Numbered from the stretch's first letter, positions 1 through 64,000 are shown. The stretch: DNA of 64,000 bases from Candidatus Norongarragalinales archaeon (GCA_038884755.1 JAWABJ010000001.1:251378-315377); one strand, 5' to 3'. Numbers and translations are program-made. Notes: a model not told the origin generated them from the sequence alone.

Positions 1-96
1 CCTTTCACTTGTTTTAAAAATCTTATCGTGCTAACTAATTAAAGCGTTTTCCTGGAATGCTTTTTTTTTGCATCTGAAAAACGGTGGTTTTGCGAA

Positions 97-498
97 ATGA
101 GCGATGTTGTTTTCGGTCAAATGGGCGACTTGAAAATAGGCCGGTTCGTGGTCATAGAAGGCGAGCCTTGCAAGATAGTGAGCATGGACAAGAGCAAGCC
201 TGGAAAGCACGGTGCTGCTAAAGTGAATGTAGTCGCAATGTCTTTGCTGAGCGGGAATAAAAAGACCCTAATGAAAAGCAGCGATGCGGACGTCGAGATT
301 CCCGTAGTAACGCGCAAGCGCTCTCAAATCGTGAGCGTCGCGGGAACTACCGCCCAGCTCATGGATTCCGAGAGCTTCGAGGTTTTTGAAGTTGAGATTC
401 CCGAGGAAATGCGTTCTGAGGTAGAGGTAGGAAAGGAAATCCAGTACATGGACGTGATGGGAAAAAGGCTTTTGTTGAAAGTCAGCGGGGAAAGCTGA
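97..498 (+). CDS. eif5a: translation initiation factor 5A (aIF5A)
   Basis: 133 aa. Hypusine-site motif SKPGKHGAAKV, with an N-terminal SH3-like and C-terminal OB-like pattern typical of aIF5A. Confidence 0.9.
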   Translation: MSDVVFGQMGDLKIGRFVVIEGEPCKIVSMDKSKPGKHGAAKVNVVAMSLLSGNKKTLMKSSDADVEIPVVTRKRSQIVSVAGTTAQLMDSESFEVFEVEIPEEMRSEVEVGKEIQYMDVMGKRLLLKVSGES

Positions 499-697
499 TT
501 CGTTTCCTGGCGGTTTTTGGGGAGTTTCCGCGCTGTTCCGGGCCTTTTCAGGCTCTGCAGGGCCTTTTGTGATTGGAAAACTCCTTTGCCAGCGTAAGTT
601 CCGGAAAACTCTTTTAAACTCTTCTAGGCATTAGAGTAGGTGCTCTCGCGAAGGTGAGCGCGCGTTTTTTTTTTTCCATCCTTAGGCGGCTTTCGCC

Positions 698-2779
698 TTG
701 GAAGGAGAGTGGGTAGGGTTGGAGGAAGAGATTCAGCAGTTTCAGGAGTACTTTTCCACTACTCTCAAGAACCAGCTTTACGACTTGGTCGGTTCGTATC
801 CTCAAAAGAAAAGCTTGGAAGTGGACTTGACGCTTTTTTCCCGCTTCAACCTTGATTTGTCGCAGGCGATTGCCGAAAAGCCAGACCACTATTCGAAAGC
901 GGCGGGGGAAGCGCTTCGGAAAAGCGTTGAAAGCTTTGGGATAATGCCCGAAGGCTTCAAGCCGAGAGTGCGCTTTTGCAATTTGCCCGAGAAAGAAGTC
1001 CTAGTGCAGTATTTGGGTGCAGAGCATTTGAACAAGCTCGTGCAAGTGCAGGGCGTTGTCAATCTCATTACCGACATTCGCCCCAAAATGCAAGTAGCCT
1101 TGTGGGAGTGCGCTTATTGCGAACGCACTACGAAAAACTATCCCGACAAGTCTGGATTAAAACCTCCAGTTTTGTGTGGTCACTGCGGGAAGAAAGAATT
1201 CAATTTGCTGGAAGCGACCAGCGACTTCGTCAATACGCAGTACGGGCAGCTGCAGGATTTGCTCGAGCGCGTGCAAGGCTCTTCAACGCCTTCGCATGTC
1301 GACTTGTGGTTTGAAGATGAATTGACTAACGTGGTCGTGCCCGGAGAGACTGTAACGGTGACTGGCATTTTGCGTTTGATGCCTAGGCTGGAAAAAGGCA
1401 AGGGAAAGAGCGCGGTTTACGGGAAGGCATTCGACGTGGTTTTCGTGCGCAAGGAGGAAAAGGAGTTTGAGGAAATAGAGATTTCCAAGGAGGAAGAACA
1501 GAAGATAATGGAGTTTTCAAAAAACCCGCGCGTTCGCGAGCAGATTCGCGACAGCATCGCGCCGAGCATTTACGGGCATTTTGAAGTCAAGCAGGCGATT
1601 GCAATGCAGTTGTTCGGGGGGACGCCTGACAAGGTTTTGCCGGACGGCAACAAAGTGCGCAGCGACATTCACGTTCTACTCATCGGAGACCCGGGCGTTG
1701 CAAAATCGCAGTTGTTGAAGTTTACGGAAAACCTCGCGCCCAAATGCATTTACGTTGCCGGAAGGGGCGCGTCCGGAGTGGGGCTTACTGCCTCCGCGGA
1801 AAAAGACAAGGCCGGCGAAGGTTGGGTTTTGAAAGCAGGTGCTTTGGTTTTGGCGAGCGGCGGTTTGGTTGCGATCGACGAGTTCGACAAGATGCAGGAG
1901 GAAGACCGCGCCAACATTCACGAAGCTTTGGAACAGCAACAAATCAGCATCGCGAAAGCCGGTATAGTGACGCGCTTTAAGGCTAAGACTTCAGTGCTTG
2001 CGGCGGCGAACCCGAAGTTCGGGCGTTTCGACTCCAACACGCCTATCGCGGAGCAATTCGACATTCCCGTTACGCTGCTCTCTAGGTTCGACTTGATTTT
2101 CACCATTCGCGATATTATAGACGAAGGGCAGGACCGGCGCATGGCGACGCACATTCTTGGAGGTTTGAAGTACGCTGGGGAAAACAAGGCGGGCGTGAAA
2201 GCGCAAGAAAAGCAAACGCCCGCCGGCTTGATAAACACCGATTTGCTGCGAAAGTATATAGCCTACGCTAGAAGAAGCGTTTTCCCGCAATTGACTCCAG
2301 ACGCAATGGACCGAATTAAGGATTATTACGTTCAGTTGCGGGCTTTGGGCGCGAAAACCCAGACTTTCCCCGTCACTCCCCGCGACCTCGAGGGGTTAGT
2401 GCGTTTGGCTGAAGCTTCGGCTAAAATGCGGTTGAGCCAGAGCGTGGAATTGCAGGACGCGGAATACGCGATTTCCCTCAAGGATTTCGTGTTGAACCTG
2501 GTTTTCGTGGACAAAGCGACAGGCAAAATCGATGCGGACGTGATTCTCACGGGAACGTCCAAGGCGAAGCGCGACAAGATTTTCACGATTTTGAACATAG
2601 TGCGCGAATTGCAAAGAGAGTTCGACATGGTGGAAACGCAGGATGTTTTGAAGCAGGCGGCGGCGCACGCTTTGGACGAGCAGGATGCAATGCGGATTAT
2701 CGAGGAGCTTGTTACCAAAGGCGAGCTTTACAGGCCCAAGGCGGGTTTCGTGAGAATGCCTTCGAAAGAATACGGCTGA
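698..2779 (+). CDS. mcm: MCM replicative helicase
   Basis: 693 aa. Zn finger CAYC...CGHC, Walker A GDPGVAKSQ, Walker B DEFDKM, arginine finger SRFDL. No intein-sized insertion. The TTG start is uncertain; an alternative TTG lies at 719. Confidence 0.93.
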   Translation: MEGEWVGLEEEIQQFQEYFSTTLKNQLYDLVGSYPQKKSLEVDLTLFSRFNLDLSQAIAEKPDHYSKAAGEALRKSVESFGIMPEGFKPRVRFCNLPEKEVLVQYLGAEHLNKLVQVQGVVNLITDIRPKMQVALWECAYCERTTKNYPDKSGLKPPVLCGHCGKKEFNLLEATSDFVNTQYGQLQDLLERVQGSSTPSHVDLWFEDELTNVVVPGETVTVTGILRLMPRLEKGKGKSAVYGKAFDVVFVRKEEKEFEEIEISKEEEQKIMEFSKNPRVREQIRDSIAPSIYGHFEVKQAIAMQLFGGTPDKVLPDGNKVRSDIHVLLIGDPGVAKSQLLKFTENLAPKCIYVAGRGASGVGLTASAEKDKAGEGWVLKAGALVLASGGLVAIDEFDKMQEEDRANIHEALEQQQISIAKAGIVTRFKAKTSVLAAANPKFGRFDSNTPIAEQFDIPVTLLSRFDLIFTIRDIIDEGQDRRMATHILGGLKYAGENKAGVKAQEKQTPAGLINTDLLRKYIAYARRSVFPQLTPDAMDRIKDYYVQLRALGAKTQTFPVTPRDLEGLVRLAEASAKMRLSQSVELQDAEYAISLKDFVLNLVFVDKATGKIDADVILTGTSKAKRDKIFTILNIVRELQREFDMVETQDVLKQAAAHALDEQDAMRIIEELVTKGELYRPKAGFVRMPSKEYG

Positions 2780-2834
2780 AGCCACACGGTTTTTTAAGCA
2801 TCTTTCGCGTGATGTTGGAAACGGGTGTTGTTTT

Positions 2835-3815
2835 TTGAAAGGGCTTTTGGTTGTCGTCTTCGCCGCGCTGCTTGCGACCGGTTGCTTGAGCGAATCGCCC
2901 GCGCCTTCTTCCTCTGCAACGCCGACGAGCGTGGTGGTTCAAGAGCCTTCCCCTCTTCCTTCCCTTTTACCTTCCCCGACCGTAGTGGTGGAAATCCCCA
3001 CTCCTTCGCCCGAGCCGTTGAATTACTCCAAAGAAGAGGTTGTTTCGGAATACTTGAAGGCGGTAAACGCCCAGGATTTCGAGAAGGCTTACTCTCTCGT
3101 TTCCCGCGACTTCAAGGGCGAAGATCCCGACGCAGCCACCCTCGCGGCTTTCAAGGCCAGGATGGAGAAGGATTACCCGTTCGGGCTTTCGTTTTCCGGC
3201 GTCGCGGTTGTGGTGAACAACCCGCGCGAGGTCGCGGCGAACATCGTGAAAGGCGGAAGCACGACTTCGAGAACGCTGGGGTTCATCCTTTCTTTCGAAA
3301 GCGGATTTTGGAAACTGCGGGTTCCCTTCCCAACTCCCGGAAAGTATTATAACGCAAAGGCTTCGGTCCGCCTGAACCCGGTTGAAATGAGCAGGAATTT
3401 AGAGCTGGCGCTGAACGACTTTTTCTCGAGGCTCGATTCGAGAGTCAAGAACGACCCGTTTACGATAAGCGAGTACGACAAGGGCAACCACGTTTTCTAC
3501 TCTTCGAAAACCGTGCGCTTGAAGAGGACCGACGGGCTGCAGAGGGACATGGAAATCGAAGTGACTTTCGGCCCGTCTTTCCTCATAGGCGGCCTGGCGA
3601 CTACCGCGAAGTTGCTTGAAGACCGGCTATTGTACTTCCAATACCAAGACGGGATAAAACGCCAGGGCGGTCACGCGGGCTTTTACTGCTACGCTTCTTC
3701 GGTTAACTACTTCCTGAAAGTCAAGATGGACAGCAACTTCGCGGAATTCTATTCTTATGAGGAAAACATTTTCGCGCCCGTGATGAACGAGCTGAACAAA
3801 ATCTGCCCGCCTTGA
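2835..3815 (+). CDS. putative secreted lipoprotein (signal peptide with lipobox, Pro/Ser-rich linker, NTF2-like/DUF4878-like domain)
   Basis: N-terminus MKGLLVVVFAALLATGC has an LATGC lipobox. It is followed by a P/S/T-rich stalk (SPAPSSSATPTS...PTPSPEP) and then a globular part. Family assignment is by eye only. Confidence 0.6.
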   Translation: MKGLLVVVFAALLATGCLSESPAPSSSATPTSVVVQEPSPLPSLLPSPTVVVEIPTPSPEPLNYSKEEVVSEYLKAVNAQDFEKAYSLVSRDFKGEDPDAATLAAFKARMEKDYPFGLSFSGVAVVVNNPREVAANIVKGGSTTSRTLGFILSFESGFWKLRVPFPTPGKYYNAKASVRLNPVEMSRNLELALNDFFSRLDSRVKNDPFTISEYDKGNHVFYSSKTVRLKRTDGLQRDMEIEVTFGPSFLIGGLATTAKLLEDRLLYFQYQDGIKRQGGHAGFYCYASSVNYFLKVKMDSNFAEFYSYEENIFAPVMNELNKICPP

Positions 3816-3840
3816 AATGGGTTGAACGTAGAGTGTTGCC

Positions 3841-4656
3841 GTGAAATTGAAAAAAACCCATTTTCTCCTGCTTTCGTCTTTTTTCCTAGCTTTGGTCGCC
3901 GGGTTGTTCATAGGCGCGAATTTCATTTCACAACAGCTTTCGATCGTCGAGGATTCTGGCAGCGTTGAAAACGTCGGCTTTTTCTTCCTCTACATACTTT
4001 TCGCGACCGCCCTCATGCTTTTGGTTTTACATTTCTATCGCGGCAAGCGGCTGTTCTTTCTCGCCGAGGTTTTGCTCGAGTTTTCGGCGTTGCAAATATT
4101 GTTTTCGATTTTCATTGCCGAACTTCCGGCGACTTTGCTTTCGCTCTCCCTGGTTTTGCTCAGGGTTTTCTACTCCCGCCTCAAGCAGCCTTTGCTTTTT
4201 GCGGCTACGGTCGTCGTCGGCGCTTTGCTAGGAAGTTCTTTCGACTTGATTCCGGCTTTGGCGTTGAGTTTCCTTCTCGCGGCATACGACTACTTCGCGG
4301 TGTTCAAGTCCAAGCACATGGTCACGCTCGCGAAGGAATTGCAAAAGCGCGAGGCGGCTTTCGCAATCGAGTTTTCCAGCGCCCCTCCTTCCAAAGCGGC
4401 CGGGAAGCGCGTGGAAAAAACGCCGGCACGTGGGGAGAGCATTCTGCTGGGGACGGGAGATTTCGTGATTCCAGTGATGCTTTGCGTTTCCGTCCTCAAG
4501 CTCGGTGTTTTCGCCGCGCTCGCAACCGCGTTGGGCGCGTTCGTGGGGCTGAGCGCTTTGCTGTTCGTGATGCAGAAGACCCGAGGCTACTATCCCGCCT
4601 TGCCGCCAATAGTAATGTTCTCAACGCTTTTCTACGTCTCGACGCTGTTGTTTTGA
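3841..4656 (+). CDS. presenilin / signal-peptide-peptidase-like intramembrane aspartyl protease (family A22)
   Basis: 271 aa polytopic membrane protein. It has the three signature motifs in order: YD (AAYDYFAVF), GxGD (LGTGDFVIP) and PAL (YPALPPIV). Confidence 0.8.
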   Translation: MKLKKTHFLLLSSFFLALVAGLFIGANFISQQLSIVEDSGSVENVGFFFLYILFATALMLLVLHFYRGKRLFFLAEVLLEFSALQILFSIFIAELPATLLSLSLVLLRVFYSRLKQPLLFAATVVVGALLGSSFDLIPALALSFLLAAYDYFAVFKSKHMVTLAKELQKREAAFAIEFSSAPPSKAAGKRVEKTPARGESILLGTGDFVIPVMLCVSVLKLGVFAALATALGAFVGLSALLFVMQKTRGYYPALPPIVMFSTLFYVSTLLF

Positions 4657-4714
4657 CGACGTCGCCATGTATTATAAAGCGCCGGAGGCAAATAATTTTT
4701 GAAAGAGGGTTAGA

Positions 4715-5122
4715 ATGGAGTCTTACGAAGTTTTGCTCGAGCGCGTGAAACAAAAGCACGCCGTAAAAACCAGTTCGGGTGAAAGGTTTGAAACCCCAGT
4801 TTTCGTGATAAGCATAGTGGGAAGCAAGACTTACGTCAAGAATTTCGAGGACGTGGCCGAAAAACTCAGGCGCACGAAAGAAGTTCTGGCGAAGTTTTTG
4901 TTCAAGGAACTCGCGACTCCCGGCATGGTGCAGGGGCAGGAGCTCATCCTCCAGTCTAAAGTGCAGTTCCGCTTGCTTCAGGAAAAACTGCAGAGTTTCG
5001 TGGAAAGGGTTGTGCTGTGCAAGGAGTGCGGCAAGCCCGACACGCACTTGGAGCATCATGGACGCAATGTGGATTTCGTGGTTTGCGAAGCGTGCGGTGC
5101 CAAGAGGCCCGTTTTGTACTAG
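4715..5122 (+). CDS. eif2b: translation initiation factor 2 subunit beta (aIF2-beta)
   Basis: 135 aa with a C-terminal zinc ribbon CKECGKPDT...CEACGA. TATA-like ATTATAAA lies about 40 nt upstream. Confidence 0.88.
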   Translation: MESYEVLLERVKQKHAVKTSSGERFETPVFVISIVGSKTYVKNFEDVAEKLRRTKEVLAKFLFKELATPGMVQGQELILQSKVQFRLLQEKLQSFVERVVLCKECGKPDTHLEHHGRNVDFVVCEACGAKRPVLY

Positions 5123-5161
5123 CAGGATTTTTTGCTTTCTAGAAAAAAATCGTGAGGTGTT

Positions 5162-5500
5162 TTGTTGCCGTTTTACAAAGACCACTCCCGTCGTGCTAAG
5201 TCGTCGGGACAGCCGAATTTCGAAGAGCGCTTGAGGTTGCCTCGCAAGGGAGAGATTTTTGGGATTGTCGTTGCTTTGCAAGGCGGCGCTCGCATGATAG
5301 TGCAGTGCGAGGACGGGAAGGAACGAATGTGCCGCGTTCCCGGAAGCATAAAAAGGCAAGTGTGGGTTAAGGAAGGCGACGTCGTTTTGATAGAACCGTG
5401 GACCGTGCAGGGCGACGAAAAGGCCGACATCACGTACCGTTATACTCGGCTGCAGGTGGAAAAGCTGAGGCAGCGCGGCATTCTCAAGATGGAGTTTTAA
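5162..5500 (+). CDS. eif1a: translation initiation factor 1A (aIF1A)
   Basis: 112 aa with an S1-like OB core: GEIFGIVVALQGGARMIVQCEDGKERMCRVPGSIKRQVWVKEGDVVLIEPW. GAGGTG lies just upstream of the TTG start. Confidence 0.9.
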   Translation: MLPFYKDHSRRAKSSGQPNFEERLRLPRKGEIFGIVVALQGGARMIVQCEDGKERMCRVPGSIKRQVWVKEGDVVLIEPWTVQGDEKADITYRYTRLQVEKLRQRGILKMEF

Positions 5501-5545
5501 CTGCGAAAAGAAGCTTTTTTCTTTTGCCTTTTTCTTATACCGTTT

Positions 5546-6349
5546 ATGTCACTTAAGGTAAGCAAGCGCAAGCAGCCGAGGCGCGAAGACAAGCAGATAA
5601 AATACGCTTTGAAGATTACTGACAAGGTTTTGGACGACCAGACCACCCGCACGCTCGCGCAACTCATGAACGCAAAAGAATTCAAGACTTTGGACTACGC
5701 GATTGCGGCGGGCAAGGAAGCAGTAGTGTTTCGCGCTACGCGTTACGACGGTTCTTTCTGCGCTGTGAAAGTGTTCAAGTTCGAAACCACAGCATTCCGC
5801 AAAATGGTTCCCTACATAGAAGGCGACCCGCGGTTCAGTGTAGACGCAGTAAAGCATTCGAAACGCGCTTTGGTGAAAGTTTGGGCGAGGAAAGAGTACG
5901 CGAACCTGAAGGCTTGTTTTGAGGCTAAAGTAAGCGTGCCGAAGCCCTTTGCTTTGAAGGAAAACGTCATCGTGATGGAGTTCATCGGGGTCGGGGGAAA
6001 GCCTTGCGCTTTGCTTACGCAAGTCGTGGTGCAAAACCCCCGTGCTGTGTTCAAGCAACTGCTGGGCGTAATTCGGAAAATGCACGCGGCGGGAATAGTG
6101 CATTCTGATTTGAGCCCTTACAACATCATGCTCATGCAGACGCAAAACGCCGACGGTTCTTTCGACGAAAAGGCCGTCGTAATCGATTTGGCGCAGGGCG
6201 TTTCCTTAAAGCATCCGAAGGCAAAAGAGTTTTTGGCTCGGGATGTTTCCAACGTCGTGAATTTCTTTTCCAAACTCGGCGTGGAAAGCGAATTGTGCGA
6301 TAGCGCGAAAGCGCTGGAGTTCGTTTTGAAAAAAGCGGATTTAAAATAG
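5546..6349 (+). CDS. rio1: RIO-type serine/threonine protein kinase (Rio1-like)
   Basis: 267 aa. ATP-binding Lys in AVKVFK, catalytic loop HSDLSPYNIM, metal-binding IDLAQG. The eIF1A-Rio synteny is typical of archaea. Confidence 0.88.
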   Translation: MSLKVSKRKQPRREDKQIKYALKITDKVLDDQTTRTLAQLMNAKEFKTLDYAIAAGKEAVVFRATRYDGSFCAVKVFKFETTAFRKMVPYIEGDPRFSVDAVKHSKRALVKVWARKEYANLKACFEAKVSVPKPFALKENVIVMEFIGVGGKPCALLTQVVVQNPRAVFKQLLGVIRKMHAAGIVHSDLSPYNIMLMQTQNADGSFDEKAVVIDLAQGVSLKHPKAKEFLARDVSNVVNFFSKLGVESELCDSAKALEFVLKKADLK

Positions 6350-6382
6350 CGCGCTGAGTGGTTTTTAACAAAGGGTGGTGCA

Positions 6383-6694
6383 GTGGCACGCGGAATTGTT
6401 GATAAGAGCATTGATTTGGACGAGCTGCTGAAGAAAGAGTCTTCGGGCGGCGCGCAGGGGGATTTCGCGCAAAAGCTTTCAGACGCTTACGCGCTGGTTT
6501 TCAACACTCTGCAGGAGTTGAAGGAAATGAAAGCGCGCGGGGATTTCAAAACTCTCAAGGAAACGAAGCGGGAACTTTACGATTCGGTCATGAAGTGCAA
6601 GGTCACCGTGGACGAATTGAAGGAGTTTCTTGACTTCCTCGGGGAAGGCGGCGAAGCCGGTGAAAAGCCCGAACGCCGCCGTTACAGGCGGTGA
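6383..6694 (+). CDS. hypothetical coiled-coil protein
   Basis: 103-aa ORF, charged and helical, with no recognisable motif. The GTG start follows rio1 closely. Confidence 0.35.
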   Translation: MARGIVDKSIDLDELLKKESSGGAQGDFAQKLSDAYALVFNTLQELKEMKARGDFKTLKETKRELYDSVMKCKVTVDELKEFLDFLGEGGEAGEKPERRRYRR

Positions 6695-6710
6695 AAAGGG
6701 TGCTTTCGAT

Positions 6711-7376
6711 TTGATCGTCTTGAACTTGAAGGCTTACGCCGAGTCTTCCGGCGAAAACGGGTTGAATCTCATTAGAACGGCGCACGCGGTTTCAAAAAAA
6801 ACGAAAAAGAAAATAATAGTGTGCCCCCAGCCGACGCAGTTGCACTACGCCCGGAAAAATTCCACTTCCAACTTTTGGTTTTTCGCCCAGCACGTCGATG
6901 CGAACGCGCAAGGCGCTTTTACCGGCACGCTTACGCTCGAGGCTGTTGCAGAAGAAGGGTGCAAGGGCACGCTGATAAACCATTCGGAAAAGAAAGTTTC
7001 GTACGACCACGCGCGAATAGTTGTTGAAAAGGCGAAAAGACTCGGCTTGAAAACGGTAATCTGCGCCGACACGGTGGAGAAAGGCGTTTTGTTTTCGCAG
7101 CTCAAGCCTTGGGCCATTGCAGTAGAGCCGCCCGAGCTCATTGGAAGCGGCATAAGCGTTTCGAAGGCTAGGCCGCAGGTTGTTGAGAATGCAGTGCGCA
7201 GTATAAAGTCTTTCGACAAGCGAATAATCGTGCTGGTGGGCGCCGGCGTTTCAAACGCCGAAGATTACTCCAAATGCCTTGCGCTCGGCGCTGAAGGCGT
7301 TTTGCTCGCGAGCGCTTTCGTGAAAGCGCAAAACCCGCGCGAGTGGCTCGAGTCGCTCGTCAAAGTGAAGGCTTGA
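6711..7376 (+). CDS. tpiA: triosephosphate isomerase, archaeal type
   Basis: Motifs IVLNLKAY, INHSEKK (catalytic His) and AVEPPELIGSG (catalytic Glu). The track ORF starts at 6630 and overlaps the upstream ORF by 65 nt. A TTG at 6711 gives the ~221 aa typical of archaeal TIM. The start is uncertain. Confidence 0.85.
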   Translation: MIVLNLKAYAESSGENGLNLIRTAHAVSKKTKKKIIVCPQPTQLHYARKNSTSNFWFFAQHVDANAQGAFTGTLTLEAVAEEGCKGTLINHSEKKVSYDHARIVVEKAKRLGLKTVICADTVEKGVLFSQLKPWAIAVEPPELIGSGISVSKARPQVVENAVRSIKSFDKRIIVLVGAGVSNAEDYSKCLALGAEGVLLASAFVKAQNPREWLESLVKVKA

Positions 7377-7514
7377 AAGCGCTTTCGGGCAAAGTTTTTA
7401 ACTTTTCGCCATCGCGTTATTTAATTTTATCACGCTTTTTGAGTTTGGCGAGAGTTTTTTTTTCCTTAGACTCTCTACTATCGAACCGAAAACCAGACGG
7501 TTGCGTGGAAGAAA

Positions 7515-7652
7515 ATGGACTTGGGACAGGCACTGTTGGGATTAGCAGTGTTCTATTTCCTCGTGTTTTTCGGCGGAGGGCTGTTGGAAAACGACGCTTT
7601 GCTGTTGATGGCTTTGGGCATAGGCGTTTACTACTGGATTACCAACCAGTGA
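7515..7652 (+). CDS. possible small membrane protein (45 aa, two hydrophobic segments)
   Basis: ATG..TGA ORF below the track cutoff, read by hand: MDLGQALLGLAVFYFLVFFGGGLLENDALLLMALGIGVYYWITNQ. It lies in an otherwise empty 290-nt gap. Confidence 0.3.
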   Translation: MDLGQALLGLAVFYFLVFFGGGLLENDALLLMALGIGVYYWITNQ

Positions 7653-7670
7653 AGCTTCGGCTTGCGCAGC

Positions 7671-9359
7671 CTACATTTTTTCCGGAATTTTTATTCCCAA
7701 GAGAGAAAGTCCTTTTTCAATCACGTTGAGCGTTGCCGCAACAATCGCGATGCGCTTTGCTTTCTCCTCGCCTTTGCTCTGCACCACCGGGCATTTTTCG
7801 TAGAATTCGCTGAACGTTGCGGATAGCTTGAGCAAGTAATCGCATATAGCGTGCGGTTCGAAATTTCTTGAAGTTTGCTCTACAACTCGCGGGTATAGCG
7901 AAAGCTGGAACGCGATTTTGCGTTCGGTGTCGTTAAAGCATGCTTTTTCCGGGATTGCTTTTGCTTTCGCTTCCGCCTTGCGCAAGATGTTTTTGGCCCT
8001 GACTGCGGTGTATTGCACGTACGCTCCAGTATCCCCTTCGAAACTCACGGCTTTGGAAGGGTTGAACGTTATGTTTTTTTGATTGCTTACCCTCAGGAAG
8101 CCGAATTTCACGCTTCCAACGCCGATGGTGTTGGCTATCTCGCCGAGGGTTTTTTCCGGAATTCTTTCCTTTTCCCGTATTTCCTCCCTTGCGGCGCGCG
8201 TCGCCTCGTCGAGCAAATCTTTGAGGAACAGCACGTTGCCTTTTCTCGAAGAGAGTTTTCCGCTTTCCAGGTAAATCAGCCCGAAACCAACGTGCCTGAA
8301 GCGGTCGGTGTAACCGCGCCCCAACAACTCCAGTATCTTGTACACTTGCTTGAAATGCATGCTTTGGTCGCTTCCTGTTACTATTATTGAAAGCGCCGGG
8401 TTGTAGTTTTTGAAGCGGCTGTCGGCGAGCGACAAGTCACGCGTGGAGTAAAGCGTGGTTCCGTTCGAACGTAGGATTACCAGGTTGGGAAGGCCGTGTT
8501 CTTCCAAAAACGCGACGAGCTCCCCGTCTTTTTCTACCCGCGCGATGCCTTTTTGTTTGGCTTCCATCGCGAGCTTTTTCCCTTCGATTACGAAGTCGCT
8601 GTCGAAAATTTCTTCGGTGAACGAAACGCCGAGTTTCTCGTAATTCTCTTGCAAAGGCTTTACGCTCAAGTCCCTCACCGCACGGAGTTGTTTCAGTATA
8701 GCTGGGTTGCCGTCTTCCATGCCTTCGAGGATTTCGTGCACTCCCTTGGAGAGGCTTTCGTCTTTTTCTATCTCTTCGTTTATCTTCACGTAGTAGTTCA
8801 AAAGCTGTTTTTCGTCCTTGATTTCGCCGATTTTGTATTTCTTCAATCCCAACAGTAGTTTCGCCACTTGAGTTCCAGCTTCGCACAAGTAGTTGGACGC
8901 GATGACTTCATACCCGCGCTCGCGAAGCACGCGGGCTATCGAATCTCCCAGTATCGTCGAGCGGATGTGCCCCACGTGCATGGGCTTTCCGACATTGGGG
9001 GAGGAGAATTCAACAACCACTTTTTTTCCCTTGCCTTCGGTTCCCTTGCCGAAGTTTTCCCCCAACGCTTCCGCAATCGCACGGGAGTGGTAGTCGTCGT
9101 TCAAGAAAAAGTTGACGTAGCCGTCGACCGCCTCGGTTTTCTCCACGAACTCAATTCCCTTGAGTTCAGCTGCCAGGGTTTTCGCGATTTCGGCCGGACT
9201 TTTCTTCGTCTTTGCCGCCAGGGGAAAGCAGGCGAAAGACAAGTCGCCGTACTCGCGCGAAACTTCTATTTTCACCGCCGTGCTTTCGCCGTAGAGTTTT
9301 TTCACCGCAGCGGCGGCTTTCTTTTCGCACTCCCTGATGGCTTTTTCGAGCAGGAACAT
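7671..9359 (-). CDS. argS: arginine--tRNA ligase
   Basis: HIGH-type motif HVGHIRSTILGD plus a DALR-like C-terminal anticodon-binding region. The ATG at 9359 (MFLLEKAIREC...) is preferred over the upstream track start at 9416. Confidence 0.9.
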   Translation of the reverse strand: MFLLEKAIRECEKKAAAAVKKLYGESTAVKIEVSREYGDLSFACFPLAAKTKKSPAEIAKTLAAELKGIEFVEKTEAVDGYVNFFLNDDYHSRAIAEALGENFGKGTEGKGKKVVVEFSSPNVGKPMHVGHIRSTILGDSIARVLRERGYEVIASNYLCEAGTQVAKLLLGLKKYKIGEIKDEKQLLNYYVKINEEIEKDESLSKGVHEILEGMEDGNPAILKQLRAVRDLSVKPLQENYEKLGVSFTEEIFDSDFVIEGKKLAMEAKQKGIARVEKDGELVAFLEEHGLPNLVILRSNGTTLYSTRDLSLADSRFKNYNPALSIIVTGSDQSMHFKQVYKILELLGRGYTDRFRHVGFGLIYLESGKLSSRKGNVLFLKDLLDEATRAAREEIREKERIPEKTLGEIANTIGVGSVKFGFLRVSNQKNITFNPSKAVSFEGDTGAYVQYTAVRAKNILRKAEAKAKAIPEKACFNDTERKIAFQLSLYPRVVEQTSRNFEPHAICDYLLKLSATFSEFYEKCPVVQSKGEEKAKRIAIVAATLNVIEKGLSLLGIKIPEKM

Positions 9360-9423
9360 GTTTGAAATTATCCGCTCCCACAACTTAAAACAATAGCGTT
9401 CGCACAACCCACTCAAAAAAAGC

Positions 9424-9431
9424 TTATTTAA
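9424..9431 (+). promoter_or_regulatory. candidate TATA box (TTATTTAA) with an A-rich BRE-like tract upstream, for giant gene 1
   Basis: Centred about 34 nt upstream of the ATG at 9462, in the divergent argS / giant-gene intergenic region. Confidence 0.4.
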
Positions 9432-9461
9432 GGACGTTTTACAAAGAAAGTTGATATCTTC

Positions 9462-12400
9462 ATGTACGACGGAAAGGAAAAAGGCGGGGGCAAGACTTTC
9501 TTCGAAAGCGTTGAAGAGTCCTACTATTCATTTTGCGATTCGTTGCAGGAGAAAGGCATTAAGGTTTACGACTGGTTCGTCGACCCTCTCGAGAAAAACG
9601 GCATTCCCTCGCTTCCGGTAATGCTGCTCATTCTGTTGGCAGTGCTTTTGGGCGCAGGGTGGCTTTTGTTTAATCCCGCGCAGGGCTCGGGCGCGTATTC
9701 CTTGAGTGTGAGCATAACCACGGAAAAAGGTCCGGTCGACGACGCGTTTGTTTCTCTTTTCAAAGGCAGTTCGCTCGTGGCGAAGGAAAAAACGCAGGCC
9801 GGGGTGGCTTTGTTCGAAGGGATTGAAGGCGGGGAGTACTCGATTGAAGTTGAGAAAGAGGGTTTCGAGAAAACCGCGCAAAACGTTCTCGTGCCCGACC
9901 AGGATTACGTTGAAATAACGCTTAAGCCCGGAGTTCAAACGCGCACGCAGCCGAACGGCAAAACCACGCCCAATTCCGTGAGTTTCAACAACCTCGACTT
10001 TCCGTCGGGAAGCGGAAAATTGGTTTTGCATATATTCGTAAATAGTCCCGGCGGGCAGAGCTTGAACGCTATTGCAACAGTGTACGACAAGCGCTCGATG
10101 GCTTCGCTTGGAACCGTGAACGTGAAAGACGGGTGGGGCACTTTCGACAGTCTTGAGGAAGGAATGCTGGTTTACGCCGACGTGAGCGCAGAAGGCTTTG
10201 CGCCTTACTCGGGTTCGGAAAACGCCATTACAATTTCCAAAAGCGGAATCAACTCTCTTACCGTAACACTTTCGGCCTTGACCGGCGATTTCGTTGAAAC
10301 TCTTGTTCGCGTGAGCGACTTGCAGGACGCGCCTGTTGCAGGAGCTTCAATCCAAGTTTTTCCCGCTGGCTCTGCAACTCCCTTGACTTTGTCCAATTCG
10401 CTTACTGATTCCAAGGGAATGCTCAAGCTTTTTTTGAATTCTAAAAACGAGTCTAGGTACAAGCTTCTTGCGGGCAAAACCGGTTTCGACGACACGGAAA
10501 GCGAGTGGTTCAAGGCAGGCGAGCCTGTCGCAGTGCGCTTGCACAAGCCCGGAGAATATACCGAAGACGAGAAAAGCCGCTCTTCGGCTTTGAACGCGCT
10601 TGTCACGCAAGAAGGAACGCCGGTGAAAGGGGCGGTAGTAACAATCGCGGGCGAAGGGCTTGTAACGCGCACGAGAGCCACAGACGCGCAGGGCAAGGCT
10701 TCGTTTTTCCTTTTCAACAAGCGCGGGTTGAACGTGGTTGCAAGCGCGGTGAAGGGAAACAGGGCTGCTTCCAAAGAGTTGGCTTTGGACGCTGCCGAAG
10801 TTTCGGTTGAATTGCCTTTGCAGAAAGCTTCGGGAATAGTAACGGTTAAAGCGGTGCGGTATTCCAACCAACAGCATTTGGACGCTTTGTTTGAAGCGCG
10901 AGAAAACAACGCGCTGCTTTCTTCTTGCGCTACCAACGGCGCAAGCCAAGAATGCGATTTGCAGGTTCCGCTCGGAACTACGGTTCAGATAACCGCTTCC
11001 TCGCAAGGCTTCGTTTCGGAAACGCACGAGGTGGTTGTGAACGCGCAGCAAATGTCTTACTCTTTCGCGTTGGTTTCGGAAAACGAAGTCCAATATTCGC
11101 AAATCAAGGACTTTCGCGTTACGCTGGAAGGAAGCAACGAAGCTGTTGAAATCCTTTATCCTGGAAAGCGTTACGAAGCTAAATTCACTTTGTTGGGCAA
11201 AACGCAAAGCACCGCAGACTCGTTCGGGTTTTACTTTTCCGTTGATGCTTCCAAAGCCGCGATAAAGAAAGTCACTCCTCCGTCTGCACCTGCGAAAACC
11301 TTGGGTTCCGCAACTGCCGCTTGCTCTCCAACCCAAATCAACTACAACAACGCTAACGCGGCGTGGGTGGATTTGACTTACCCCGGAAGCAATTCCGTTT
11401 CCAGCAAGAGCGTGAGAGTGGTTTTCGAAGTAAAGCCTTTGCCTGAAGGCGTTTTGGAGGAAAACACGATTGTGAAATACCGCAGTTTTCTCGTGCAAGG
11501 CGGGAAATACTACCGCAATCCTTTGAATGCGAACGACCCGCCTGAAAGGCGTTTTGACGCGAAAACTCCTTTGGCGTCCGGCTGCGATTCGCCGGCAATA
11601 AGCCGCACGTTCGTAATTAACGCCGCGGGCGTGTCGTGCAACAATTTTGCGTGCGTGCAAGTTGCTTTCACTCAACAGGGCGCGCAAAGCGCGAGGGACG
11701 GTTTCGTGGCTAAGGGCGGAGACAATCCCGCGCCAGTGATAATGGCTTTCGAAATTGCCATGCGCACCGCGCAGTTGCAAGGGGAGTTGGGTTTGTCTTT
11801 CAACGCGCCAGGCGGGTTTTTGGGCTTGCTTTCGCTGAAATACCCTGGAATTCCCGACGAGCAGGGCACTCCGCCCGAATTTCCGACTGTGCTCGAGTTC
11901 AACGGCAACGAAGGTTCTTTCTCCGTTTCGGTCGACCACTTGAAGTCTTACGCGAATTTCGAAGCGGGTTTCGTTTTCGGGGGGCAGGTTGCGTTGAAGC
12001 CCTTGGCGAAAACAAACCATTCTCAACTGTTTCTGCAAATTGCAGACAGCTCTAACGGGACTAGGCATACTGCGACCTATGGCGTCGTCACCAATGAAAC
12101 CATAGGCGGCGGGGGCGTTTCGAACGAAAGACTTTCGCTGCTTCCCGGCTCGCAGGATTCTTGCGGCGGCTCGCCTTTCGTAATTTACGACCCGGGCTTG
12201 AGAAACCAGATTTTGCTGAAGCAAACGCGGGATTTCCAGACGCAGTGCGGGACTGTTGAAATGCGCACCACGCCTTTGTTTCCGGCTGACGCGGTTAAAA
12301 TCACTGTCGACACCGCCGAAAGGCTTTTGGTTAACGTGACTGAAGACGACGGTTCGAGCATTTGCTTCGAATCGTGCTCTTTCGGCAGGGACGGTAAGGT

Positions 12401-14978
12401 CGACGAGTCTTCTTGCATACGCGATTTCTCTGCTTTCACTAGAAACGGGACGAGCGTCTTGCGCTACAACCCCGAGGCTTTCGCGCAATGCCGGGCTTTC
12501 CAGGCGATTGCGAACGAAGTGAAGCCCGCGAGGGTTAAGATTGAATTGGGAAGAATTGGAAGCCAATTGAAAACGCCCATAGTGATAGACGTTTCTGGCA
12601 TTTCCGCTTTCGAAGCGCCTTCGCTTTTCATAGGCCCCATCTTCTCGCCGGTTGAAGGTGGGGAGAGTGCGAAACTAGCTTACCCGCAGTTGTGGGCTGT
12701 AACGAACTTGAAGCAAATAGGGTCTAGGAACGTTCAAATGTACCTGGCGCAGCCTTCCGACATCAACCAGCCTATCGAACCGCTTTCTCTCGTCACTTTC
12801 GCGGGGCCGGGAACGCAGACGATTGCGCTGAACCCAAACCCCAAGAGCTTGGTGCTAGTTGCGAAGGAAAACGACGAGATTATTTTCGTGCAAGGCAACC
12901 CGGCCCAAAGCAGGGTAAGCGGGTTGACCGAGTACGCGCAGGAATTCTCGTTGAAAACGCGGTTTTCTGGTGAAAGCACGCAAGAACTGCAAAACCTGCT
13001 TTACTCCAACACCGGCTTCAATCCTGTTGTAGTAAAAAGGATTTTGGAAAAGGCGCTTGCGAAAGCAAAGCAAACCGCGTTCTGGAGGAGCGACGGTTCG
13101 GCGTGGTGCAAAGACACGCCTGTTTGCGTGAACAACAAGTTCCAGCCTTTCGCCGAATGCTGCCGCGCCACGCGCGAAGACTGGCTGGAGGGAAGCGTTT
13201 CTTTCGAGCAGACTACCGAGCCTTGCGCGTTTGAAGACGGAACTCCCGCTAAATTCTGCAACAACCTAGGTTATCCCCAGGAAAGCGGGAATTGGAATTC
13301 CCATCAGTCGAAGTGCGCGGTTCCCATTGATTTTGCTACTTCCGCGCCTTATTGCACGCAACCCGAAGGCTTTGCGCCGTCGACGCAAGTTTACTGCGAC
13401 TCGCGCTGCGCGCCGCGGGAAATAGTAGTGGGCGTTGACGAGAACGAAGAGCCGATTACCGAATTCACCATGGGCTTGGAAGTCGCTTACGGCGATTCTT
13501 ACAAGGAATCGTTCCAGTCGCAAGCCAAATCGTGTTCGGCGGACGCGGCTGCAAAGCAAAATTCCATGAGCAATGTGGACTTTCAGTCTTGCAAGAGCAA
13601 AGGATTCTTGTGCCCGATTTTCACTAAAATCAAAAACTCGGTTGACACGCCGTTGTGCGTGCCTGCTTCGGTTCCGGATTCCCGCGGCTTGATTTCGATA
13701 GATGAGGACGGCGAGGGCCCAACGTGGGAGTACGCTTCGCTTGCAGACGGGAGTTGGAAGTGCCCAGCGCAACACGTTTTTGCGGTCGCCGACGCCTGCT
13801 TCCAGGAGGCTTGCACTACCTACTGCAGCACTTACGGACTTGAAGGCCTTGCGCCCCGATGCGACGAGAGCGGGTACTGCGCGCCCGACGGCACGCGCAC
13901 CGTTCCAAAAGTGATTTACGACGAGGAGGAAGTGGGGCCGCTGGTGGAAGTGCCATTTTCTTCACTGGCAGGCAACGAAACCGACTCTCCCTTGTCTTTC
14001 TTCCCGTCCGCTTACGACCGCGGCTTCGCGTACCGCCTGCCTTTGAACACGCTCATCCAGCCTGACGACGTTGAAATCGAAGAGGCTTTCGCCAACGCCG
14101 GCCTTCCGCTTCCAGACTCTTGCACCGCGCAAGGCAATTTCACTTACCGCGGGTTGTACGACTTGCAGTCTTTGCTTTCGAAAGGCAGCCAAGGGTTTTT
14201 CTGGAACCACGCTTTTTCCGTGTTTTCGATTCCCAACAACGCGTACCACAACGTTCCCTGCGCTTTGGGCTTGGGCGCGGGGCAGACGCAAACGTGCCAC
14301 TTGCTTTTCATCGACCAGCGCGGGCGCAACGACGCGTGCATCAAAAGCATAACTCAATTCGATTATTTTGAAGAAGCGCCGCCAATCGCTTTTGAAAAGC
14401 CGGGCTTTCCGCTTTCGCAAATGAGTTTTGCAGGGCGCACCGGCATTTTCAAGGGAACTAGGCAATTTGCAATAACGCCTACCGGATACGTAGTTGCGTT
14501 GCGCTACGGCTCGAGCACCCGCCAAGTGTTCGACTGGTGGAAGCCCGAAGGTTCTTACGCTGGAGCAATAACGTTCACTTGGTCTAAATGCAAATTCTGG
14601 TGCCAAGTGTGGAAGTTCGTCAAGAGCGTGATTAAGGTCGCGATAGTAGTAGGGCTTATTTACCTTGCAATAAACCCCGGCGCCCTGGGGCCGTTCTTTT
14701 CCAAATTCGGGATTATCAAGTTTATGAAAGCAGGAGGGAATATAGCTGCGCACTACGCTTTCACGTCCGCCGCAGCTGAAACGCTCGTGGTTACCGTGGC
14801 TGCCATGGCGTCTTCCAGCCTGGCCGGGCAAGGCTTGTCCATATACACTCCCGACTTCAGCACCGAAGGGTGCAAGACCGCGGGCGTAGACCAAGGCTGG
14901 AACGAGGCGGAAACGCAAGCGCGTTTGCTCGGGTGCAAGAAAAGCTCTTGGAAAGTCGCGAGCACCACGCCCGCGTAA
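9462..14978 (+). CDS. giant membrane-anchored surface protein, paralog 1 (1838 aa)
   Basis: Conserved N-terminal module, then a TM helix (IPSLPVMLLILLAVLLGAGWLLF). This is followed by CarboxypepD_reg-like ~80-aa repeats (..GEYSIEVEKEGFE..), a conserved core block, a Cys-rich distal half and C-terminal hydrophobic helices. Confidence 0.85.
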   Translation: MYDGKEKGGGKTFFESVEESYYSFCDSLQEKGIKVYDWFVDPLEKNGIPSLPVMLLILLAVLLGAGWLLFNPAQGSGAYSLSVSITTEKGPVDDAFVSLFKGSSLVAKEKTQAGVALFEGIEGGEYSIEVEKEGFEKTAQNVLVPDQDYVEITLKPGVQTRTQPNGKTTPNSVSFNNLDFPSGSGKLVLHIFVNSPGGQSLNAIATVYDKRSMASLGTVNVKDGWGTFDSLEEGMLVYADVSAEGFAPYSGSENAITISKSGINSLTVTLSALTGDFVETLVRVSDLQDAPVAGASIQVFPAGSATPLTLSNSLTDSKGMLKLFLNSKNESRYKLLAGKTGFDDTESEWFKAGEPVAVRLHKPGEYTEDEKSRSSALNALVTQEGTPVKGAVVTIAGEGLVTRTRATDAQGKASFFLFNKRGLNVVASAVKGNRAASKELALDAAEVSVELPLQKASGIVTVKAVRYSNQQHLDALFEARENNALLSSCATNGASQECDLQVPLGTTVQITASSQGFVSETHEVVVNAQQMSYSFALVSENEVQYSQIKDFRVTLEGSNEAVEILYPGKRYEAKFTLLGKTQSTADSFGFYFSVDASKAAIKKVTPPSAPAKTLGSATAACSPTQINYNNANAAWVDLTYPGSNSVSSKSVRVVFEVKPLPEGVLEENTIVKYRSFLVQGGKYYRNPLNANDPPERRFDAKTPLASGCDSPAISRTFVINAAGVSCNNFACVQVAFTQQGAQSARDGFVAKGGDNPAPVIMAFEIAMRTAQLQGELGLSFNAPGGFLGLLSLKYPGIPDEQGTPPEFPTVLEFNGNEGSFSVSVDHLKSYANFEAGFVFGGQVALKPLAKTNHSQLFLQIADSSNGTRHTATYGVVTNETIGGGGVSNERLSLLPGSQDSCGGSPFVIYDPGLRNQILLKQTRDFQTQCGTVEMRTTPLFPADAVKITVDTAERLLVNVTEDDGSSICFESCSFGRDGKVDESSCIRDFSAFTRNGTSVLRYNPEAFAQCRAFQAIANEVKPARVKIELGRIGSQLKTPIVIDVSGISAFEAPSLFIGPIFSPVEGGESAKLAYPQLWAVTNLKQIGSRNVQMYLAQPSDINQPIEPLSLVTFAGPGTQTIALNPNPKSLVLVAKENDEIIFVQGNPAQSRVSGLTEYAQEFSLKTRFSGESTQELQNLLYSNTGFNPVVVKRILEKALAKAKQTAFWRSDGSAWCKDTPVCVNNKFQPFAECCRATREDWLEGSVSFEQTTEPCAFEDGTPAKFCNNLGYPQESGNWNSHQSKCAVPIDFATSAPYCTQPEGFAPSTQVYCDSRCAPREIVVGVDENEEPITEFTMGLEVAYGDSYKESFQSQAKSCSADAAAKQNSMSNVDFQSCKSKGFLCPIFTKIKNSVDTPLCVPASVPDSRGLISIDEDGEGPTWEYASLADGSWKCPAQHVFAVADACFQEACTTYCSTYGLEGLAPRCDESGYCAPDGTRTVPKVIYDEEEVGPLVEVPFSSLAGNETDSPLSFFPSAYDRGFAYRLPLNTLIQPDDVEIEEAFANAGLPLPDSCTAQGNFTYRGLYDLQSLLSKGSQGFFWNHAFSVFSIPNNAYHNVPCALGLGAGQTQTCHLLFIDQRGRNDACIKSITQFDYFEEAPPIAFEKPGFPLSQMSFAGRTGIFKGTRQFAITPTGYVVALRYGSSTRQVFDWWKPEGSYAGAITFTWSKCKFWCQVWKFVKSVIKVAIVVGLIYLAINPGALGPFFSKFGIIKFMKAGGNIAAHYAFTSAAAETLVVTVAAMASSSLAGQGLSIYTPDFSTEGCKTAGVDQGWNEAETQARLLGCKKSSWKVASTTPA
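11157..11880 (+). repeat. conserved core block, copy A (dispersed direct repeat with 16761..17495)
   Basis: Protein segments YPGKRYEAKFTL...DEQGTPP are highly similar in both tandem genes. Identical nucleotide runs include a 70-nt run at 11478..11547, which equals 17082..17151. Confidence 0.8.
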
Positions 14979-14991
14979 AAAATCTTAACCC

Positions 14992-15000
14992 TTTTTTAAT
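14992..15000 (+). promoter_or_regulatory. candidate TATA box (TTTTTTAAT) for giant gene 2
   Basis: About 24 nt upstream of the ATG at 15021, which would give a leaderless or near-leaderless mRNA. Co-transcription with gene 1 is also possible. Confidence 0.3.
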
Positions 15001-15020
15001 CTCTTTTTCTAACGATTTGT

Positions 15021-18000
15021 ATGGAAAACCAGCCGACCGGAGGCGAACAACCGCCTTCCATTCCAGCTAAAAGCAATCAAAAAACTTTGTGGGACAATGT
15101 TGAGGGAAAATACTATTCTTTTTGCGATTGGCTGCAAGACCACGGGCTTCCCATTTACGATTTCTTCGTTTACCCTCTTGAAGACAGGGGCATTCCTTCG
15201 CTCCCGGCTTTCGTGATTATCCTGCTGGCTTTGCTGCTGGGCGCGGGCTGGATTGCGATGGGCGGGCTGTCAGGGCTGGGACAGCAGGCTTACGCCCTTC
15301 AAGTGAGCGTTTACAGCGAGCAAGGTCCCATCGAAGGGGCAATCCTAACGCTGTACAAGGACGGCGGGGTTGTCTCGAAAACAAAGACGAATTCCGACGG
15401 GATTTCTTCTTTTGAAGAACTGCAGGCGGGGGATTACGCGCTGGACGCGGAGAAGGAAGGTTTTGAAACCGCTTCGCTTGCCGTTTCAGTCCCGCGAGAG
15501 TCAAGCGTGGACGTTACGCTGGTTTCAAAACAAAAAATCAGTTTCGAAGGCGGAAAGCAGCCTAACGGAAAGAAAACCGAAGAAGGGCCTTTCAACGAAA
15601 TTGACTACGGCGACTTGTCCCTCAAGATTTTTGTTACTGATATAGCGGGCAACCCTCTTGACGCGACTGCGAACGTTTTCGACAAGAACGCGGGAACGAA
15701 AATAGGGACTGTTATCGTAAGGAACGGCTTCGGCTCGCTCGACGGTTTGGAAGCGGGCATGGTCGTTTACGCGGACGTTTCCGCCCAAGGCCACGTGCCT
15801 TACTTGGGCAAGAACAACGCGACCACGATTTCTGCGGAATCCCCGAATTCCATAAGCGTAAAGCTCTTCAAAATCACGAACGACACCGAGTCGAAAGCCA
15901 CGCTCGTGAAAGTGCGTGATTTGAACGGAACGCCTTTGAACCAGGTTTTGATTAAGGTGTTTCGCAAGGGCAATCCTTTTGCGTTGATCATTCCCAACCA
16001 GTACACGAACGCAACCGGCGAGCTTGCGATAGACTTGAATTCAAGCGGAAATCCCGATTACAAGATTCTCGCTTCCAAAACCCCGTATGTGGATACTGAA
16101 ACAAGCTGGTTCAAGGCCGGAACGAAAGTTGAAATCACTCTCAAGAAGCAAAGCGAAATGAACCAGTCTGACAAAGACAAGGCTTCCAACCTTACCGTGA
16201 CGGTCACGTTCAATGGGAGCGTGGTGGCGAATGCTGCGGTCGCCGTATTCCACGACGAGCTTGCGACGCGCGAAGGGTTTACTAACTCCCAAGGCAAAAT
16301 CAGCTTTTACATCTTGAATTCTCGCGGGCTTACGGTTACGGTGAACGCTTCCAAAAACAACATGGCCGGCTCGAAGCAAGTCGCTTTGGATTCCGAGCAA
16401 GTGCAGGCGAGCGTGGAGCTTGAACGGCGGAAGGCAAGCGTGCGCGTGAGGGCGTTTAACTATTCCAACGGGTTGTTGATTGAAAACGCGGCTTTCGAGG
16501 CGAAAACTGGAGGCGCAACTGTTTCTTCCTGCGCCGTTTCCGCACCCAACTTCGACTGCGTGCTGCAAATAGGCATAGGCTTGAACGCGGAAATAAACGC
16601 TTCCGCCCCCACGTTCGTTTCCGAAACGAAATACTTGTCCGTAAACAACGAAACCATGGCGTTGGACTTCAGCCTGCTTCCTGAATACGCGGTGCAGTCT
16701 TCCCTCATCAAAGATTTCGTGGTGACGCCCGAAGGAGGGAATTCCAACGTAACCACGCTATACCCGGGAAAACGGTATGAGGCTAAGTTTACTCTCATAG
16801 GAAAAACCAACAGTACGAGCGACGAGTTCGGTTTTTATTTCGGCGTTGAAACCGCCCGCGCCGTAATCAAGCGCGTGACGCCGCCTTCAACCCCCACGAA
16901 GACCCTCGGTTCTACGACCGCAGCGTGCAATCCCGTGCAGATAGACTATAATAATGCGAATGCGGCGTGGGTGGATTTGACTTATGCTGGTGCGAATGGC
17001 GTGTCGAGCAAGAGCGTGAGAGTGGTTTTCGAAGTAAAGCCGCTTGGGCAGGGCGTGCAGGAGTCGAACGTTACGCTCCGCTACCGCAGTTTTCTCGTGC
17101 AAGGCGGGAAATACTACCGCAATCCTTTGAATGCGAACGACCCGCCTGAAACGCGCTTCGAGCCGAAAAGCCCGCTTGCCTCTGGATGCAACTCGCCTAC
17201 GTTCAATGCGCTTTACGCAATCAACGGCGTGGGCGTGAGCTGCAGCGAGTACGCTTGCGTGAGCGTGTTGTTCACGCAAAACGGACAGCAGAGCGCGAAA
17301 AACAACTTTACCATGATGAATTTCGGCGAGGGCTCCACGCCTCCGGTCGTAATGCTTTACGAAATCACGTTCAAGAAAGACGTTCGCAACAATCCCGCGG
17401 ACATTTCTTTTTCCTTCAACGCACCCGGCAGTTTCATAGGCTTGGTTTCGGCGAGTTATCCCGACCAGCCCGACGAGCAGGGCACTCCGCCGCAGCCGCC
17501 GAACAAAATAGAGTTTTTGAACGGCACTCCCCAGTCTTTCTCTGCCGATTTAAGCCACTTGAAGCGTTACTCGAACATGGACGAGGGCTTCAAGTTCAAC
17601 GGCGATTTCGTCATAAAGCCCTTGTCTTCCTCGAACGTTAGCGGGGAGGGCATAACTCTGCAACTCGCGCAAGGAGTTGATGCAGTCCGGCACAACGCCC
17701 TTTACAACATTCAAGCCAACGGTTCTCAAGGCGGGTGCACCCAGAATTGTAATGAGCAGGTGGAAAACAGCGCGAAGCTGCAAATGCTTTTGCGCCAGCG
17801 CAGGGACAGCGGCAGTTACATCACCAACCCGCTTTCGCTTTACGCAATCGGCTTGTGCTCTTACGAAAGCATACTGCATTCGTTCCTGCAAGTGGGTTTG
17901 CCAAAGTGCGCCGGTTCGTTCGTGGAATTGAACTACACTGTGACGGTGAACGACACGCAAGGCGGCCGCGGCTGGGTTTTCTTCAACTCCACTGCGAACG

Positions 18001-20678
18001 GCATTACGCTAATACAAAACCTTTCGGTTTCCAAGCAACGCGGGCAGGGCATTAGTTTCGTGCAGGGCTTGGAGAACGGCGTTTACAACGGGTTTTTCAA
18101 CATCAGCCTGAACGACGTGGTTTCAGGCGACATTGTGAACGTTTCGTTCCTCGCGATTACGAGCGAGACTCCCAAGTTTTCCAACTTCAAGTTTGTTTTC
18201 CACAACGGGCTGCCGAACTGGTTCGACAACCAGACCAAGCTCAACGCCATGCCTTACGCCGGCGGGCCGCCGGCGCAGTTCGACTACTTCCCATGCGGCA
18301 AGGCGGCGATTACGCTAGACATTCCGCTGGGCGGGCAGGGGCAGATTGACTTGAACTCGTCTTGCCGGGACGTGATTTTGCAAGTAGACCCAATAATGCC
18401 TTTGGACGCGATTCCCGTGGAATTCACGCAAAGCTTCAGGAGCAACTGCGGAACCTTGCGCCTGAACCGGCTTTTCCCGCCGACCGACGGCTCGCGCGAC
18501 TTGTCGCAGAAGATTCAATTCGACATGAACCTGTACCCGCAAACGGCGTGGATTTCGTTCAACTCGCAAACCGCTGGTTTGCTTAAAGGAAATTGGTTTG
18601 ACACCGACCCGCGCTTTCCCGGGTTAAACTACCTGGGCAAAGCCACTCTTCGCTTGGACTGCTCGCGCTTGCCCAACAAGTTCGTGGACATCGCGATTAC
18701 TGCGAAAGCCGTCGACTCGCGCATTCCGCCCGTGGACGGAAGCTACATTTACTACGAAGGCATGCCCCACCAGCTGATTTATTCGCTGTACAACGGCCAG
18801 CTTCCGCGCGACTTGCTTGTAAGCCCGTCTAACGAAACCACGACGGTAAAAACCCGTACGAGGGCTTTTGACGCCAGCAACCGCGTCAATTACTTCCTCA
18901 TCAACCACCGTTCCACTCCAATCGGCATTTCCATCAAGGGCACGCCGTCGGAGGAAGGCATTGTAATAAACGAGTTCAGCAACCGCTTTGGCTCGGTGTA
19001 TTCTCACATGATTGCGGTTTCCCACTTGGACTTGATTACGCTCGGCAAGTACCTGCATTTCCTGGACTCGCTGCAGCTCTACCCGCCGTCCCAGCAAAAC
19101 GCGATTTGGAATTCCACTTGCCCGTCGATAGACTACGTGAGCGAAGTGACGCACCAGATTCCGCGCAATTTCGTGGAAGAAGTGAAACGCATTTCGCTAA
19201 TCACGGGCTTCCGCCGTTCGCCGCCCCAAAACGGGTATTGGTGCGGGCACCGCAAGGACCGCCCGCAGGGCGAGCGCACTTGCTATCCAACGATTTTGAA
19301 TTGGATGCAGCCGGGAATCAACGAGACGACGCAAACGATTCAATGCCCCGCTCCCGCGTGCTTGCAGGCAAGCGAAGCCGACCCGGACTCTTACACGGCT
19401 GACGCGATAACGCTTTCGGTTTCCCCCCAGCAGCCTTTCCCGCCTGAAGGGCAGCAGTACGCCTTTTCAATCAAGGATTCGCTCGTGTTGAGCGCTGACG
19501 CGAGCGGGCTTCCCGCGGGCACGAACGTTACGGCCGCGAGCGTGGAATTCAAGAGCAAGGAAAGCGTGGACTGCCCGATTGCCGGCGCAAGCTGGTGTTC
19601 GACGACTTTCTTGAACGACGGAGTGGATTTGCAGAAGGACGCGGGCGGGTTGTGGAACATTTCTTACGCCGGCATTTCAAACGCGCAAAACGGCGAGTAC
19701 GCCGTGCGCATCAAAGCGGCAAACGAAACCGGCGGTGTTTTCTTCTACTCGCCTTGGGTTAGGATAATAGTGGAGAACAATGCCGCCGCTTGCTTTGCGT
19801 TGGGCACCCAGCGCGAGAACGTGCCGTTGTGCGCCGAGCCCGTGTGCGACCCGTTCTGCAGGCCGGATGGGACTAAGGAAATCGTGACCAACGCGGGTCC
19901 CGCCTTGAACGACCCGCAATCGTGGTGGCTGAACGACACTGTCCTGGAGTTCGTGCCTGCGGCGGAAGTGGAAGGGATTGAGAATTACGCGGGAATGCCT
20001 TTCGCTTACTTCAGGCAAAAGGGCATTCTGCAAAACGACTTTTCTTTATCCAGTCCGCTAATGCAGTGGAACTGGAACATTGACGACGTTGCAAACGCAG
20101 GATTTACGATTGAAAACGACGCGAAATGCGTGGCTGGAACAGGGTTTTACGAGCTCAAGGCGTCTAGCGCGGACGGCGAGGAATGGAGTTTCAGCGTGGC
20201 GCTTAAGAAACTGCCTTTGAGCGGGTATTTCCTGAACAACGAGCCTTCCGACTCCGACGCGGCGAGGGAAGGGTATATAGACGATTTGCCTCCAAACCCG
20301 CGTTCTGCCGTTTTCGCCAAAGGCCGGGGTTGTGGAATAGGAACAGACCCGGGTTTTGATGATGAAAAGTTTTTGTGCAACGCCAAAAACCTGGTGGTTG
20401 GAAAGCACACGCACCACGCTAGAAACAGCCAAATTCTCGATTGCTTTATCCCGTGCAAGTACAACAACTGCGGGTATTGCATCAACTTCAACCTGCCTTT
20501 CGAGCAGTACGAGTGGCAAGCTTGCCTTCCGCCGGCGAACAGGAACGACTTTTCCAGCTTCCAGGCTTTGAGGCAGGCGTCGACCAACCCCAACCTGCCT
20601 CCTGAATTGCGTTGGGCTTACGGCGTGGGGCAAGAACTGGGCGGCTGTCCGAACGAAGCGACGCGCATTTCCGATTGA
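15021..20678 (+). CDS. giant membrane-anchored surface protein, paralog 2 (1885 aa)
   Basis: Same N-terminal module and TM (IPSLPAFVIILLALLLGAGWIAM), CarboxypepD_reg-like repeats and conserved core block. Many N-x-S/T sequons and a Cys-rich distal half. No C-terminal TM. Confidence 0.85.
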   Translation: MENQPTGGEQPPSIPAKSNQKTLWDNVEGKYYSFCDWLQDHGLPIYDFFVYPLEDRGIPSLPAFVIILLALLLGAGWIAMGGLSGLGQQAYALQVSVYSEQGPIEGAILTLYKDGGVVSKTKTNSDGISSFEELQAGDYALDAEKEGFETASLAVSVPRESSVDVTLVSKQKISFEGGKQPNGKKTEEGPFNEIDYGDLSLKIFVTDIAGNPLDATANVFDKNAGTKIGTVIVRNGFGSLDGLEAGMVVYADVSAQGHVPYLGKNNATTISAESPNSISVKLFKITNDTESKATLVKVRDLNGTPLNQVLIKVFRKGNPFALIIPNQYTNATGELAIDLNSSGNPDYKILASKTPYVDTETSWFKAGTKVEITLKKQSEMNQSDKDKASNLTVTVTFNGSVVANAAVAVFHDELATREGFTNSQGKISFYILNSRGLTVTVNASKNNMAGSKQVALDSEQVQASVELERRKASVRVRAFNYSNGLLIENAAFEAKTGGATVSSCAVSAPNFDCVLQIGIGLNAEINASAPTFVSETKYLSVNNETMALDFSLLPEYAVQSSLIKDFVVTPEGGNSNVTTLYPGKRYEAKFTLIGKTNSTSDEFGFYFGVETARAVIKRVTPPSTPTKTLGSTTAACNPVQIDYNNANAAWVDLTYAGANGVSSKSVRVVFEVKPLGQGVQESNVTLRYRSFLVQGGKYYRNPLNANDPPETRFEPKSPLASGCNSPTFNALYAINGVGVSCSEYACVSVLFTQNGQQSAKNNFTMMNFGEGSTPPVVMLYEITFKKDVRNNPADISFSFNAPGSFIGLVSASYPDQPDEQGTPPQPPNKIEFLNGTPQSFSADLSHLKRYSNMDEGFKFNGDFVIKPLSSSNVSGEGITLQLAQGVDAVRHNALYNIQANGSQGGCTQNCNEQVENSAKLQMLLRQRRDSGSYITNPLSLYAIGLCSYESILHSFLQVGLPKCAGSFVELNYTVTVNDTQGGRGWVFFNSTANGITLIQNLSVSKQRGQGISFVQGLENGVYNGFFNISLNDVVSGDIVNVSFLAITSETPKFSNFKFVFHNGLPNWFDNQTKLNAMPYAGGPPAQFDYFPCGKAAITLDIPLGGQGQIDLNSSCRDVILQVDPIMPLDAIPVEFTQSFRSNCGTLRLNRLFPPTDGSRDLSQKIQFDMNLYPQTAWISFNSQTAGLLKGNWFDTDPRFPGLNYLGKATLRLDCSRLPNKFVDIAITAKAVDSRIPPVDGSYIYYEGMPHQLIYSLYNGQLPRDLLVSPSNETTTVKTRTRAFDASNRVNYFLINHRSTPIGISIKGTPSEEGIVINEFSNRFGSVYSHMIAVSHLDLITLGKYLHFLDSLQLYPPSQQNAIWNSTCPSIDYVSEVTHQIPRNFVEEVKRISLITGFRRSPPQNGYWCGHRKDRPQGERTCYPTILNWMQPGINETTQTIQCPAPACLQASEADPDSYTADAITLSVSPQQPFPPEGQQYAFSIKDSLVLSADASGLPAGTNVTAASVEFKSKESVDCPIAGASWCSTTFLNDGVDLQKDAGGLWNISYAGISNAQNGEYAVRIKAANETGGVFFYSPWVRIIVENNAAACFALGTQRENVPLCAEPVCDPFCRPDGTKEIVTNAGPALNDPQSWWLNDTVLEFVPAAEVEGIENYAGMPFAYFRQKGILQNDFSLSSPLMQWNWNIDDVANAGFTIENDAKCVAGTGFYELKASSADGEEWSFSVALKKLPLSGYFLNNEPSDSDAAREGYIDDLPPNPRSAVFAKGRGCGIGTDPGFDDEKFLCNAKNLVVGKHTHHARNSQILDCFIPCKYNNCGYCINFNLPFEQYEWQACLPPANRNDFSSFQALRQASTNPNLPPELRWAYGVGQELGGCPNEATRISD
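16761..17495 (+). repeat. conserved core block, copy B (pairs with 11157..11880)
   Basis: See copy A. Shared identical runs include AGCAAGAGCGTGAGAGTGGTTTTCGAAGTAAAGCC and CCCGACGAGCAGGGCACTCCGCC. Confidence 0.8.
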
Positions 20679-20699
20679 GCTCGCGCTATTCGATAGAAC

Positions 20700-20713
20700 T
20701 TTTTTGTTTTTTT
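20700..20713 (+). terminator. oligo-T terminator candidate (T6 G T7)
   Basis: Lies 22 nt after the stop of giant gene 2. Archaeal termination typically occurs at oligo-T tracts. Confidence 0.5.
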
Positions 20714-20787
20714 AGTCAGAAGCTACCTCGGTCATCACAAGTCAGACTGGGACGGTGTCATCACGAAATAGGATTTGTGCAAAGCGC

Positions 20788-20796
20788 TTTTATTAA
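20788..20796 (+). promoter_or_regulatory. candidate TATA box (TTTTATTAA) for the RelA/SpoT-like gene
   Basis: About 35 nt upstream of the ATG at 20829, which supports that start over the track start at 20775. Confidence 0.35.
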
Positions 20797-20828
20797 GATT
20801 GAGTTCAATTGTTTTTATAGCTGGTTTA

Positions 20829-22376
20829 ATGGAAGAAGCTGCTGTTTCGAAAAGGTTTTCACAGAAGTTCGGCGCGCAAATTAGCTTTGCTAGAACGCTT
20901 TATGCCGGCCTCAAAGGAGAAAAGAATTTTGATTTCAACCTTGCCCTTGCGAATTACTTGCATTCCCACCAAGCGGACGATCAGCTTGTTTTAAGCGCTT
21001 TACTAGCCGGTCTGAGTAAAAAAGAGCTGGAGGAAATCAAAAAAAAAGGTGTGGCCAAGCACGTGTTGGAGCAGCACGAGAAAGAATGGGGTTTGGACAG
21101 GAAAGCAGTTAAAGATTTCAGTGAAAACTTGAAAGAGGCTTTAGAGATTATTGCAAGCTATATACAGTTGAAAGCAAATCCGGAAATGGATGCAAACGCG
21201 CATTTTGCAGCCGCGCTTGAAGCCCCCAAGCTACGCGCTTCGTTGTTGCGCGCTGCGGTATTGAACTTCGAACTGGAAAAACCATCAAAACAATCTGCTT
21301 TGCACGTGGAAGTGGCTGAACACGTTTACATTCCGTGGTTGAACCTCTTGGGTTTGGTTGACATGAGCAACGAACTCGGAGAAAAAGTTTTGAAAATCAA
21401 AGACCCTTTAGCATACGAAAAACTCTTTCAACACTTGGAAACAATGCCTGTCAGTAAACGTCCGTTCGGCAAAATGATTGCCTCCTTGAAAAAGAAAATC
21501 AGTAGGCTGGGGTTGGAGATTGAAGACGTTCAGTTCAGGAGAAAATCGATTTACAGCATTTACCAAAAACTCAAGGCTTACGGCTGTCCCGTTGGAAATC
21601 CAGCCTACGACCACGACCCTCGACTTTTAGACGATTTGTATGGGTTGAGGGTTGTTTTGAAGGCTGACGAGACTGAAAGCGAAAGCGAACAAGTTGCAAA
21701 GGCAAGACGAGTGTTGGATGTAGTACGCTCTTCATTCGAAATGCCTAAGGAGGCAAGGATAGACGAGTATGTCGCTGAAAAAGCAAAACCAAGCGGCTAT
21801 AAGGCTATTCACACGCCGGTTATTGGACCGCAGAATTTGCCGATAGAAATTCAAACAGTAACCAAACCATGGCACGCTGCGAACGAAGCTGGTCTTTCTT
21901 CCCATTTTTTCTACAAACTTTCTAAAGCTGTTAGCAGTCCTTTGAGGCAGGTGTTGGTTCGCATTCAAGAAGAGTTGAAGCGGGGCGTGCCGATAGAACG
22001 AGTTTTCAGGAGCATAGGCAAGCCGTTGATTTACGTGACAACCGACCGGTTTGGTCCGCAAGACCACGCTCTTCCTGCAGGTTCTACTCCCTTGGACTTG
22101 TGGTACGCGCATGGTTTCCGCAAGAAGTACGAAGAAAAAATGAAGGGAAAAATATTTTTCGAAACCGTAATGGTAAACGGTGAAACCGTTCCACTAACTA
22201 CTATCCTGAAGCCAGGCGATCACGTGCGTTTTGACGTGAGCGGAAGCCCGCCGAAAGTAGAGCTTATTGACCGGTTTGCGAACGAAGTAGCAACGCCTGA
22301 AGCGAGGGAAGGGTTGTGGAAGTTGAGGAGAAAACTGGGAAAATGGCGTTGGCTCAGGCGAAAGGAAGAGAGCTAA
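20829..22376 (+). CDS. RelA/SpoT homolog (RSH): degenerate HD domain, (p)ppGpp-synthetase domain and TGS domain
   Basis: Synthetase motifs RRKSIYSIYQKL, DDLYGLRVVL, SGYKAIHT, IEIQTVT and HFFYK. TGS-like region IYVTTDRFG...ALPAGSTPLDLWYA...VNGETVPLTTILKPGDHVRF. The N-terminal HD-domain remnant has LLAGL where the HD dyad is expected. Confidence 0.8.
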   Translation: MEEAAVSKRFSQKFGAQISFARTLYAGLKGEKNFDFNLALANYLHSHQADDQLVLSALLAGLSKKELEEIKKKGVAKHVLEQHEKEWGLDRKAVKDFSENLKEALEIIASYIQLKANPEMDANAHFAAALEAPKLRASLLRAAVLNFELEKPSKQSALHVEVAEHVYIPWLNLLGLVDMSNELGEKVLKIKDPLAYEKLFQHLETMPVSKRPFGKMIASLKKKISRLGLEIEDVQFRRKSIYSIYQKLKAYGCPVGNPAYDHDPRLLDDLYGLRVVLKADETESESEQVAKARRVLDVVRSSFEMPKEARIDEYVAEKAKPSGYKAIHTPVIGPQNLPIEIQTVTKPWHAANEAGLSSHFFYKLSKAVSSPLRQVLVRIQEELKRGVPIERVFRSIGKPLIYVTTDRFGPQDHALPAGSTPLDLWYAHGFRKKYEEKMKGKIFFETVMVNGETVPLTTILKPGDHVRFDVSGSPPKVELIDRFANEVATPEAREGLWKLRRKLGKWRWLRRKEES

Positions 22377-22436
22377 CTAAAGCTTATTAAAGCTGTTTTT
22401 ATAAACTTCTTTTTAGTAAAACAAGCGAGTATAATT

Positions 22437-23006
22437 TTGCAAAAAGGTGGTTTGTTGGCTTTAGCGTGGATTTTGGTCGGAATAATCGCGATAATCCTGG
22501 TTTTCGTCGTTTTGCTTTACAACGGGCTTGTCCGTGCGAGGAACATGGTGGACAACGCGTGGTCGCAAATCGACGTGCAACTGAAGAAAAGAAGCGACTT
22601 GATTCCCAACCTCGTCGAGACAGTGAAAGGCTACGCCAAGCACGAGCGCGAAGCGTTCAAGGAAGTTACCGAAGCGAGAACGAAGTTTTTGAATGCGAAA
22701 ACAATCGGAGAGAAAGCGAGGGCGAGCAACATGATTACCGACGCTTTGAAAAGCATTTTTGCTGTCGCAGAAGCCTATCCGCAATTGCGCGCGAGCGAAA
22801 ACTTCAAGCACTTGCAGGAAGAGTTGAGCGACATCGAGGGGAAAATAGCTTACGCCAGGCAATTCTACAACGACTCCGTTCTCGAGTACAACAATTCCAT
22901 CCAAGTGTTCCCCAACAGTCTTGTGGCTGGACCGTTCGGCTTTTCCAAGCGCGAGTTTTTCGAAGTCAGCGTGGAAGAGCGCAAGAGCGTCAAGGTAAAA
23001 TTTTGA
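22437..23006 (+). CDS. lemA: LemA family protein
   Basis: 189 aa with an N-terminal TM, then LYNGLVRARNMVDNAWSQIDVQLKKRSDLIPNLVETVKGYAKHE, the typical LemA signature. Confidence 0.88.
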   Translation: MQKGGLLALAWILVGIIAIILVFVVLLYNGLVRARNMVDNAWSQIDVQLKKRSDLIPNLVETVKGYAKHEREAFKEVTEARTKFLNAKTIGEKARASNMITDALKSIFAVAEAYPQLRASENFKHLQEELSDIEGKIAYARQFYNDSVLEYNNSIQVFPNSLVAGPFGFSKREFFEVSVEERKSVKVKF

Positions 23007-23071
23007 ACTTTTTATTTTGTAGGAAAAAGGGTAGAGGGGAGAAACGCAGTTTCTTCCTCTGGTGATTTTCA

Positions 23072-23956
23072 ATGCCTGAGCTTTACAACCAGATTGCCGA
23101 CAACAAGCGCAAGTCTTGGCTTTTCGTGGTGTTCTTGTTCGTTCTCGTGGCGCTGGCGGTGCTGTTTTTCTCGCTCATCACGGGTTTCGGCAAAGCCGGC
23201 TTCATAATCGCGTTTTTCATCGCTTTGCTTACGACCGTCGGCTCTTACTACTGGAGTGATTCCATCGTCATAGCTTCGACTGGCGCAAAGCCCGCGGAGG
23301 GTGTGGCGTTCCGCAAATACCATTCTCTTGTGGAAGGGTTGTGCATCGCAAGCGGGCTACCCAAGCCCAGGCTTTACTATCTTGAAGATAACGCGATTAA
23401 TGCGTTTGCGACAGGGCGCGATCCCAAGCACGCGGTTGTTTGCGTTACCACTGGTGCAATGCAAAAGCTCGACAAGAGCGAGTTGGAAGGCGTGATAGCG
23501 CACGAGCTTTCGCACGTCAAGAACTATGACGTGCGCTTCATCACTTTCGCAGTCGTGATGGTCGGGTTGGTGAGCATTCTTGCCGACATGGCTTTCAGGA
23601 CCATGTTTTACGGAAGGGGGGACAGGAAGATTGAAGGGAGAGCGGGCGCGGCTTTGCTAGTAATAGGGCTGTTGTTCATGATTCTCGCACCTATTTTCGC
23701 GAAGCTAGTGCAACTCGCGGTTTCGAGAAAGCGCGAGTATCTTGCTGATGCTACCGGCGCTTCGCTCACGCGTTATCCTGAAGGGCTTGCCAAAGCTTTA
23801 GAGAAAATAAAGGCGGAGGCGCAGCCGGTGAAAAACGCCAACTCGGCCACTGCCAGCTTGTTTTTCGCAAACCCCCTGAAAGGCGTTTCCCTCTCCGGGC
23901 TGTTCGCCACGCACCCTCCGGTGGAAGAACGCATAAAGCGCTTGCGGAGTATGTAA
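23072..23956 (+). CDS. htpX: HtpX-like M48 zinc metalloprotease
   Basis: 294 aa, HEXXH (HELSHV), four TM segments, and the typical lemA-htpX pairing. Confidence 0.88.
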   Translation: MPELYNQIADNKRKSWLFVVFLFVLVALAVLFFSLITGFGKAGFIIAFFIALLTTVGSYYWSDSIVIASTGAKPAEGVAFRKYHSLVEGLCIASGLPKPRLYYLEDNAINAFATGRDPKHAVVCVTTGAMQKLDKSELEGVIAHELSHVKNYDVRFITFAVVMVGLVSILADMAFRTMFYGRGDRKIEGRAGAALLVIGLLFMILAPIFAKLVQLAVSRKREYLADATGASLTRYPEGLAKALEKIKAEAQPVKNANSATASLFFANPLKGVSLSGLFATHPPVEERIKRLRSM

Positions 23957-23989
23957 AAGCTTAAGAGTTTCTTTTTCTTTCGTTTTTTC

Positions 23990-24556
23990 ATGCAACCTTT
24001 GCTCAAGTGGTTTGCCGGGCACAGGCGCTTGCTGTTTTACTCCGCCAGGGTAATAGTAGTAGCCTTCTTTGCTTCAATCCTGTTTTTCGACTCGGTCTTG
24101 AAGTTCATCCTCTCAAACTTCTACGCCTTGGACGCTGTCGTCCTTGCGTTAGTAATTCTCGCCTTGACGCATTTGTACGACTTGATTTACGAGGAAAAGA
24201 AGAGCTTTAGCGCGTTGATATGGAAATACTTTTTCCTTACCCTGTCGGTGATACTGCTTTTCGGGATTCTCTATTACGTGAATGCAGTCGTGTTCGACCC
24301 TCCTGGTTTGGTTTCCACTTACGAAATGCAGTTGGAGAAAGACGTTTTTTACTTCAGCGCCGTAACCTATTTCACTGTCGGGTACGGCGAGATAGTGCCT
24401 TGGGGCGTTAATGCAAAAACGCTTTCGGTGTTCGAAGCGTTTTTCGGGAACGTAATCAACCTCGCGGTTTTGGCTTTGGCATTCCGCACCCTAAATTTGC
24501 AGAGAAACCTCGAGGAAAAAAAGGCGTTCGGCAGGATAGTCAAGCACGTGCGTTGA
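23990..24556 (+). CDS. potassium channel pore-domain protein
   Basis: 188 aa membrane protein with the selectivity filter TVGYG (YFTVGYGEIVP) between two hydrophobic helices. Confidence 0.75.
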   Translation: MQPLLKWFAGHRRLLFYSARVIVVAFFASILFFDSVLKFILSNFYALDAVVLALVILALTHLYDLIYEEKKSFSALIWKYFFLTLSVILLFGILYYVNAVVFDPPGLVSTYEMQLEKDVFYFSAVTYFTVGYGEIVPWGVNAKTLSVFEAFFGNVINLAVLALAFRTLNLQRNLEEKKAFGRIVKHVR

Positions 24557-24566
24557 ACGGTGGGGG

Positions 24567-25469
24567 TTGCAAATGATAGTCTGCGCAGGAAGCATAGCTT
24601 TGGATACGACGCACACGCCGTTCAAGAGCGCAAAGCGCATAATGGGTGGTAGCGCCTCGTATTTCGGCGTTTCCGCGTCTTTCTTCACGAAAACCGCGCT
24701 GGTGAGCGCGGTCGGAAGCGATTTTCCAGAAGATTATTGGCGGGCGTTGGCGAAACACTGCGATTTGACGGGCGTGGAGAAAGCCAAGGGAAAAACCTTC
24801 TTTTTCGAGTCGAAGTTTGACTTCGATTTGCGCAACCGCACCGCGCTCAAAGTAGTGGAAGGCGTTTTACCGCAAGCACGCTGGGCGGTTCCGGAATACC
24901 TGCAAAACCCCGACGTTCTTTTCCTCAACTCGCACCATCCTGCCGTCGACGCCAAGGTAATGAAGCAAACGCGTCCGACAATGGTTTTCGGCGACACTAT
25001 AGAATACTTGACGCGAAAGCAAAAGCCTTTGCTCCTCGAGTTTTTGAAGAAGACCGACGGTTACGTGTTGAACGAAGTGGAAGCCAGGATTTTGAGCGGC
25101 GCGTCCAACCTAATCAAAGCTGGAAAGAAACTCCAGGAAAAAGGCCCGGAAATCGTGGTGGTGAAGAAAGGCGAGCACGGCGGGTTGTTGTTTTATAACC
25201 GCGAGGTGTTTCCTTTTCCGGCTTTCCCGTTGGAAAACATCGTCGACCCGACTGGGGCTGGCGACGCTTTTGCTGGAGGTTTTTTGGGATGGCTGGACCG
25301 GCAAAAGAAAACAAGCGAAGCCACCTTGCGGCAGGCGTGTTATTACGGAACGGTAATGGCGAGCTTTTGCGTCGAGGCGTTCGGCTTGAACAATTTGCTG
25401 GTGCTTGATGAAAAGAAAATCGCGCGGCGCCTCACGGAATACCAGCGGCTTGCAGTTTGCGCTATTTGA
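24567..25469 (+). CDS. PfkB-family carbohydrate/nucleoside kinase
   Basis: 300 aa with the ribokinase-family signature DPTGAGDAFAGGFLG. Substrate not determinable. Confidence 0.8.
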   Translation: MQMIVCAGSIALDTTHTPFKSAKRIMGGSASYFGVSASFFTKTALVSAVGSDFPEDYWRALAKHCDLTGVEKAKGKTFFFESKFDFDLRNRTALKVVEGVLPQARWAVPEYLQNPDVLFLNSHHPAVDAKVMKQTRPTMVFGDTIEYLTRKQKPLLLEFLKKTDGYVLNEVEARILSGASNLIKAGKKLQEKGPEIVVVKKGEHGGLLFYNREVFPFPAFPLENIVDPTGAGDAFAGGFLGWLDRQKKTSEATLRQACYYGTVMASFCVEAFGLNNLLVLDEKKIARRLTEYQRLAVCAI

Positions 25470-26709
25470 CCAGCCTTCGTGAGGCTTTGACTGCGTTTTC
25501 TATAACGCCGTCCTTGTTCAAAGTCAAAATCTTTCGGTCGCGCATTACGACGCTGCCGTCAACCACCACGTCTGCGACGGCGTGGGGGGAAGACGAAAAA
25601 ACGATTGACGCGAGCGGGTCTATTGCAGGCGCTGTTCCCAGCGCGTTTGCGTCGAAAAGCACGAAGTCCGCGAGCTTTCCTTGCTCGATGCTTCCTGCGT
25701 TCAAGCGAAGGGCTTTCGCGCCTCCGATTGTTGCCAAATCCAACGCCTCTTGCGCGCTCAAGCCGTACACCAACGCAGCGAATTTCATCGTTTCGAGCAT
25801 GGACAGCGAGTTGTTCGACGCAGCTCCGTCTGTTCCCAGTGAAACGCCAACGCCGTTTTCCATCATGCGCCTTGCGGGCGCGATTCCGCTTCCAAGCTTG
25901 AGGTTGCTTACGGGGTTGAGAGATACGGACGCGCGTTTTTGCTTGAACAACTCTATTTCCGTTGCGTCCAGCCAAACGCAGTGCGCGGCCAGCAGCCGCT
26001 CATTAAGCAGCCCAGTCGAGTTCAGGTAAAACGCCGGCTTTTGCCCGCTCCTGTGCAGGCAATCGGAAACTTCCCCCTTGTGCTCGCTCAAATGGATTTG
26101 CACCATCGCCCCGCATTCTCCAGCGGCGCGCGCGGTTTCTTCAAGCAACTGCCTCGAGCAGGAGTAAATCGAATGGGGGCCCACGCTCAATTCAATCCTC
26201 CCGCTCCGAAAGTGGTGGCGCAAAAACTTTTTCGCGCGCAAAAACTGCTTCCTGCCTTCGCCCAGGAAGTCGAGAACGGGAAAAGAAACGTTCGCCCTCA
26301 ACCCGCTTGCTACGGCCGCTTTTGCAGTTTCGTCGGGGTGGTAGTACATGTCCGCAAAAGCTGTCGTGCCAGTGCAGATCATTTCCGCGCACCCCAGAAT
26401 CGCCCCGGCGCGCACGTCCGAAGGCTTGAGCTTTTTTTCGACGGGCCAGATTTTTTCCTTCAGCCACTCGTTAAGCGCCAAGCCTTCGCCATAGCCGCGC
26501 AAGAGGGTCATGGCCAAGTGAGTGTGGGTGTTTATGAGCCCGGGAACGAGGATTTTTCCCTTGCCATCGATTTTCGCCGTGTTTTCGCGCAAATTGCGCC
26601 CGACTTTCGCTATGGAATTGCCTTGCACCAGGACGTCGCAGTCGCGAAGTATCCTTCGCTGCGAGTCTTGCGTTACGACCAAAGCGTTTTTGACCAGCAG
26701 AGAACCCAT
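25462..26709 (-). CDS. mtaD: amidohydrolase, 5'-methylthioadenosine / S-adenosylhomocysteine deaminase-like
   Basis: HxH metal site LINTHTHLAM, plus GTDGAASNNSL and HCVWL, typical of the MtaD/DadD subgroup. The ATG at 26709 is preferred over the track start at 26730. Confidence 0.8.
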   Translation of the reverse strand: MGSLLVKNALVVTQDSQRRILRDCDVLVQGNSIAKVGRNLRENTAKIDGKGKILVPGLINTHTHLAMTLLRGYGEGLALNEWLKEKIWPVEKKLKPSDVRAGAILGCAEMICTGTTAFADMYYHPDETAKAAVASGLRANVSFPVLDFLGEGRKQFLRAKKFLRHHFRSGRIELSVGPHSIYSCSRQLLEETARAAGECGAMVQIHLSEHKGEVSDCLHRSGQKPAFYLNSTGLLNERLLAAHCVWLDATEIELFKQKRASVSLNPVSNLKLGSGIAPARRMMENGVGVSLGTDGAASNNSLSMLETMKFAALVYGLSAQEALDLATIGGAKALRLNAGSIEQGKLADFVLFDANALGTAPAIDPLASIVFSSSPHAVADVVVDGSVVMRDRKILTLNKDGVIENAVKASRRLVK

Positions 26710-26938
26710 GAAAACCCTTATAGCTTGCAAGCGTTAAAAGCTTTTTATCGTGAACTCGACGGAGGGGTTTTCAAAAATGGCTTTGAAAAACAAGTCCAGG
26801 CGCAAGCACATTCGCATTTCTTTTCTCAAGCGCAGGAACAAGTCCAAAATGAAGGGCAAGTCGCGAAGCAGGAAGAAAGTCCGCTGAAATCGTGGCAAGA
26901 AAAGGCTTTTTTTTAAACGCTCTTTCGGTTATCATTAA

Positions 26939-28267
26939 ATGCGCCGCATTCGCCTTGCGCGGGATTTGGGTTTTTGGGATTCCGTGCTTTTGGGCATAGG
27001 CTTTATAGTAGGCTCGGGAATTTTCATAATGCCCGTAGTCGCGGCGCAGACTGCAGGCTCTTGGTCTATTTTCGCTTGGTTTGCCGCGGGATTGTACACC
27101 ATACTTACTGGATTGTGCTTCGCGGAGTTGGCGGTGCGCAGTCCAAAAGCAGGCGGGTTGTACGCGTATGCTCACGATGTTTTCGGGGATTTCCTCGGCT
27201 TTTTCACCGGCTACTCGTTTTGGTTGGGGTATTGGATTACTATTGCAGTGGAAATGCTCGCGTTGGCGTGGTATTTGAGTTTTTTCACGGGCCTTTCGTT
27301 CGAACTGCGCCTTGCTATTGCCGTTTTCATCGGGTTCGTTTTCACGCTAATAAACTACAAGGGCGTGAGGCTGGGAAGCAGCACTGAAGACGTTCTTACC
27401 GTAGGAAAACTCGTTCCACTGGGAATTCTTGTAGTCGCTGGCTTGGCTTCGTTCAACCCCAGCGTTTTTTCCGCAGGCTTCGCAGCCGTGAATGCTGGAC
27501 ACATCGCTTTAGCATTCCTTTCTTCGTTCATTCTCGTGCTGTGGGCTTTTCAAGGAGTGGAAATAATAACCGTTCCGCAAGAGGAAATCAAGAACGCCAA
27601 GAAAACCGTGCCTAAAGCCATAATCGTTTCAGTCTTGAGCGTAATGGCTTTGTACCTGCTCATTGCGCTTGTCGTGCTGGGCAGCGTGGACTGGAAGAAT
27701 TTCGCCGCTTCGGAATCAGCGTTGGCCGACATAAGCGAAGTTTTGATAGGAGGTTGGGGCGGGGCGCTTTTGGCAATAGGCGGCTTGGTTTCGATCCTCG
27801 GTGCTTTGAATGCGGTAATCCTCGCTTCCGCACGCATAAGCTTTGCAATGGCTCGAGACGGGCTTTTCCCGAGGCTTTTCGAGCACTTGCACGGCAGGCA
27901 TGCGACGCCCGACTACGCCTTGATTTTGCAGTTTGTTTTCGCTGCTTTGCTCGTGTGGTTGTACCGTGACTTCATTTTCTTGGCTTCGCTTGCGGTGTTC
28001 TTCACGCTCATACCTTGGTTTTTGAGCTGCCTGGCTGCGTGGAGAGTGCAATTGCGGGAGCACAAGCACAGCATTCTCAACCACGTCGCTGTCCCGACTC
28101 TCGCGACGGTTTTCACTGCCCTTCTCATAGTATACCTGCTTCCACAATACTGGCCGTTCGCCTTGCTGAGCGGAATCCTTGGTTTGGCTTACTTTTCAGT
28201 CAAAAAACGAGAGCACAGAACGCGCTTTCACGTGCGGGGGGAGGAAAGCAAAACGCTCAAGCCCTAA
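26939..28267 (+). CDS. APC-superfamily amino acid permease
   Basis: 442 aa, about 12 TM, N-terminal GSGIFIMP motif. TATA-like TTTTTTAAAC lies about 28 nt upstream. Confidence 0.85.
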   Translation: MRRIRLARDLGFWDSVLLGIGFIVGSGIFIMPVVAAQTAGSWSIFAWFAAGLYTILTGLCFAELAVRSPKAGGLYAYAHDVFGDFLGFFTGYSFWLGYWITIAVEMLALAWYLSFFTGLSFELRLAIAVFIGFVFTLINYKGVRLGSSTEDVLTVGKLVPLGILVVAGLASFNPSVFSAGFAAVNAGHIALAFLSSFILVLWAFQGVEIITVPQEEIKNAKKTVPKAIIVSVLSVMALYLLIALVVLGSVDWKNFAASESALADISEVLIGGWGGALLAIGGLVSILGALNAVILASARISFAMARDGLFPRLFEHLHGRHATPDYALILQFVFAALLVWLYRDFIFLASLAVFFTLIPWFLSCLAAWRVQLREHKHSILNHVAVPTLATVFTALLIVYLLPQYWPFALLSGILGLAYFSVKKREHRTRFHVRGEESKTLKP

Positions 28268-29183
28268 ACCGCAAAGGAAATTTTGAAGCGTGAAAGCCGA
28301 TTTTTTCCCAAACCCTTTCCGGTGTCAAAGCCTTTAGTTCTTGAACGAGGCTTTCATCTTCCAAGTCTTTGTAGCCCAAAGGCACGTCCACGCCGTCTAT
28401 GCGCTTTCCGTCTTTCGAAACGTGCAGCGAGAACGGCGCACGGCATAGTTTTCCAGAAGGCGTTTGTGAAGGGTCGAGCACGAGCATTCGGTTTTTTTTC
28501 TCGTGCCCTCCGCTAACTTTGAACGAAACTTGCTTTTGCACTTCGGCCGCCCATTTGCCTGTGAACGTAGAGAGAGGATTTTTCTCTGAATACTGCACTG
28601 TCTTCGCATAATCGCTTGCCGGCATTTGCTTTTGCAAAAGCAAGAAAACGTGGAACGAACTTCCAGTCCAGCAAACCAGCAAATCGTGTTTTAGTGGAAA
28701 GTCTTTGTCGTCTTGAATTGCGTTCACGAAATGCAATGCTGCTTGTTGCGCCTGTTCTTGCGTAATCCCCTCGCCCCTGTCTAAATCAAAGAAAATTCGT
28801 TCGATGGGCTTGCCTGGGTTCTCGTTGTTCGTGGCGTAAAGCAATTCGCTTAGCTTTCGCGGAACGAAATAACGCCACGCGAGTTCTTGTTTTTTCGAAA
28901 GCCAGCCGGTTTTTCTGACGTCCGCCAAATGCCCTTTGCGCAATTCGAGAAGCTCGGAGGTTATAACGCTTTCGTCGGCCAGGTTTTCAACCCACAGCGG
29001 CGGCAGTTCGCTGCCGCGCTTGAGCAAAGGGCGGTATGACGGAATCCAGTTTTTGGCCGCGAGTTCTTTTCCCTTCAAAAACTTGCGGAGTTTGCGGGCG
29101 ACGAGCGAATAGTAAAGCAATACGTCCAAATCGCCGTAAGGCTCTAGAAGGCTTTTCGAAGCGAGCTTTTCAAGCTTGTTCAC
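28257..29183 (-). CDS. archaeo-eukaryotic primase (AEP) superfamily protein, LigD-polymerase-domain-like
   Basis: 308 aa. Motif I DxD (IFFDLDRGEG), motif II (CWTGSSFHVFL), motif III (LVLDPSQTPSGKLCRAPFSLHV). The N-terminal YYSLVARKLRKFLKGKEL resembles the LigD-Pol N-terminus. Confidence 0.6.
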   Translation of the reverse strand: MNKLEKLASKSLLEPYGDLDVLLYYSLVARKLRKFLKGKELAAKNWIPSYRPLLKRGSELPPLWVENLADESVITSELLELRKGHLADVRKTGWLSKKQELAWRYFVPRKLSELLYATNNENPGKPIERIFFDLDRGEGITQEQAQQAALHFVNAIQDDKDFPLKHDLLVCWTGSSFHVFLLLQKQMPASDYAKTVQYSEKNPLSTFTGKWAAEVQKQVSFKVSGGHEKKNRMLVLDPSQTPSGKLCRAPFSLHVSKDGKRIDGVDVPLGYKDLEDESLVQELKALTPERVWEKIGFHASKFPLRFRA

Positions 29184-29201
29184 AAAACGAACAAGAAAAA
29201 C

Positions 29202-31241
29202 TCAAATTAAAAGCAGCGAGTTGGCGACTATCGCGCTTGCGAAGACCAGCGAAACGGTATTGACGACTTTAATCAACGCGTTGAGCGAAGGGCCGGCAGT
29301 GTCTTTGAACGGGTCTCCCACAGTGTCGCCTACGACTGCGGCTTTGTGCGCGTCGCTTCCCTTGCCGCCGTAGGCTCCTTCTTCAATATACTTTTTCGAG
29401 TTATCCCAAGCCGCTCCGCTGGTTGTCATGAAAATCGCGAGCAAAAAGCCCGATGCGATTGCCCCTGCAAGAAACCCGCCTAAAGCTTGCGCTCCGAACA
29501 AAAACCCTATGGTTAAGGGAGTAAACACAGCAATCGCGCCGGGAACCATCAACTCGCGCAAAGCGCTTGCAGTGGCTATATCCACCGCCTTCGCGTAATC
29601 TGGTTTGGCTTTTCCAGCCATCAGGCTCTTGATTTGCCTGAATTGCCTTCGCACTTCCTCGACGATTTCAAACGCAGCTTTTCCTACTGCTTTCATCAAG
29701 AACGAAGAGAACACGAAAGGCATCAACGCGCCGATGAACAAGCCTACGACAACAGACGGGTTGAGAAGGTTTATTGCTGCAACGCCGGTTGACTCGGCGA
29801 AAGCCGCGAACAACGCTAATGCACCGAGGGCAGCGCCTGCAATCGCAAATCCCTTCGTTGTCGCTTTCGTAGTATTTCCAACAGCATCCAACGGGTCTGT
29901 CACGCGCCTTACGCTTGGCGGCATTCCGCTCATTTCAGCAATTCCGCCAGCGTTATCCGTGATGGGACCGTAAGCGTCTAGGGTGATGATTATGCCAGTA
30001 AGCGAAAGCATTGTCGTAGCCGCCAACGCCACGAGGTAAACTCCCATTGCAGGGTTGCCGCCGCCGAGCGAATAGGACAAGGCGATTGCCGAGACTATGA
30101 CCAACGCAGGCAAGGCGGTGCTTTCTAGGCCCACGGCCAGCCCTTGGATCAAGTTCGTTCCCGCACCGGTTTTAGCCGCAATCGCGATTTCCTTGACTGG
30201 CCTGTATTCCTTTGCCGTGTAGTATTCCGTAATCAAGCCTATGAGCATCGTTACGGCAACGCCGATGAGCGAAGCGTAGAACAACTGCGTGTTGTTTTGC
30301 GTGAAAAACCAAAACCCGATTATTGCAAAAACAGCCGTCGCAATAACCCCTTTGTACAGCGCGTGCATGATGTTTTTGCTTTTGCCTAGGGAAACAAACC
30401 ATACGCCCAACGCCGAAGCAATCGCTCCAACCGCGCCTATCAAAAGCGGGAGAGTGACGTAATCGGGGCCTAACGCGACGCCCAAAAGCATGGAAGCGAT
30501 TATCGTAACAGTGTAAGATTCGAACAAATCTGCAGCCATTCCGGCGCAGTCGCCAACGTTGTCCCCGACGTTGTCGGCGATGACCGCGGGATTGCGCGGG
30601 TCGTCTTCGGGAATGCCTTTCTCGACTTTCCCGACCAAATCCGCCCCAACGTCCGCGGCTTTAGTGTATATGCCGCCGCCAACCCTTGCGAACAGCGAAA
30701 TGAGCGAAGCTCCGAATCCGAAGCCGATCAAAACCGCCAGGTCTTTGAAGAGGACGTATATTCCTGCAACGCCTATAAGCCCCAACCCTACGAGCGCCAT
30801 TCCCGTGACGCTTCCGCCTTTCACTGCGACGTTCAACGCCTTGTCAAGGCCTTGTTCGGCAGCTTGTGCCGCGCGCACGTTGGCGCGCACGCTTACCATC
30901 ATTCCTATATACCCTGCTAGAGCAGATGCGATTACTCCGACGAAAAACGCTATTGCCGCGTTCCATCCTGAGAAAAAGCCTATCAACGCGAACAAAACCA
31001 CGACGAAAAACACTAGCGTTTTGTATTGCCTGAAGAGGTAGGCTTGCGCGCCTTCCTGGATGGCGGAAGCGATTTCCTGCATTTTGCGGTTGCCGGCGTT
31101 CTGCTGCAAAACCCACCAAACCAAGTACGCGGCAAAAAGAAGGACTATCACTCCTGCTGCCAAAGCGATTTCCAAAACCACTCTAAACCACCCCAAGAAT
31201 TCCCCCGCATAGCGTGAGAAAAGAACAATATATAATTGCAT
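29202..31241 (-). CDS. hppA: membrane-bound proton-translocating pyrophosphatase, K+-independent type
   Basis: 679 aa with GGIYTKAADVGADLVGK and DNVGDNVGDCAGM. The GNTTKA motif has Lys rather than Ala, which marks K+-independent enzymes. Confidence 0.92.
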   Translation of the reverse strand: MQLYIVLFSRYAGEFLGWFRVVLEIALAAGVIVLLFAAYLVWWVLQQNAGNRKMQEIASAIQEGAQAYLFRQYKTLVFFVVVLFALIGFFSGWNAAIAFFVGVIASALAGYIGMMVSVRANVRAAQAAEQGLDKALNVAVKGGSVTGMALVGLGLIGVAGIYVLFKDLAVLIGFGFGASLISLFARVGGGIYTKAADVGADLVGKVEKGIPEDDPRNPAVIADNVGDNVGDCAGMAADLFESYTVTIIASMLLGVALGPDYVTLPLLIGAVGAIASALGVWFVSLGKSKNIMHALYKGVIATAVFAIIGFWFFTQNNTQLFYASLIGVAVTMLIGLITEYYTAKEYRPVKEIAIAAKTGAGTNLIQGLAVGLESTALPALVIVSAIALSYSLGGGNPAMGVYLVALAATTMLSLTGIIITLDAYGPITDNAGGIAEMSGMPPSVRRVTDPLDAVGNTTKATTKGFAIAGAALGALALFAAFAESTGVAAINLLNPSVVVGLFIGALMPFVFSSFLMKAVGKAAFEIVEEVRRQFRQIKSLMAGKAKPDYAKAVDIATASALRELMVPGAIAVFTPLTIGFLFGAQALGGFLAGAIASGFLLAIFMTTSGAAWDNSKKYIEEGAYGGKGSDAHKAAVVGDTVGDPFKDTAGPSLNALIKVVNTVSLVFASAIVANSLLLI

Positions 31242-31288
31242 TTCGTCTTTTAAACTTGATATTCGAGTTTGAATCAGGGTGAAATAAA

Positions 31289-32140
31289 GTGAATTTTGCC
31301 GACCAGCTTATAAAAACCGTTGAAAAAAAGAATTCGCGCGTTTGCGTCGGGCTCGATCCTGTTTTCGAAGTCTTGCCCTCGCAATTTCGCTCTTTCCCGG
31401 ACAAAGGCAAGGCCGTTTTCGAATTCAACAAGCGCATCATACACGAAGTGAAGGGGCATTGCGTTTGCGTCAAGCCTAACCTAGCGTTCTATCTTGCGTT
31501 GGGCGAAGGCGGGTGGACTGCGTTGAAAAAAACGGTCGATTGCGCGAAAAGCGAAGGGCTTCTCGTAGTCTTGGACGCTAAGGCGAACGACATAGGAAAT
31601 ACGGCGCAGGCTTACGCCGACGCTTTTTTCGACGGACTCAATGCCGACGCGGTTACGATAAACCCGTTTTTGGGGAGCGACGCTTTGTTGCCTTTCTTAA
31701 AGGATTGCGGGAGGGACAAGGGCGTTTTCGTTTTGGTCAAGACTTCCAACGATTCTTCAAGCGAATTCCAGGGTTTGAAAGTGAGCGAGAGGAAAACTTT
31801 GAGTGAAGAAATCGCACGAAAGGTTGTCGAGTGGGAGGAGTACGGTTTGGGAAGCGAAGGGTACTCGAGCATAGGCGCTGTCGTGGGCGCGACTTTTCCC
31901 GAGCAGGCGAAGAAACTGCGCAGGATAATGAAAAAACAGTTTTTTCTCGTTCCCGGCTACGGCGCGCAAGGCGCGAGCGCGAAAAGCGTCAAAAACTTTT
32001 TCGACGACGAAGGTCTGGGGGCGATAGTGAATTCTTCCCGTGGTATAATCTACGCTTCGGGGGGAAGTGATTTCGCGGAAGCAGCGGACAAAGCCGCCGA
32101 GAAAATGAAGAACGAGATTAACGAGGCTTTGGGCGTTTAA
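31289..32140 (+). CDS. pyrF: orotidine-5'-phosphate decarboxylase, type 2
   Basis: 283 aa with VCVGLDP, VKPNLAFY and DAKANDIGNT motifs. Confidence 0.88.
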   Translation: MNFADQLIKTVEKKNSRVCVGLDPVFEVLPSQFRSFPDKGKAVFEFNKRIIHEVKGHCVCVKPNLAFYLALGEGGWTALKKTVDCAKSEGLLVVLDAKANDIGNTAQAYADAFFDGLNADAVTINPFLGSDALLPFLKDCGRDKGVFVLVKTSNDSSSEFQGLKVSERKTLSEEIARKVVEWEEYGLGSEGYSSIGAVVGATFPEQAKKLRRIMKKQFFLVPGYGAQGASAKSVKNFFDDEGLGAIVNSSRGIIYASGGSDFAEAADKAAEKMKNEINEALGV

Positions 32141-32145
32141 GCAAC

Positions 32146-33141
32146 GTGGTTTTTTTGAAGGAAATAGGCGATTTGCAGCATCCAGTCAAAGCTTGGACTG
32201 CTTTAACCAGGGTTATAGCACACTTGGGGGAAATTCCACAAGAGGATTACTTGCGTAGAAACTATCCCGTCTTGGCTGAAGCGGTTGATTACCACGGCGG
32301 TTTGCATTCTTTGGTCGAAGCAAACAAGCAAGATCTTTCAATTCTTTTGCAAAACGCCTCCGAGCGGCACGAAACTTCCTTGTTGCATTGGAGTCGTGCG
32401 ATGGACGGTAACGAGCACGCGCGGGAAAAGTTAGTTGGTCTTTACAAGCGGCAGGCGGAAAGACTGGCATCAAAGCTTTATTCTCACAAGCTCCGAGGGA
32501 CTTGGAAGGATTGGGTTAGAGTGGACGTTGAAGACTTGGTTCAAGAAGGGCTAGTTTCCCTTGTGCAAGCCCTTCCCCGATACGATCCTTCAAAATCCAA
32601 GTTTCCTAAGTTTGCCCACTTGGTGATGGAGGGCGCTATGAAGCACTACTTGCGCGATAAAGCGCAAGTAATCCGCAAGCCGGCATGGGTTCAAGAGCTT
32701 AGGTCTAAAATGTCCAAGGCTTTCTTCGACTACCAGTCTAGGCACGGCATGAAGCCTACTTTTGAGCAACTGGCAAAACAAGCGAACGTTCCCGTGGAGC
32801 ACGTGATAGAAGCTTTCACTCACTACCAGCCCGTTTCCTTGCAAGCGGCTTTAGATTTTGAAGGCACGGGAAAGGAAGGACGGTTTTTTCAGGAGCCGGC
32901 GGCCCGGGACGAGTTGGAGCCGCTTGCTTTGAAAATGATTTTCTACAAGGCTTTGCGTGACCACGTGAAACTGTCGAAAATGCAGGCTGTGGCGTTAGGC
33001 ATGTCTGCAGATGGGCATTCTCTCGAGGAGATTGCAACGCACTTAGGAGTTTCACCCGACTCTGCAGGGCAGTTGGTTTACCAGGCGAAAAAGAAAATAA
33101 GGGAAAACCTGCTGTTCAAGCGCGAGCTTGGTATAAACTGA
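32146..33141 (+). CDS. sigma-70 family RNA polymerase sigma factor homolog
   Basis: Region 1.2/2: GNEHAREKLVGLYKRQAERLASKL...VEDLVQEGLVSLVQALPRYDPSKSKFPKFAHLVMEGAMKHYLRD..IRKP. Region 3: KPTFEQLAKQANVPVEHV. Region 4 HTH: LSKMQAVALGMSADGHSLEEIATHLGVSPDSAGQLVYQAKKKIRENL. Confidence 0.75.
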   Translation: MVFLKEIGDLQHPVKAWTALTRVIAHLGEIPQEDYLRRNYPVLAEAVDYHGGLHSLVEANKQDLSILLQNASERHETSLLHWSRAMDGNEHAREKLVGLYKRQAERLASKLYSHKLRGTWKDWVRVDVEDLVQEGLVSLVQALPRYDPSKSKFPKFAHLVMEGAMKHYLRDKAQVIRKPAWVQELRSKMSKAFFDYQSRHGMKPTFEQLAKQANVPVEHVIEAFTHYQPVSLQAALDFEGTGKEGRFFQEPAARDELEPLALKMIFYKALRDHVKLSKMQAVALGMSADGHSLEEIATHLGVSPDSAGQLVYQAKKKIRENLLFKRELGIN

Positions 33142-33193
33142 AAACGCCTTTGAAGAAACGCTTGAAATATTTTCGTATAAAAAATTATTGTTT

Positions 33194-33871
33194 TTAAGCT
33201 TGTTTTGACTTTCTTTGCTTGTCTTCCTCTTCCTGCTTTCGCGAAAGCCTGCGTTTCGTAACTTTCAACGCAAAACGCAGTTCCGCCTCCAGAAGCGCGA
33301 GGTATTGAGAAATGTCTTTTATCGTTTGCTTTATGTCCGGCTGGATGTTGAACTCCAGCGCGTTGACTCGGCGGTTGGTTTTTTCGATTTCCTTCAACAA
33401 ACGCTTCAAAGCCGCTTCGGTCTGCGCGAGTTTTATCGCGTATTCAAGCGAAAGCTCGAAGTCGGAAACGGCTTCGTCGAACTTGGCGCTCGAGCCCACT
33501 ATGGGGTAGCCCCTTTGTTCCAAGCTCCTGTGCACGTACTCACCTTCTATCGCCGGAATCCTGACTCCCATGATGTTTTTGGTGTAAACGCTGATTTGAG
33601 GCGCGCGTTCCGACGCCAATGCCGCAGTCTGCAAAAACACGGTTCCATGAAAGGCTTCGGCGACGGCAAGACTCTTGTATGACTTTAAAACTTGGTTGTC
33701 CAACTGCGTGCGCAAGTCTTGCGCTTTCTTTATGATGGCGAAAAACTCGAGCACTAGCGCATCGCGCTTTTGCTTGAGAATCGTGTGCCCTTTCTGGGCC
33801 AGCGCGAGCTTTTGCTTTGTGTTAAGCAATTCCATTCGCGTCGGCTTGATGCCTTCCTTCATTTTTTTCAC
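33194..33871 (-). CDS. atpD: A-type ATP synthase subunit D
   Basis: 225 aa with TRMELLNTKQKLALAQKGHTILKQKRDALVLEF. Last gene of the atp operon. Confidence 0.9.
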   Translation of the reverse strand: MKKMKEGIKPTRMELLNTKQKLALAQKGHTILKQKRDALVLEFFAIIKKAQDLRTQLDNQVLKSYKSLAVAEAFHGTVFLQTAALASERAPQISVYTKNIMGVRIPAIEGEYVHRSLEQRGYPIVGSSAKFDEAVSDFELSLEYAIKLAQTEAALKRLLKEIEKTNRRVNALEFNIQPDIKQTIKDISQYLALLEAELRFALKVTKRRLSRKQEEEDKQRKSKQA

Positions 33872-33882
33872 TTTTGCAAAAA

Positions 33883-35262
33883 CTATTTCCGGTATTTCTT
33901 TCCGTACTTTTGCAGGTGCTCGGGTTTCACCCTCTTCAACTCGCCTTCCGGAATCATGGAAAGCAAATCCCAGCCTAGCTCGAGCGACTGTTCAATGGTT
34001 CGGTTTTCGTGGTATCCTTGCTGGACGAAACGCTTTTCGAAAGCGTCGGCGAAATTCAAGAATTTCTTGTCCCTTTCCGTCAGTGCTTCCTCGCCGACTA
34101 CCGCGACGAGGTTGCGCAAATCGCGTCCTTCGGCGTAGCCGGCGTAAAGCTGGTTGCTCACGCCCGAGTGGTCTTCTCGCGTGTGGCCCTCGCCAATGCC
34201 CAGGCTCATCAATCGCGACAGCGAAGGCAGGACGTCAATTGGAGGGTAGGTGTTCTTGCGGTGCAAATCACGACTCAACACTATTTGCCCTTCGGTAATA
34301 TAGCCAGTAAGGTCTGGAATTGGGTGGGTGATGTCTTCCTCGGGCATGGTGAGAATGGGGATTTGCGTTACCGTTCCTTTCTTTCCATGCACCGTTCCAG
34401 CGCGCTCGTAAAGAGACGCAAGGTCGGTGTACATGTAACCAGGGTATCCGCGTCGGCCGGGCACTTCCTGGCGCGCGGCGGCGATTTCTCGCAGTGCGTC
34501 GCAGTAGTTCGTCATATCCGTGAGAATAACGAGCACCTGCATTCCCTTCTCGAAAGCAAGGTATTCTGCAGTGGTTAGGGCAAGGCGCGGCGTGATGATT
34601 CTTTCGATGCTGGGGTCGTTAGCCAAATTCAAAAACAAAACGGCTTTTTCCAATGCTCCCGTTTTTTCGAAATCGCGCATGAAGAACTGTGCTTCGGCGT
34701 TGGTGATTCCCATTGCGGCGAACACCACTACGAACGATTCTTCCTTGCCCAACACTGTGGCTTGCCGTGCGATTTGCACTGCCAGTTCGTTGTGAGGCAA
34801 TCCTGCGGTGGAGAAAATCGGGAGTTTTTGTCCCCTGACGAGGGTGTTGAGCGCGTCAATAGTTGAAATGCCTGTTTGGATGAAGTCGTGCGGCTCTTGC
34901 CTTGAGTAAGGATTTATGGCCGCCCCGGTAACGTCAATTTTTTCTTTAGAAAGTATCGGTGAACCTCGGTCGATTGGCTCTCCGCTTCCGTTGAACACGC
35001 GCCCGAGCATTTCGCCGCTCACTGCCAATCGCAGGGTGTCTCCACTGAAGCGGATGCGCGTTTCTTTCGTGTCCAAGCCCGTAGTTACCCCGAATATTTG
35101 CACTGCGGCAAGCCCTTTAGACGATTCCAAAACTTGTCCTTTCTTGCGCTCGCCGTCGGGAAGGATTACTTCCACCGTTTCGTTGTAAGCAGCGTCGGCA
35201 ACGCCTTCGACTAAAACTATCGGCCCGAAAACTTCCCTTACGGTCTGGTATTCCTTAATCAT
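33883..35262 (-). CDS. atpB: A-type ATP synthase subunit B
   Basis: 459 aa, the non-catalytic B-subunit pattern, adjacent to atpA. Confidence 0.93.
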
Positions 35263-35274
35263 CCAAAACCACCT

Positions 35275-37008
35275 TTATTTTGCCATCAAGCTCTTGTCCA
35301 TCGAGTGCGTTATTTCAGCGCACTTTTTTTCTATCTCGTTTTCAGGAACGCGCTTCAACTGCGCGATAGCTTCCTTTTCTTTTATGCCTACGATTTTGTC
35401 GTAAGGCATTTCGCCCGCCAGTGCAACCGCCGCCTTGTCGTAATAATGCAAAATCAGTTTGAGCATCAAATACTGTTTTTTGAGGCTGTTTGACGCGTCG
35501 ACGGGGTCGAACGCGAATTGCTGCAGGAAGTCTTCGCGAATCATTTTCGCTGCATCCAAAACCAAGCGTTCTTTTTCGGGAATTGCGTCTGGCCCGATCA
35601 ACTGCACGATGTTCTGGAGTTCGGCTTCCTTTTGCAGGAGCTCCATCGCCCTCATGCGTACGGACGAAAAGTCTTGCGAAACTTTTTCCGCGTACCATTC
35701 TTCGAAGTACGGGAGGTATAGCGAGTAGGATTTCAGCCAGTTGATTGCCGGAAAATGACGGCGTCTTGCCAGCGAAGCGTCGAGGGCCCAGAACGATTTC
35801 GTGATGCGCAGCGTGCCTTGGGAAACTGGCTCGCTGATGTCTCCTCCCGGCGGGGAAACAGCGCCTACGACCGTGACGCTTCCCTCGCGGTTTTTCGAGC
35901 CTATGCACTCGACGCGCCCGGAACGTTCGTAAAACTCTGCGAGTTTTCTGGAAAGATATGCAGGATATCCTTCTTCTCCCGGCATTTCTTCCAGGCGCCC
36001 TCCTATTTCCCTCAAGGCTTCAGCCCAACGCGACGTCGAGTCGGCCATGAGCGCGACATCGAAGCCCATGTCGCGGAAGTATTCCGCAATCGTGATGCCC
36101 GTGTAAATGCTGGCTTCGCGCGCTGCGACAGGCATGTTTGAAGTGTTTGCTATAAGCACGGTTCGTTCCATCAACGGCCTTCCTGTCGTAGGGTCTTCGA
36201 GTTTGGGAAACGTGGCGAGCACTTCGGTCATTTCGTTTCCACGTTCGCCGCACCCCACGTAAACCACGATTTGCGCTTTCGCAAATTTGGCGAGCGATTG
36301 CTGCGTGACGGTCTTTCCGCTTCCGAACGGGCCGGGAATGGCCGCGGCCCCGCCCATCGCGACTGGAAAGAATGTGTCGATGATGCGCATTCCCGTTACA
36401 AGCGGTTGGTCGAAGGGCTTTTTGCTCTTGAATGGTCGCGCAACGCGCACGGGCCACTTTTGCATCATGCTGATTTTCTTTCCGCCAACGATTGCGATAG
36501 TTTCTTCGACAGTGTGCTTTCCGTCCTTTATTTCCTCGATTTTCCCTTCGACGCTCGGAGGCACTAGAATCTTGTGCACGATGTTTTTTTCCCGCACTTC
36601 GCCTATGCAGTCTCCGCCTTTCACGTGCTCTCCTTTTTTCGCCGTCGCCTTGAATTCCCATTTCGCTTTCCTGTCGATTGAAGGGATGTTTACGCCTCGG
36701 GCTATGAACACGCCCGTTTTCTCGCGGATGACGTCCAGCGGGCGTTGGGTTCCGTCGAAAATTCCCGCGAGCAAGCCCGGGCCTAATTCCAATTCAAGTT
36801 GTGAGCCTGTTCCTTCGACCTTGTCGCCTGGCTTGAGGCCTGAAGTTTCCTCGTAAACTTGTATCGAAGCGCGGTCTTCCTTCAAGGCGATTATTTCGCC
36901 GATTAGTTCTTGCTTTCCGACTTTCACGACTTCGTTGATTTGGCTTCCTCGCATTCCACTGGCGATGATAAGCGGCCCAGAAATTTTTGCAATTTCACCC
37001 ATTTTCAA
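35275..37008 (-). CDS. atpA: A-type ATP synthase catalytic subunit A
   Basis: 577 aa with P-loop GPFGSGKTV. No intein-sized insertion. Confidence 0.95.
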
Positions 37009-37026
37009 AACTCACCTTTTTTTTTT

Positions 37027-37344
37027 TCATTTTTCAGCTAAGTCAACGCCAATCGCGCGTTTTACCATCGCGCTTATGCTTTCCCCGCCGGCTTGCGTCT
37101 TCCCGCTTTTTCCTGGGATTGAAATCACTATGGGCTTGGTGCTGGCTTCCAATCGTTTTTTGGTTTTAAGCGCAAGGAAGGGAATCAGGTCTTCGTCCAA
37201 AATCACCAGCCCCACTTTCTCGTCGTCCATGAGCGCGTTGAGCTTCGAGTCGGCGTTTTGAGAATCGCATTCTGCCGTAATGCGTATTCCGGCAAGCTTA
37301 TACCCCACTAGCACTTCAGGAAAGCCGACTGCCGCAATCTCCAT
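37027..37344 (-). CDS. atpF: A-type ATP synthase subunit F
   Basis: 105 aa, assigned by operon position and the VGFPEVLVGYKLAGI pattern. Confidence 0.85.
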   Translation of the reverse strand: MEIAAVGFPEVLVGYKLAGIRITAECDSQNADSKLNALMDDEKVGLVILDEDLIPFLALKTKKRLEASTKPIVISIPGKSGKTQAGGESISAMVKRAIGVDLAEK

Positions 37345-37362
37345 TTTCTTTCACACAACCTT

Positions 37363-38370
37363 TCAAGCGTTTATCGCGAAAACGTACTGGCCTATTTCGC
37401 CCGTCAGGTCGAAGGCGTTGGCGTAGGCTATCTTGCGCAAGTTTGAAACTTCGACGCCCTTGAGGAAAACGAACCCGACGATGGTTGCGAAGTCCATGAC
37501 GCTTCTTTTCGACAATGCAAGCATTTTCGAGACCGTTTTCCTTTCCAGCGCGATTTCGAACAGTGGAAGCGACTGTTTGGCCTTCGCCGTTTCTTCCGTG
37601 CTAAGGCCGAAAGCTTCGACCACTTCCTTCAGCGCCGCGTCGTAGTCCTGCGCTTGCAGCATTCGCGCGACGAGCGCGTTTTTGTAGGAAACTTGTTCCT
37701 CCGCGTTCTTGACACCTTCCTTTTTCAGCCTCAGCACGGCCATGGCGTTTTCCAGGGCAAGCTGCTGCCCGATTATTTTTGCGGTAAGCGGGTCTGCTTT
37801 CGCGGCGAGCGTTTGCAACTGTCTTGCCCTCTCGCCTTCAATCTCACGTATGGCCTGCTTCAAGTCCGGATTGCGTTTCGCCATTTCCCTGATTTTGTTC
37901 TTGAACCTGCGCGAGCCCCACTTGGAGGCGATCGCCTCGAGCGCTTCAGGCAGGGTTTTGGCGGTAAGGGCGGGCGCATAAATCCTTTCGTTCTTGCCGC
38001 CTAAAGCTAAAAGCTCTTCCCTCGCGGTTTCCATTCCCAGCGCTTTCTTTGAAAGTATGAGCTTGAAGTTTTGCGCGTCCCACTCGCAGGCTAGCGCAGA
38101 GAACAGCCGCCTTCCTTCGGAAGGGAGGACTTTCCCGACTTTCGCCATGGTTTTCGCCATGTTCGCGTGCAAAGCGACGTCTATCCTCTGCACGCCGGAA
38201 TAGCTTTTTGAGGCTTCCACCAAATCCTGCTTGTACGGCGTCTGCTCGAGGATTGCGGTGATTTCGTCCATGGTTTTCACTTGCATAAGCTCGCGGAAAG
38301 CGTTTTCGTCGAGTAGGTTGCTCCTCATTCCCTTGACGCGCGCGTTTGCGTAAGCGTAACTCAAGTCCAT
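37363..38370 (-). CDS. atpC: A-type ATP synthase subunit C
   Basis: The start MDLSYAYANARVKGMRS at 38370 is typical for subunit C. The track start at 38523 would overlap atpE. Confidence 0.85.
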   Translation of the reverse strand: MDLSYAYANARVKGMRSNLLDENAFRELMQVKTMDEITAILEQTPYKQDLVEASKSYSGVQRIDVALHANMAKTMAKVGKVLPSEGRRLFSALACEWDAQNFKLILSKKALGMETAREELLALGGKNERIYAPALTAKTLPEALEAIASKWGSRRFKNKIREMAKRNPDLKQAIREIEGERARQLQTLAAKADPLTAKIIGQQLALENAMAVLRLKKEGVKNAEEQVSYKNALVARMLQAQDYDAALKEVVEAFGLSTEETAKAKQSLPLFEIALERKTVSKMLALSKRSVMDFATIVGFVFLKGVEVSNLRKIAYANAFDLTGEIGQYVFAINA

Positions 38371-38377
38371 GCGTTTT

Positions 38378-39025
38378 TCACTTTCCTCTTTTCTTTTTCT
38401 CCCGCCCGCCGGATTTTGCCTCTCGCTTCGGGGCGGAAGGAGCGTGCTTCGCACGAGTTGCGAAAAGCCCTTCGAACGCCTTTTGCTTGATTTTCTCTTG
38501 ATGTTCTTCAAGCAAGGCTTCAAACGTGTTGTTTATTTGAATGCTTCCGTCGGCCTTGGCCGCAATCAAACCTCCAGCAGTGCTTATGGTTTCTGAAACG
38601 CGCCCGTGCTTCGAGCCGAGTTTCTTGTCGCGCGCGTTGGTTTTCAGCACGAATTCTTTTTCCCCTAGCGCGCGTATGGCCTGCTTTGCGAGCGAGTCGA
38701 AAATTTTTTCGTAAGCCTTGGTTTTGGAAAAGCTTTCCAACTCCCTTTTGACTTCGCCGAGCACGCTTTCGACTACCTCTTCTTTCGCTTCGCTTTCGAC
38801 GCGTTTTGCCTGCAGCAATGCTGATGCTTTTAGTTCCGCCGCAAGTTCTTTCGCCTGCGTTTCACCCAGTTTTTGTTTTTCGGCGACGATCGCCTTGGCT
38901 TTTTCCTTGGCTTCGCCGATAATCTTGTCTCGCTCGCGCTCGGCTTCGTCCAAAATCGCCTTGGCTTGCCTTTCGGCTTGCAAAAGCACCTCGTGTTTCA
39001 GTTTTTCCAAGCTCATGCCGTTCAC
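38378..39025 (-). CDS. atpE: A-type ATP synthase subunit E
   Basis: 215 aa with a long N-terminal charged helix. Assigned by operon position. Confidence 0.85.
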   Translation of the reverse strand: MNGMSLEKLKHEVLLQAERQAKAILDEAERERDKIIGEAKEKAKAIVAEKQKLGETQAKELAAELKASALLQAKRVESEAKEEVVESVLGEVKRELESFSKTKAYEKIFDSLAKQAIRALGEKEFVLKTNARDKKLGSKHGRVSETISTAGGLIAAKADGSIQINNTFEALLEEHQEKIKQKAFEGLFATRAKHAPSAPKREAKSGGREKKKRGK

Positions 39026-39067
39026 TTTCCCCCCCGTTCCTTCGTATGCCCGGGGGTGAGCCGTGAT

Positions 39068-39298
39068 TCAGCCGCCCATCTTTCCGAGCAGAAAGAACGC
39101 TATGACGAAACCAAGGATTACGATGGTTTCGGGCAAGGCGAGCATGATTAGCACCTGTCCTTCCTTGCCTTCTTTTTCGGCCATCAAGCCGAGTCCGGCG
39201 GCTCCGATGCTCGACTGCGCCAATCCCGTGCCCAACGCTGCCAGGCCTACTGCCAATCCGGCTCCGACGGCAATCAAGCCGGGTCCAAAGTCTACCAT
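39068..39298 (-). CDS. atpK: A-type ATP synthase proteolipid subunit K (c)
   Basis: 76 aa single hairpin with a Gly-rich helix 1 and the ion-binding carboxylate in LALPETIVILGF. Confidence 0.9.
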   Translation of the reverse strand: MVDFGPGLIAVGAGLAVGLAALGTGLAQSSIGAAGLGLMAEKEGKEGQVLIMLALPETIVILGFVIAFFLLGKMGG

Positions 39299-39354
39299 TT
39301 CGTTTTACACCTCTTTTTTTCGTTAGCTTAAAATACGCGTGACGCGAGAAAACC

Positions 39355-41250
39355 TTAGTCCTCCCTCAAAGGCACGAATCGCGTGCCTCCACCCTTGTAA
39401 AACTTGGAGTAAAATTCTACGTAATGCAGCCTTAAAGACTGTATTCCTGCTTCGAGCAGGCCGAGTGCAATCGCAACCGCGTGTCCCAGCACTAGCATGA
39501 TTGCGAAGAGGATGAACGAAACTATTGCGCTTGGCTGGAGGGTTGCGAGCGAAGCGAAGTCAAGCGGTATTGTCGCCACTATGCCGGCGAGCGCGACGCC
39601 GCTCAGTCCCAAAGCCATTATTCTCAAGTATGAGAGGACGTTGGAGAAGAGCGATGGGATTTCCATGAGCTGCACCGGCCCTTCGAAGTAGACCAATCCG
39701 GCGATTCCCGCGGTGAACAGCCCCAAGTCGAAGGGCGACGGGATTATCCTCAAGAATTGCAGGTATTCCGTGAAAATCAAGTGCATGGAATTAGCGAGGA
39801 ATGCGATGAACCCGAAGAGTATGGCAAGCCACGAGATTTTCGCGTAAGCGTGGTTGTAGTGCTTTTCGCGAACGCCTTGCCACGCGCCCAAAACCAGCCC
39901 GAGCGTAATGTGCAGGAATCCGATTAGCACGCTCAACGCGAAAAGCACTTCGATTCCGTGCTCGTGGACGCGGGAAAGCAAAGGCGTGAAGTGGTATCCA
40001 AAAACCTCTTCCAGCCCGAATATTTCCGCGTAAATGAAGCCGAAAACAATTGTGGATATGGCGCTTAGCGCGAGCATTCCGCCTATGCTGTTGAAAACCC
40101 CTTTCTTGAACTTGAGCATGAAATACACGCCGAGCAAAAGCAGGATTAGGCCGTAGCCAATGTCGCCCAAAATCATGCCGAAAAACAACGGGAACGTGAT
40201 TGCCGTGAAGAACGTCGGGTCAATTTCCCTGTAGCGCGGGAGGGAAAAGAATTCCACCATGAACTCGAACGGGCGCAGGGCGAAAATGTTCTTGAGCTTC
40301 GTGGGAGGCATTTCGCGAGTTTCCACCTTCTCGACGAGCGTCCTGTTGTCCAGCCTTTCGGAAAGGGTTTTTTCCAGCTCGCGAAAGCTTTTCTCGGCCA
40401 CCCAGCCTTCGGCGCAACTCGCCATTTGCGTCTGCCCGAATTTCGAGGGAAGCTCGGCTTTCTTGAACTCCCTTTCTAAAGCCTTTCTCAAGGATACTAT
40501 CCGCGAGCCGTGTTTGGCAGAGAAAGAAGCGAGTTCATTGTTCAACGCGTAAATGCGTTTTTGCGTTTCCGCGATTTGCTTTCGGGTTTCGGCGTAATCG
40601 CGGGAGGGCAAGTCGCATTGCGGCAGGGAAACTTCCTTTGCAAAGGCCGAAAGCGCTTGCCTCGCCTTGTCTGCCTTCCTCTTGTCCCAGGCGGCGAGGA
40701 CTTTCGCGCTTTTCCCTTCGCCCAACGCTATGGCCTGCCCGAATTCGCGCGCTTTCGCAAGGGTTTTCTGCAAATCGCCGGTTTCGAACAGCGCGAACTC
40801 GAGGATTTGCGTTTGCGACTGGATTCTGCCCAAATGCAAGTCGAGGTTTTTGAAAGTCGCGAGCTCGCGCTCCTTGTTTTTCAAGTCGCTGAGCCTGCTT
40901 TCAAGCTCTTGTTTTTCCGAAACCAGCGCGTCCAGGCTTGAGAGCGGGATTGCTGCAAAACGGCTTTCGGTTTCGACGAGGTTTCCTGTAAAGGGAATAC
41001 CGTGGTTTTTCAACCCAAGCGTGCTTTCCGCAGCCCGTGCTTTCACGAGCATTTTGGAAACGGTTTCAAGCGCGTGCGAAGGCGCGCCGGGGCTGAAGGT
41101 TTTCGAGCGGGTGACGTGAATCGCTCCAAACTCGTACAAAGCCTGCACCACCGCGTCCAAGTCCTTGTTGGTGCACAGCACGCGCGCTTTCGCCATGGGT
41201 TCTACGTCAAACAATCCAAAAACCTTTTTCGCTTTTTCAGTTTTTTGCAA
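39355..41250 (-). CDS. atpI: A-type ATP synthase subunit I (a)
   Basis: 631 aa with a soluble N-terminal half and a polytopic C-terminal half. Assigned by operon position. Confidence 0.9.
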   Translation of the reverse strand: MQKTEKAKKVFGLFDVEPMAKARVLCTNKDLDAVVQALYEFGAIHVTRSKTFSPGAPSHALETVSKMLVKARAAESTLGLKNHGIPFTGNLVETESRFAAIPLSSLDALVSEKQELESRLSDLKNKERELATFKNLDLHLGRIQSQTQILEFALFETGDLQKTLAKAREFGQAIALGEGKSAKVLAAWDKRKADKARQALSAFAKEVSLPQCDLPSRDYAETRKQIAETQKRIYALNNELASFSAKHGSRIVSLRKALEREFKKAELPSKFGQTQMASCAEGWVAEKSFRELEKTLSERLDNRTLVEKVETREMPPTKLKNIFALRPFEFMVEFFSLPRYREIDPTFFTAITFPLFFGMILGDIGYGLILLLLGVYFMLKFKKGVFNSIGGMLALSAISTIVFGFIYAEIFGLEEVFGYHFTPLLSRVHEHGIEVLFALSVLIGFLHITLGLVLGAWQGVREKHYNHAYAKISWLAILFGFIAFLANSMHLIFTEYLQFLRIIPSPFDLGLFTAGIAGLVYFEGPVQLMEIPSLFSNVLSYLRIMALGLSGVALAGIVATIPLDFASLATLQPSAIVSFILFAIMLVLGHAVAIALGLLEAGIQSLRLHYVEFYSKFYKGGGTRFVPLRED

Positions 41251-41265
41251 CGCGCGAGAAAAGCG

Positions 41266-41634
41266 TCAGTGGGGCGGGAGGATTTCTTTCGCAAGCTTCG
41301 AGGCGAGCTGCTTGAACCCTTTTTTCTTGATTTCCGCAGCTTTGGTGTGTGCTTCCGCCAGGATTTTACTGTTTTCAGCCTCGACCTCTGCTTTCTTCGC
41401 GTTCACTATCGCCTCGCGCTTTTCCTCCGCTTCCAGCTCGGCGTTTGAAACAATTTCGCTCGCCTTTTGCCTGGCTTTCGCGACCGTTTCCGACGCCTGC
41501 TCCTGAGCTTTCGCAAGGATTTTTTTCGCGTGCTCTTCCGCGCCGGCGACTTCCTCGACGCTCTTGCTGAAAGCCGCCGGTTCATCGCGTGGATGGCCGT
41601 GTTCGGACAACGTAACCCCTCTTTTTTTTTCCAT
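41266..41634 (-). CDS. atpH: A-type ATP synthase subunit H
   Basis: 122 aa, Ala/Glu/Lys-rich helix. First gene of the operon. Confidence 0.75.
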   Translation of the reverse strand: MEKKRGVTLSEHGHPRDEPAAFSKSVEEVAGAEEHAKKILAKAQEQASETVAKARQKASEIVSNAELEAEEKREAIVNAKKAEVEAENSKILAEAHTKAAEIKKKGFKQLASKLAKEILPPH

Positions 41635-41805
41635 AGGAAAAAGCGTTTCAACTAAGGACGCTTTTCAAATAGAATTTAAAGCACGTATGTATTTAAACAT
41701 TATTTAGCATCGGGACTATTGGATTGCCGTTCCAAGAAAATACCCGGAAAATATTTTCCCGTATTGTCTGTAATGTTTTTTAGCGCCGCGCGCATGGGTG
41801 TTGTG

Positions 41806-43062
41806 ATGGTTGAACACAAGGTGAAGGACGCGTTCCTGAAAGACGCGGGCTTGAAGAAAATAAACTGGGCGAGGAAGCACATGCCCGTGCTGGAAGGCAT
41901 AAAGGCGGATTTCGAAAAGCGCAAGCCTTTGAAGGGGCAGCGTATCGCCTGCTGCCTGCACGTTACAAAGGAAACTGCCGTTTTGATGGAAACGCTCAAG
42001 GCAGGCGGGGCGCAAGTGGCCCTATGCCAATCCAACCCGCTGAGCACGCAGGACGACGTTGCAGCCTCTCTTGTCGCGGAAGGCATAAGCGTTTTCGCCT
42101 GGCGGGGTGTGGACAAGGAAGGTTATTACTGGTCGCTCAACAAAGTTCTCGACATCAAACCCACGATTACCATCGACGACGGGGCGGACTTGATTACGGA
42201 AATCCACACCAAACGCACTGCGTTGGTGAAAGGCGTTTTGGGCGGGCAGGAGGAGACCACCACCGGCGTAATACGCTTGCGTGCTTTGGCCAAGGACGGG
42301 AAGCTCTTGTACCCCGTCATTGCAGTGAACGACACGCCCACGAAGCACTTGTTCGACAATTACTACGGCACTTCACAGTCCACCATAGACGGGATACTGC
42401 GCGCGACGAACGTTTTGATTGCGGGAACTACGTTCGTAATCGCGGGGTACGGCGATTGCGGAAAGGGACTGGCGGAAAGAGCGAAAGGCATGGGCGCGAG
42501 CGTGGTAGTCGTCGAGCCGAGGCCAGTCGAGGCTTTGCGGGCGCATTTGAACGGGTTCAGGGTGATGCCCATGCGCGAGGCTGCAAAGCTCGCGGACATA
42601 ATAGTTACCGTCACGGGCAACAAGCACGTGATTCGCGAAGAGCACTTCAAGAACTTGAAAGACGGGACGATAATCGCGAACTCGGGGCATTTCAACGTTG
42701 AAATAGACGTTGCCGCGCTGGAAAAAACGAGCAAATCCAAAAGCGAAATTCGCGACAACGTGGTTGAGTATGAGCTGAAGGACGGGCGGAAGGTTTTCGT
42801 GCTTGCGGAAGGGCGTTTGGTGAACTTGAGCGCTGCCGAAGGGCATCCGAGCGAAGTGATGGACTTGAGCTTTTCAAACCAGGCTTTGTGTTCTGCGTAT
42901 CTTGCAGAGCATTCTAAGCTTTTGGAAAAAAAGGTTTACGACGTGCCGCACGAGATCGACGAGAGGATAGCACGGTTGAAGCTCAAGTCTCTTGGTGTGG
43001 AAACCGAAAAACTGACTCCAGAACAGGAAAAGTACCTGCAATCTTGGCTCGAAGGAACTTGA
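41806..43062 (+). CDS. ahcY: adenosylhomocysteinase family (SAH or S-inosylhomocysteine hydrolase)
   Basis: The ATG at 41806 gives MVEHKVKDAFLKDAGLKKINWARKHMPVL. NAD-binding GYGDCGKG is present, and the 418 aa length is typical of archaeal enzymes. The track start at 41719 adds a non-homologous extension. Confidence 0.9.
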   Translation: MVEHKVKDAFLKDAGLKKINWARKHMPVLEGIKADFEKRKPLKGQRIACCLHVTKETAVLMETLKAGGAQVALCQSNPLSTQDDVAASLVAEGISVFAWRGVDKEGYYWSLNKVLDIKPTITIDDGADLITEIHTKRTALVKGVLGGQEETTTGVIRLRALAKDGKLLYPVIAVNDTPTKHLFDNYYGTSQSTIDGILRATNVLIAGTTFVIAGYGDCGKGLAERAKGMGASVVVVEPRPVEALRAHLNGFRVMPMREAAKLADIIVTVTGNKHVIREEHFKNLKDGTIIANSGHFNVEIDVAALEKTSKSKSEIRDNVVEYELKDGRKVFVLAEGRLVNLSAAEGHPSEVMDLSFSNQALCSAYLAEHSKLLEKKVYDVPHEIDERIARLKLKSLGVETEKLTPEQEKYLQSWLEGT

Positions 43063-43072
43063 GCTTTTTTTT

Positions 43073-43912
43073 TTACTTTCTTTTTCCCGTTTTTTCCTGC
43101 TTGCGGTTTTTCGGAGGAATCCACACCGCGGTTTGCGTTTTTGAGTAGAGGAAGTAAACCGCGCCCAGGCCGATTGCGAGGTAACCCGCGTAGTAGAGGA
43201 AGTCCACCTGATGCCCGGTTTGGTACAAGTCTTTTTCAACCAAGTATCCAAAGATGATGTCGAATATCGAGCGGGCGGCAAAAGCGAAAGCCAACAACAT
43301 CCAGTACCAGCGCGTTTGCTTATAGCCGAACTGCGTCGCCTCTTCGGAAAGTATGAGCGCTATTGAAAGTGAAACGACGAACAAGAGAAAGTCCCCAGCT
43401 ATGTAAGTGAGGTTGATCGTCCGTTCCAAACCCGTCGTCCCTGCCGTGAAAATCGATGGGGCGCTGAAAACCAGAATTGCGCTGATTATCGACGCGCCGA
43501 TTCCTGCTATGACGTTGAATTGCGACAAGCGGGTTTCGCCCAAAACGAATTTTCCGAACCACTTGACTAGCGCGAAAATCAAGAGCGGGTATCCCAAAAC
43601 CCAAAAAACGTCTGAAACGGAAGGAAACGGCGCCGGAATGTGCAGGAGGACTTCCTGGACGAGCCAGGCGACGTCGCCGAAAAACCACGCGAGAATGCCC
43701 ATGTGCACGAAAAGCCAAAAGCGCCTGTTCTCCTTGTCGTACTGCGAGGCTACGAACGCGGCGAGAGTGTAGTATACGGCGTAAAACGAAAATGCGACGT
43801 TCAGGACGTTTCCCGCGATGAAAACCGATCCGGCGTCAAGCGTTTTTATGAACGCGTGGAACAAGACAGCAAGCGCTACGAGCAAAACCCCGATTTTCTC
43901 TTCAAAACGCAT
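43073..43912 (-). CDS. polytopic membrane protein, function unknown
   Basis: 279 aa, about 7-8 hydrophobic helices, Lys-rich C-terminal tail. No catalytic motif recognised. Confidence 0.6.
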   Translation of the reverse strand: MRFEEKIGVLLVALAVLFHAFIKTLDAGSVFIAGNVLNVAFSFYAVYYTLAAFVASQYDKENRRFWLFVHMGILAWFFGDVAWLVQEVLLHIPAPFPSVSDVFWVLGYPLLIFALVKWFGKFVLGETRLSQFNVIAGIGASIISAILVFSAPSIFTAGTTGLERTINLTYIAGDFLLFVVSLSIALILSEEATQFGYKQTRWYWMLLAFAFAARSIFDIIFGYLVEKDLYQTGHQVDFLYYAGYLAIGLGAVYFLYSKTQTAVWIPPKNRKQEKTGKRK

Positions 43913-43921
43913 TTTCGGTTG

Positions 43922-44956
43922 TTACCTCGTTATTTGGAACGATTGGACTTCGCTCAAGTGCTCTTTCGCCTTCCCGCTTTCAAAGTGCTTTCTCGCCGGC
44001 GCCACGAGACCGTCGACTTCTGAAGCTACGGCGTTTTTAAAGTCCGCAGGATGCAATTCGCCTTTGGCGAAAGCCTCTTCGACTTGGGCGTAGGAGGAAA
44101 ACTCAGCGTCCCCGCCGAACTTCACCGGCCTTTCCACCTTGAAAGAATCCTTGCACACGAAAATCAAGTCGCGAGCGTAAGCAAGAACTGCATTCCCTTC
44201 GACGGTTTTCTCGGGGCAGAACGCTTTCGACAGCTTTCTTTTTATCTCATCGTGCGAGTCGTGGATGAATATTGCCGAATCGGGCTTGCTCTTGCTCATC
44301 TTGATTTCCTCTCCCGAAAGCGAGGAAAGCAATTTGTGGTGCAATGCAACAGGCGCGATCCACCCCATTTTCGGGAATACCTCGCGTGCGAGCATGTGCA
44401 CTTTCCGCTGGTCCATTCCCGCGTGCGCAATGTCCGCGCCCAAAAACTTGATGTCGACGCTTTGCATGGACGGGTAGATGTACTTCGCAACGTCCAGCGT
44501 CTCGCTTTCACTGCGCCCGAGTATTTGCATGGTGCGCGTGGCGCGCGCAAGCGTGACGTGAGTGGAAAAGCGCAGGACGCTCTGCCAGTATTCGTCGTTG
44601 TGGCGGTAAAGCTCGGTGCCGCGCACGATTTTCGCCTTGGGGCAGTAAAAGCGGAATGCTTCCTCGTAGTATTTCGAGGCGCTTTGGATTTTTCCGATGT
44701 CGCCGCCTAGCTTGCCGTTGATTACGGAATGCCAGTCGGCAAGGAAAACGGTGGTCTCGACGCCGGCTTTGGAAAGGTTGTTTATCACGCTTCCGCTCAC
44801 GAGCAGGGAGCCCACGTGCAACAACCCGGATATTTCAAAACCAATGTAGTGCTTCGGGTGCGCGTTGGTTTCGAAAAGCTGCTTCAGCTCGTCTTGCGTG
44901 ACGACTTCTTGAACAGGCGGCTTGAGCGCGAGGTCGAGTTTCGAATGCAAGTCCAT
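43922..44956 (-). CDS. tyrS: tyrosine--tRNA ligase (long archaeal type)
   Basis: Class I motifs GFEISGLLHVGS (HIGH-like) and KMSKSKP, plus LADWHSVINGKLGGD, GMDQRKVHMLARE and a C-terminal GELHPADFK. Confidence 0.8.
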   Translation of the reverse strand: MDLHSKLDLALKPPVQEVVTQDELKQLFETNAHPKHYIGFEISGLLHVGSLLVSGSVINNLSKAGVETTVFLADWHSVINGKLGGDIGKIQSASKYYEEAFRFYCPKAKIVRGTELYRHNDEYWQSVLRFSTHVTLARATRTMQILGRSESETLDVAKYIYPSMQSVDIKFLGADIAHAGMDQRKVHMLAREVFPKMGWIAPVALHHKLLSSLSGEEIKMSKSKPDSAIFIHDSHDEIKRKLSKAFCPEKTVEGNAVLAYARDLIFVCKDSFKVERPVKFGGDAEFSSYAQVEEAFAKGELHPADFKNAVASEVDGLVAPARKHFESGKAKEHLSEVQSFQITR

Positions 44957-44996
44957 GAAAAACCAGTTTTTATTATTTCACCGAGTAATAAAAACC

Positions 44997-45380
44997 ATGC
45001 TTAAAATCAGGCGCAACGCGCTGGAAAGCGCGCTGCAAGGCGCGCGCGAGACGCACCCCGACGAGTTCATTTGCCTGCTGCGCGGGGATAAAGTTAAAGA
45101 CAGCAAGGACGATTGGCTCGTCACGGAAGTAATCATACCGCCTTTCGCTTCCTACGAGCTCAACGCTTCGAGCTTTTCCCCGTGGTTTATTCCCGCAAAC
45201 TCGAAAGAGCTTGCCACATTCCACTCGCACCCTTCGCCGAGTTCTGCATACCCGTCGCGCCAGGATTTGAAAATGTTTTCCAACAGCCTTTTCAATCTAA
45301 TCGCCTGCTTTCCCTATAGAATTCAAGACACTAACTCTTTCGACTCCAAGGGAAAGAAAATTTCTTTCAAGATAGTGTAA
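44997..45380 (+). CDS. JAMM/MPN-family metalloprotease
   Basis: 127 aa from the ATG at 44997. JAMM motif FHSHPSPSSAYPSRQD (HxHx7Sx2D) with an upstream Glu in PDEFICLL. Confidence 0.8.
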   Translation: MLKIRRNALESALQGARETHPDEFICLLRGDKVKDSKDDWLVTEVIIPPFASYELNASSFSPWFIPANSKELATFHSHPSPSSAYPSRQDLKMFSNSLFNLIACFPYRIQDTNSFDSKGKKISFKIV

Positions 45381-45387
45381 ATTTTTT

Positions 45388-45903
45388 TCATCCCGGTGGC
45401 GTTGGAACTTCATAGTCTATTTCCGGAGATGGTTCCAGCGAAGGCTGTGGTTGTGTGTCTTCCACTAACTCTTCTTCGCTATTTTCAACAAAAACATCTT
45501 CCGGCGTTTCTTCCTGTTGTTGTCCGCTTTCACTTTCTTCTGACGATTGAATGTTTTCATTATCTTCTGACGATTGAATGTTTTCATTAACGGTTTTTTC
45601 TACCGTATTTTTTAAAGTTTGTGGGGAAGGGTTCAATTCCAAGTTTTTTTCAATAGAACTACTAACCTCTCTTGAAGGTAATGGCGGGTGCAAGAAGAAC
45701 GCGGAAGTCAAAACCAAACCCAAAAATAAGATTATCGCCGCGTTTAAGGACGGAATTCCCCTGTCTTCCAGCGGGTATATGAACCACTCGTAAACCCTCA
45801 ACCCCTTGTTTTCAAGCCAATCGCAAACTCCGTAATAATAGTTTTCAAGCTTTTCCCAAAAAGTAGGAGTTTTTGAATCCCCTTGTCCCTTCTCTCCGTA
45901 CAT
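45388..45903 (-). CDS. short paralog carrying only the giant-protein N-terminal module, a TM helix and an acidic tail
   Basis: 171 aa. FWEKLENYYYGVCDWLENKGLRVYEWFIYPLEDRGIPSLN aligns to the N-termini of the giant proteins. It is followed by a TM helix and a tail with an acidic 9-aa tandem repeat. Confidence 0.75.
   Translation of the reverse strand: MYGEKGQGDSKTPTFWEKLENYYYGVCDWLENKGLRVYEWFIYPLEDRGIPSLNAAIILFLGLVLTSAFFLHPPLPSREVSSSIEKNLELNPSPQTLKNTVEKTVNENIQSSEDNENIQSSEESESGQQQEETPEDVFVENSEEELVEDTQPQPSLEPSPEIDYEVPTPPG
45535..45588. repeat. 2 x 27-nt tandem repeat (encodes NENIQSSED / NENIQSSEE)
   Basis: 45535..45561 and 45562..45588 differ at one position, and the repeat is in frame within the 171-aa ORF. 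Confidence 0.9.
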
Positions 45904-45918
45904 GTTAATTCCGTTTTT

Positions 45919-46950
45919 TCAACTCTTCATTACGGTTGCGTACTCTATGACCACTAGGTTGGGGGTGTATTCTTGTGCTTTGCTTCCTCTGGGTGACGTG
46001 TATCCTGTTGGGTTGTCTGCGAATGCTACTCTGGGGTAGTTGTTTGTTACTGCTCCGTATAGTGGGTTTCCGTATTGGTTTGGTTTTTGGTTTTGCCAGC
46101 GGACTTCGTATCCGAAGGGTTTGTCTGATATCGTGTTGCTCCAAATGGGGTTGTAGTTGGAGTCCCATTTGGGTGCTGTGAATTGTCGGTTTTTTTGGTC
46201 GTAGGTTATCGTCCAGTATGGGTCGCAGTTTAGGGTGTTGCATACTCTTGGGTTTTTGGATCCGGAGTATGGTGTTTTTTCTGGAATGGCTATTATGAGT
46301 ATTCCGTCGTTTTTGAGTGGTCCGGCTGTGGGTTCGTTTGAGTCCATTATAATGATTGTTGCTTGTTCCTGGGAGTTGTAGTTGTAGTATAGTGGGTTGA
46401 CTGCTACTTTTCCTCCTAGTTCTTGGGATGCGTTGCCGTAGCCTACGGGTTTGTATCTGTCGATTTGTGGGCTTATTTTTTGGAAGATTGTGCCTGCTGT
46501 GAATGTTTCTTTTGAGTCTGCGGTTGTGGCTTGTGGAGTGGTTAGAATCAGTACTTCGTTTGTTGCTGTGAATGCGCCGGGTATTTGCGAGGATATTCGA
46601 ATGAAATCTCCCCTAAGAAGAGTTCCATCCCTTTCGAGTATTATTCCCGTTTGAGGGAGAGACATTAAAGTCAGCGTGTCTTCCTTGTTAGTAAACTTTG
46701 AACCTCCCGAGTTTGAATCGGAAAACTTTAGAGTGCATTTGTCTGCTACCGTCAAGGAATACCCGCTTCCCGGTTCAAATGTTGTCGCCAAAGTGAAATT
46801 TTTGTAATAGTTGTAGTTGTCGATGATTTCGTACTTCCAAGGGCCGCTTTCAACAACGCAGTTGTTTTTGATTGACTCGAAGTCGATGGTTTGACTCCAG
46901 CCTATTTGATTCTTGCCTTCAAACAATTCAATGCTGTAAACTCCGCGCAT
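45919..46950 (-). CDS. N/Y/T-rich beta-type extracellular-looking protein without signal peptide (possible 5'-truncated S-layer-like gene)
   Basis: 343 aa in a lower-GC region with no N-terminal hydrophobic segment. The C-terminal ...TSPRGSKAQEYTPNLVVIEYA is reminiscent of archaeal S-layer C-terminal domains, but this is from memory and is weak. It abuts the transposase fragment. Confidence 0.5.
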   Translation of the reverse strand: MRGVYSIELFEGKNQIGWSQTIDFESIKNNCVVESGPWKYEIIDNYNYYKNFTLATTFEPGSGYSLTVADKCTLKFSDSNSGGSKFTNKEDTLTLMSLPQTGIILERDGTLLRGDFIRISSQIPGAFTATNEVLILTTPQATTADSKETFTAGTIFQKISPQIDRYKPVGYGNASQELGGKVAVNPLYYNYNSQEQATIIIMDSNEPTAGPLKNDGILIIAIPEKTPYSGSKNPRVCNTLNCDPYWTITYDQKNRQFTAPKWDSNYNPIWSNTISDKPFGYEVRWQNQKPNQYGNPLYGAVTNNYPRVAFADNPTGYTSPRGSKAQEYTPNLVVIEYATVMKS

Positions 46951-46987
46951 GCTGTTATAAATTCTTTCTTTAAAAGCACGAGGCTCT

Positions 46988-47242
46988 TTGCTATGGAAGA
47001 AAATGTTTCACTTTTTCCAGCTAAACCAAGAAGAGTTTTACCGCCATTACCACTTACGAAGCAACGTGGAAAGCACGTTTAACATGATTAAAGCCAAGTT
47101 CGGCGATGTTTTGAAAAGCAAGACGAAAACGGCGCAGGAGAACGAGTTGTTGCTGAAAATCTTGTGCCACAACCTCGTGGTAGTAATTCACGAAACAAAC
47201 GAGTTAGGCATTACCGCCGATTTTCTGTGTAAAAAGGTTTGA
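46988..47242 (+). mobile_element. C-terminal fragment of a DDE (IS4/IS5-type) transposase; IS remnant
   Basis: An 84-aa ORF holding only the C-terminal signature region Y-x2-R-x3-E-x6-K (YHLRSNVESTFNMIKAKFG). No N-terminal part is present upstream. Nested inverted repeats lie directly downstream. Confidence 0.65.
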
Positions 47243-47332
47243 GGGTGTGTGAAATGTAGGCATTTACACAAGGCTTTTACACAAAGCTCTTAGAGGTGGA
47301 ACGGCTGTTGCCAGCTTTTTTCCGCGAGAGGT

Positions 47333-47791
47333 CTATGGCTTGTAAAGATTTTTTTCGTAAAGCAAAACCGTCTTTCCTCCGAGTTGTTTTTCCAAAACGC
47401 CTTTCTTCGCGAAGCCGAATTCCCCGTAAAGCTTTATTGCGACAGCGTTGTCTTCGGCTACGAGCAAAAACGCCTTGGGACAGTTTTTGGCTTTAGCGAA
47501 TTCGATGCAGTGCTGCAGCAGTCTTCGCCCTATGCCCTTGCCTTGAAGCTCTTTGAGCACGGCAAGGCCTAGGATTTTGGCGTTGCCGTCGTCCTGGATT
47601 TCTATATCCGCAAAACCCACCGTATGCCCTCCGCTCAAGGCGATGAAATAGAAAACTTTGTTGCTAGCAATCCGTTCCCTGATGGTTTGGAAAGTAAAGC
47701 CTGTATAAGGAAAGAAGTGGCGCGTGATTTGCGTTATCGCGTAAAGGTGCTTTTCTTCAGCTGGAACTATGTTAATTTCAACTTGCTCCAT
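47333..47791 (-). CDS. GNAT family N-acetyltransferase (RimI-like)
   Basis: 152 aa from the ATG at 47791, with the acetyl-CoA motif LAVLKELQGKGIGRRLL. Confidence 0.8.
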   Translation of the reverse strand: MEQVEINIVPAEEKHLYAITQITRHFFPYTGFTFQTIRERIASNKVFYFIALSGGHTVGFADIEIQDDGNAKILGLAVLKELQGKGIGRRLLQHCIEFAKAKNCPKAFLLVAEDNAVAIKLYGEFGFAKKGVLEKQLGGKTVLLYEKNLYKP

Positions 47792-47796
47792 GTTAT

Positions 47797-48372
47797 TTAT
47801 CCTGCTGTTGAGGGAACAAAATCTTTTGCCTTTGTCCAATCGCCTTCAAAAACCTTTTCGAACTCTTGAGCCAGAGAAACGCTTTCGACCACCACGCTGC
47901 TTTCGCGGTTGGAGCGCATTGCTTGCCTGCTCCAGTTGGTGCTTCCAACCAAAACCTTTCTTCCATCAACAACCGCAGTTTTCGAATGTGTGTTAGTGTA
48001 TTCTTTGGAGGCGAATCGAACTTGCACGCCTTTGTTTGCGAGAAACTCGGCGGTCGCGTAGTTCGATTCAACCCGCGGTTCGAGCAATACCCTAACTTTA
48101 ACTCCCTTGCCTGCAGCTTGCGCGAGCGTTTCCATCATTCCGGGGTTGGAAAACTGGTAGAGCATGGCGTCGAGAGTGCGTTCGGCCGAAAGGGCGAATG
48201 ATTCGAAATCGCCTTGCGAGCCGGGCGAGAATATGGCTTGCACGCTTGCAGCGCAGTATTGCGTTTGCATGATGGGGCGGTGGAGCGCCTGTACTGCGTA
48301 GAGGGATGCGATGGCGCAGAAAAAGCCTAGGGTGAAAACGAGTGCGAGCTCGAGCCTGCCGTGCGATTCCAT
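47797..48372 (-). CDS. phospholipase D / Nuc-like single-HKD protein, membrane-anchored or secreted
   Basis: HKD motif HSKTAVVDGRKVLVGSTNWS and an N-terminal hydrophobic helix. The start at 48372 (MESHGRLELALV...) is preferred, because the track start at 48435 overlaps the upstream gene. Confidence 0.75.
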   Translation of the reverse strand: MESHGRLELALVFTLGFFCAIASLYAVQALHRPIMQTQYCAASVQAIFSPGSQGDFESFALSAERTLDAMLYQFSNPGMMETLAQAAGKGVKVRVLLEPRVESNYATAEFLANKGVQVRFASKEYTNTHSKTAVVDGRKVLVGSTNWSRQAMRSNRESSVVVESVSLAQEFEKVFEGDWTKAKDFVPSTAG

Positions 48373-48409
48373 GCTTCTGTTCTTTATTTGATGACGCCTG
48401 CCTTGTTTT

Positions 48410-49285
48410 TTAATAGTATGCTTCGACGACTGCACCTATCGCGAGAAGCGCGAGCGAAAGGATTGTGAGAAATGCCACGTCTTCAATCAGGTATTTGAAA
48501 AACGGCTTTTTGTTTGAAGAACGGAGTATAGCTATGGACAACACGCCTCCAGCTAGCGCCGCCACCAAGTAAGAAGTTATTTCGAAAATGCCGTGGGGAA
48601 TCAGGCTCAGGAACCCCACTAGAACTCCTAGCATTCCTTGTTGCACGAGCTTTTCGCCAAGAATCACCCCTATTATAGACGCATTCCACAAGAGCAAATA
48701 CAACGCCCCTATGCCGTACAACAGAGAGAACAGGAACATCAGCGCCAAAACCTGGACGTTGTGCGTAAGCAAAAACTCGAATTTTTCGGCGCTGAAAACC
48801 TGGGCGGTTATTACCGCCCTTAACGTGCGGATTTCTTGGAGTTGCGAGTAGAACAGGTCGTAAGACTGCTGCTGGGGCAGTATACTGAACCAGAAAGTGT
48901 ACGCCAAAATCGCGCCGAGAAACACGAACCCGAAGAGTTCTATCATGGTCTTGTGCACGTTTATTATTCGCTTGAACCGCTGAAGCAGCGCGAATCTCGA
49001 AAGGTGCGAGAGCTGCTCGTCCTTCAATTCCTTCAGGACTTTCTTCCACTCGTCGATTTCCTCTTTCATGGTGTCGAAATGCTCTTCTTCCGCCTCGTCT
49101 CGCAAAAGGATGAAGAAAAACAGCGGAATCAATGGAATGAGGGCGAAAATGATGACCGAGCCTTGCAGCGAGGGGATGAGCATTTGCGTCAAAACGCCAA
49201 ACGAAACGAAGAGGAACGAAACGACGGCAAGCTCCCAAGGCTTGCGTTTTGCTTCTGAAGGCGAAACTATGTACTCCAAGACCAT
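48410..49285 (-). CDS. SpoIIM/DUF95-family integral membrane protein
   Basis: The start at 49285 gives MVLEYIVSPSEAKRKPWE.... The C-terminal LLWNASIIGV...LIPHGIFEITSYLVAALAG is typical of the family. The upstream part of the track ORF overlaps the tRNA gene. Confidence 0.7.
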   Translation of the reverse strand: MVLEYIVSPSEAKRKPWELAVVSFLFVSFGVLTQMLIPSLQGSVIIFALIPLIPLFFFILLRDEAEEEHFDTMKEEIDEWKKVLKELKDEQLSHLSRFALLQRFKRIINVHKTMIELFGFVFLGAILAYTFWFSILPQQQSYDLFYSQLQEIRTLRAVITAQVFSAEKFEFLLTHNVQVLALMFLFSLLYGIGALYLLLWNASIIGVILGEKLVQQGMLGVLVGFLSLIPHGIFEITSYLVAALAGGVLSIAILRSSNKKPFFKYLIEDVAFLTILSLALLAIGAVVEAYY

Positions 49286-49389
49286 TTTTTTATCGAAAAC
49301 GCTTACGGAAAAAGAAATTAAAACGCTTTTGTTGCACATACTACCCTGCAGTTGCGGCGATGGTCTAGTGGCATGATGCGACCTTCCCA

Positions 49390-49429
49390 ATGAATTTTTC
49401 TTCAAGAAAGAAAAGTTCAGTAAAGAAAA
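49390..49429 (+). other. tRNA intron 1 (canonical 37/38 position, about 40 nt)
   Basis: It separates the anticodon loop from the 3' half of the anticodon stem. It contains an 11-bp hairpin, GAATTTTTCTT/AAGAAAAGTTC. The boundary is ambiguous by 1 nt because of an A-run. Confidence 0.65.
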
Positions 49430-49450
49430 AGGTCGCGGCCCGGGTCCGAT

Positions 49451-49507
49451 AGGTGGGAGAAACACAGTTTCTCTTTCTGCCCTCTTCCTTGCGGTGGAGT
49501 ACGGAAA
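49451..49507 (+). other. tRNA intron 2 (T-loop, about position 59/60, about 57 nt)
   Basis: It separates the T-stem halves. TCCG (49445-48) can pair with CGGA (49502-05), flanked by 3-nt bulges ATA and AAT, giving a bulge-helix-bulge-like geometry. An internal hairpin is GGGAGAAAC-ACA-GTTTCTCTT. Confidence 0.5.
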
Positions 49508-49525
49508 TCCCGGTCGCCGCACTCC

Positions 49526-49530
49526 GTTTT
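49526..49530 (+). terminator. oligo-T tract after the tRNA
   Basis: T5 lies 5 nt after the discriminator base. A T10 run follows at 49549-49558. Confidence 0.4.
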
Positions 49531-49787
49531 TCAGAAACGATTTAAATCTTTTTTTTTTCCATATTTCGTTCGTATGCCGGCAAAACCCACGCCGCGCGCA
49601 ATCGGAGTTTCGCTCTTGCGCGTCGCAGTCCACGAAGATGTTTTACACTTTTTTTTTCACGAAGAGCATTCGAAGCCCAAGCCGATTCGCTGGGCTTTGC
49701 AATTCGCGCTTTGAGGACGTACCCCGCGTGGAGGGTGAAGCTCCCTCCTCAAACCCAGCACCAGCCTAAGCTACAATAGCACGGGTT

Positions 49788-50342
49788 TTAGCACTTGAAC
49801 GTCGAAGCCATGTAGTTTACCATTTTCAAGTCTTGCTTGAGCGAAACGGGTATTAGCGAAGTGAGTATTGCGTTGTAGGAAGGGCATTCGAAGTAATGCA
49901 GCCTTACCGTGATTTTTTCTCCCGCGATTTCTTTTTCGAAGGAAATTACCGTCGCCTTGCCGAACGCTTTTCCTTGCGAAAGGGTTTTCCTTTCCTGCGA
50001 ATCGAGCGAATCTATAGTATCCGCGGTCAGGGACTGCACGTTTTCGCTTGCAACAGTTATTTCAACCACTTCCGCAATTCCGCGTCCGGATGCGCTGAAA
50101 CTCACGCGGATTGGGCTGGAAGGATCGGGCGATTCGACGGCCCTGAACGACTGCGGATAGCTTATCTCGAATCCAAGCTCGTTCCTGTAAGCAAGGAAAT
50201 CGTCTTGGCTTACGCCCGAGTAGTCTTCAAACGCATTTGCCCCGAAGAAGGGCTGAACGTAACCCAGTCCCACGAGAATGCCTACCGCTAGGATTACCGC
50301 CGTGACAATCGATATTACCGTTTTGTTCATGTGTTTCATCAC
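49788..50342 (-). CDS. small membrane-anchored/secreted protein coupled to giant gene 3
   Basis: 184 aa with the N-terminal anchor KTVISIVTAVILAVGILVGLGYV. Its start codon overlaps the stop of the 3040-aa gene (GTGATGA). Confidence 0.65.
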   Translation of the reverse strand: MMKHMNKTVISIVTAVILAVGILVGLGYVQPFFGANAFEDYSGVSQDDFLAYRNELGFEISYPQSFRAVESPDPSSPIRVSFSASGRGIAEVVEITVASENVQSLTADTIDSLDSQERKTLSQGKAFGKATVISFEKEIAGEKITVRLHYFECPSYNAILTSLIPVSLKQDLKMVNYMASTFKC

Positions 50343-53300
50343 GCGTTTCGTTCTCTCATCTGGTTCGCGGTGTTTTCCAACGCGATTTTGGCTTTGGAAG
50401 CGGCTTCCTCTTCCTTTCCTTCCACCACTTGCACGCTCAAAATTTCTTCGCCCGACGGGGTTTTTTCTACTATCACGAGTCCTTGAGACTGCATTTCGTC
50501 GAGCGTTTGCCTGGCGTTTTTGACCGCGTCGAAGCTTGCGTCTCCGTTCGCTATTGCCGCGAGCGTTTCGACGCTACCCTGCGCTTGCTCCCTCGCGTCT
50601 CCCGCGGCGGTTTCTTCGGAATCCCCTTCTTGGGAGTAATCGCAAGGCGCGCCTATTTCTTTTTCAGTCAATTCTGCTTCAACGTTTCCTTGGAACGTGG
50701 GTTCGACGTCGGGCGCGAACAGGGAATCAAACAATTCAATGTAGTCATAAGAACCTCCGCTGGCGTCGATGAAGAACATGGCGTACGCAGGAATCTTCTC
50801 TCCCTTTTGCACTACGCCACTGTAGGGAATGTCGAGTTTCTTTACGTACAGGCATGCTTCCTTCCCTTCGCAAGCCTGTTGGGTGAAGCAAAGCCTTTTT
50901 TCCTTGTCGCACTTTTTGGTGGCAGGGTCGTAGTAGCAATACGCTACCGTGGAAGGATTGCCGTTTTCGGCGAAATGCATTGAAACCAAATAGTTCGTGA
51001 CTCGTTCGGCCAAAGGCGCTTCGACAGGCTCGCTTTGCACGTTGGTAATCAAGCTGAGCAACGCGGTGGGCGCGTATTGCGCTAGCAGCCTTCCGATTCT
51101 CGCTATTCCCCTTGGCTTCTGCACTTGGGGGGTTGAAACCGGTTGCGTAGGCGCCCCGCCTGTTTCTACTTGCTGCGGCGTTCCTCCTGTTGCAGGCGCA
51201 GCTCCGCCTGCTCCTGCCCCGCCGCCCGTAGGCCCGCCGATATTTTGCCCTCCGTGAACCGTTCCGAAGTTTTGGTTTCCGTAATTGATATTGAAGAAGT
51301 TGTTGTTTATCCGCTCGTAAGCGTTTTTGGTTGTGGAAAAAACTCCGCCGGGATTTGTCGCCGCCCTGTAGTAGGAGTAATAGGACGCCCTGGCGCTTGT
51401 AGCTGCTTGTCCTGCAGCCGACGACGCGCCTGCAGCGGGAATTTCTTGGGGCAGGAACGGGACAGGAAGATAGCGTTGGTATGGCACGGGCAGCATGTTA
51501 GGGCGCCTTACTATGGCTCGGTACGGCACTAGCGCAGTTCCTTCTTGCGTTATTCTTGCTGTTGCCTTTCGTTCGACGTCGGACAAAATCCTGTTTTTCA
51601 CGTCCGGAGTGATTTCTCCGAAGTTGAACTGGTGGCTTTGCCTTCCCGAACGGAAGAATTCGTTGTACAAATAACGCATTTCTTCGGATTCGGAGCCTGT
51701 GAGCGTGCTTTTAGCGACGAGTTCGTCGAGCCTTTGCGCCGCGAAGTAATCGCTGGCGTAGCCTTCAATCACCGCGCCTGTGACTGGCGAGAGTGCAACT
51801 GCAGTGAACGCGCCTGTTTGCCTTCCGAAGCTTCCGCCCGTGACAGCCGCAATGTTGCTTCCTCCGTAAACCGCAGTCGGGTCTTCAACCGAACCGGTTA
51901 TTGCCGAGCTTACGTAAGTGAACGTGGCGCTTCCCAAAGCGCGCAAGGCGATTTGCCTGAATGCGGCTGAAGCCGGCCCGCCGAAGCCGGCGTCTATGAA
52001 CGCCTGGGGGTACATCACGAAACGCAAGTGAGTGCAGAAGTCTGTTCCGGTGCAGGCGTTTGAAGCTGAAACTCCTTTCACGATTCCGCACGAAGAGAGG
52101 GTTTCAACGTTGTACAAAATGAGGTTGGCGCACAACCTTGCTATAAACCCTTGCTGGGGGCCGGGAATGAACGCGCTCGCGCAAGCTGCTGCAGTCCCTC
52201 CGTGCCAGCCTATTGCCAACGCATTTTTCATTCCCTGCACGTTGGCTTCGCACAACGCGCCGTCGTCGAAAAACGGTTTGGAACTGTCGACGAAACCGTT
52301 GGTGTTGAGGTTGTCAAACACTTGCGGGGAGAGCGAGTACATCGAACTCACGATTTGCCCGGCCATCTTGTAGTCGTTCGCGTCGGCTTTCTCCGAGTAC
52401 TTGCCTATTTCAATGAAGTCAGGCAAGCCGTTGAAGCGCATGTTCACCGGGCTTTCGATTATTTCATTGCCGGTATACACGAACAAGTCGTCAGCGGGCA
52501 TGAGCAAAGGCGCGTTGGCGAGGGTTTCCTCGCAGCTCATGAGTTTTTGCGAGCGGAATTCGATTTGCAGCGGCTTTTTGCCGCCCTCGATTTTCTTTGG
52601 GTCGAACTCGCAGAACCCTCCGCTTGCGGCGGGGTTCAAGTGCGCTTCGACCAAGTACGCGCCGCATCCCGTGAAGTCGATTTTAGCCTGTTCCGAAACC
52701 TTGAACTCCTTGAATTTCGACTGCCTTCCGATTTGCTCGGCCATTTGCTTCATGGCGTCGTCCAAATCGGCGGCAGCGCGCGTGTTGGACAAGTGCAGGA
52801 CGAAGCTCATTTTCCACGGGAGGTTGGTGCAAACCGTCTTCACGCTTGAAGTGTCGTTGGTTTCGGCGTCGAATTTCATGGACGCCACGCTCATGAAGTT
52901 GCAAATCGCGTTTATCGCCGAATCGTAAGTGCAGAAGTTGTTTTGGCAGTACGCGTAGTTGAAGCCCGGGTCGCACTGCACTTGCTTTTTCTTCAGCTGC
53001 GCGCCTGCGACGGGCGAGGGAGTGGGCGTGGGTTTTTCTCCCGTCGCTCCAACCCAAAGCGTTCCTATTGGCGTGGACGGGTAGAGCGACTCGCTTCCTG
53101 CGGGGGGAGTAAACACTTGCACTTTCAAGGTTTTAACTCTCTCTTCGCCGGTTCTCGCGCCTTTCGCTATGATTTTATAGTCGCTTGCGCTGGCGTGCTT
53201 GGCTTCGCATTCGAGGAAGATGCTTTCGCCTTTCGCAAGGATTTTTCCTCCGGCCACGCTTGCGCCGCGCGCGTTGTCGTAGTAGAAGCAGGATATCTGC

Positions 53301-62500: not shown

Positions 62501-64000
62501 ACGTCCGTCGGCTCGACGTTCAAAAAGTTCGTTGAAACTACTGGCACGTCGCGCGACTGGGCTTTGGCGAATTCAACTCCCGCGTCTGCTTCGACTGCGA
62601 AAGTCCCTACAGTTCTCGGGAAAACGCTTTTGAAGACGTAAATGCCGTTCTTGCCCGAGTCTTTCTGCCCGTCTCCAGCAAGAGTGTTTCCGCCGTTGGG
62701 AAATCCCAAGAACGGGTGGGTTTCGCCAGTTTCTATGATAGTGAGCACCGCGTTTTCAATTGGCCTTCCTTGCGCTGTAGTGAGCGTGACACGAAGGGGC
62801 TGGAATTCAGGGTCGTTCGGGGGAACGTTCGCTTCCATGACTTGAGGCGTTACGGTCAAAACCATTTGTCCAGTTCCAGTAAACTCGAGCACCGCGTCTG
62901 TTGCTGCAATCGGCCCGCCGTCGTCGGCAAACTCGGCTTTCACTGGCATGTAGTTTCCAGGAGCGCGTGCGTTCGCGATTGTCGAAACAGTTGCTTCCCC
63001 ATCCACAAGAGCAGGCTGGTGCAACTGTTTTTCTATTTCAAGCTTGTTCGACGTTGTGGAAAACCTTGCGATGGGGTTTTCTACCGTTTCGGGCGCGAAG
63101 GCTTTGACTTTCGCTTCGAGCAAAACCTGCTTTCCGAATTCCACGCTCAAAAACCGCGAGGACGTTTTGTTGTCGCTTTTCAGCGTAAGCGTAATGCAGC
63201 CTTTGTCGGTGCACTTTTGAAACCCTTGCGTAACCTTGTATTCGGAGCTTAGGGTTTCAGCAAAACAATGTTCTTTTGCCGGAACGTTTTCTTTAGTCCC
63301 AAGCTCTGCGTCTTCAGGCACTCTCGCCCACAAGCCGTTCTTGACTGCGAAAGCGCGGTAGCGAAAGTCTATCTTTTCGTTCGCTATTGCCGTGGGGCGA
63401 ATGCGTATTTTGGCGGAAAGCGTTTTCACGCCGACTTTTCCAGACGGGTATGAAAACGAAACCCATTTTCTTTCCGAACCGCTTTGCTGTTGCGCCTCTT
63501 GCAGGCAAGTGTTTTCTTGGTTGAAAGTGTTTCCAAAGTCTATTTGCGCGCGGTCTTCCTGCGGCGGCCTGTCGAACGAAGCGATGAACGCCTTTTCTTC
63601 GGCAATCGCCTGCTTGTCGCCCACCCGCAAGTAAAACCCTGTCTTCTGGGCTTGCGGGAAGCTCACGACGAGCGAAGCCTTGTACCATCCTCCCCTTTCC
63701 AGTTCTGTTGCAGAGTGTTCGGCGTCCAAAACCCCGCTTCCGGTGGAATCCATCTTGTACAAGGAAAAGTTGAGTATTTGCACGTCTTTCGCAAGGTTGG
63801 AAGGAAGCATGAGAATGGTTTTCGCCAGCTCTTGGCCTGTTGCGAGCGTAAGCTCTTCGCTTTGCGTGACTGCATAGCCGTCCGCTTCGGCTTTCAAGAG
63901 GACGGGAACGTTGGCGTAGACCGAGAGGTTGCAGTAAGAACCGTTGGAAGGAGTGTTGCATGACGCTATAGCCTGGTCTTTGTAGAACGCGGTTATGGTT
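59515..64000 (-). CDS. giant surface protein, paralog 4 (partial; N-terminus beyond the window edge)
   Basis: The reading frame stays open from 63897 to 64000; I translated it by hand and found no stop. The protein is therefore at least 1495 aa. It has a CarboxypepD_reg-like repeat (KAEADGYAVTQSEE), a divergent core block, Cys-rich segments and a P/S/T linker near the C-terminus. Confidence 0.85.
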   Translation of the reverse strand, partial: TITAFYKDQAIASCNTPSNGSYCNLSVYANVPVLLKAEADGYAVTQSEELTLATGQELAKTILMLPSNLAKDVQILNFSLYKMDSTGSGVLDAEHSATELERGGWYKASLVVSFPQAQKTGFYLRVGDKQAIAEEKAFIASFDRPPQEDRAQIDFGNTFNQENTCLQEAQQQSGSERKWVSFSYPSGKVGVKTLSAKIRIRPTAIANEKIDFRYRAFAVKNGLWARVPEDAELGTKENVPAKEHCFAETLSSEYKVTQGFQKCTDKGCITLTLKSDNKTSSRFLSVEFGKQVLLEAKVKAFAPETVENPIARFSTTSNKLEIEKQLHQPALVDGEATVSTIANARAPGNYMPVKAEFADDGGPIAATDAVLEFTGTGQMVLTVTPQVMEANVPPNDPEFQPLRVTLTTAQGRPIENAVLTIIETGETHPFLGFPNGGNTLAGDGQKDSGKNGIYVFKSVFPRTVGTFAVEADAGVEFAKAQSRDVPVVSTNFLNVEPTDVFVSGATACNSGVQLLLTKTIPVEAQVHYQVSGGSNESQCVEVLQPPRSPFTMKKGKAGQNEKTQVRVRPIKNTDCSLAFNSVLEGSGSAGFAETNFVVDCASLGEPSPTPSPGACSKENCTACNEGQCINLQNQGACKAVYENNQFKRCEQRKTQENKTADFCAAQRFDLGSLLASRLGFMSAQRIFNPNRNDRALAASATNRIVRIPRPPFFQIERASPDCEIQNGKLVCTKKVSPLVPSNGIALSLKNALGFNTQIATETKKPQCFSIRKVENIGLAKIGDFARKTISGAFRLPGGQYATLVVLFEPDQPGCAEYSYDQEKGVTLTPAQGRNELTLTIRDASNLGQAVKLDIVLKIEGESSKYAIASAPNFQSLNGIATRVNNAVEPAVIANNLQFESVEVGDAKIPAKDIASVAVGFPAEGYEFKIGTKTQPNIKTIQNNIEKASFDAVGNARTGVDAVSACTGQEFCFIENNKDFEQALKEEISEDLRKITGTMDSVSFTQAFDYDRVMLETAMTSALQDYLAGLIAYEACKKAGEDPIGDLRQRCASNRLSPQELPLNMGDAFASGFLAATCDSEVLNLASYATSGSVGLPGGYLNTLARRLVTQYILPGRAPIQVNHRIFRNLDTLINVPVKIAGEKGGFVVYSFQPSESIGLHQSGGYPDDFFGMQGFGSQCVPGDQSTCPFPNQCQFDPSVGMGRCVPGALYNNPFQFGPGFDAGNPFDYSYSDAQFQTPLNDDAVIVELKGTYGFGTQDYKRTDKSSSGFAASGMPYLKAGNPAELKGDGGSPNLLTMNKYGFADEIDTKDFLSVFSNAQQAQLAEFFKQELSKEALSAQVKEAIKSNALATEKTVKVVLKAGNESSISIKPIAPPAPSPSATPLPSPSPSPLPSPRPTPTPKAYEGFQYVQPKLSPNLVEKKLDEKPSATPEFELTVMFKVDADNPVKLDAQNSLKSVLAALKYLLDEKAPPLTCQLQASESSVSNAEACAVGR

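What the first reader, a model, noticed from the sequence alone, without database searches (positions are those of the whole stretch)
50339..64000. Second giant-protein locus: an operon of >=1495-aa, 3040-aa and 184-aa genes on the minus strand
On the minus strand, a gene that runs off the window edge (open frame to position 64000) is followed after 53 nt by a 3040-aa gene. The stop of the 3040-aa gene overlaps the start of a 184-aa membrane-anchored protein.

Both large proteins share features with the plus-strand pair:
- CarboxypepD_reg-like repeats, e.g. SVSVKVFSAAGDPISGASVTLQ...GEYRGAVYS and ..LKASADGFEDETVEV.
- A divergent copy of the core block. Compare P1 AAWVDLTYPGSNSVSSKSVRVVFEVKP...VKYRSFLVQGG, P3 VKWVDYSIPTFKGTKEITIQIKT...LEHRSAFNLPGG, and P4 RKWVSFSYPSGKVGVKTLSAKIRIRP...FRYRAFAVKNG.

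All four are therefore one multigene family with a common N-terminal scaffold and highly variable distal parts. The 3040-aa member also has a Gly-rich low-complexity tract (GGPTGGGAGAGGAAPATGG) and an acidic C-terminal tail.
Basis: partly seen in the sequence, partly recalled or inferred. Interest (0 to 1): 0.75.

Follow-up and report, generated by a model that had tools for sequence, protein, structure and literature searches.

The report
Conserved giant surface-protein trio in Micrarchaeota
Two huge membrane-anchored surface proteins (2037 and about 3037 residues) and a small membrane protein sit together in this tiny archaeon's genome, the same set recurs across its phylum, and it probably builds a long cell-surface structure whose outer two-thirds match no known protein.

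Summary
On the minus strand lie:
- P4, which runs off the window. Its full length is 2037 aa and it is intact.
- P3, 3040 aa from the TTG, or more likely 3037 aa from the ATG at 59452.
- S184, a 184-aa membrane-anchored protein whose start overlaps the P3 stop.

The window comes from a Candidatus Micrarchaeota (DPANN) chromosome.

All four giants in the window share one collinear plan:
- a conserved short N-terminal motif;
- one transmembrane anchor;
- 4-6 tandem Ig-like repeats;
- a conserved Cys pair;
- a "core" block. An HMM built without any P3 sequence hits P3 at E 3e-8, against 4.7 bits for the best of 300 shuffles.

Beyond about residue 1050 the three types cannot be aligned.

P3 is not a fast-changing adhesin. 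It is a collinear ~2800-3300-aa orthologue. It has only 11 relatives among 1.84 billion representative proteins, and every one that carries a source name is from Micrarchaeota. An S184 homologue follows it immediately in 5 of 5 loci, and a second giant lies beside it.

P3 probably has its own promoter, so a three-gene operon is only partly supported.

About 2300 residues of P3 have no Pfam, PDB or Foldseek match.

Most likely function: a surface-projecting complex for cell-cell or host contact. This is inferred, not shown.

The parts
59515..64000 (-). P4: the C-terminal 1494 codons plus stop of a 2037-aa giant protein. The first 543 codons lie beyond the window. The in-window part holds the last Ig-like repeat, the family core (KWVSFSYP...YRAFAV...PED...C-x4-C), a seventh Ig-like repeat, a Cys-rich stretch, an unmatched distal region and a Pro/Ser/Thr linker.
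   Evidence: The frame is open to the window edge. It is 100% identical to residues 544-2037 of P0001, which comes from a 714-kb contig. Orthologues are 47-76% identical. Repeat map. No Pfam or PDB hit for residues 830-2037.
59453..59514 (-). P4-P3 spacer (62 nt to the ATG). It holds a hairpin, CCCAACGCC (59502-59494) / TAAA / GGCGTGGGG (59489-59481), followed by a TATA-like TTTAAGTA (59480-59473) that ends 20 nt before the ATG.
   Evidence: Sequence. RNAfold gives -19.2 kcal/mol for the 69-nt piece. TATA-like boxes sit at the same distance in L001, L002, L003 and L004. Promoter activity is inferred, not tested.
50339..59452 (-). P3: a 3037-aa giant protein from the ATG at 59452 (3040 aa if the TTG at 59461 is used), stop included.
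   Evidence: ORF. Orthologues begin MLEG(L/V)(R/K)EWWE. It is collinear with 2816-3276-aa orthologues.
59324..59452 (-). P3 N-terminal motif (MLEGVREWWENFSYSLEEKGIP) plus the single transmembrane anchor (residues 28-46).
   Evidence: Hydropathy. The motif is shared with P1, P2, P4 and all relatives, which carry it in one or two copies.
57791..59311 (-). P3 stalk: six tandem Ig-like (CarboxypepD_reg/Big_1-type) repeats, residues 51-557.
   Evidence: Pfam PF13620 at E 1.3e-24. An iterated repeat HMM finds six hits at E 1e-11 to 3e-19. The family profile matches NOMO2 and a collagen adhesin in the PDB.
57245..57496 (-). P3 cupredoxin-like domain (residues 656-739) without the type-1 copper ligands.
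   Evidence: Pfam Cupredoxin_1 at E 0.001. The family profile matches nitrite reductase and amicyanin at E 4e-10 to 1e-7. In the alignment only P0013 and P0015 keep H...C-x2-H-x4-M.
56843..57226 (-). P3 copy of the family core block (residues 746-873; KWVDYSIP ... HRSAF ... PED ... C-x4-C).
   Evidence: An HMM built from non-P3 members hits at 27.9 bits, E 3e-8, against at most 4.7 bits for shuffles. hhalign places it in the same register as P4.
53312..56842 (-). P3 middle region (residues 874-2050): one more Ig-like repeat (967-1039) and about 1000 residues with no recognisable domain. It is conserved among orthologues.
   Evidence: Repeat HMM. No Pfam hit at E <= 5. It is 66-70% identical to P0009 and 24-31% to distant orthologues.
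51752..53311 (-). P3 module A (residues 2051-2570). It holds a beta-sandwich (2051-2130), an alpha/beta domain (2162-2395), and then five long Gly/Ala/Ser/Thr-rich helices of marginal hydrophobicity with conserved Cys (C-x5-C, CTGTDFCTH).
   Evidence: Two-module structure. AF2 gives pLDDT 70-85 for the first two domains and below 50 for the helices. Hydropathy is conserved in the orthologues, but apparent insertion energy is +1.5 to +4 kcal/mol, so these are not classical transmembrane helices. No Foldseek match.
51110..51751 (-). P3 variable low-complexity linker (residues 2571-2784), including GGPTGGGAGAGGAAPATGG.
   Evidence: It does not align between orthologues, and its length varies up to about 450 aa. 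AF2 pLDDT is about 22.
50342..51109 (-). P3 module B (residues 2785-3040). It holds a hydrophobic helix, the NVQSEPVEA motif, a beta-rich domain with four invariant Cys, and an acidic helical tail.
   Evidence: It is conserved in all 11 relatives. AF2 gives pLDDT 60-91. Acidic content is 17-20%.
49788..50342 (-). S184: a small membrane-anchored protein (transmembrane residues 9-27) with a ~150-aa domain and two invariant Cys, one of them the last residue. Its start overlaps the P3 stop.
   Evidence: Homologues (21-42% identical) follow the P3 orthologue immediately in L004, L007, L019/L020 and L021. No Pfam or NCBIfam hit.

Best explanation
P3 and P4 are single-pass, N-terminally anchored membrane proteins of a Micrarchaeota (DPANN) archaeon. 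The plus-strand pair P1 and P2 belong to the same family.

**Layout (shown or predicted from sequence)**
- A short conserved N-terminal segment stays in the cytoplasm.
- One helix spans the membrane.
- Six Ig-like domains form a stalk, which I infer to be rod-like and roughly 20-25 nm long.
- A family-specific core follows.
- A type-specific ectodomain of 1200-2200 residues projects outward.

**Partners (inferred from gene arrangement)**
- P3 is made together with the small membrane protein S184. Their genes overlap and are always paired.
- P3 works next to a second giant of the same family, P4 in this genome.

**Function (inferred)**
Together they form a cell-surface complex that reaches through or beyond the cell envelope and mediates contact with another cell, most plausibly the host of this reduced-genome archaeon. 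The conserved distal modules of P3 would be the working end. These are an alpha/beta domain, a bundle of marginally hydrophobic helices, and a Cys-rich C-terminal domain.

**Status of each step**
- Shown: gene structure, family relationships, conservation and gene order.
- Predicted from sequence: membrane topology and extracellular location.
- Inferred only: complex formation and any contact or adhesion role.
For: **Organism**
- The window carries A/V-type ATPase, TyrRS and SAH hydrolase genes.
- All named homologues are Candidatus Micrarchaeota, Micrarchaeia or Norongarragalinales.

**Topology**
- The only segment with a clear transmembrane signal is N-terminal. Apparent insertion energy is at or below 0 in most members.
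- Downstream lie Ig-like adhesin-type repeats, many conserved Cys and Pro/Ser/Thr linkers.
- N-x-S/T sequons are specifically depleted. P3 has 5 against 17.9 expected. Seven of eight orthologues show P <= 0.002. Housekeeping proteins of the window show no depletion. Selection on sequons suggests exposure to the glycosylation machinery outside the cell.

**Functional linkage**
- An S184 homologue directly follows the P3 orthologue in 5 of 5 loci, down to 22-28% P3 identity.
- A second EDKYY-type giant is adjacent in every case.

**Importance to the organism**
- The four giants occupy about 26 kb of a 714-kb contig.
- P3 length and collinearity are kept across the phylum.

**Faster-evolving tips**
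- P4 orthologues are 74/60/49% identical in the first ~1190 residues and 45/37/37% beyond.
- P3 versus P0009 is 68% identical up to residue 2000 and 36-59% after.

**Precedent**
- Giant membrane-anchored Ig-repeat proteins are proposed host-interaction devices in Nanohaloarchaeota (PMC10266531) and in other reduced symbionts (bioRxiv 10.1101/2025.05.02.651781).
Against: - No domain with a known binding, enzymatic or pore-forming function was found in about 2300 residues of P3 or about 1200 residues of P4.
- P3 is a uniformly conserved, fixed-length orthologue rather than a repeat-variable, rapidly diversifying adhesin.
- The locus sits in conserved synteny with two ftsZ genes and a SpoIIM-like membrane protein gene. 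That fits an intrinsic envelope role equally well.
- The N-terminal flank does not clearly obey the positive-inside rule.
- No expression, localisation or host data exist for this organism.
- The AF2 model is only partly confident, with mean pLDDT 54.
Confidence: 0.5

Rival explanations
1. Intrinsic envelope scaffold. The giants are structural parts of the archaeon's own cell envelope. They could act as spacers or rulers between membrane and S-layer, or as division-site envelope proteins. Host contact would not be their role.
For: - P3 length (2816-3276 aa) and collinearity are conserved at about 30% identity across the class. The repeat number is fixed at six.
- Synteny ftsZ-ftsZ-(giant)-P4-P3-S184-SpoIIM-like is seen in several genomes.
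- A conserved cytoplasmic N-terminal motif could dock onto an intracellular partner.
Against: - The distal parts evolve faster than the stalks.
- Several divergent paralogue types occur per genome.
- Gene order around the pair is not rigid: genes are inserted in L002 and L004, and the order is inverted in L019.
- The Micrarchaeota S-layer lattice protein is reported to be of the MSTP-like beta-sandwich type (bioRxiv 10.1101/2024.05.28.596244). No such domain is found in these proteins.
Confidence: 0.25
2. Contact-dependent toxin or effector delivery, CdiA-like. P3 is a long filament whose C-terminal module, after the NVQSEPVEA motif, is a toxin or effector. The small gene immediately downstream (S184) encodes the cognate immunity or protective protein.
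For: - A giant filament-like protein is followed by a tightly coupled small gene in 5 of 5 loci.
- A conserved motif precedes a separate C-terminal domain that sits behind a flexible linker.
- An M23 peptidase gene is inserted in the locus of one relative.
Against: - Module B and S184 are ordinary conserved orthologues, not polymorphic cassettes.
- There is no TPS, FHA, VENN, Rhs or toxin domain.
- S184 is predicted to be anchored with its domain outside the cell and has conserved Cys. That is unlike most immunity proteins.
- No orphan CT/immunity arrays were seen.
Confidence: 0.07
3. Membrane-inserting tip. The five marginally hydrophobic, small-residue-rich helices of module A, plus the helix before module B, insert into the host membrane on contact. 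They would form the intercellular channel through which the symbiont takes up metabolites.
For: - This helix cluster is the one compositional feature conserved in every P3 orthologue.
- AF2 predicts long helices there.
- Hydrophobicity is too low for constitutive transmembrane segments, as in conditional membrane-inserting domains.
Against: - The helices may simply be the buried core of a helical globular domain.
- pLDDT is below 50.
- There is no similarity to any pore-forming or fusion protein.
Confidence: 0.1
4. The long ORFs are decaying genes or assembly or annotation artefacts.
For: P3 orthologues are split by a frameshift in L004, in L007 and in one NCBI MAG.
Against: - The window copy is uninterrupted over 9.1 kb.
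- Intact 2816-3276-aa orthologues exist in at least seven clusters.
- Conservation runs along the whole length.
- P4 is intact at 2037 aa.
Confidence: 0.02

Closest known systems
Giant membrane-anchored extracellular proteins ('SPEARE') of Nanohaloarchaeota (Hamm et al. 2019; re-analysed in PMC10266531)
   Same: - They come from a DPANN archaeon with a very small genome.
- They are multi-thousand-residue proteins predicted to be cell-bound.
- The bulk includes tandem Ig-like domains.
- A role in host interaction is proposed.
- Functionally linked genes lie next to them.
   Different: - SPEARE proteins have an N-terminal Sec signal, about 75 Ig-like domains, a late transmembrane segment and a cytoplasmic VirB4/TraG-like ATPase domain (PMC10266531).
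- P3 and P4 have an N-terminal signal-anchor with a conserved motif, only 6-7 Ig-like repeats, no Walker A motif and no ATPase hit.
- No sequence similarity to SPEARE proteins was detected. All 11 relatives of the P3 C-terminus that carry a source name are from Micrarchaeota.
Bacterial giant repeat adhesins (LapA/MpIBP/SiiE-type; invasin/intimin Big_1 arrays)
   Same: - The overall logic is the same: a cell-proximal anchor, a rod of Ig-like extender domains, and distal non-repeat modules.
- P3 gives weak Pfam hits to Big_1, Invasin_D3, SpaA and SdrD_B.
   Different: - P3 and P4 are archaeal.
- They have no RTX GG.G.D repeats, no T1SS signal, and no LPXTG or outer-membrane beta-domain.
- The extender is short and of fixed length.
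- Most of the mass is non-repetitive and unmatched.
NOMO (nodal modulator; BOS complex subunit): a rod of CarboxypepD_reg-type Ig domains anchored in a membrane
   Same: - It is the best PDB sequence match for the stalk, at E 1.4e-9.
- It is a single-pass membrane protein with a long array of the same Ig-like domain type.
   Different: - NOMO is a eukaryotic ER protein made almost only of Ig domains, with a C-terminal anchor.
- The match covers only the repeats (profile positions 40-189) and says nothing about the distal modules.
CdiA/CdiI contact-dependent inhibition systems
   Same: - A giant filamentous exoprotein is followed directly by a small gene.
- A conserved motif precedes a separable C-terminal domain.
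   Different: - P3 has no TPS domain, FHA repeats or VENN motif.
- Its C-terminal domain and the small protein are conserved orthologues rather than polymorphic pairs.
Type-1 copper cupredoxins (amicyanin, plastocyanin, nitrite-reductase domain)
   Same: P3 family residues 656-739 match at profile level, at E 4e-10 to 1e-5. Two orthologues, P0013 and P0015, keep the H...C-x2-H-x4-M ligand set.
   Different: In the window's P3 the Cys, second His and Met ligands are replaced (FYYSDGLKPSTRAS). No blue-copper site is expected there.

Membership tests
CarboxypepD_reg (PF13620) domain-containing proteins | Score above the Pfam gathering threshold (32.3 bits) for PF13620 | tested here: met
   P3 scores 86.8 bits, E 1.3e-24. 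P1 scores 51.5 bits and P2 56.2 bits. The in-window part of P4 scores only 17.5 bits, but full-length P4 has six repeats by the family repeat HMM. This describes a domain, not a function.
Micrarchaeota 'EDKYY' giant-protein family (defined here) | N-terminal motif ([ED]-x-[YW]-[YW]...KG[IL]P/K...[IL]E[DE][KR]G[IV]P) followed by a single transmembrane helix | tested here: met
   Present in P1, P2, P4 (P0001) and, in a single-copy form, in P3. The pattern scan returned 14 loci, all from Micrarchaeota. P3 orthologues carry one or two copies.
Micrarchaeota 'EDKYY' giant-protein family (defined here) | Collinear stalk of Ig-like repeats, a Cys pair in the last repeat, and the KWV...[HY]R[SA]F...PED...C-x4-C core | tested here: met
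   Repeat maps. Cys positions. Core HMM E 3e-8 for P3 against shuffle controls. hhalign for P1/P2 vs P4 core gives E 9e-7.
Nanohaloarchaeal SPEARE / giant T4SS-like proteins | VirB4/TraG-like AAA+ ATPase domain after a late transmembrane segment | tested here: not met
   No ATPase family in the Pfam or NCBIfam scans of P3 or P4. No Walker A motif.
Nanohaloarchaeal SPEARE / giant T4SS-like proteins | Sequence homology to SPEARE proteins | tested here: not met
   An exhaustive phmmer search of P3 residues 1900-3040 found 11 proteins. Every one that carries a source name is from Micrarchaeota. The P4 search found 6, and the two that carry a name are Micrarchaeota. Only parts of the proteins were used as queries.
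CdiA-type two-partner-secretion polymorphic toxins | TPS domain, FHA repeats, VENN or an equivalent pretoxin motif, and a polymorphic CT with a cognate immunity gene | tested here: not met
   No Haemagg_act, Fil_haemagg or PT-VENN hits. No VENN in P3 or P4. The C-terminal module and the small protein are conserved orthologues.
RTX giant adhesins | C-terminal GG.G.D nonapeptide repeats and a T1SS signal | tested here: not met
   No GG.G.D match in P1-P4. No HemolysinCabind hit.
Archaeal S-layer lattice proteins (MSTP-like / DUF1608 type reported for Micrarchaeota) | MSTP-like beta-sandwich tile domains; C-terminal anchor or PGF-CTERM | tested here: not met
   No S-layer family hit in Pfam or NCBIfam. 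The C-termini are hydrophilic, with no terminal PGF plus transmembrane helix. The S-layer type is taken from bioRxiv 10.1101/2024.05.28.596244. A fold-level comparison was not possible for the whole protein.
Blue (type-1) copper proteins | Cupredoxin fold | tested here: met
   The family profile matches nitrite reductase and amicyanin at E 4e-10 to 5e-7. Pfam Cupredoxin_1 hits at E 0.001, which is below the gathering score for P3 alone.
Blue (type-1) copper proteins | His, Cys, His, Met copper ligands | tested here: not met
   The P3 alignment shows S/K/T at the Cys/His/Met positions. Only P0013 and P0015 retain the ligands.
Three-gene operon (P4-P3-S184) | Co-transcription from one promoter | not testable with these tools
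   **For:** same strand, a 62-nt gap and conserved order.
**Against:** a TATA-like box before P3 in all loci, oligo-T after the upstream gene in relatives, and inserted genes in L002 and L004.
P3 and S184 overlap. RNA-seq is needed.

The most novel reading that the evidence does not exclude
P3, S184 and the adjacent giant form a Micrarchaeota-specific intercellular-contact machine. In this reading the conserved distal helix bundle of P3 inserts into the host membrane and forms, or nucleates, the cytoplasmic bridge through which the symbiont feeds. The ~2000 unmatched residues would then represent new protein folds dedicated to archaeon-archaeon membrane bridging. The conserved cytoplasmic N-terminal motif, and the synteny with ftsZ, would couple this machine to the symbiont's own cytoskeleton.
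Probability: 0.1. Interest if true: 0.85.

Novelty: new variant of a known kind. Interest (0 to 1): 0.5.

Why it matters
DPANN archaea such as Micrarchaeota live attached to other cells. The molecules that make and use that contact are essentially unknown outside Nanohaloarchaeota.

This locus defines a phylum-restricted set:
- a ~3000-aa orthologue;
- its obligatory small membrane partner;
- a second giant of the same family.

The set takes up several percent of a 0.7-Mb genome, so it is under strong selection to be kept. That gives concrete, testable candidates for the contact or envelope apparatus of Micrarchaeota. It also provides:
- a diagnostic N-terminal motif for finding family members;
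- about 2000 residues of conserved sequence with no relatives in Pfam, the PDB or predicted viral structures.

If the function turns out to be only structural, the set remains a useful lineage marker and an example of giant proteins retained under genome reduction.

Tried and rejected
- **Whole-P3 homology search.** It timed out. I replaced it with sub-queries.
- **Word-index profile search of the P3 C-terminus.** The exhaustive search was the informative one.
- **AF2 with a 3-sequence alignment.** It was useless, at pLDDT 31. The 13-sequence alignment gave a partly confident model, at pLDDT 54.
- **Foldseek of that model.** Best E was 0.3 against the PDB and 0.2 against BFVD. The weak MarR/winged-helix-like and tape-measure rows are noise.
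- **Pfam at E <= 5 on eight sub-segments, NCBIfam, and PDB sequence or profile searches.** These found only Ig-like repeats and the cupredoxin module.
- **hhalign between the distal parts of the P3, P4 and P1 types.** Nothing was significant. A recurring C-x5-C mini-motif scored E about 0.5 and I did not count it.
- **Internal repeats by self-BLAST.** None were found at E <= 0.01.
- **C-terminal helices as true transmembrane segments.** I rejected this, because apparent insertion energies are +1.5 to +4 kcal/mol.
- **tRNA and Rfam scans of the window.** Both were empty.
- **Source contig of P0001.** It could not be fetched, so the 5' end of P4 and its upstream genes are known only from the protein record and from relatives.
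- **Literature searches.** They found no description of this family. The Gfrerer et al. S-layer paper is not held.

Full report
**1. What is in the sequence**

On the minus strand the frame 59515-63999 is open for 1495 codons to the window edge. I call this gene P4. After its TAA (59517-59515) comes a short spacer. Then a 9.1-kb ORF, P3, runs from 59461 (TTG) or 59452 (ATG) to the TGA at 50341-50339. That TGA overlaps the start of a 184-codon ORF, S184 (49788-50342), either as GTGA or as TGATG.

The Gly-rich tract starts at P3 residue 2742. The last 240 residues are 17-20% acidic. S184 has one strong N-terminal hydrophobic helix.

**2. Organism**

Neighbouring genes encode A/V-type ATPase subunits, a class I Tyr/Trp-tRNA synthetase, SAH hydrolase and H+-pyrophosphatase. 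Every named homologue of the giant proteins comes from Candidatus Micrarchaeota, Micrarchaeia or Norongarragalinales MAGs. The window is a chromosomal stretch of a Micrarchaeota (DPANN) archaeon. The database copy of P4 comes from a 714-kb contig.

**3. P4 is complete and P3 starts at an ATG**

P0001 is a 2037-aa protein that is 100% identical to the 1494 in-window residues of P4. The gene therefore continues 543 codons beyond the window and is intact.

Orthologues of P3 in four other loci begin MLEG(L/V)(R/K)EWWENFSYSLEEKGIP. The real P3 start is thus almost certainly the ATG at 59452, giving 3037 aa and a 62-nt spacer.

**4. One family with a common scaffold**

The four giants of the window are P1 (9462-14978), P2 (15021-20678), P3 and P4. 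They share, in the same order:
- a conserved N-terminal motif, for example EDKYYAFCDWLQGKGLKIYDWFVNPIEDRGVPSFP in P4; P3 has a single-copy version;
- one transmembrane helix;
- tandem Ig-like repeats of the CarboxypepD_reg/Big_1 type, six in P3 and P4 and four to five in P1 and P2;
- a Cys pair in the last repeat, at P1 489/498, P2 504/513, P3 513/521 and P4 557/566;
- a non-repeat "core";
- in P3 and P4, one more Ig-like repeat about 200 residues later.

Profile-profile comparisons of the whole N-terminal halves give E 6e-31 (P3 family vs P4 family), 3e-38 (P1/P2 vs P4 family) and 7.5e-13 (P1/P2 vs P3 family).

Ig repeats are promiscuous, so I tested the core on its own.
- With small profiles, P1/P2 vs P4 gave E 9e-7, P3 vs P4 gave E 7.6e-4, and P1/P2 vs P3 gave E 0.12. 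All three were in the same register.
- An HMM built from 17 members that excluded every P3 sequence hit P3 residues 746-873 at 27.9 bits, E 3e-8. The best of 300 shuffled decoys scored 4.7 bits.
- Distant P4-like proteins hit the P3 core directly at E about 1e-8.

P3 differs from the others by a cupredoxin-like domain inserted just before the core (residues 656-739). That domain has lost the copper ligands.

**5. Distal parts**

Beyond about residue 1050 the three types (P1/P2, P3, P4) cannot be aligned (hhalign E > 0.08).

None of the distal parts has a Pfam hit even at E <= 5. They have no NCBIfam hit. Their only PDB sequence or profile hits are to the Ig repeats and the cupredoxin module.

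The variability holds between types, not within them. P3 is collinear with its orthologues along its whole length. It is about 68% identical to P0009 up to residue 2000 and 36-59% after. It is about 30% identical throughout to P0011 and P0014. Orthologue lengths are 2816-3276 aa.

An exhaustive HMMER search of P3 residues 1900-3040 against 1.84 billion representative proteins found only 11 relatives. All that carry a name are "hypothetical" or "carboxypeptidase regulatory-like domain-containing" proteins of Micrarchaeota.

The P3 C-terminus has two conserved modules separated by a variable low-complexity linker.
- Module A covers residues about 2051-2570.
- Module B covers residues about 2785-3000.

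AF2 with a 13-sequence alignment (mean pLDDT 54) gives confident models for four pieces:
- a beta-sandwich at 2051-2130;
- an alpha/beta domain at 2162-2395;
- a beta-rich domain with four invariant Cys at 2813-2940;
- a helical acidic tail.

It gives low confidence for five long helices at about 2400-2525. Those helices correspond to Gly/Ala/Ser/Thr-rich, moderately hydrophobic segments conserved in every orthologue. Their apparent insertion energies of +1.5 to +4 kcal/mol argue against ordinary transmembrane helices. Foldseek found nothing significant in the PDB or BFVD.

**6. Gene neighbourhood and the operon question**

The P4-then-P3 order recurs in L001/L007, L002, L003 and L004.

A homologue of S184 follows the P3 orthologue immediately in every locus where the 3' end of P3 is visible. 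These are the window, L004, L007, L019/L020 and L021. In the last two the P3 orthologues are only 22-28% identical to P3. S184 homologues share the transmembrane helix and two invariant Cys, one of which is the C-terminal residue.

A second giant with the N-terminal motif is adjacent in all these loci. It lies upstream in most, but downstream, and of P1 type, in L019. Other genes can sit between the two giants. L002 has a 165-aa gene there, and L004 has an 828-aa Peptidase_M23 protein.

Upstream of every P3 orthologue a TATA-like box ends 20-24 nt before the ATG, whatever gene precedes it. The boxes are TTTAAGTA in the window, ATATAAAA in L001 and L002, GTATAAAA in L004 and TTTTTAAG in L003. 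Oligo-T runs follow the upstream gene in L001, L002 and L004. The window spacer carries a stable hairpin.

I conclude that P3 and S184 form a coupled unit, while P4 is probably transcribed separately. This conclusion is inferred and needs RNA data. Further synteny (ftsZ-ftsZ upstream; SpoIIM-like, PLD-like and GNAT genes downstream) is shared with relatives.

**7. How it most likely works**

Predicted from sequence:
- P3 and P4 are N-in/C-out single-pass membrane proteins.
- The only clear transmembrane segment is N-terminal.
- The rest carries adhesin-type Ig repeats, many conserved Cys and Pro/Ser/Thr linkers.

A further, unexpected sign of extracytoplasmic exposure is strong and conserved depletion of N-x-S/T sequons.
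- P3 has 5 observed against 17.9 expected.
- Seven of eight P3 orthologues show P <= 0.002.
- P4 orthologues are also depleted.
- Housekeeping proteins of the window are as expected.
- P2 is enriched.

The six-domain stalk would hold the distal 2000 residues away from the membrane. My estimate is roughly 20-25 nm, assuming about 4 nm per Ig domain; this rests on general knowledge, not a tool result.

The following steps are inference only. Obligatory pairing with S184 and the adjacency of a second giant suggest a multi-protein surface complex. These organisms have reduced genomes and are thought to live attached to hosts. Giant Ig-repeat membrane proteins are the proposed host-interaction devices of other DPANN lineages (PMC10266531; bioRxiv 10.1101/2025.05.02.651781). 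On that basis, cell-cell or host contact is the most likely role, and I put it at about 0.5.

The main rival, at about 0.25, is an intrinsic envelope or division-associated scaffold. It is favoured by the fixed length, the uniform conservation and the ftsZ/SpoIIM synteny. A CdiA-like toxin-immunity reading and a host-membrane-inserting tip remain possible but lack positive evidence.

**8. Comparison with known systems and novelty**

The locus works like the giant membrane-anchored proteins of Nanohaloarchaeota and like bacterial repeat adhesins. It fails their membership tests:
- no VirB4/TraG ATPase or Walker A motif;
- no RTX repeats;
- no TPS, FHA or VENN elements;
- no S-layer tile domain.

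The general kind, a giant surface protein of a reduced symbiont, is known. What I found no description of in the searchable literature is this particular family. Its distinguishing features are:
- the conserved cytoplasmic motif;
- the core block;
- a ~3000-aa collinear orthologue with an obligatory small partner;
- about 2000 unmatched residues.

I rate it a new variant of a known kind, of moderate interest (0.5). It offers concrete candidates for the Micrarchaeota contact or envelope apparatus, but no mechanism has been demonstrated.

Noticed in passing
window 32146-33141 (+): A 331-aa protein has Sigma70_r2 (E 1.7e-12) and a weak r4_2 hit. This is a bacterial-type sigma-70 factor gene in an archaeal (Micrarchaeota) chromosome.
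   Followed up: no
window 20775-22376 (+): A 533-aa protein with a RelA_SpoT nucleotidyltransferase domain (E 4.5e-17) lies directly downstream of the giant gene P2.
   Followed up: no
P3 (50339-59452), P4 (59515-64000), P2 (15021-20678) and their orthologues: - N-x-S/T sequons are strongly and consistently depleted in the P3 family: 3-5 observed against 14-18 expected in 7 of 8 members.
- Most P4 orthologues are also depleted.
- P2 is enriched, with 34 against 19.
- Housekeeping proteins of the window are as expected.
- The cause is unknown.
   Followed up: partly
window 57245-57496 (P3 residues 656-739); P0013, P0015, P0004, L018: - P3 carries a cupredoxin-like module that has lost its copper ligands.
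- Two distant orthologues keep a canonical H...C-x2-H-x4-M site.
- The same module occurs at other positions in other family members: residues 1771-1848 of the L018 protein, and the P4 orthologue P0004.
- This indicates domain shuffling.
   Followed up: partly
L004 4881-13609; L007 16954-25925; NCBI HLD62351/HLD62350: P3 orthologues are split into two ORFs at different positions in three assemblies. The split is a frameshift in L004 and L007. This could be sequencing error, decay or recoding.
   Followed up: partly
L004 2112-4598: In one relative an 828-aa membrane-anchored protein with a C-terminal Peptidase_M23 domain is inserted between the P4 and P3 orthologues. The window has no counterpart.
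   Followed up: partly
L001/L007 7544-9767; L003 2-604; L006, L009, L010: Two tandem ftsZ paralogues lie just upstream of the P4-type gene in at least five genomes. The same is therefore expected just beyond position 64000 plus 1.6 kb in this genome.
   Followed up: partly
window 47333-49633 (-): SpoIIM-like (407 aa), PLD-like (212 aa) and GNAT (168 aa) genes follow S184. The same order is found in L007. SpoIIM-like genes also lie near the giants in L012 and L017.
   Followed up: partly
P3 residues 2470-2476 (window ~52034-52054); P4 residues ~1508-1514; P1 residues ~1216-1222: A small C-x5-C motif (ACTGTDFC / ACTGQEFC / WCKDTPVC) recurs in the otherwise unalignable distal parts of all three types. 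It is not statistically significant, at hhalign E about 0.5.
   Followed up: partly
window 9462-14978 (P1), residues 1719-1737: P1 alone has a second hydrophobic segment about 100 residues before its C-terminus (KD 2.25; apparent insertion energy +2.5). It may be a second anchor.
   Followed up: no
window 59515-63897: the ORF listing reported P4 as a closed 1460-aa ORF starting at a TTG at 63897. In fact the frame is open to the window edge. This is a tool quirk, not biology.
   Followed up: yes
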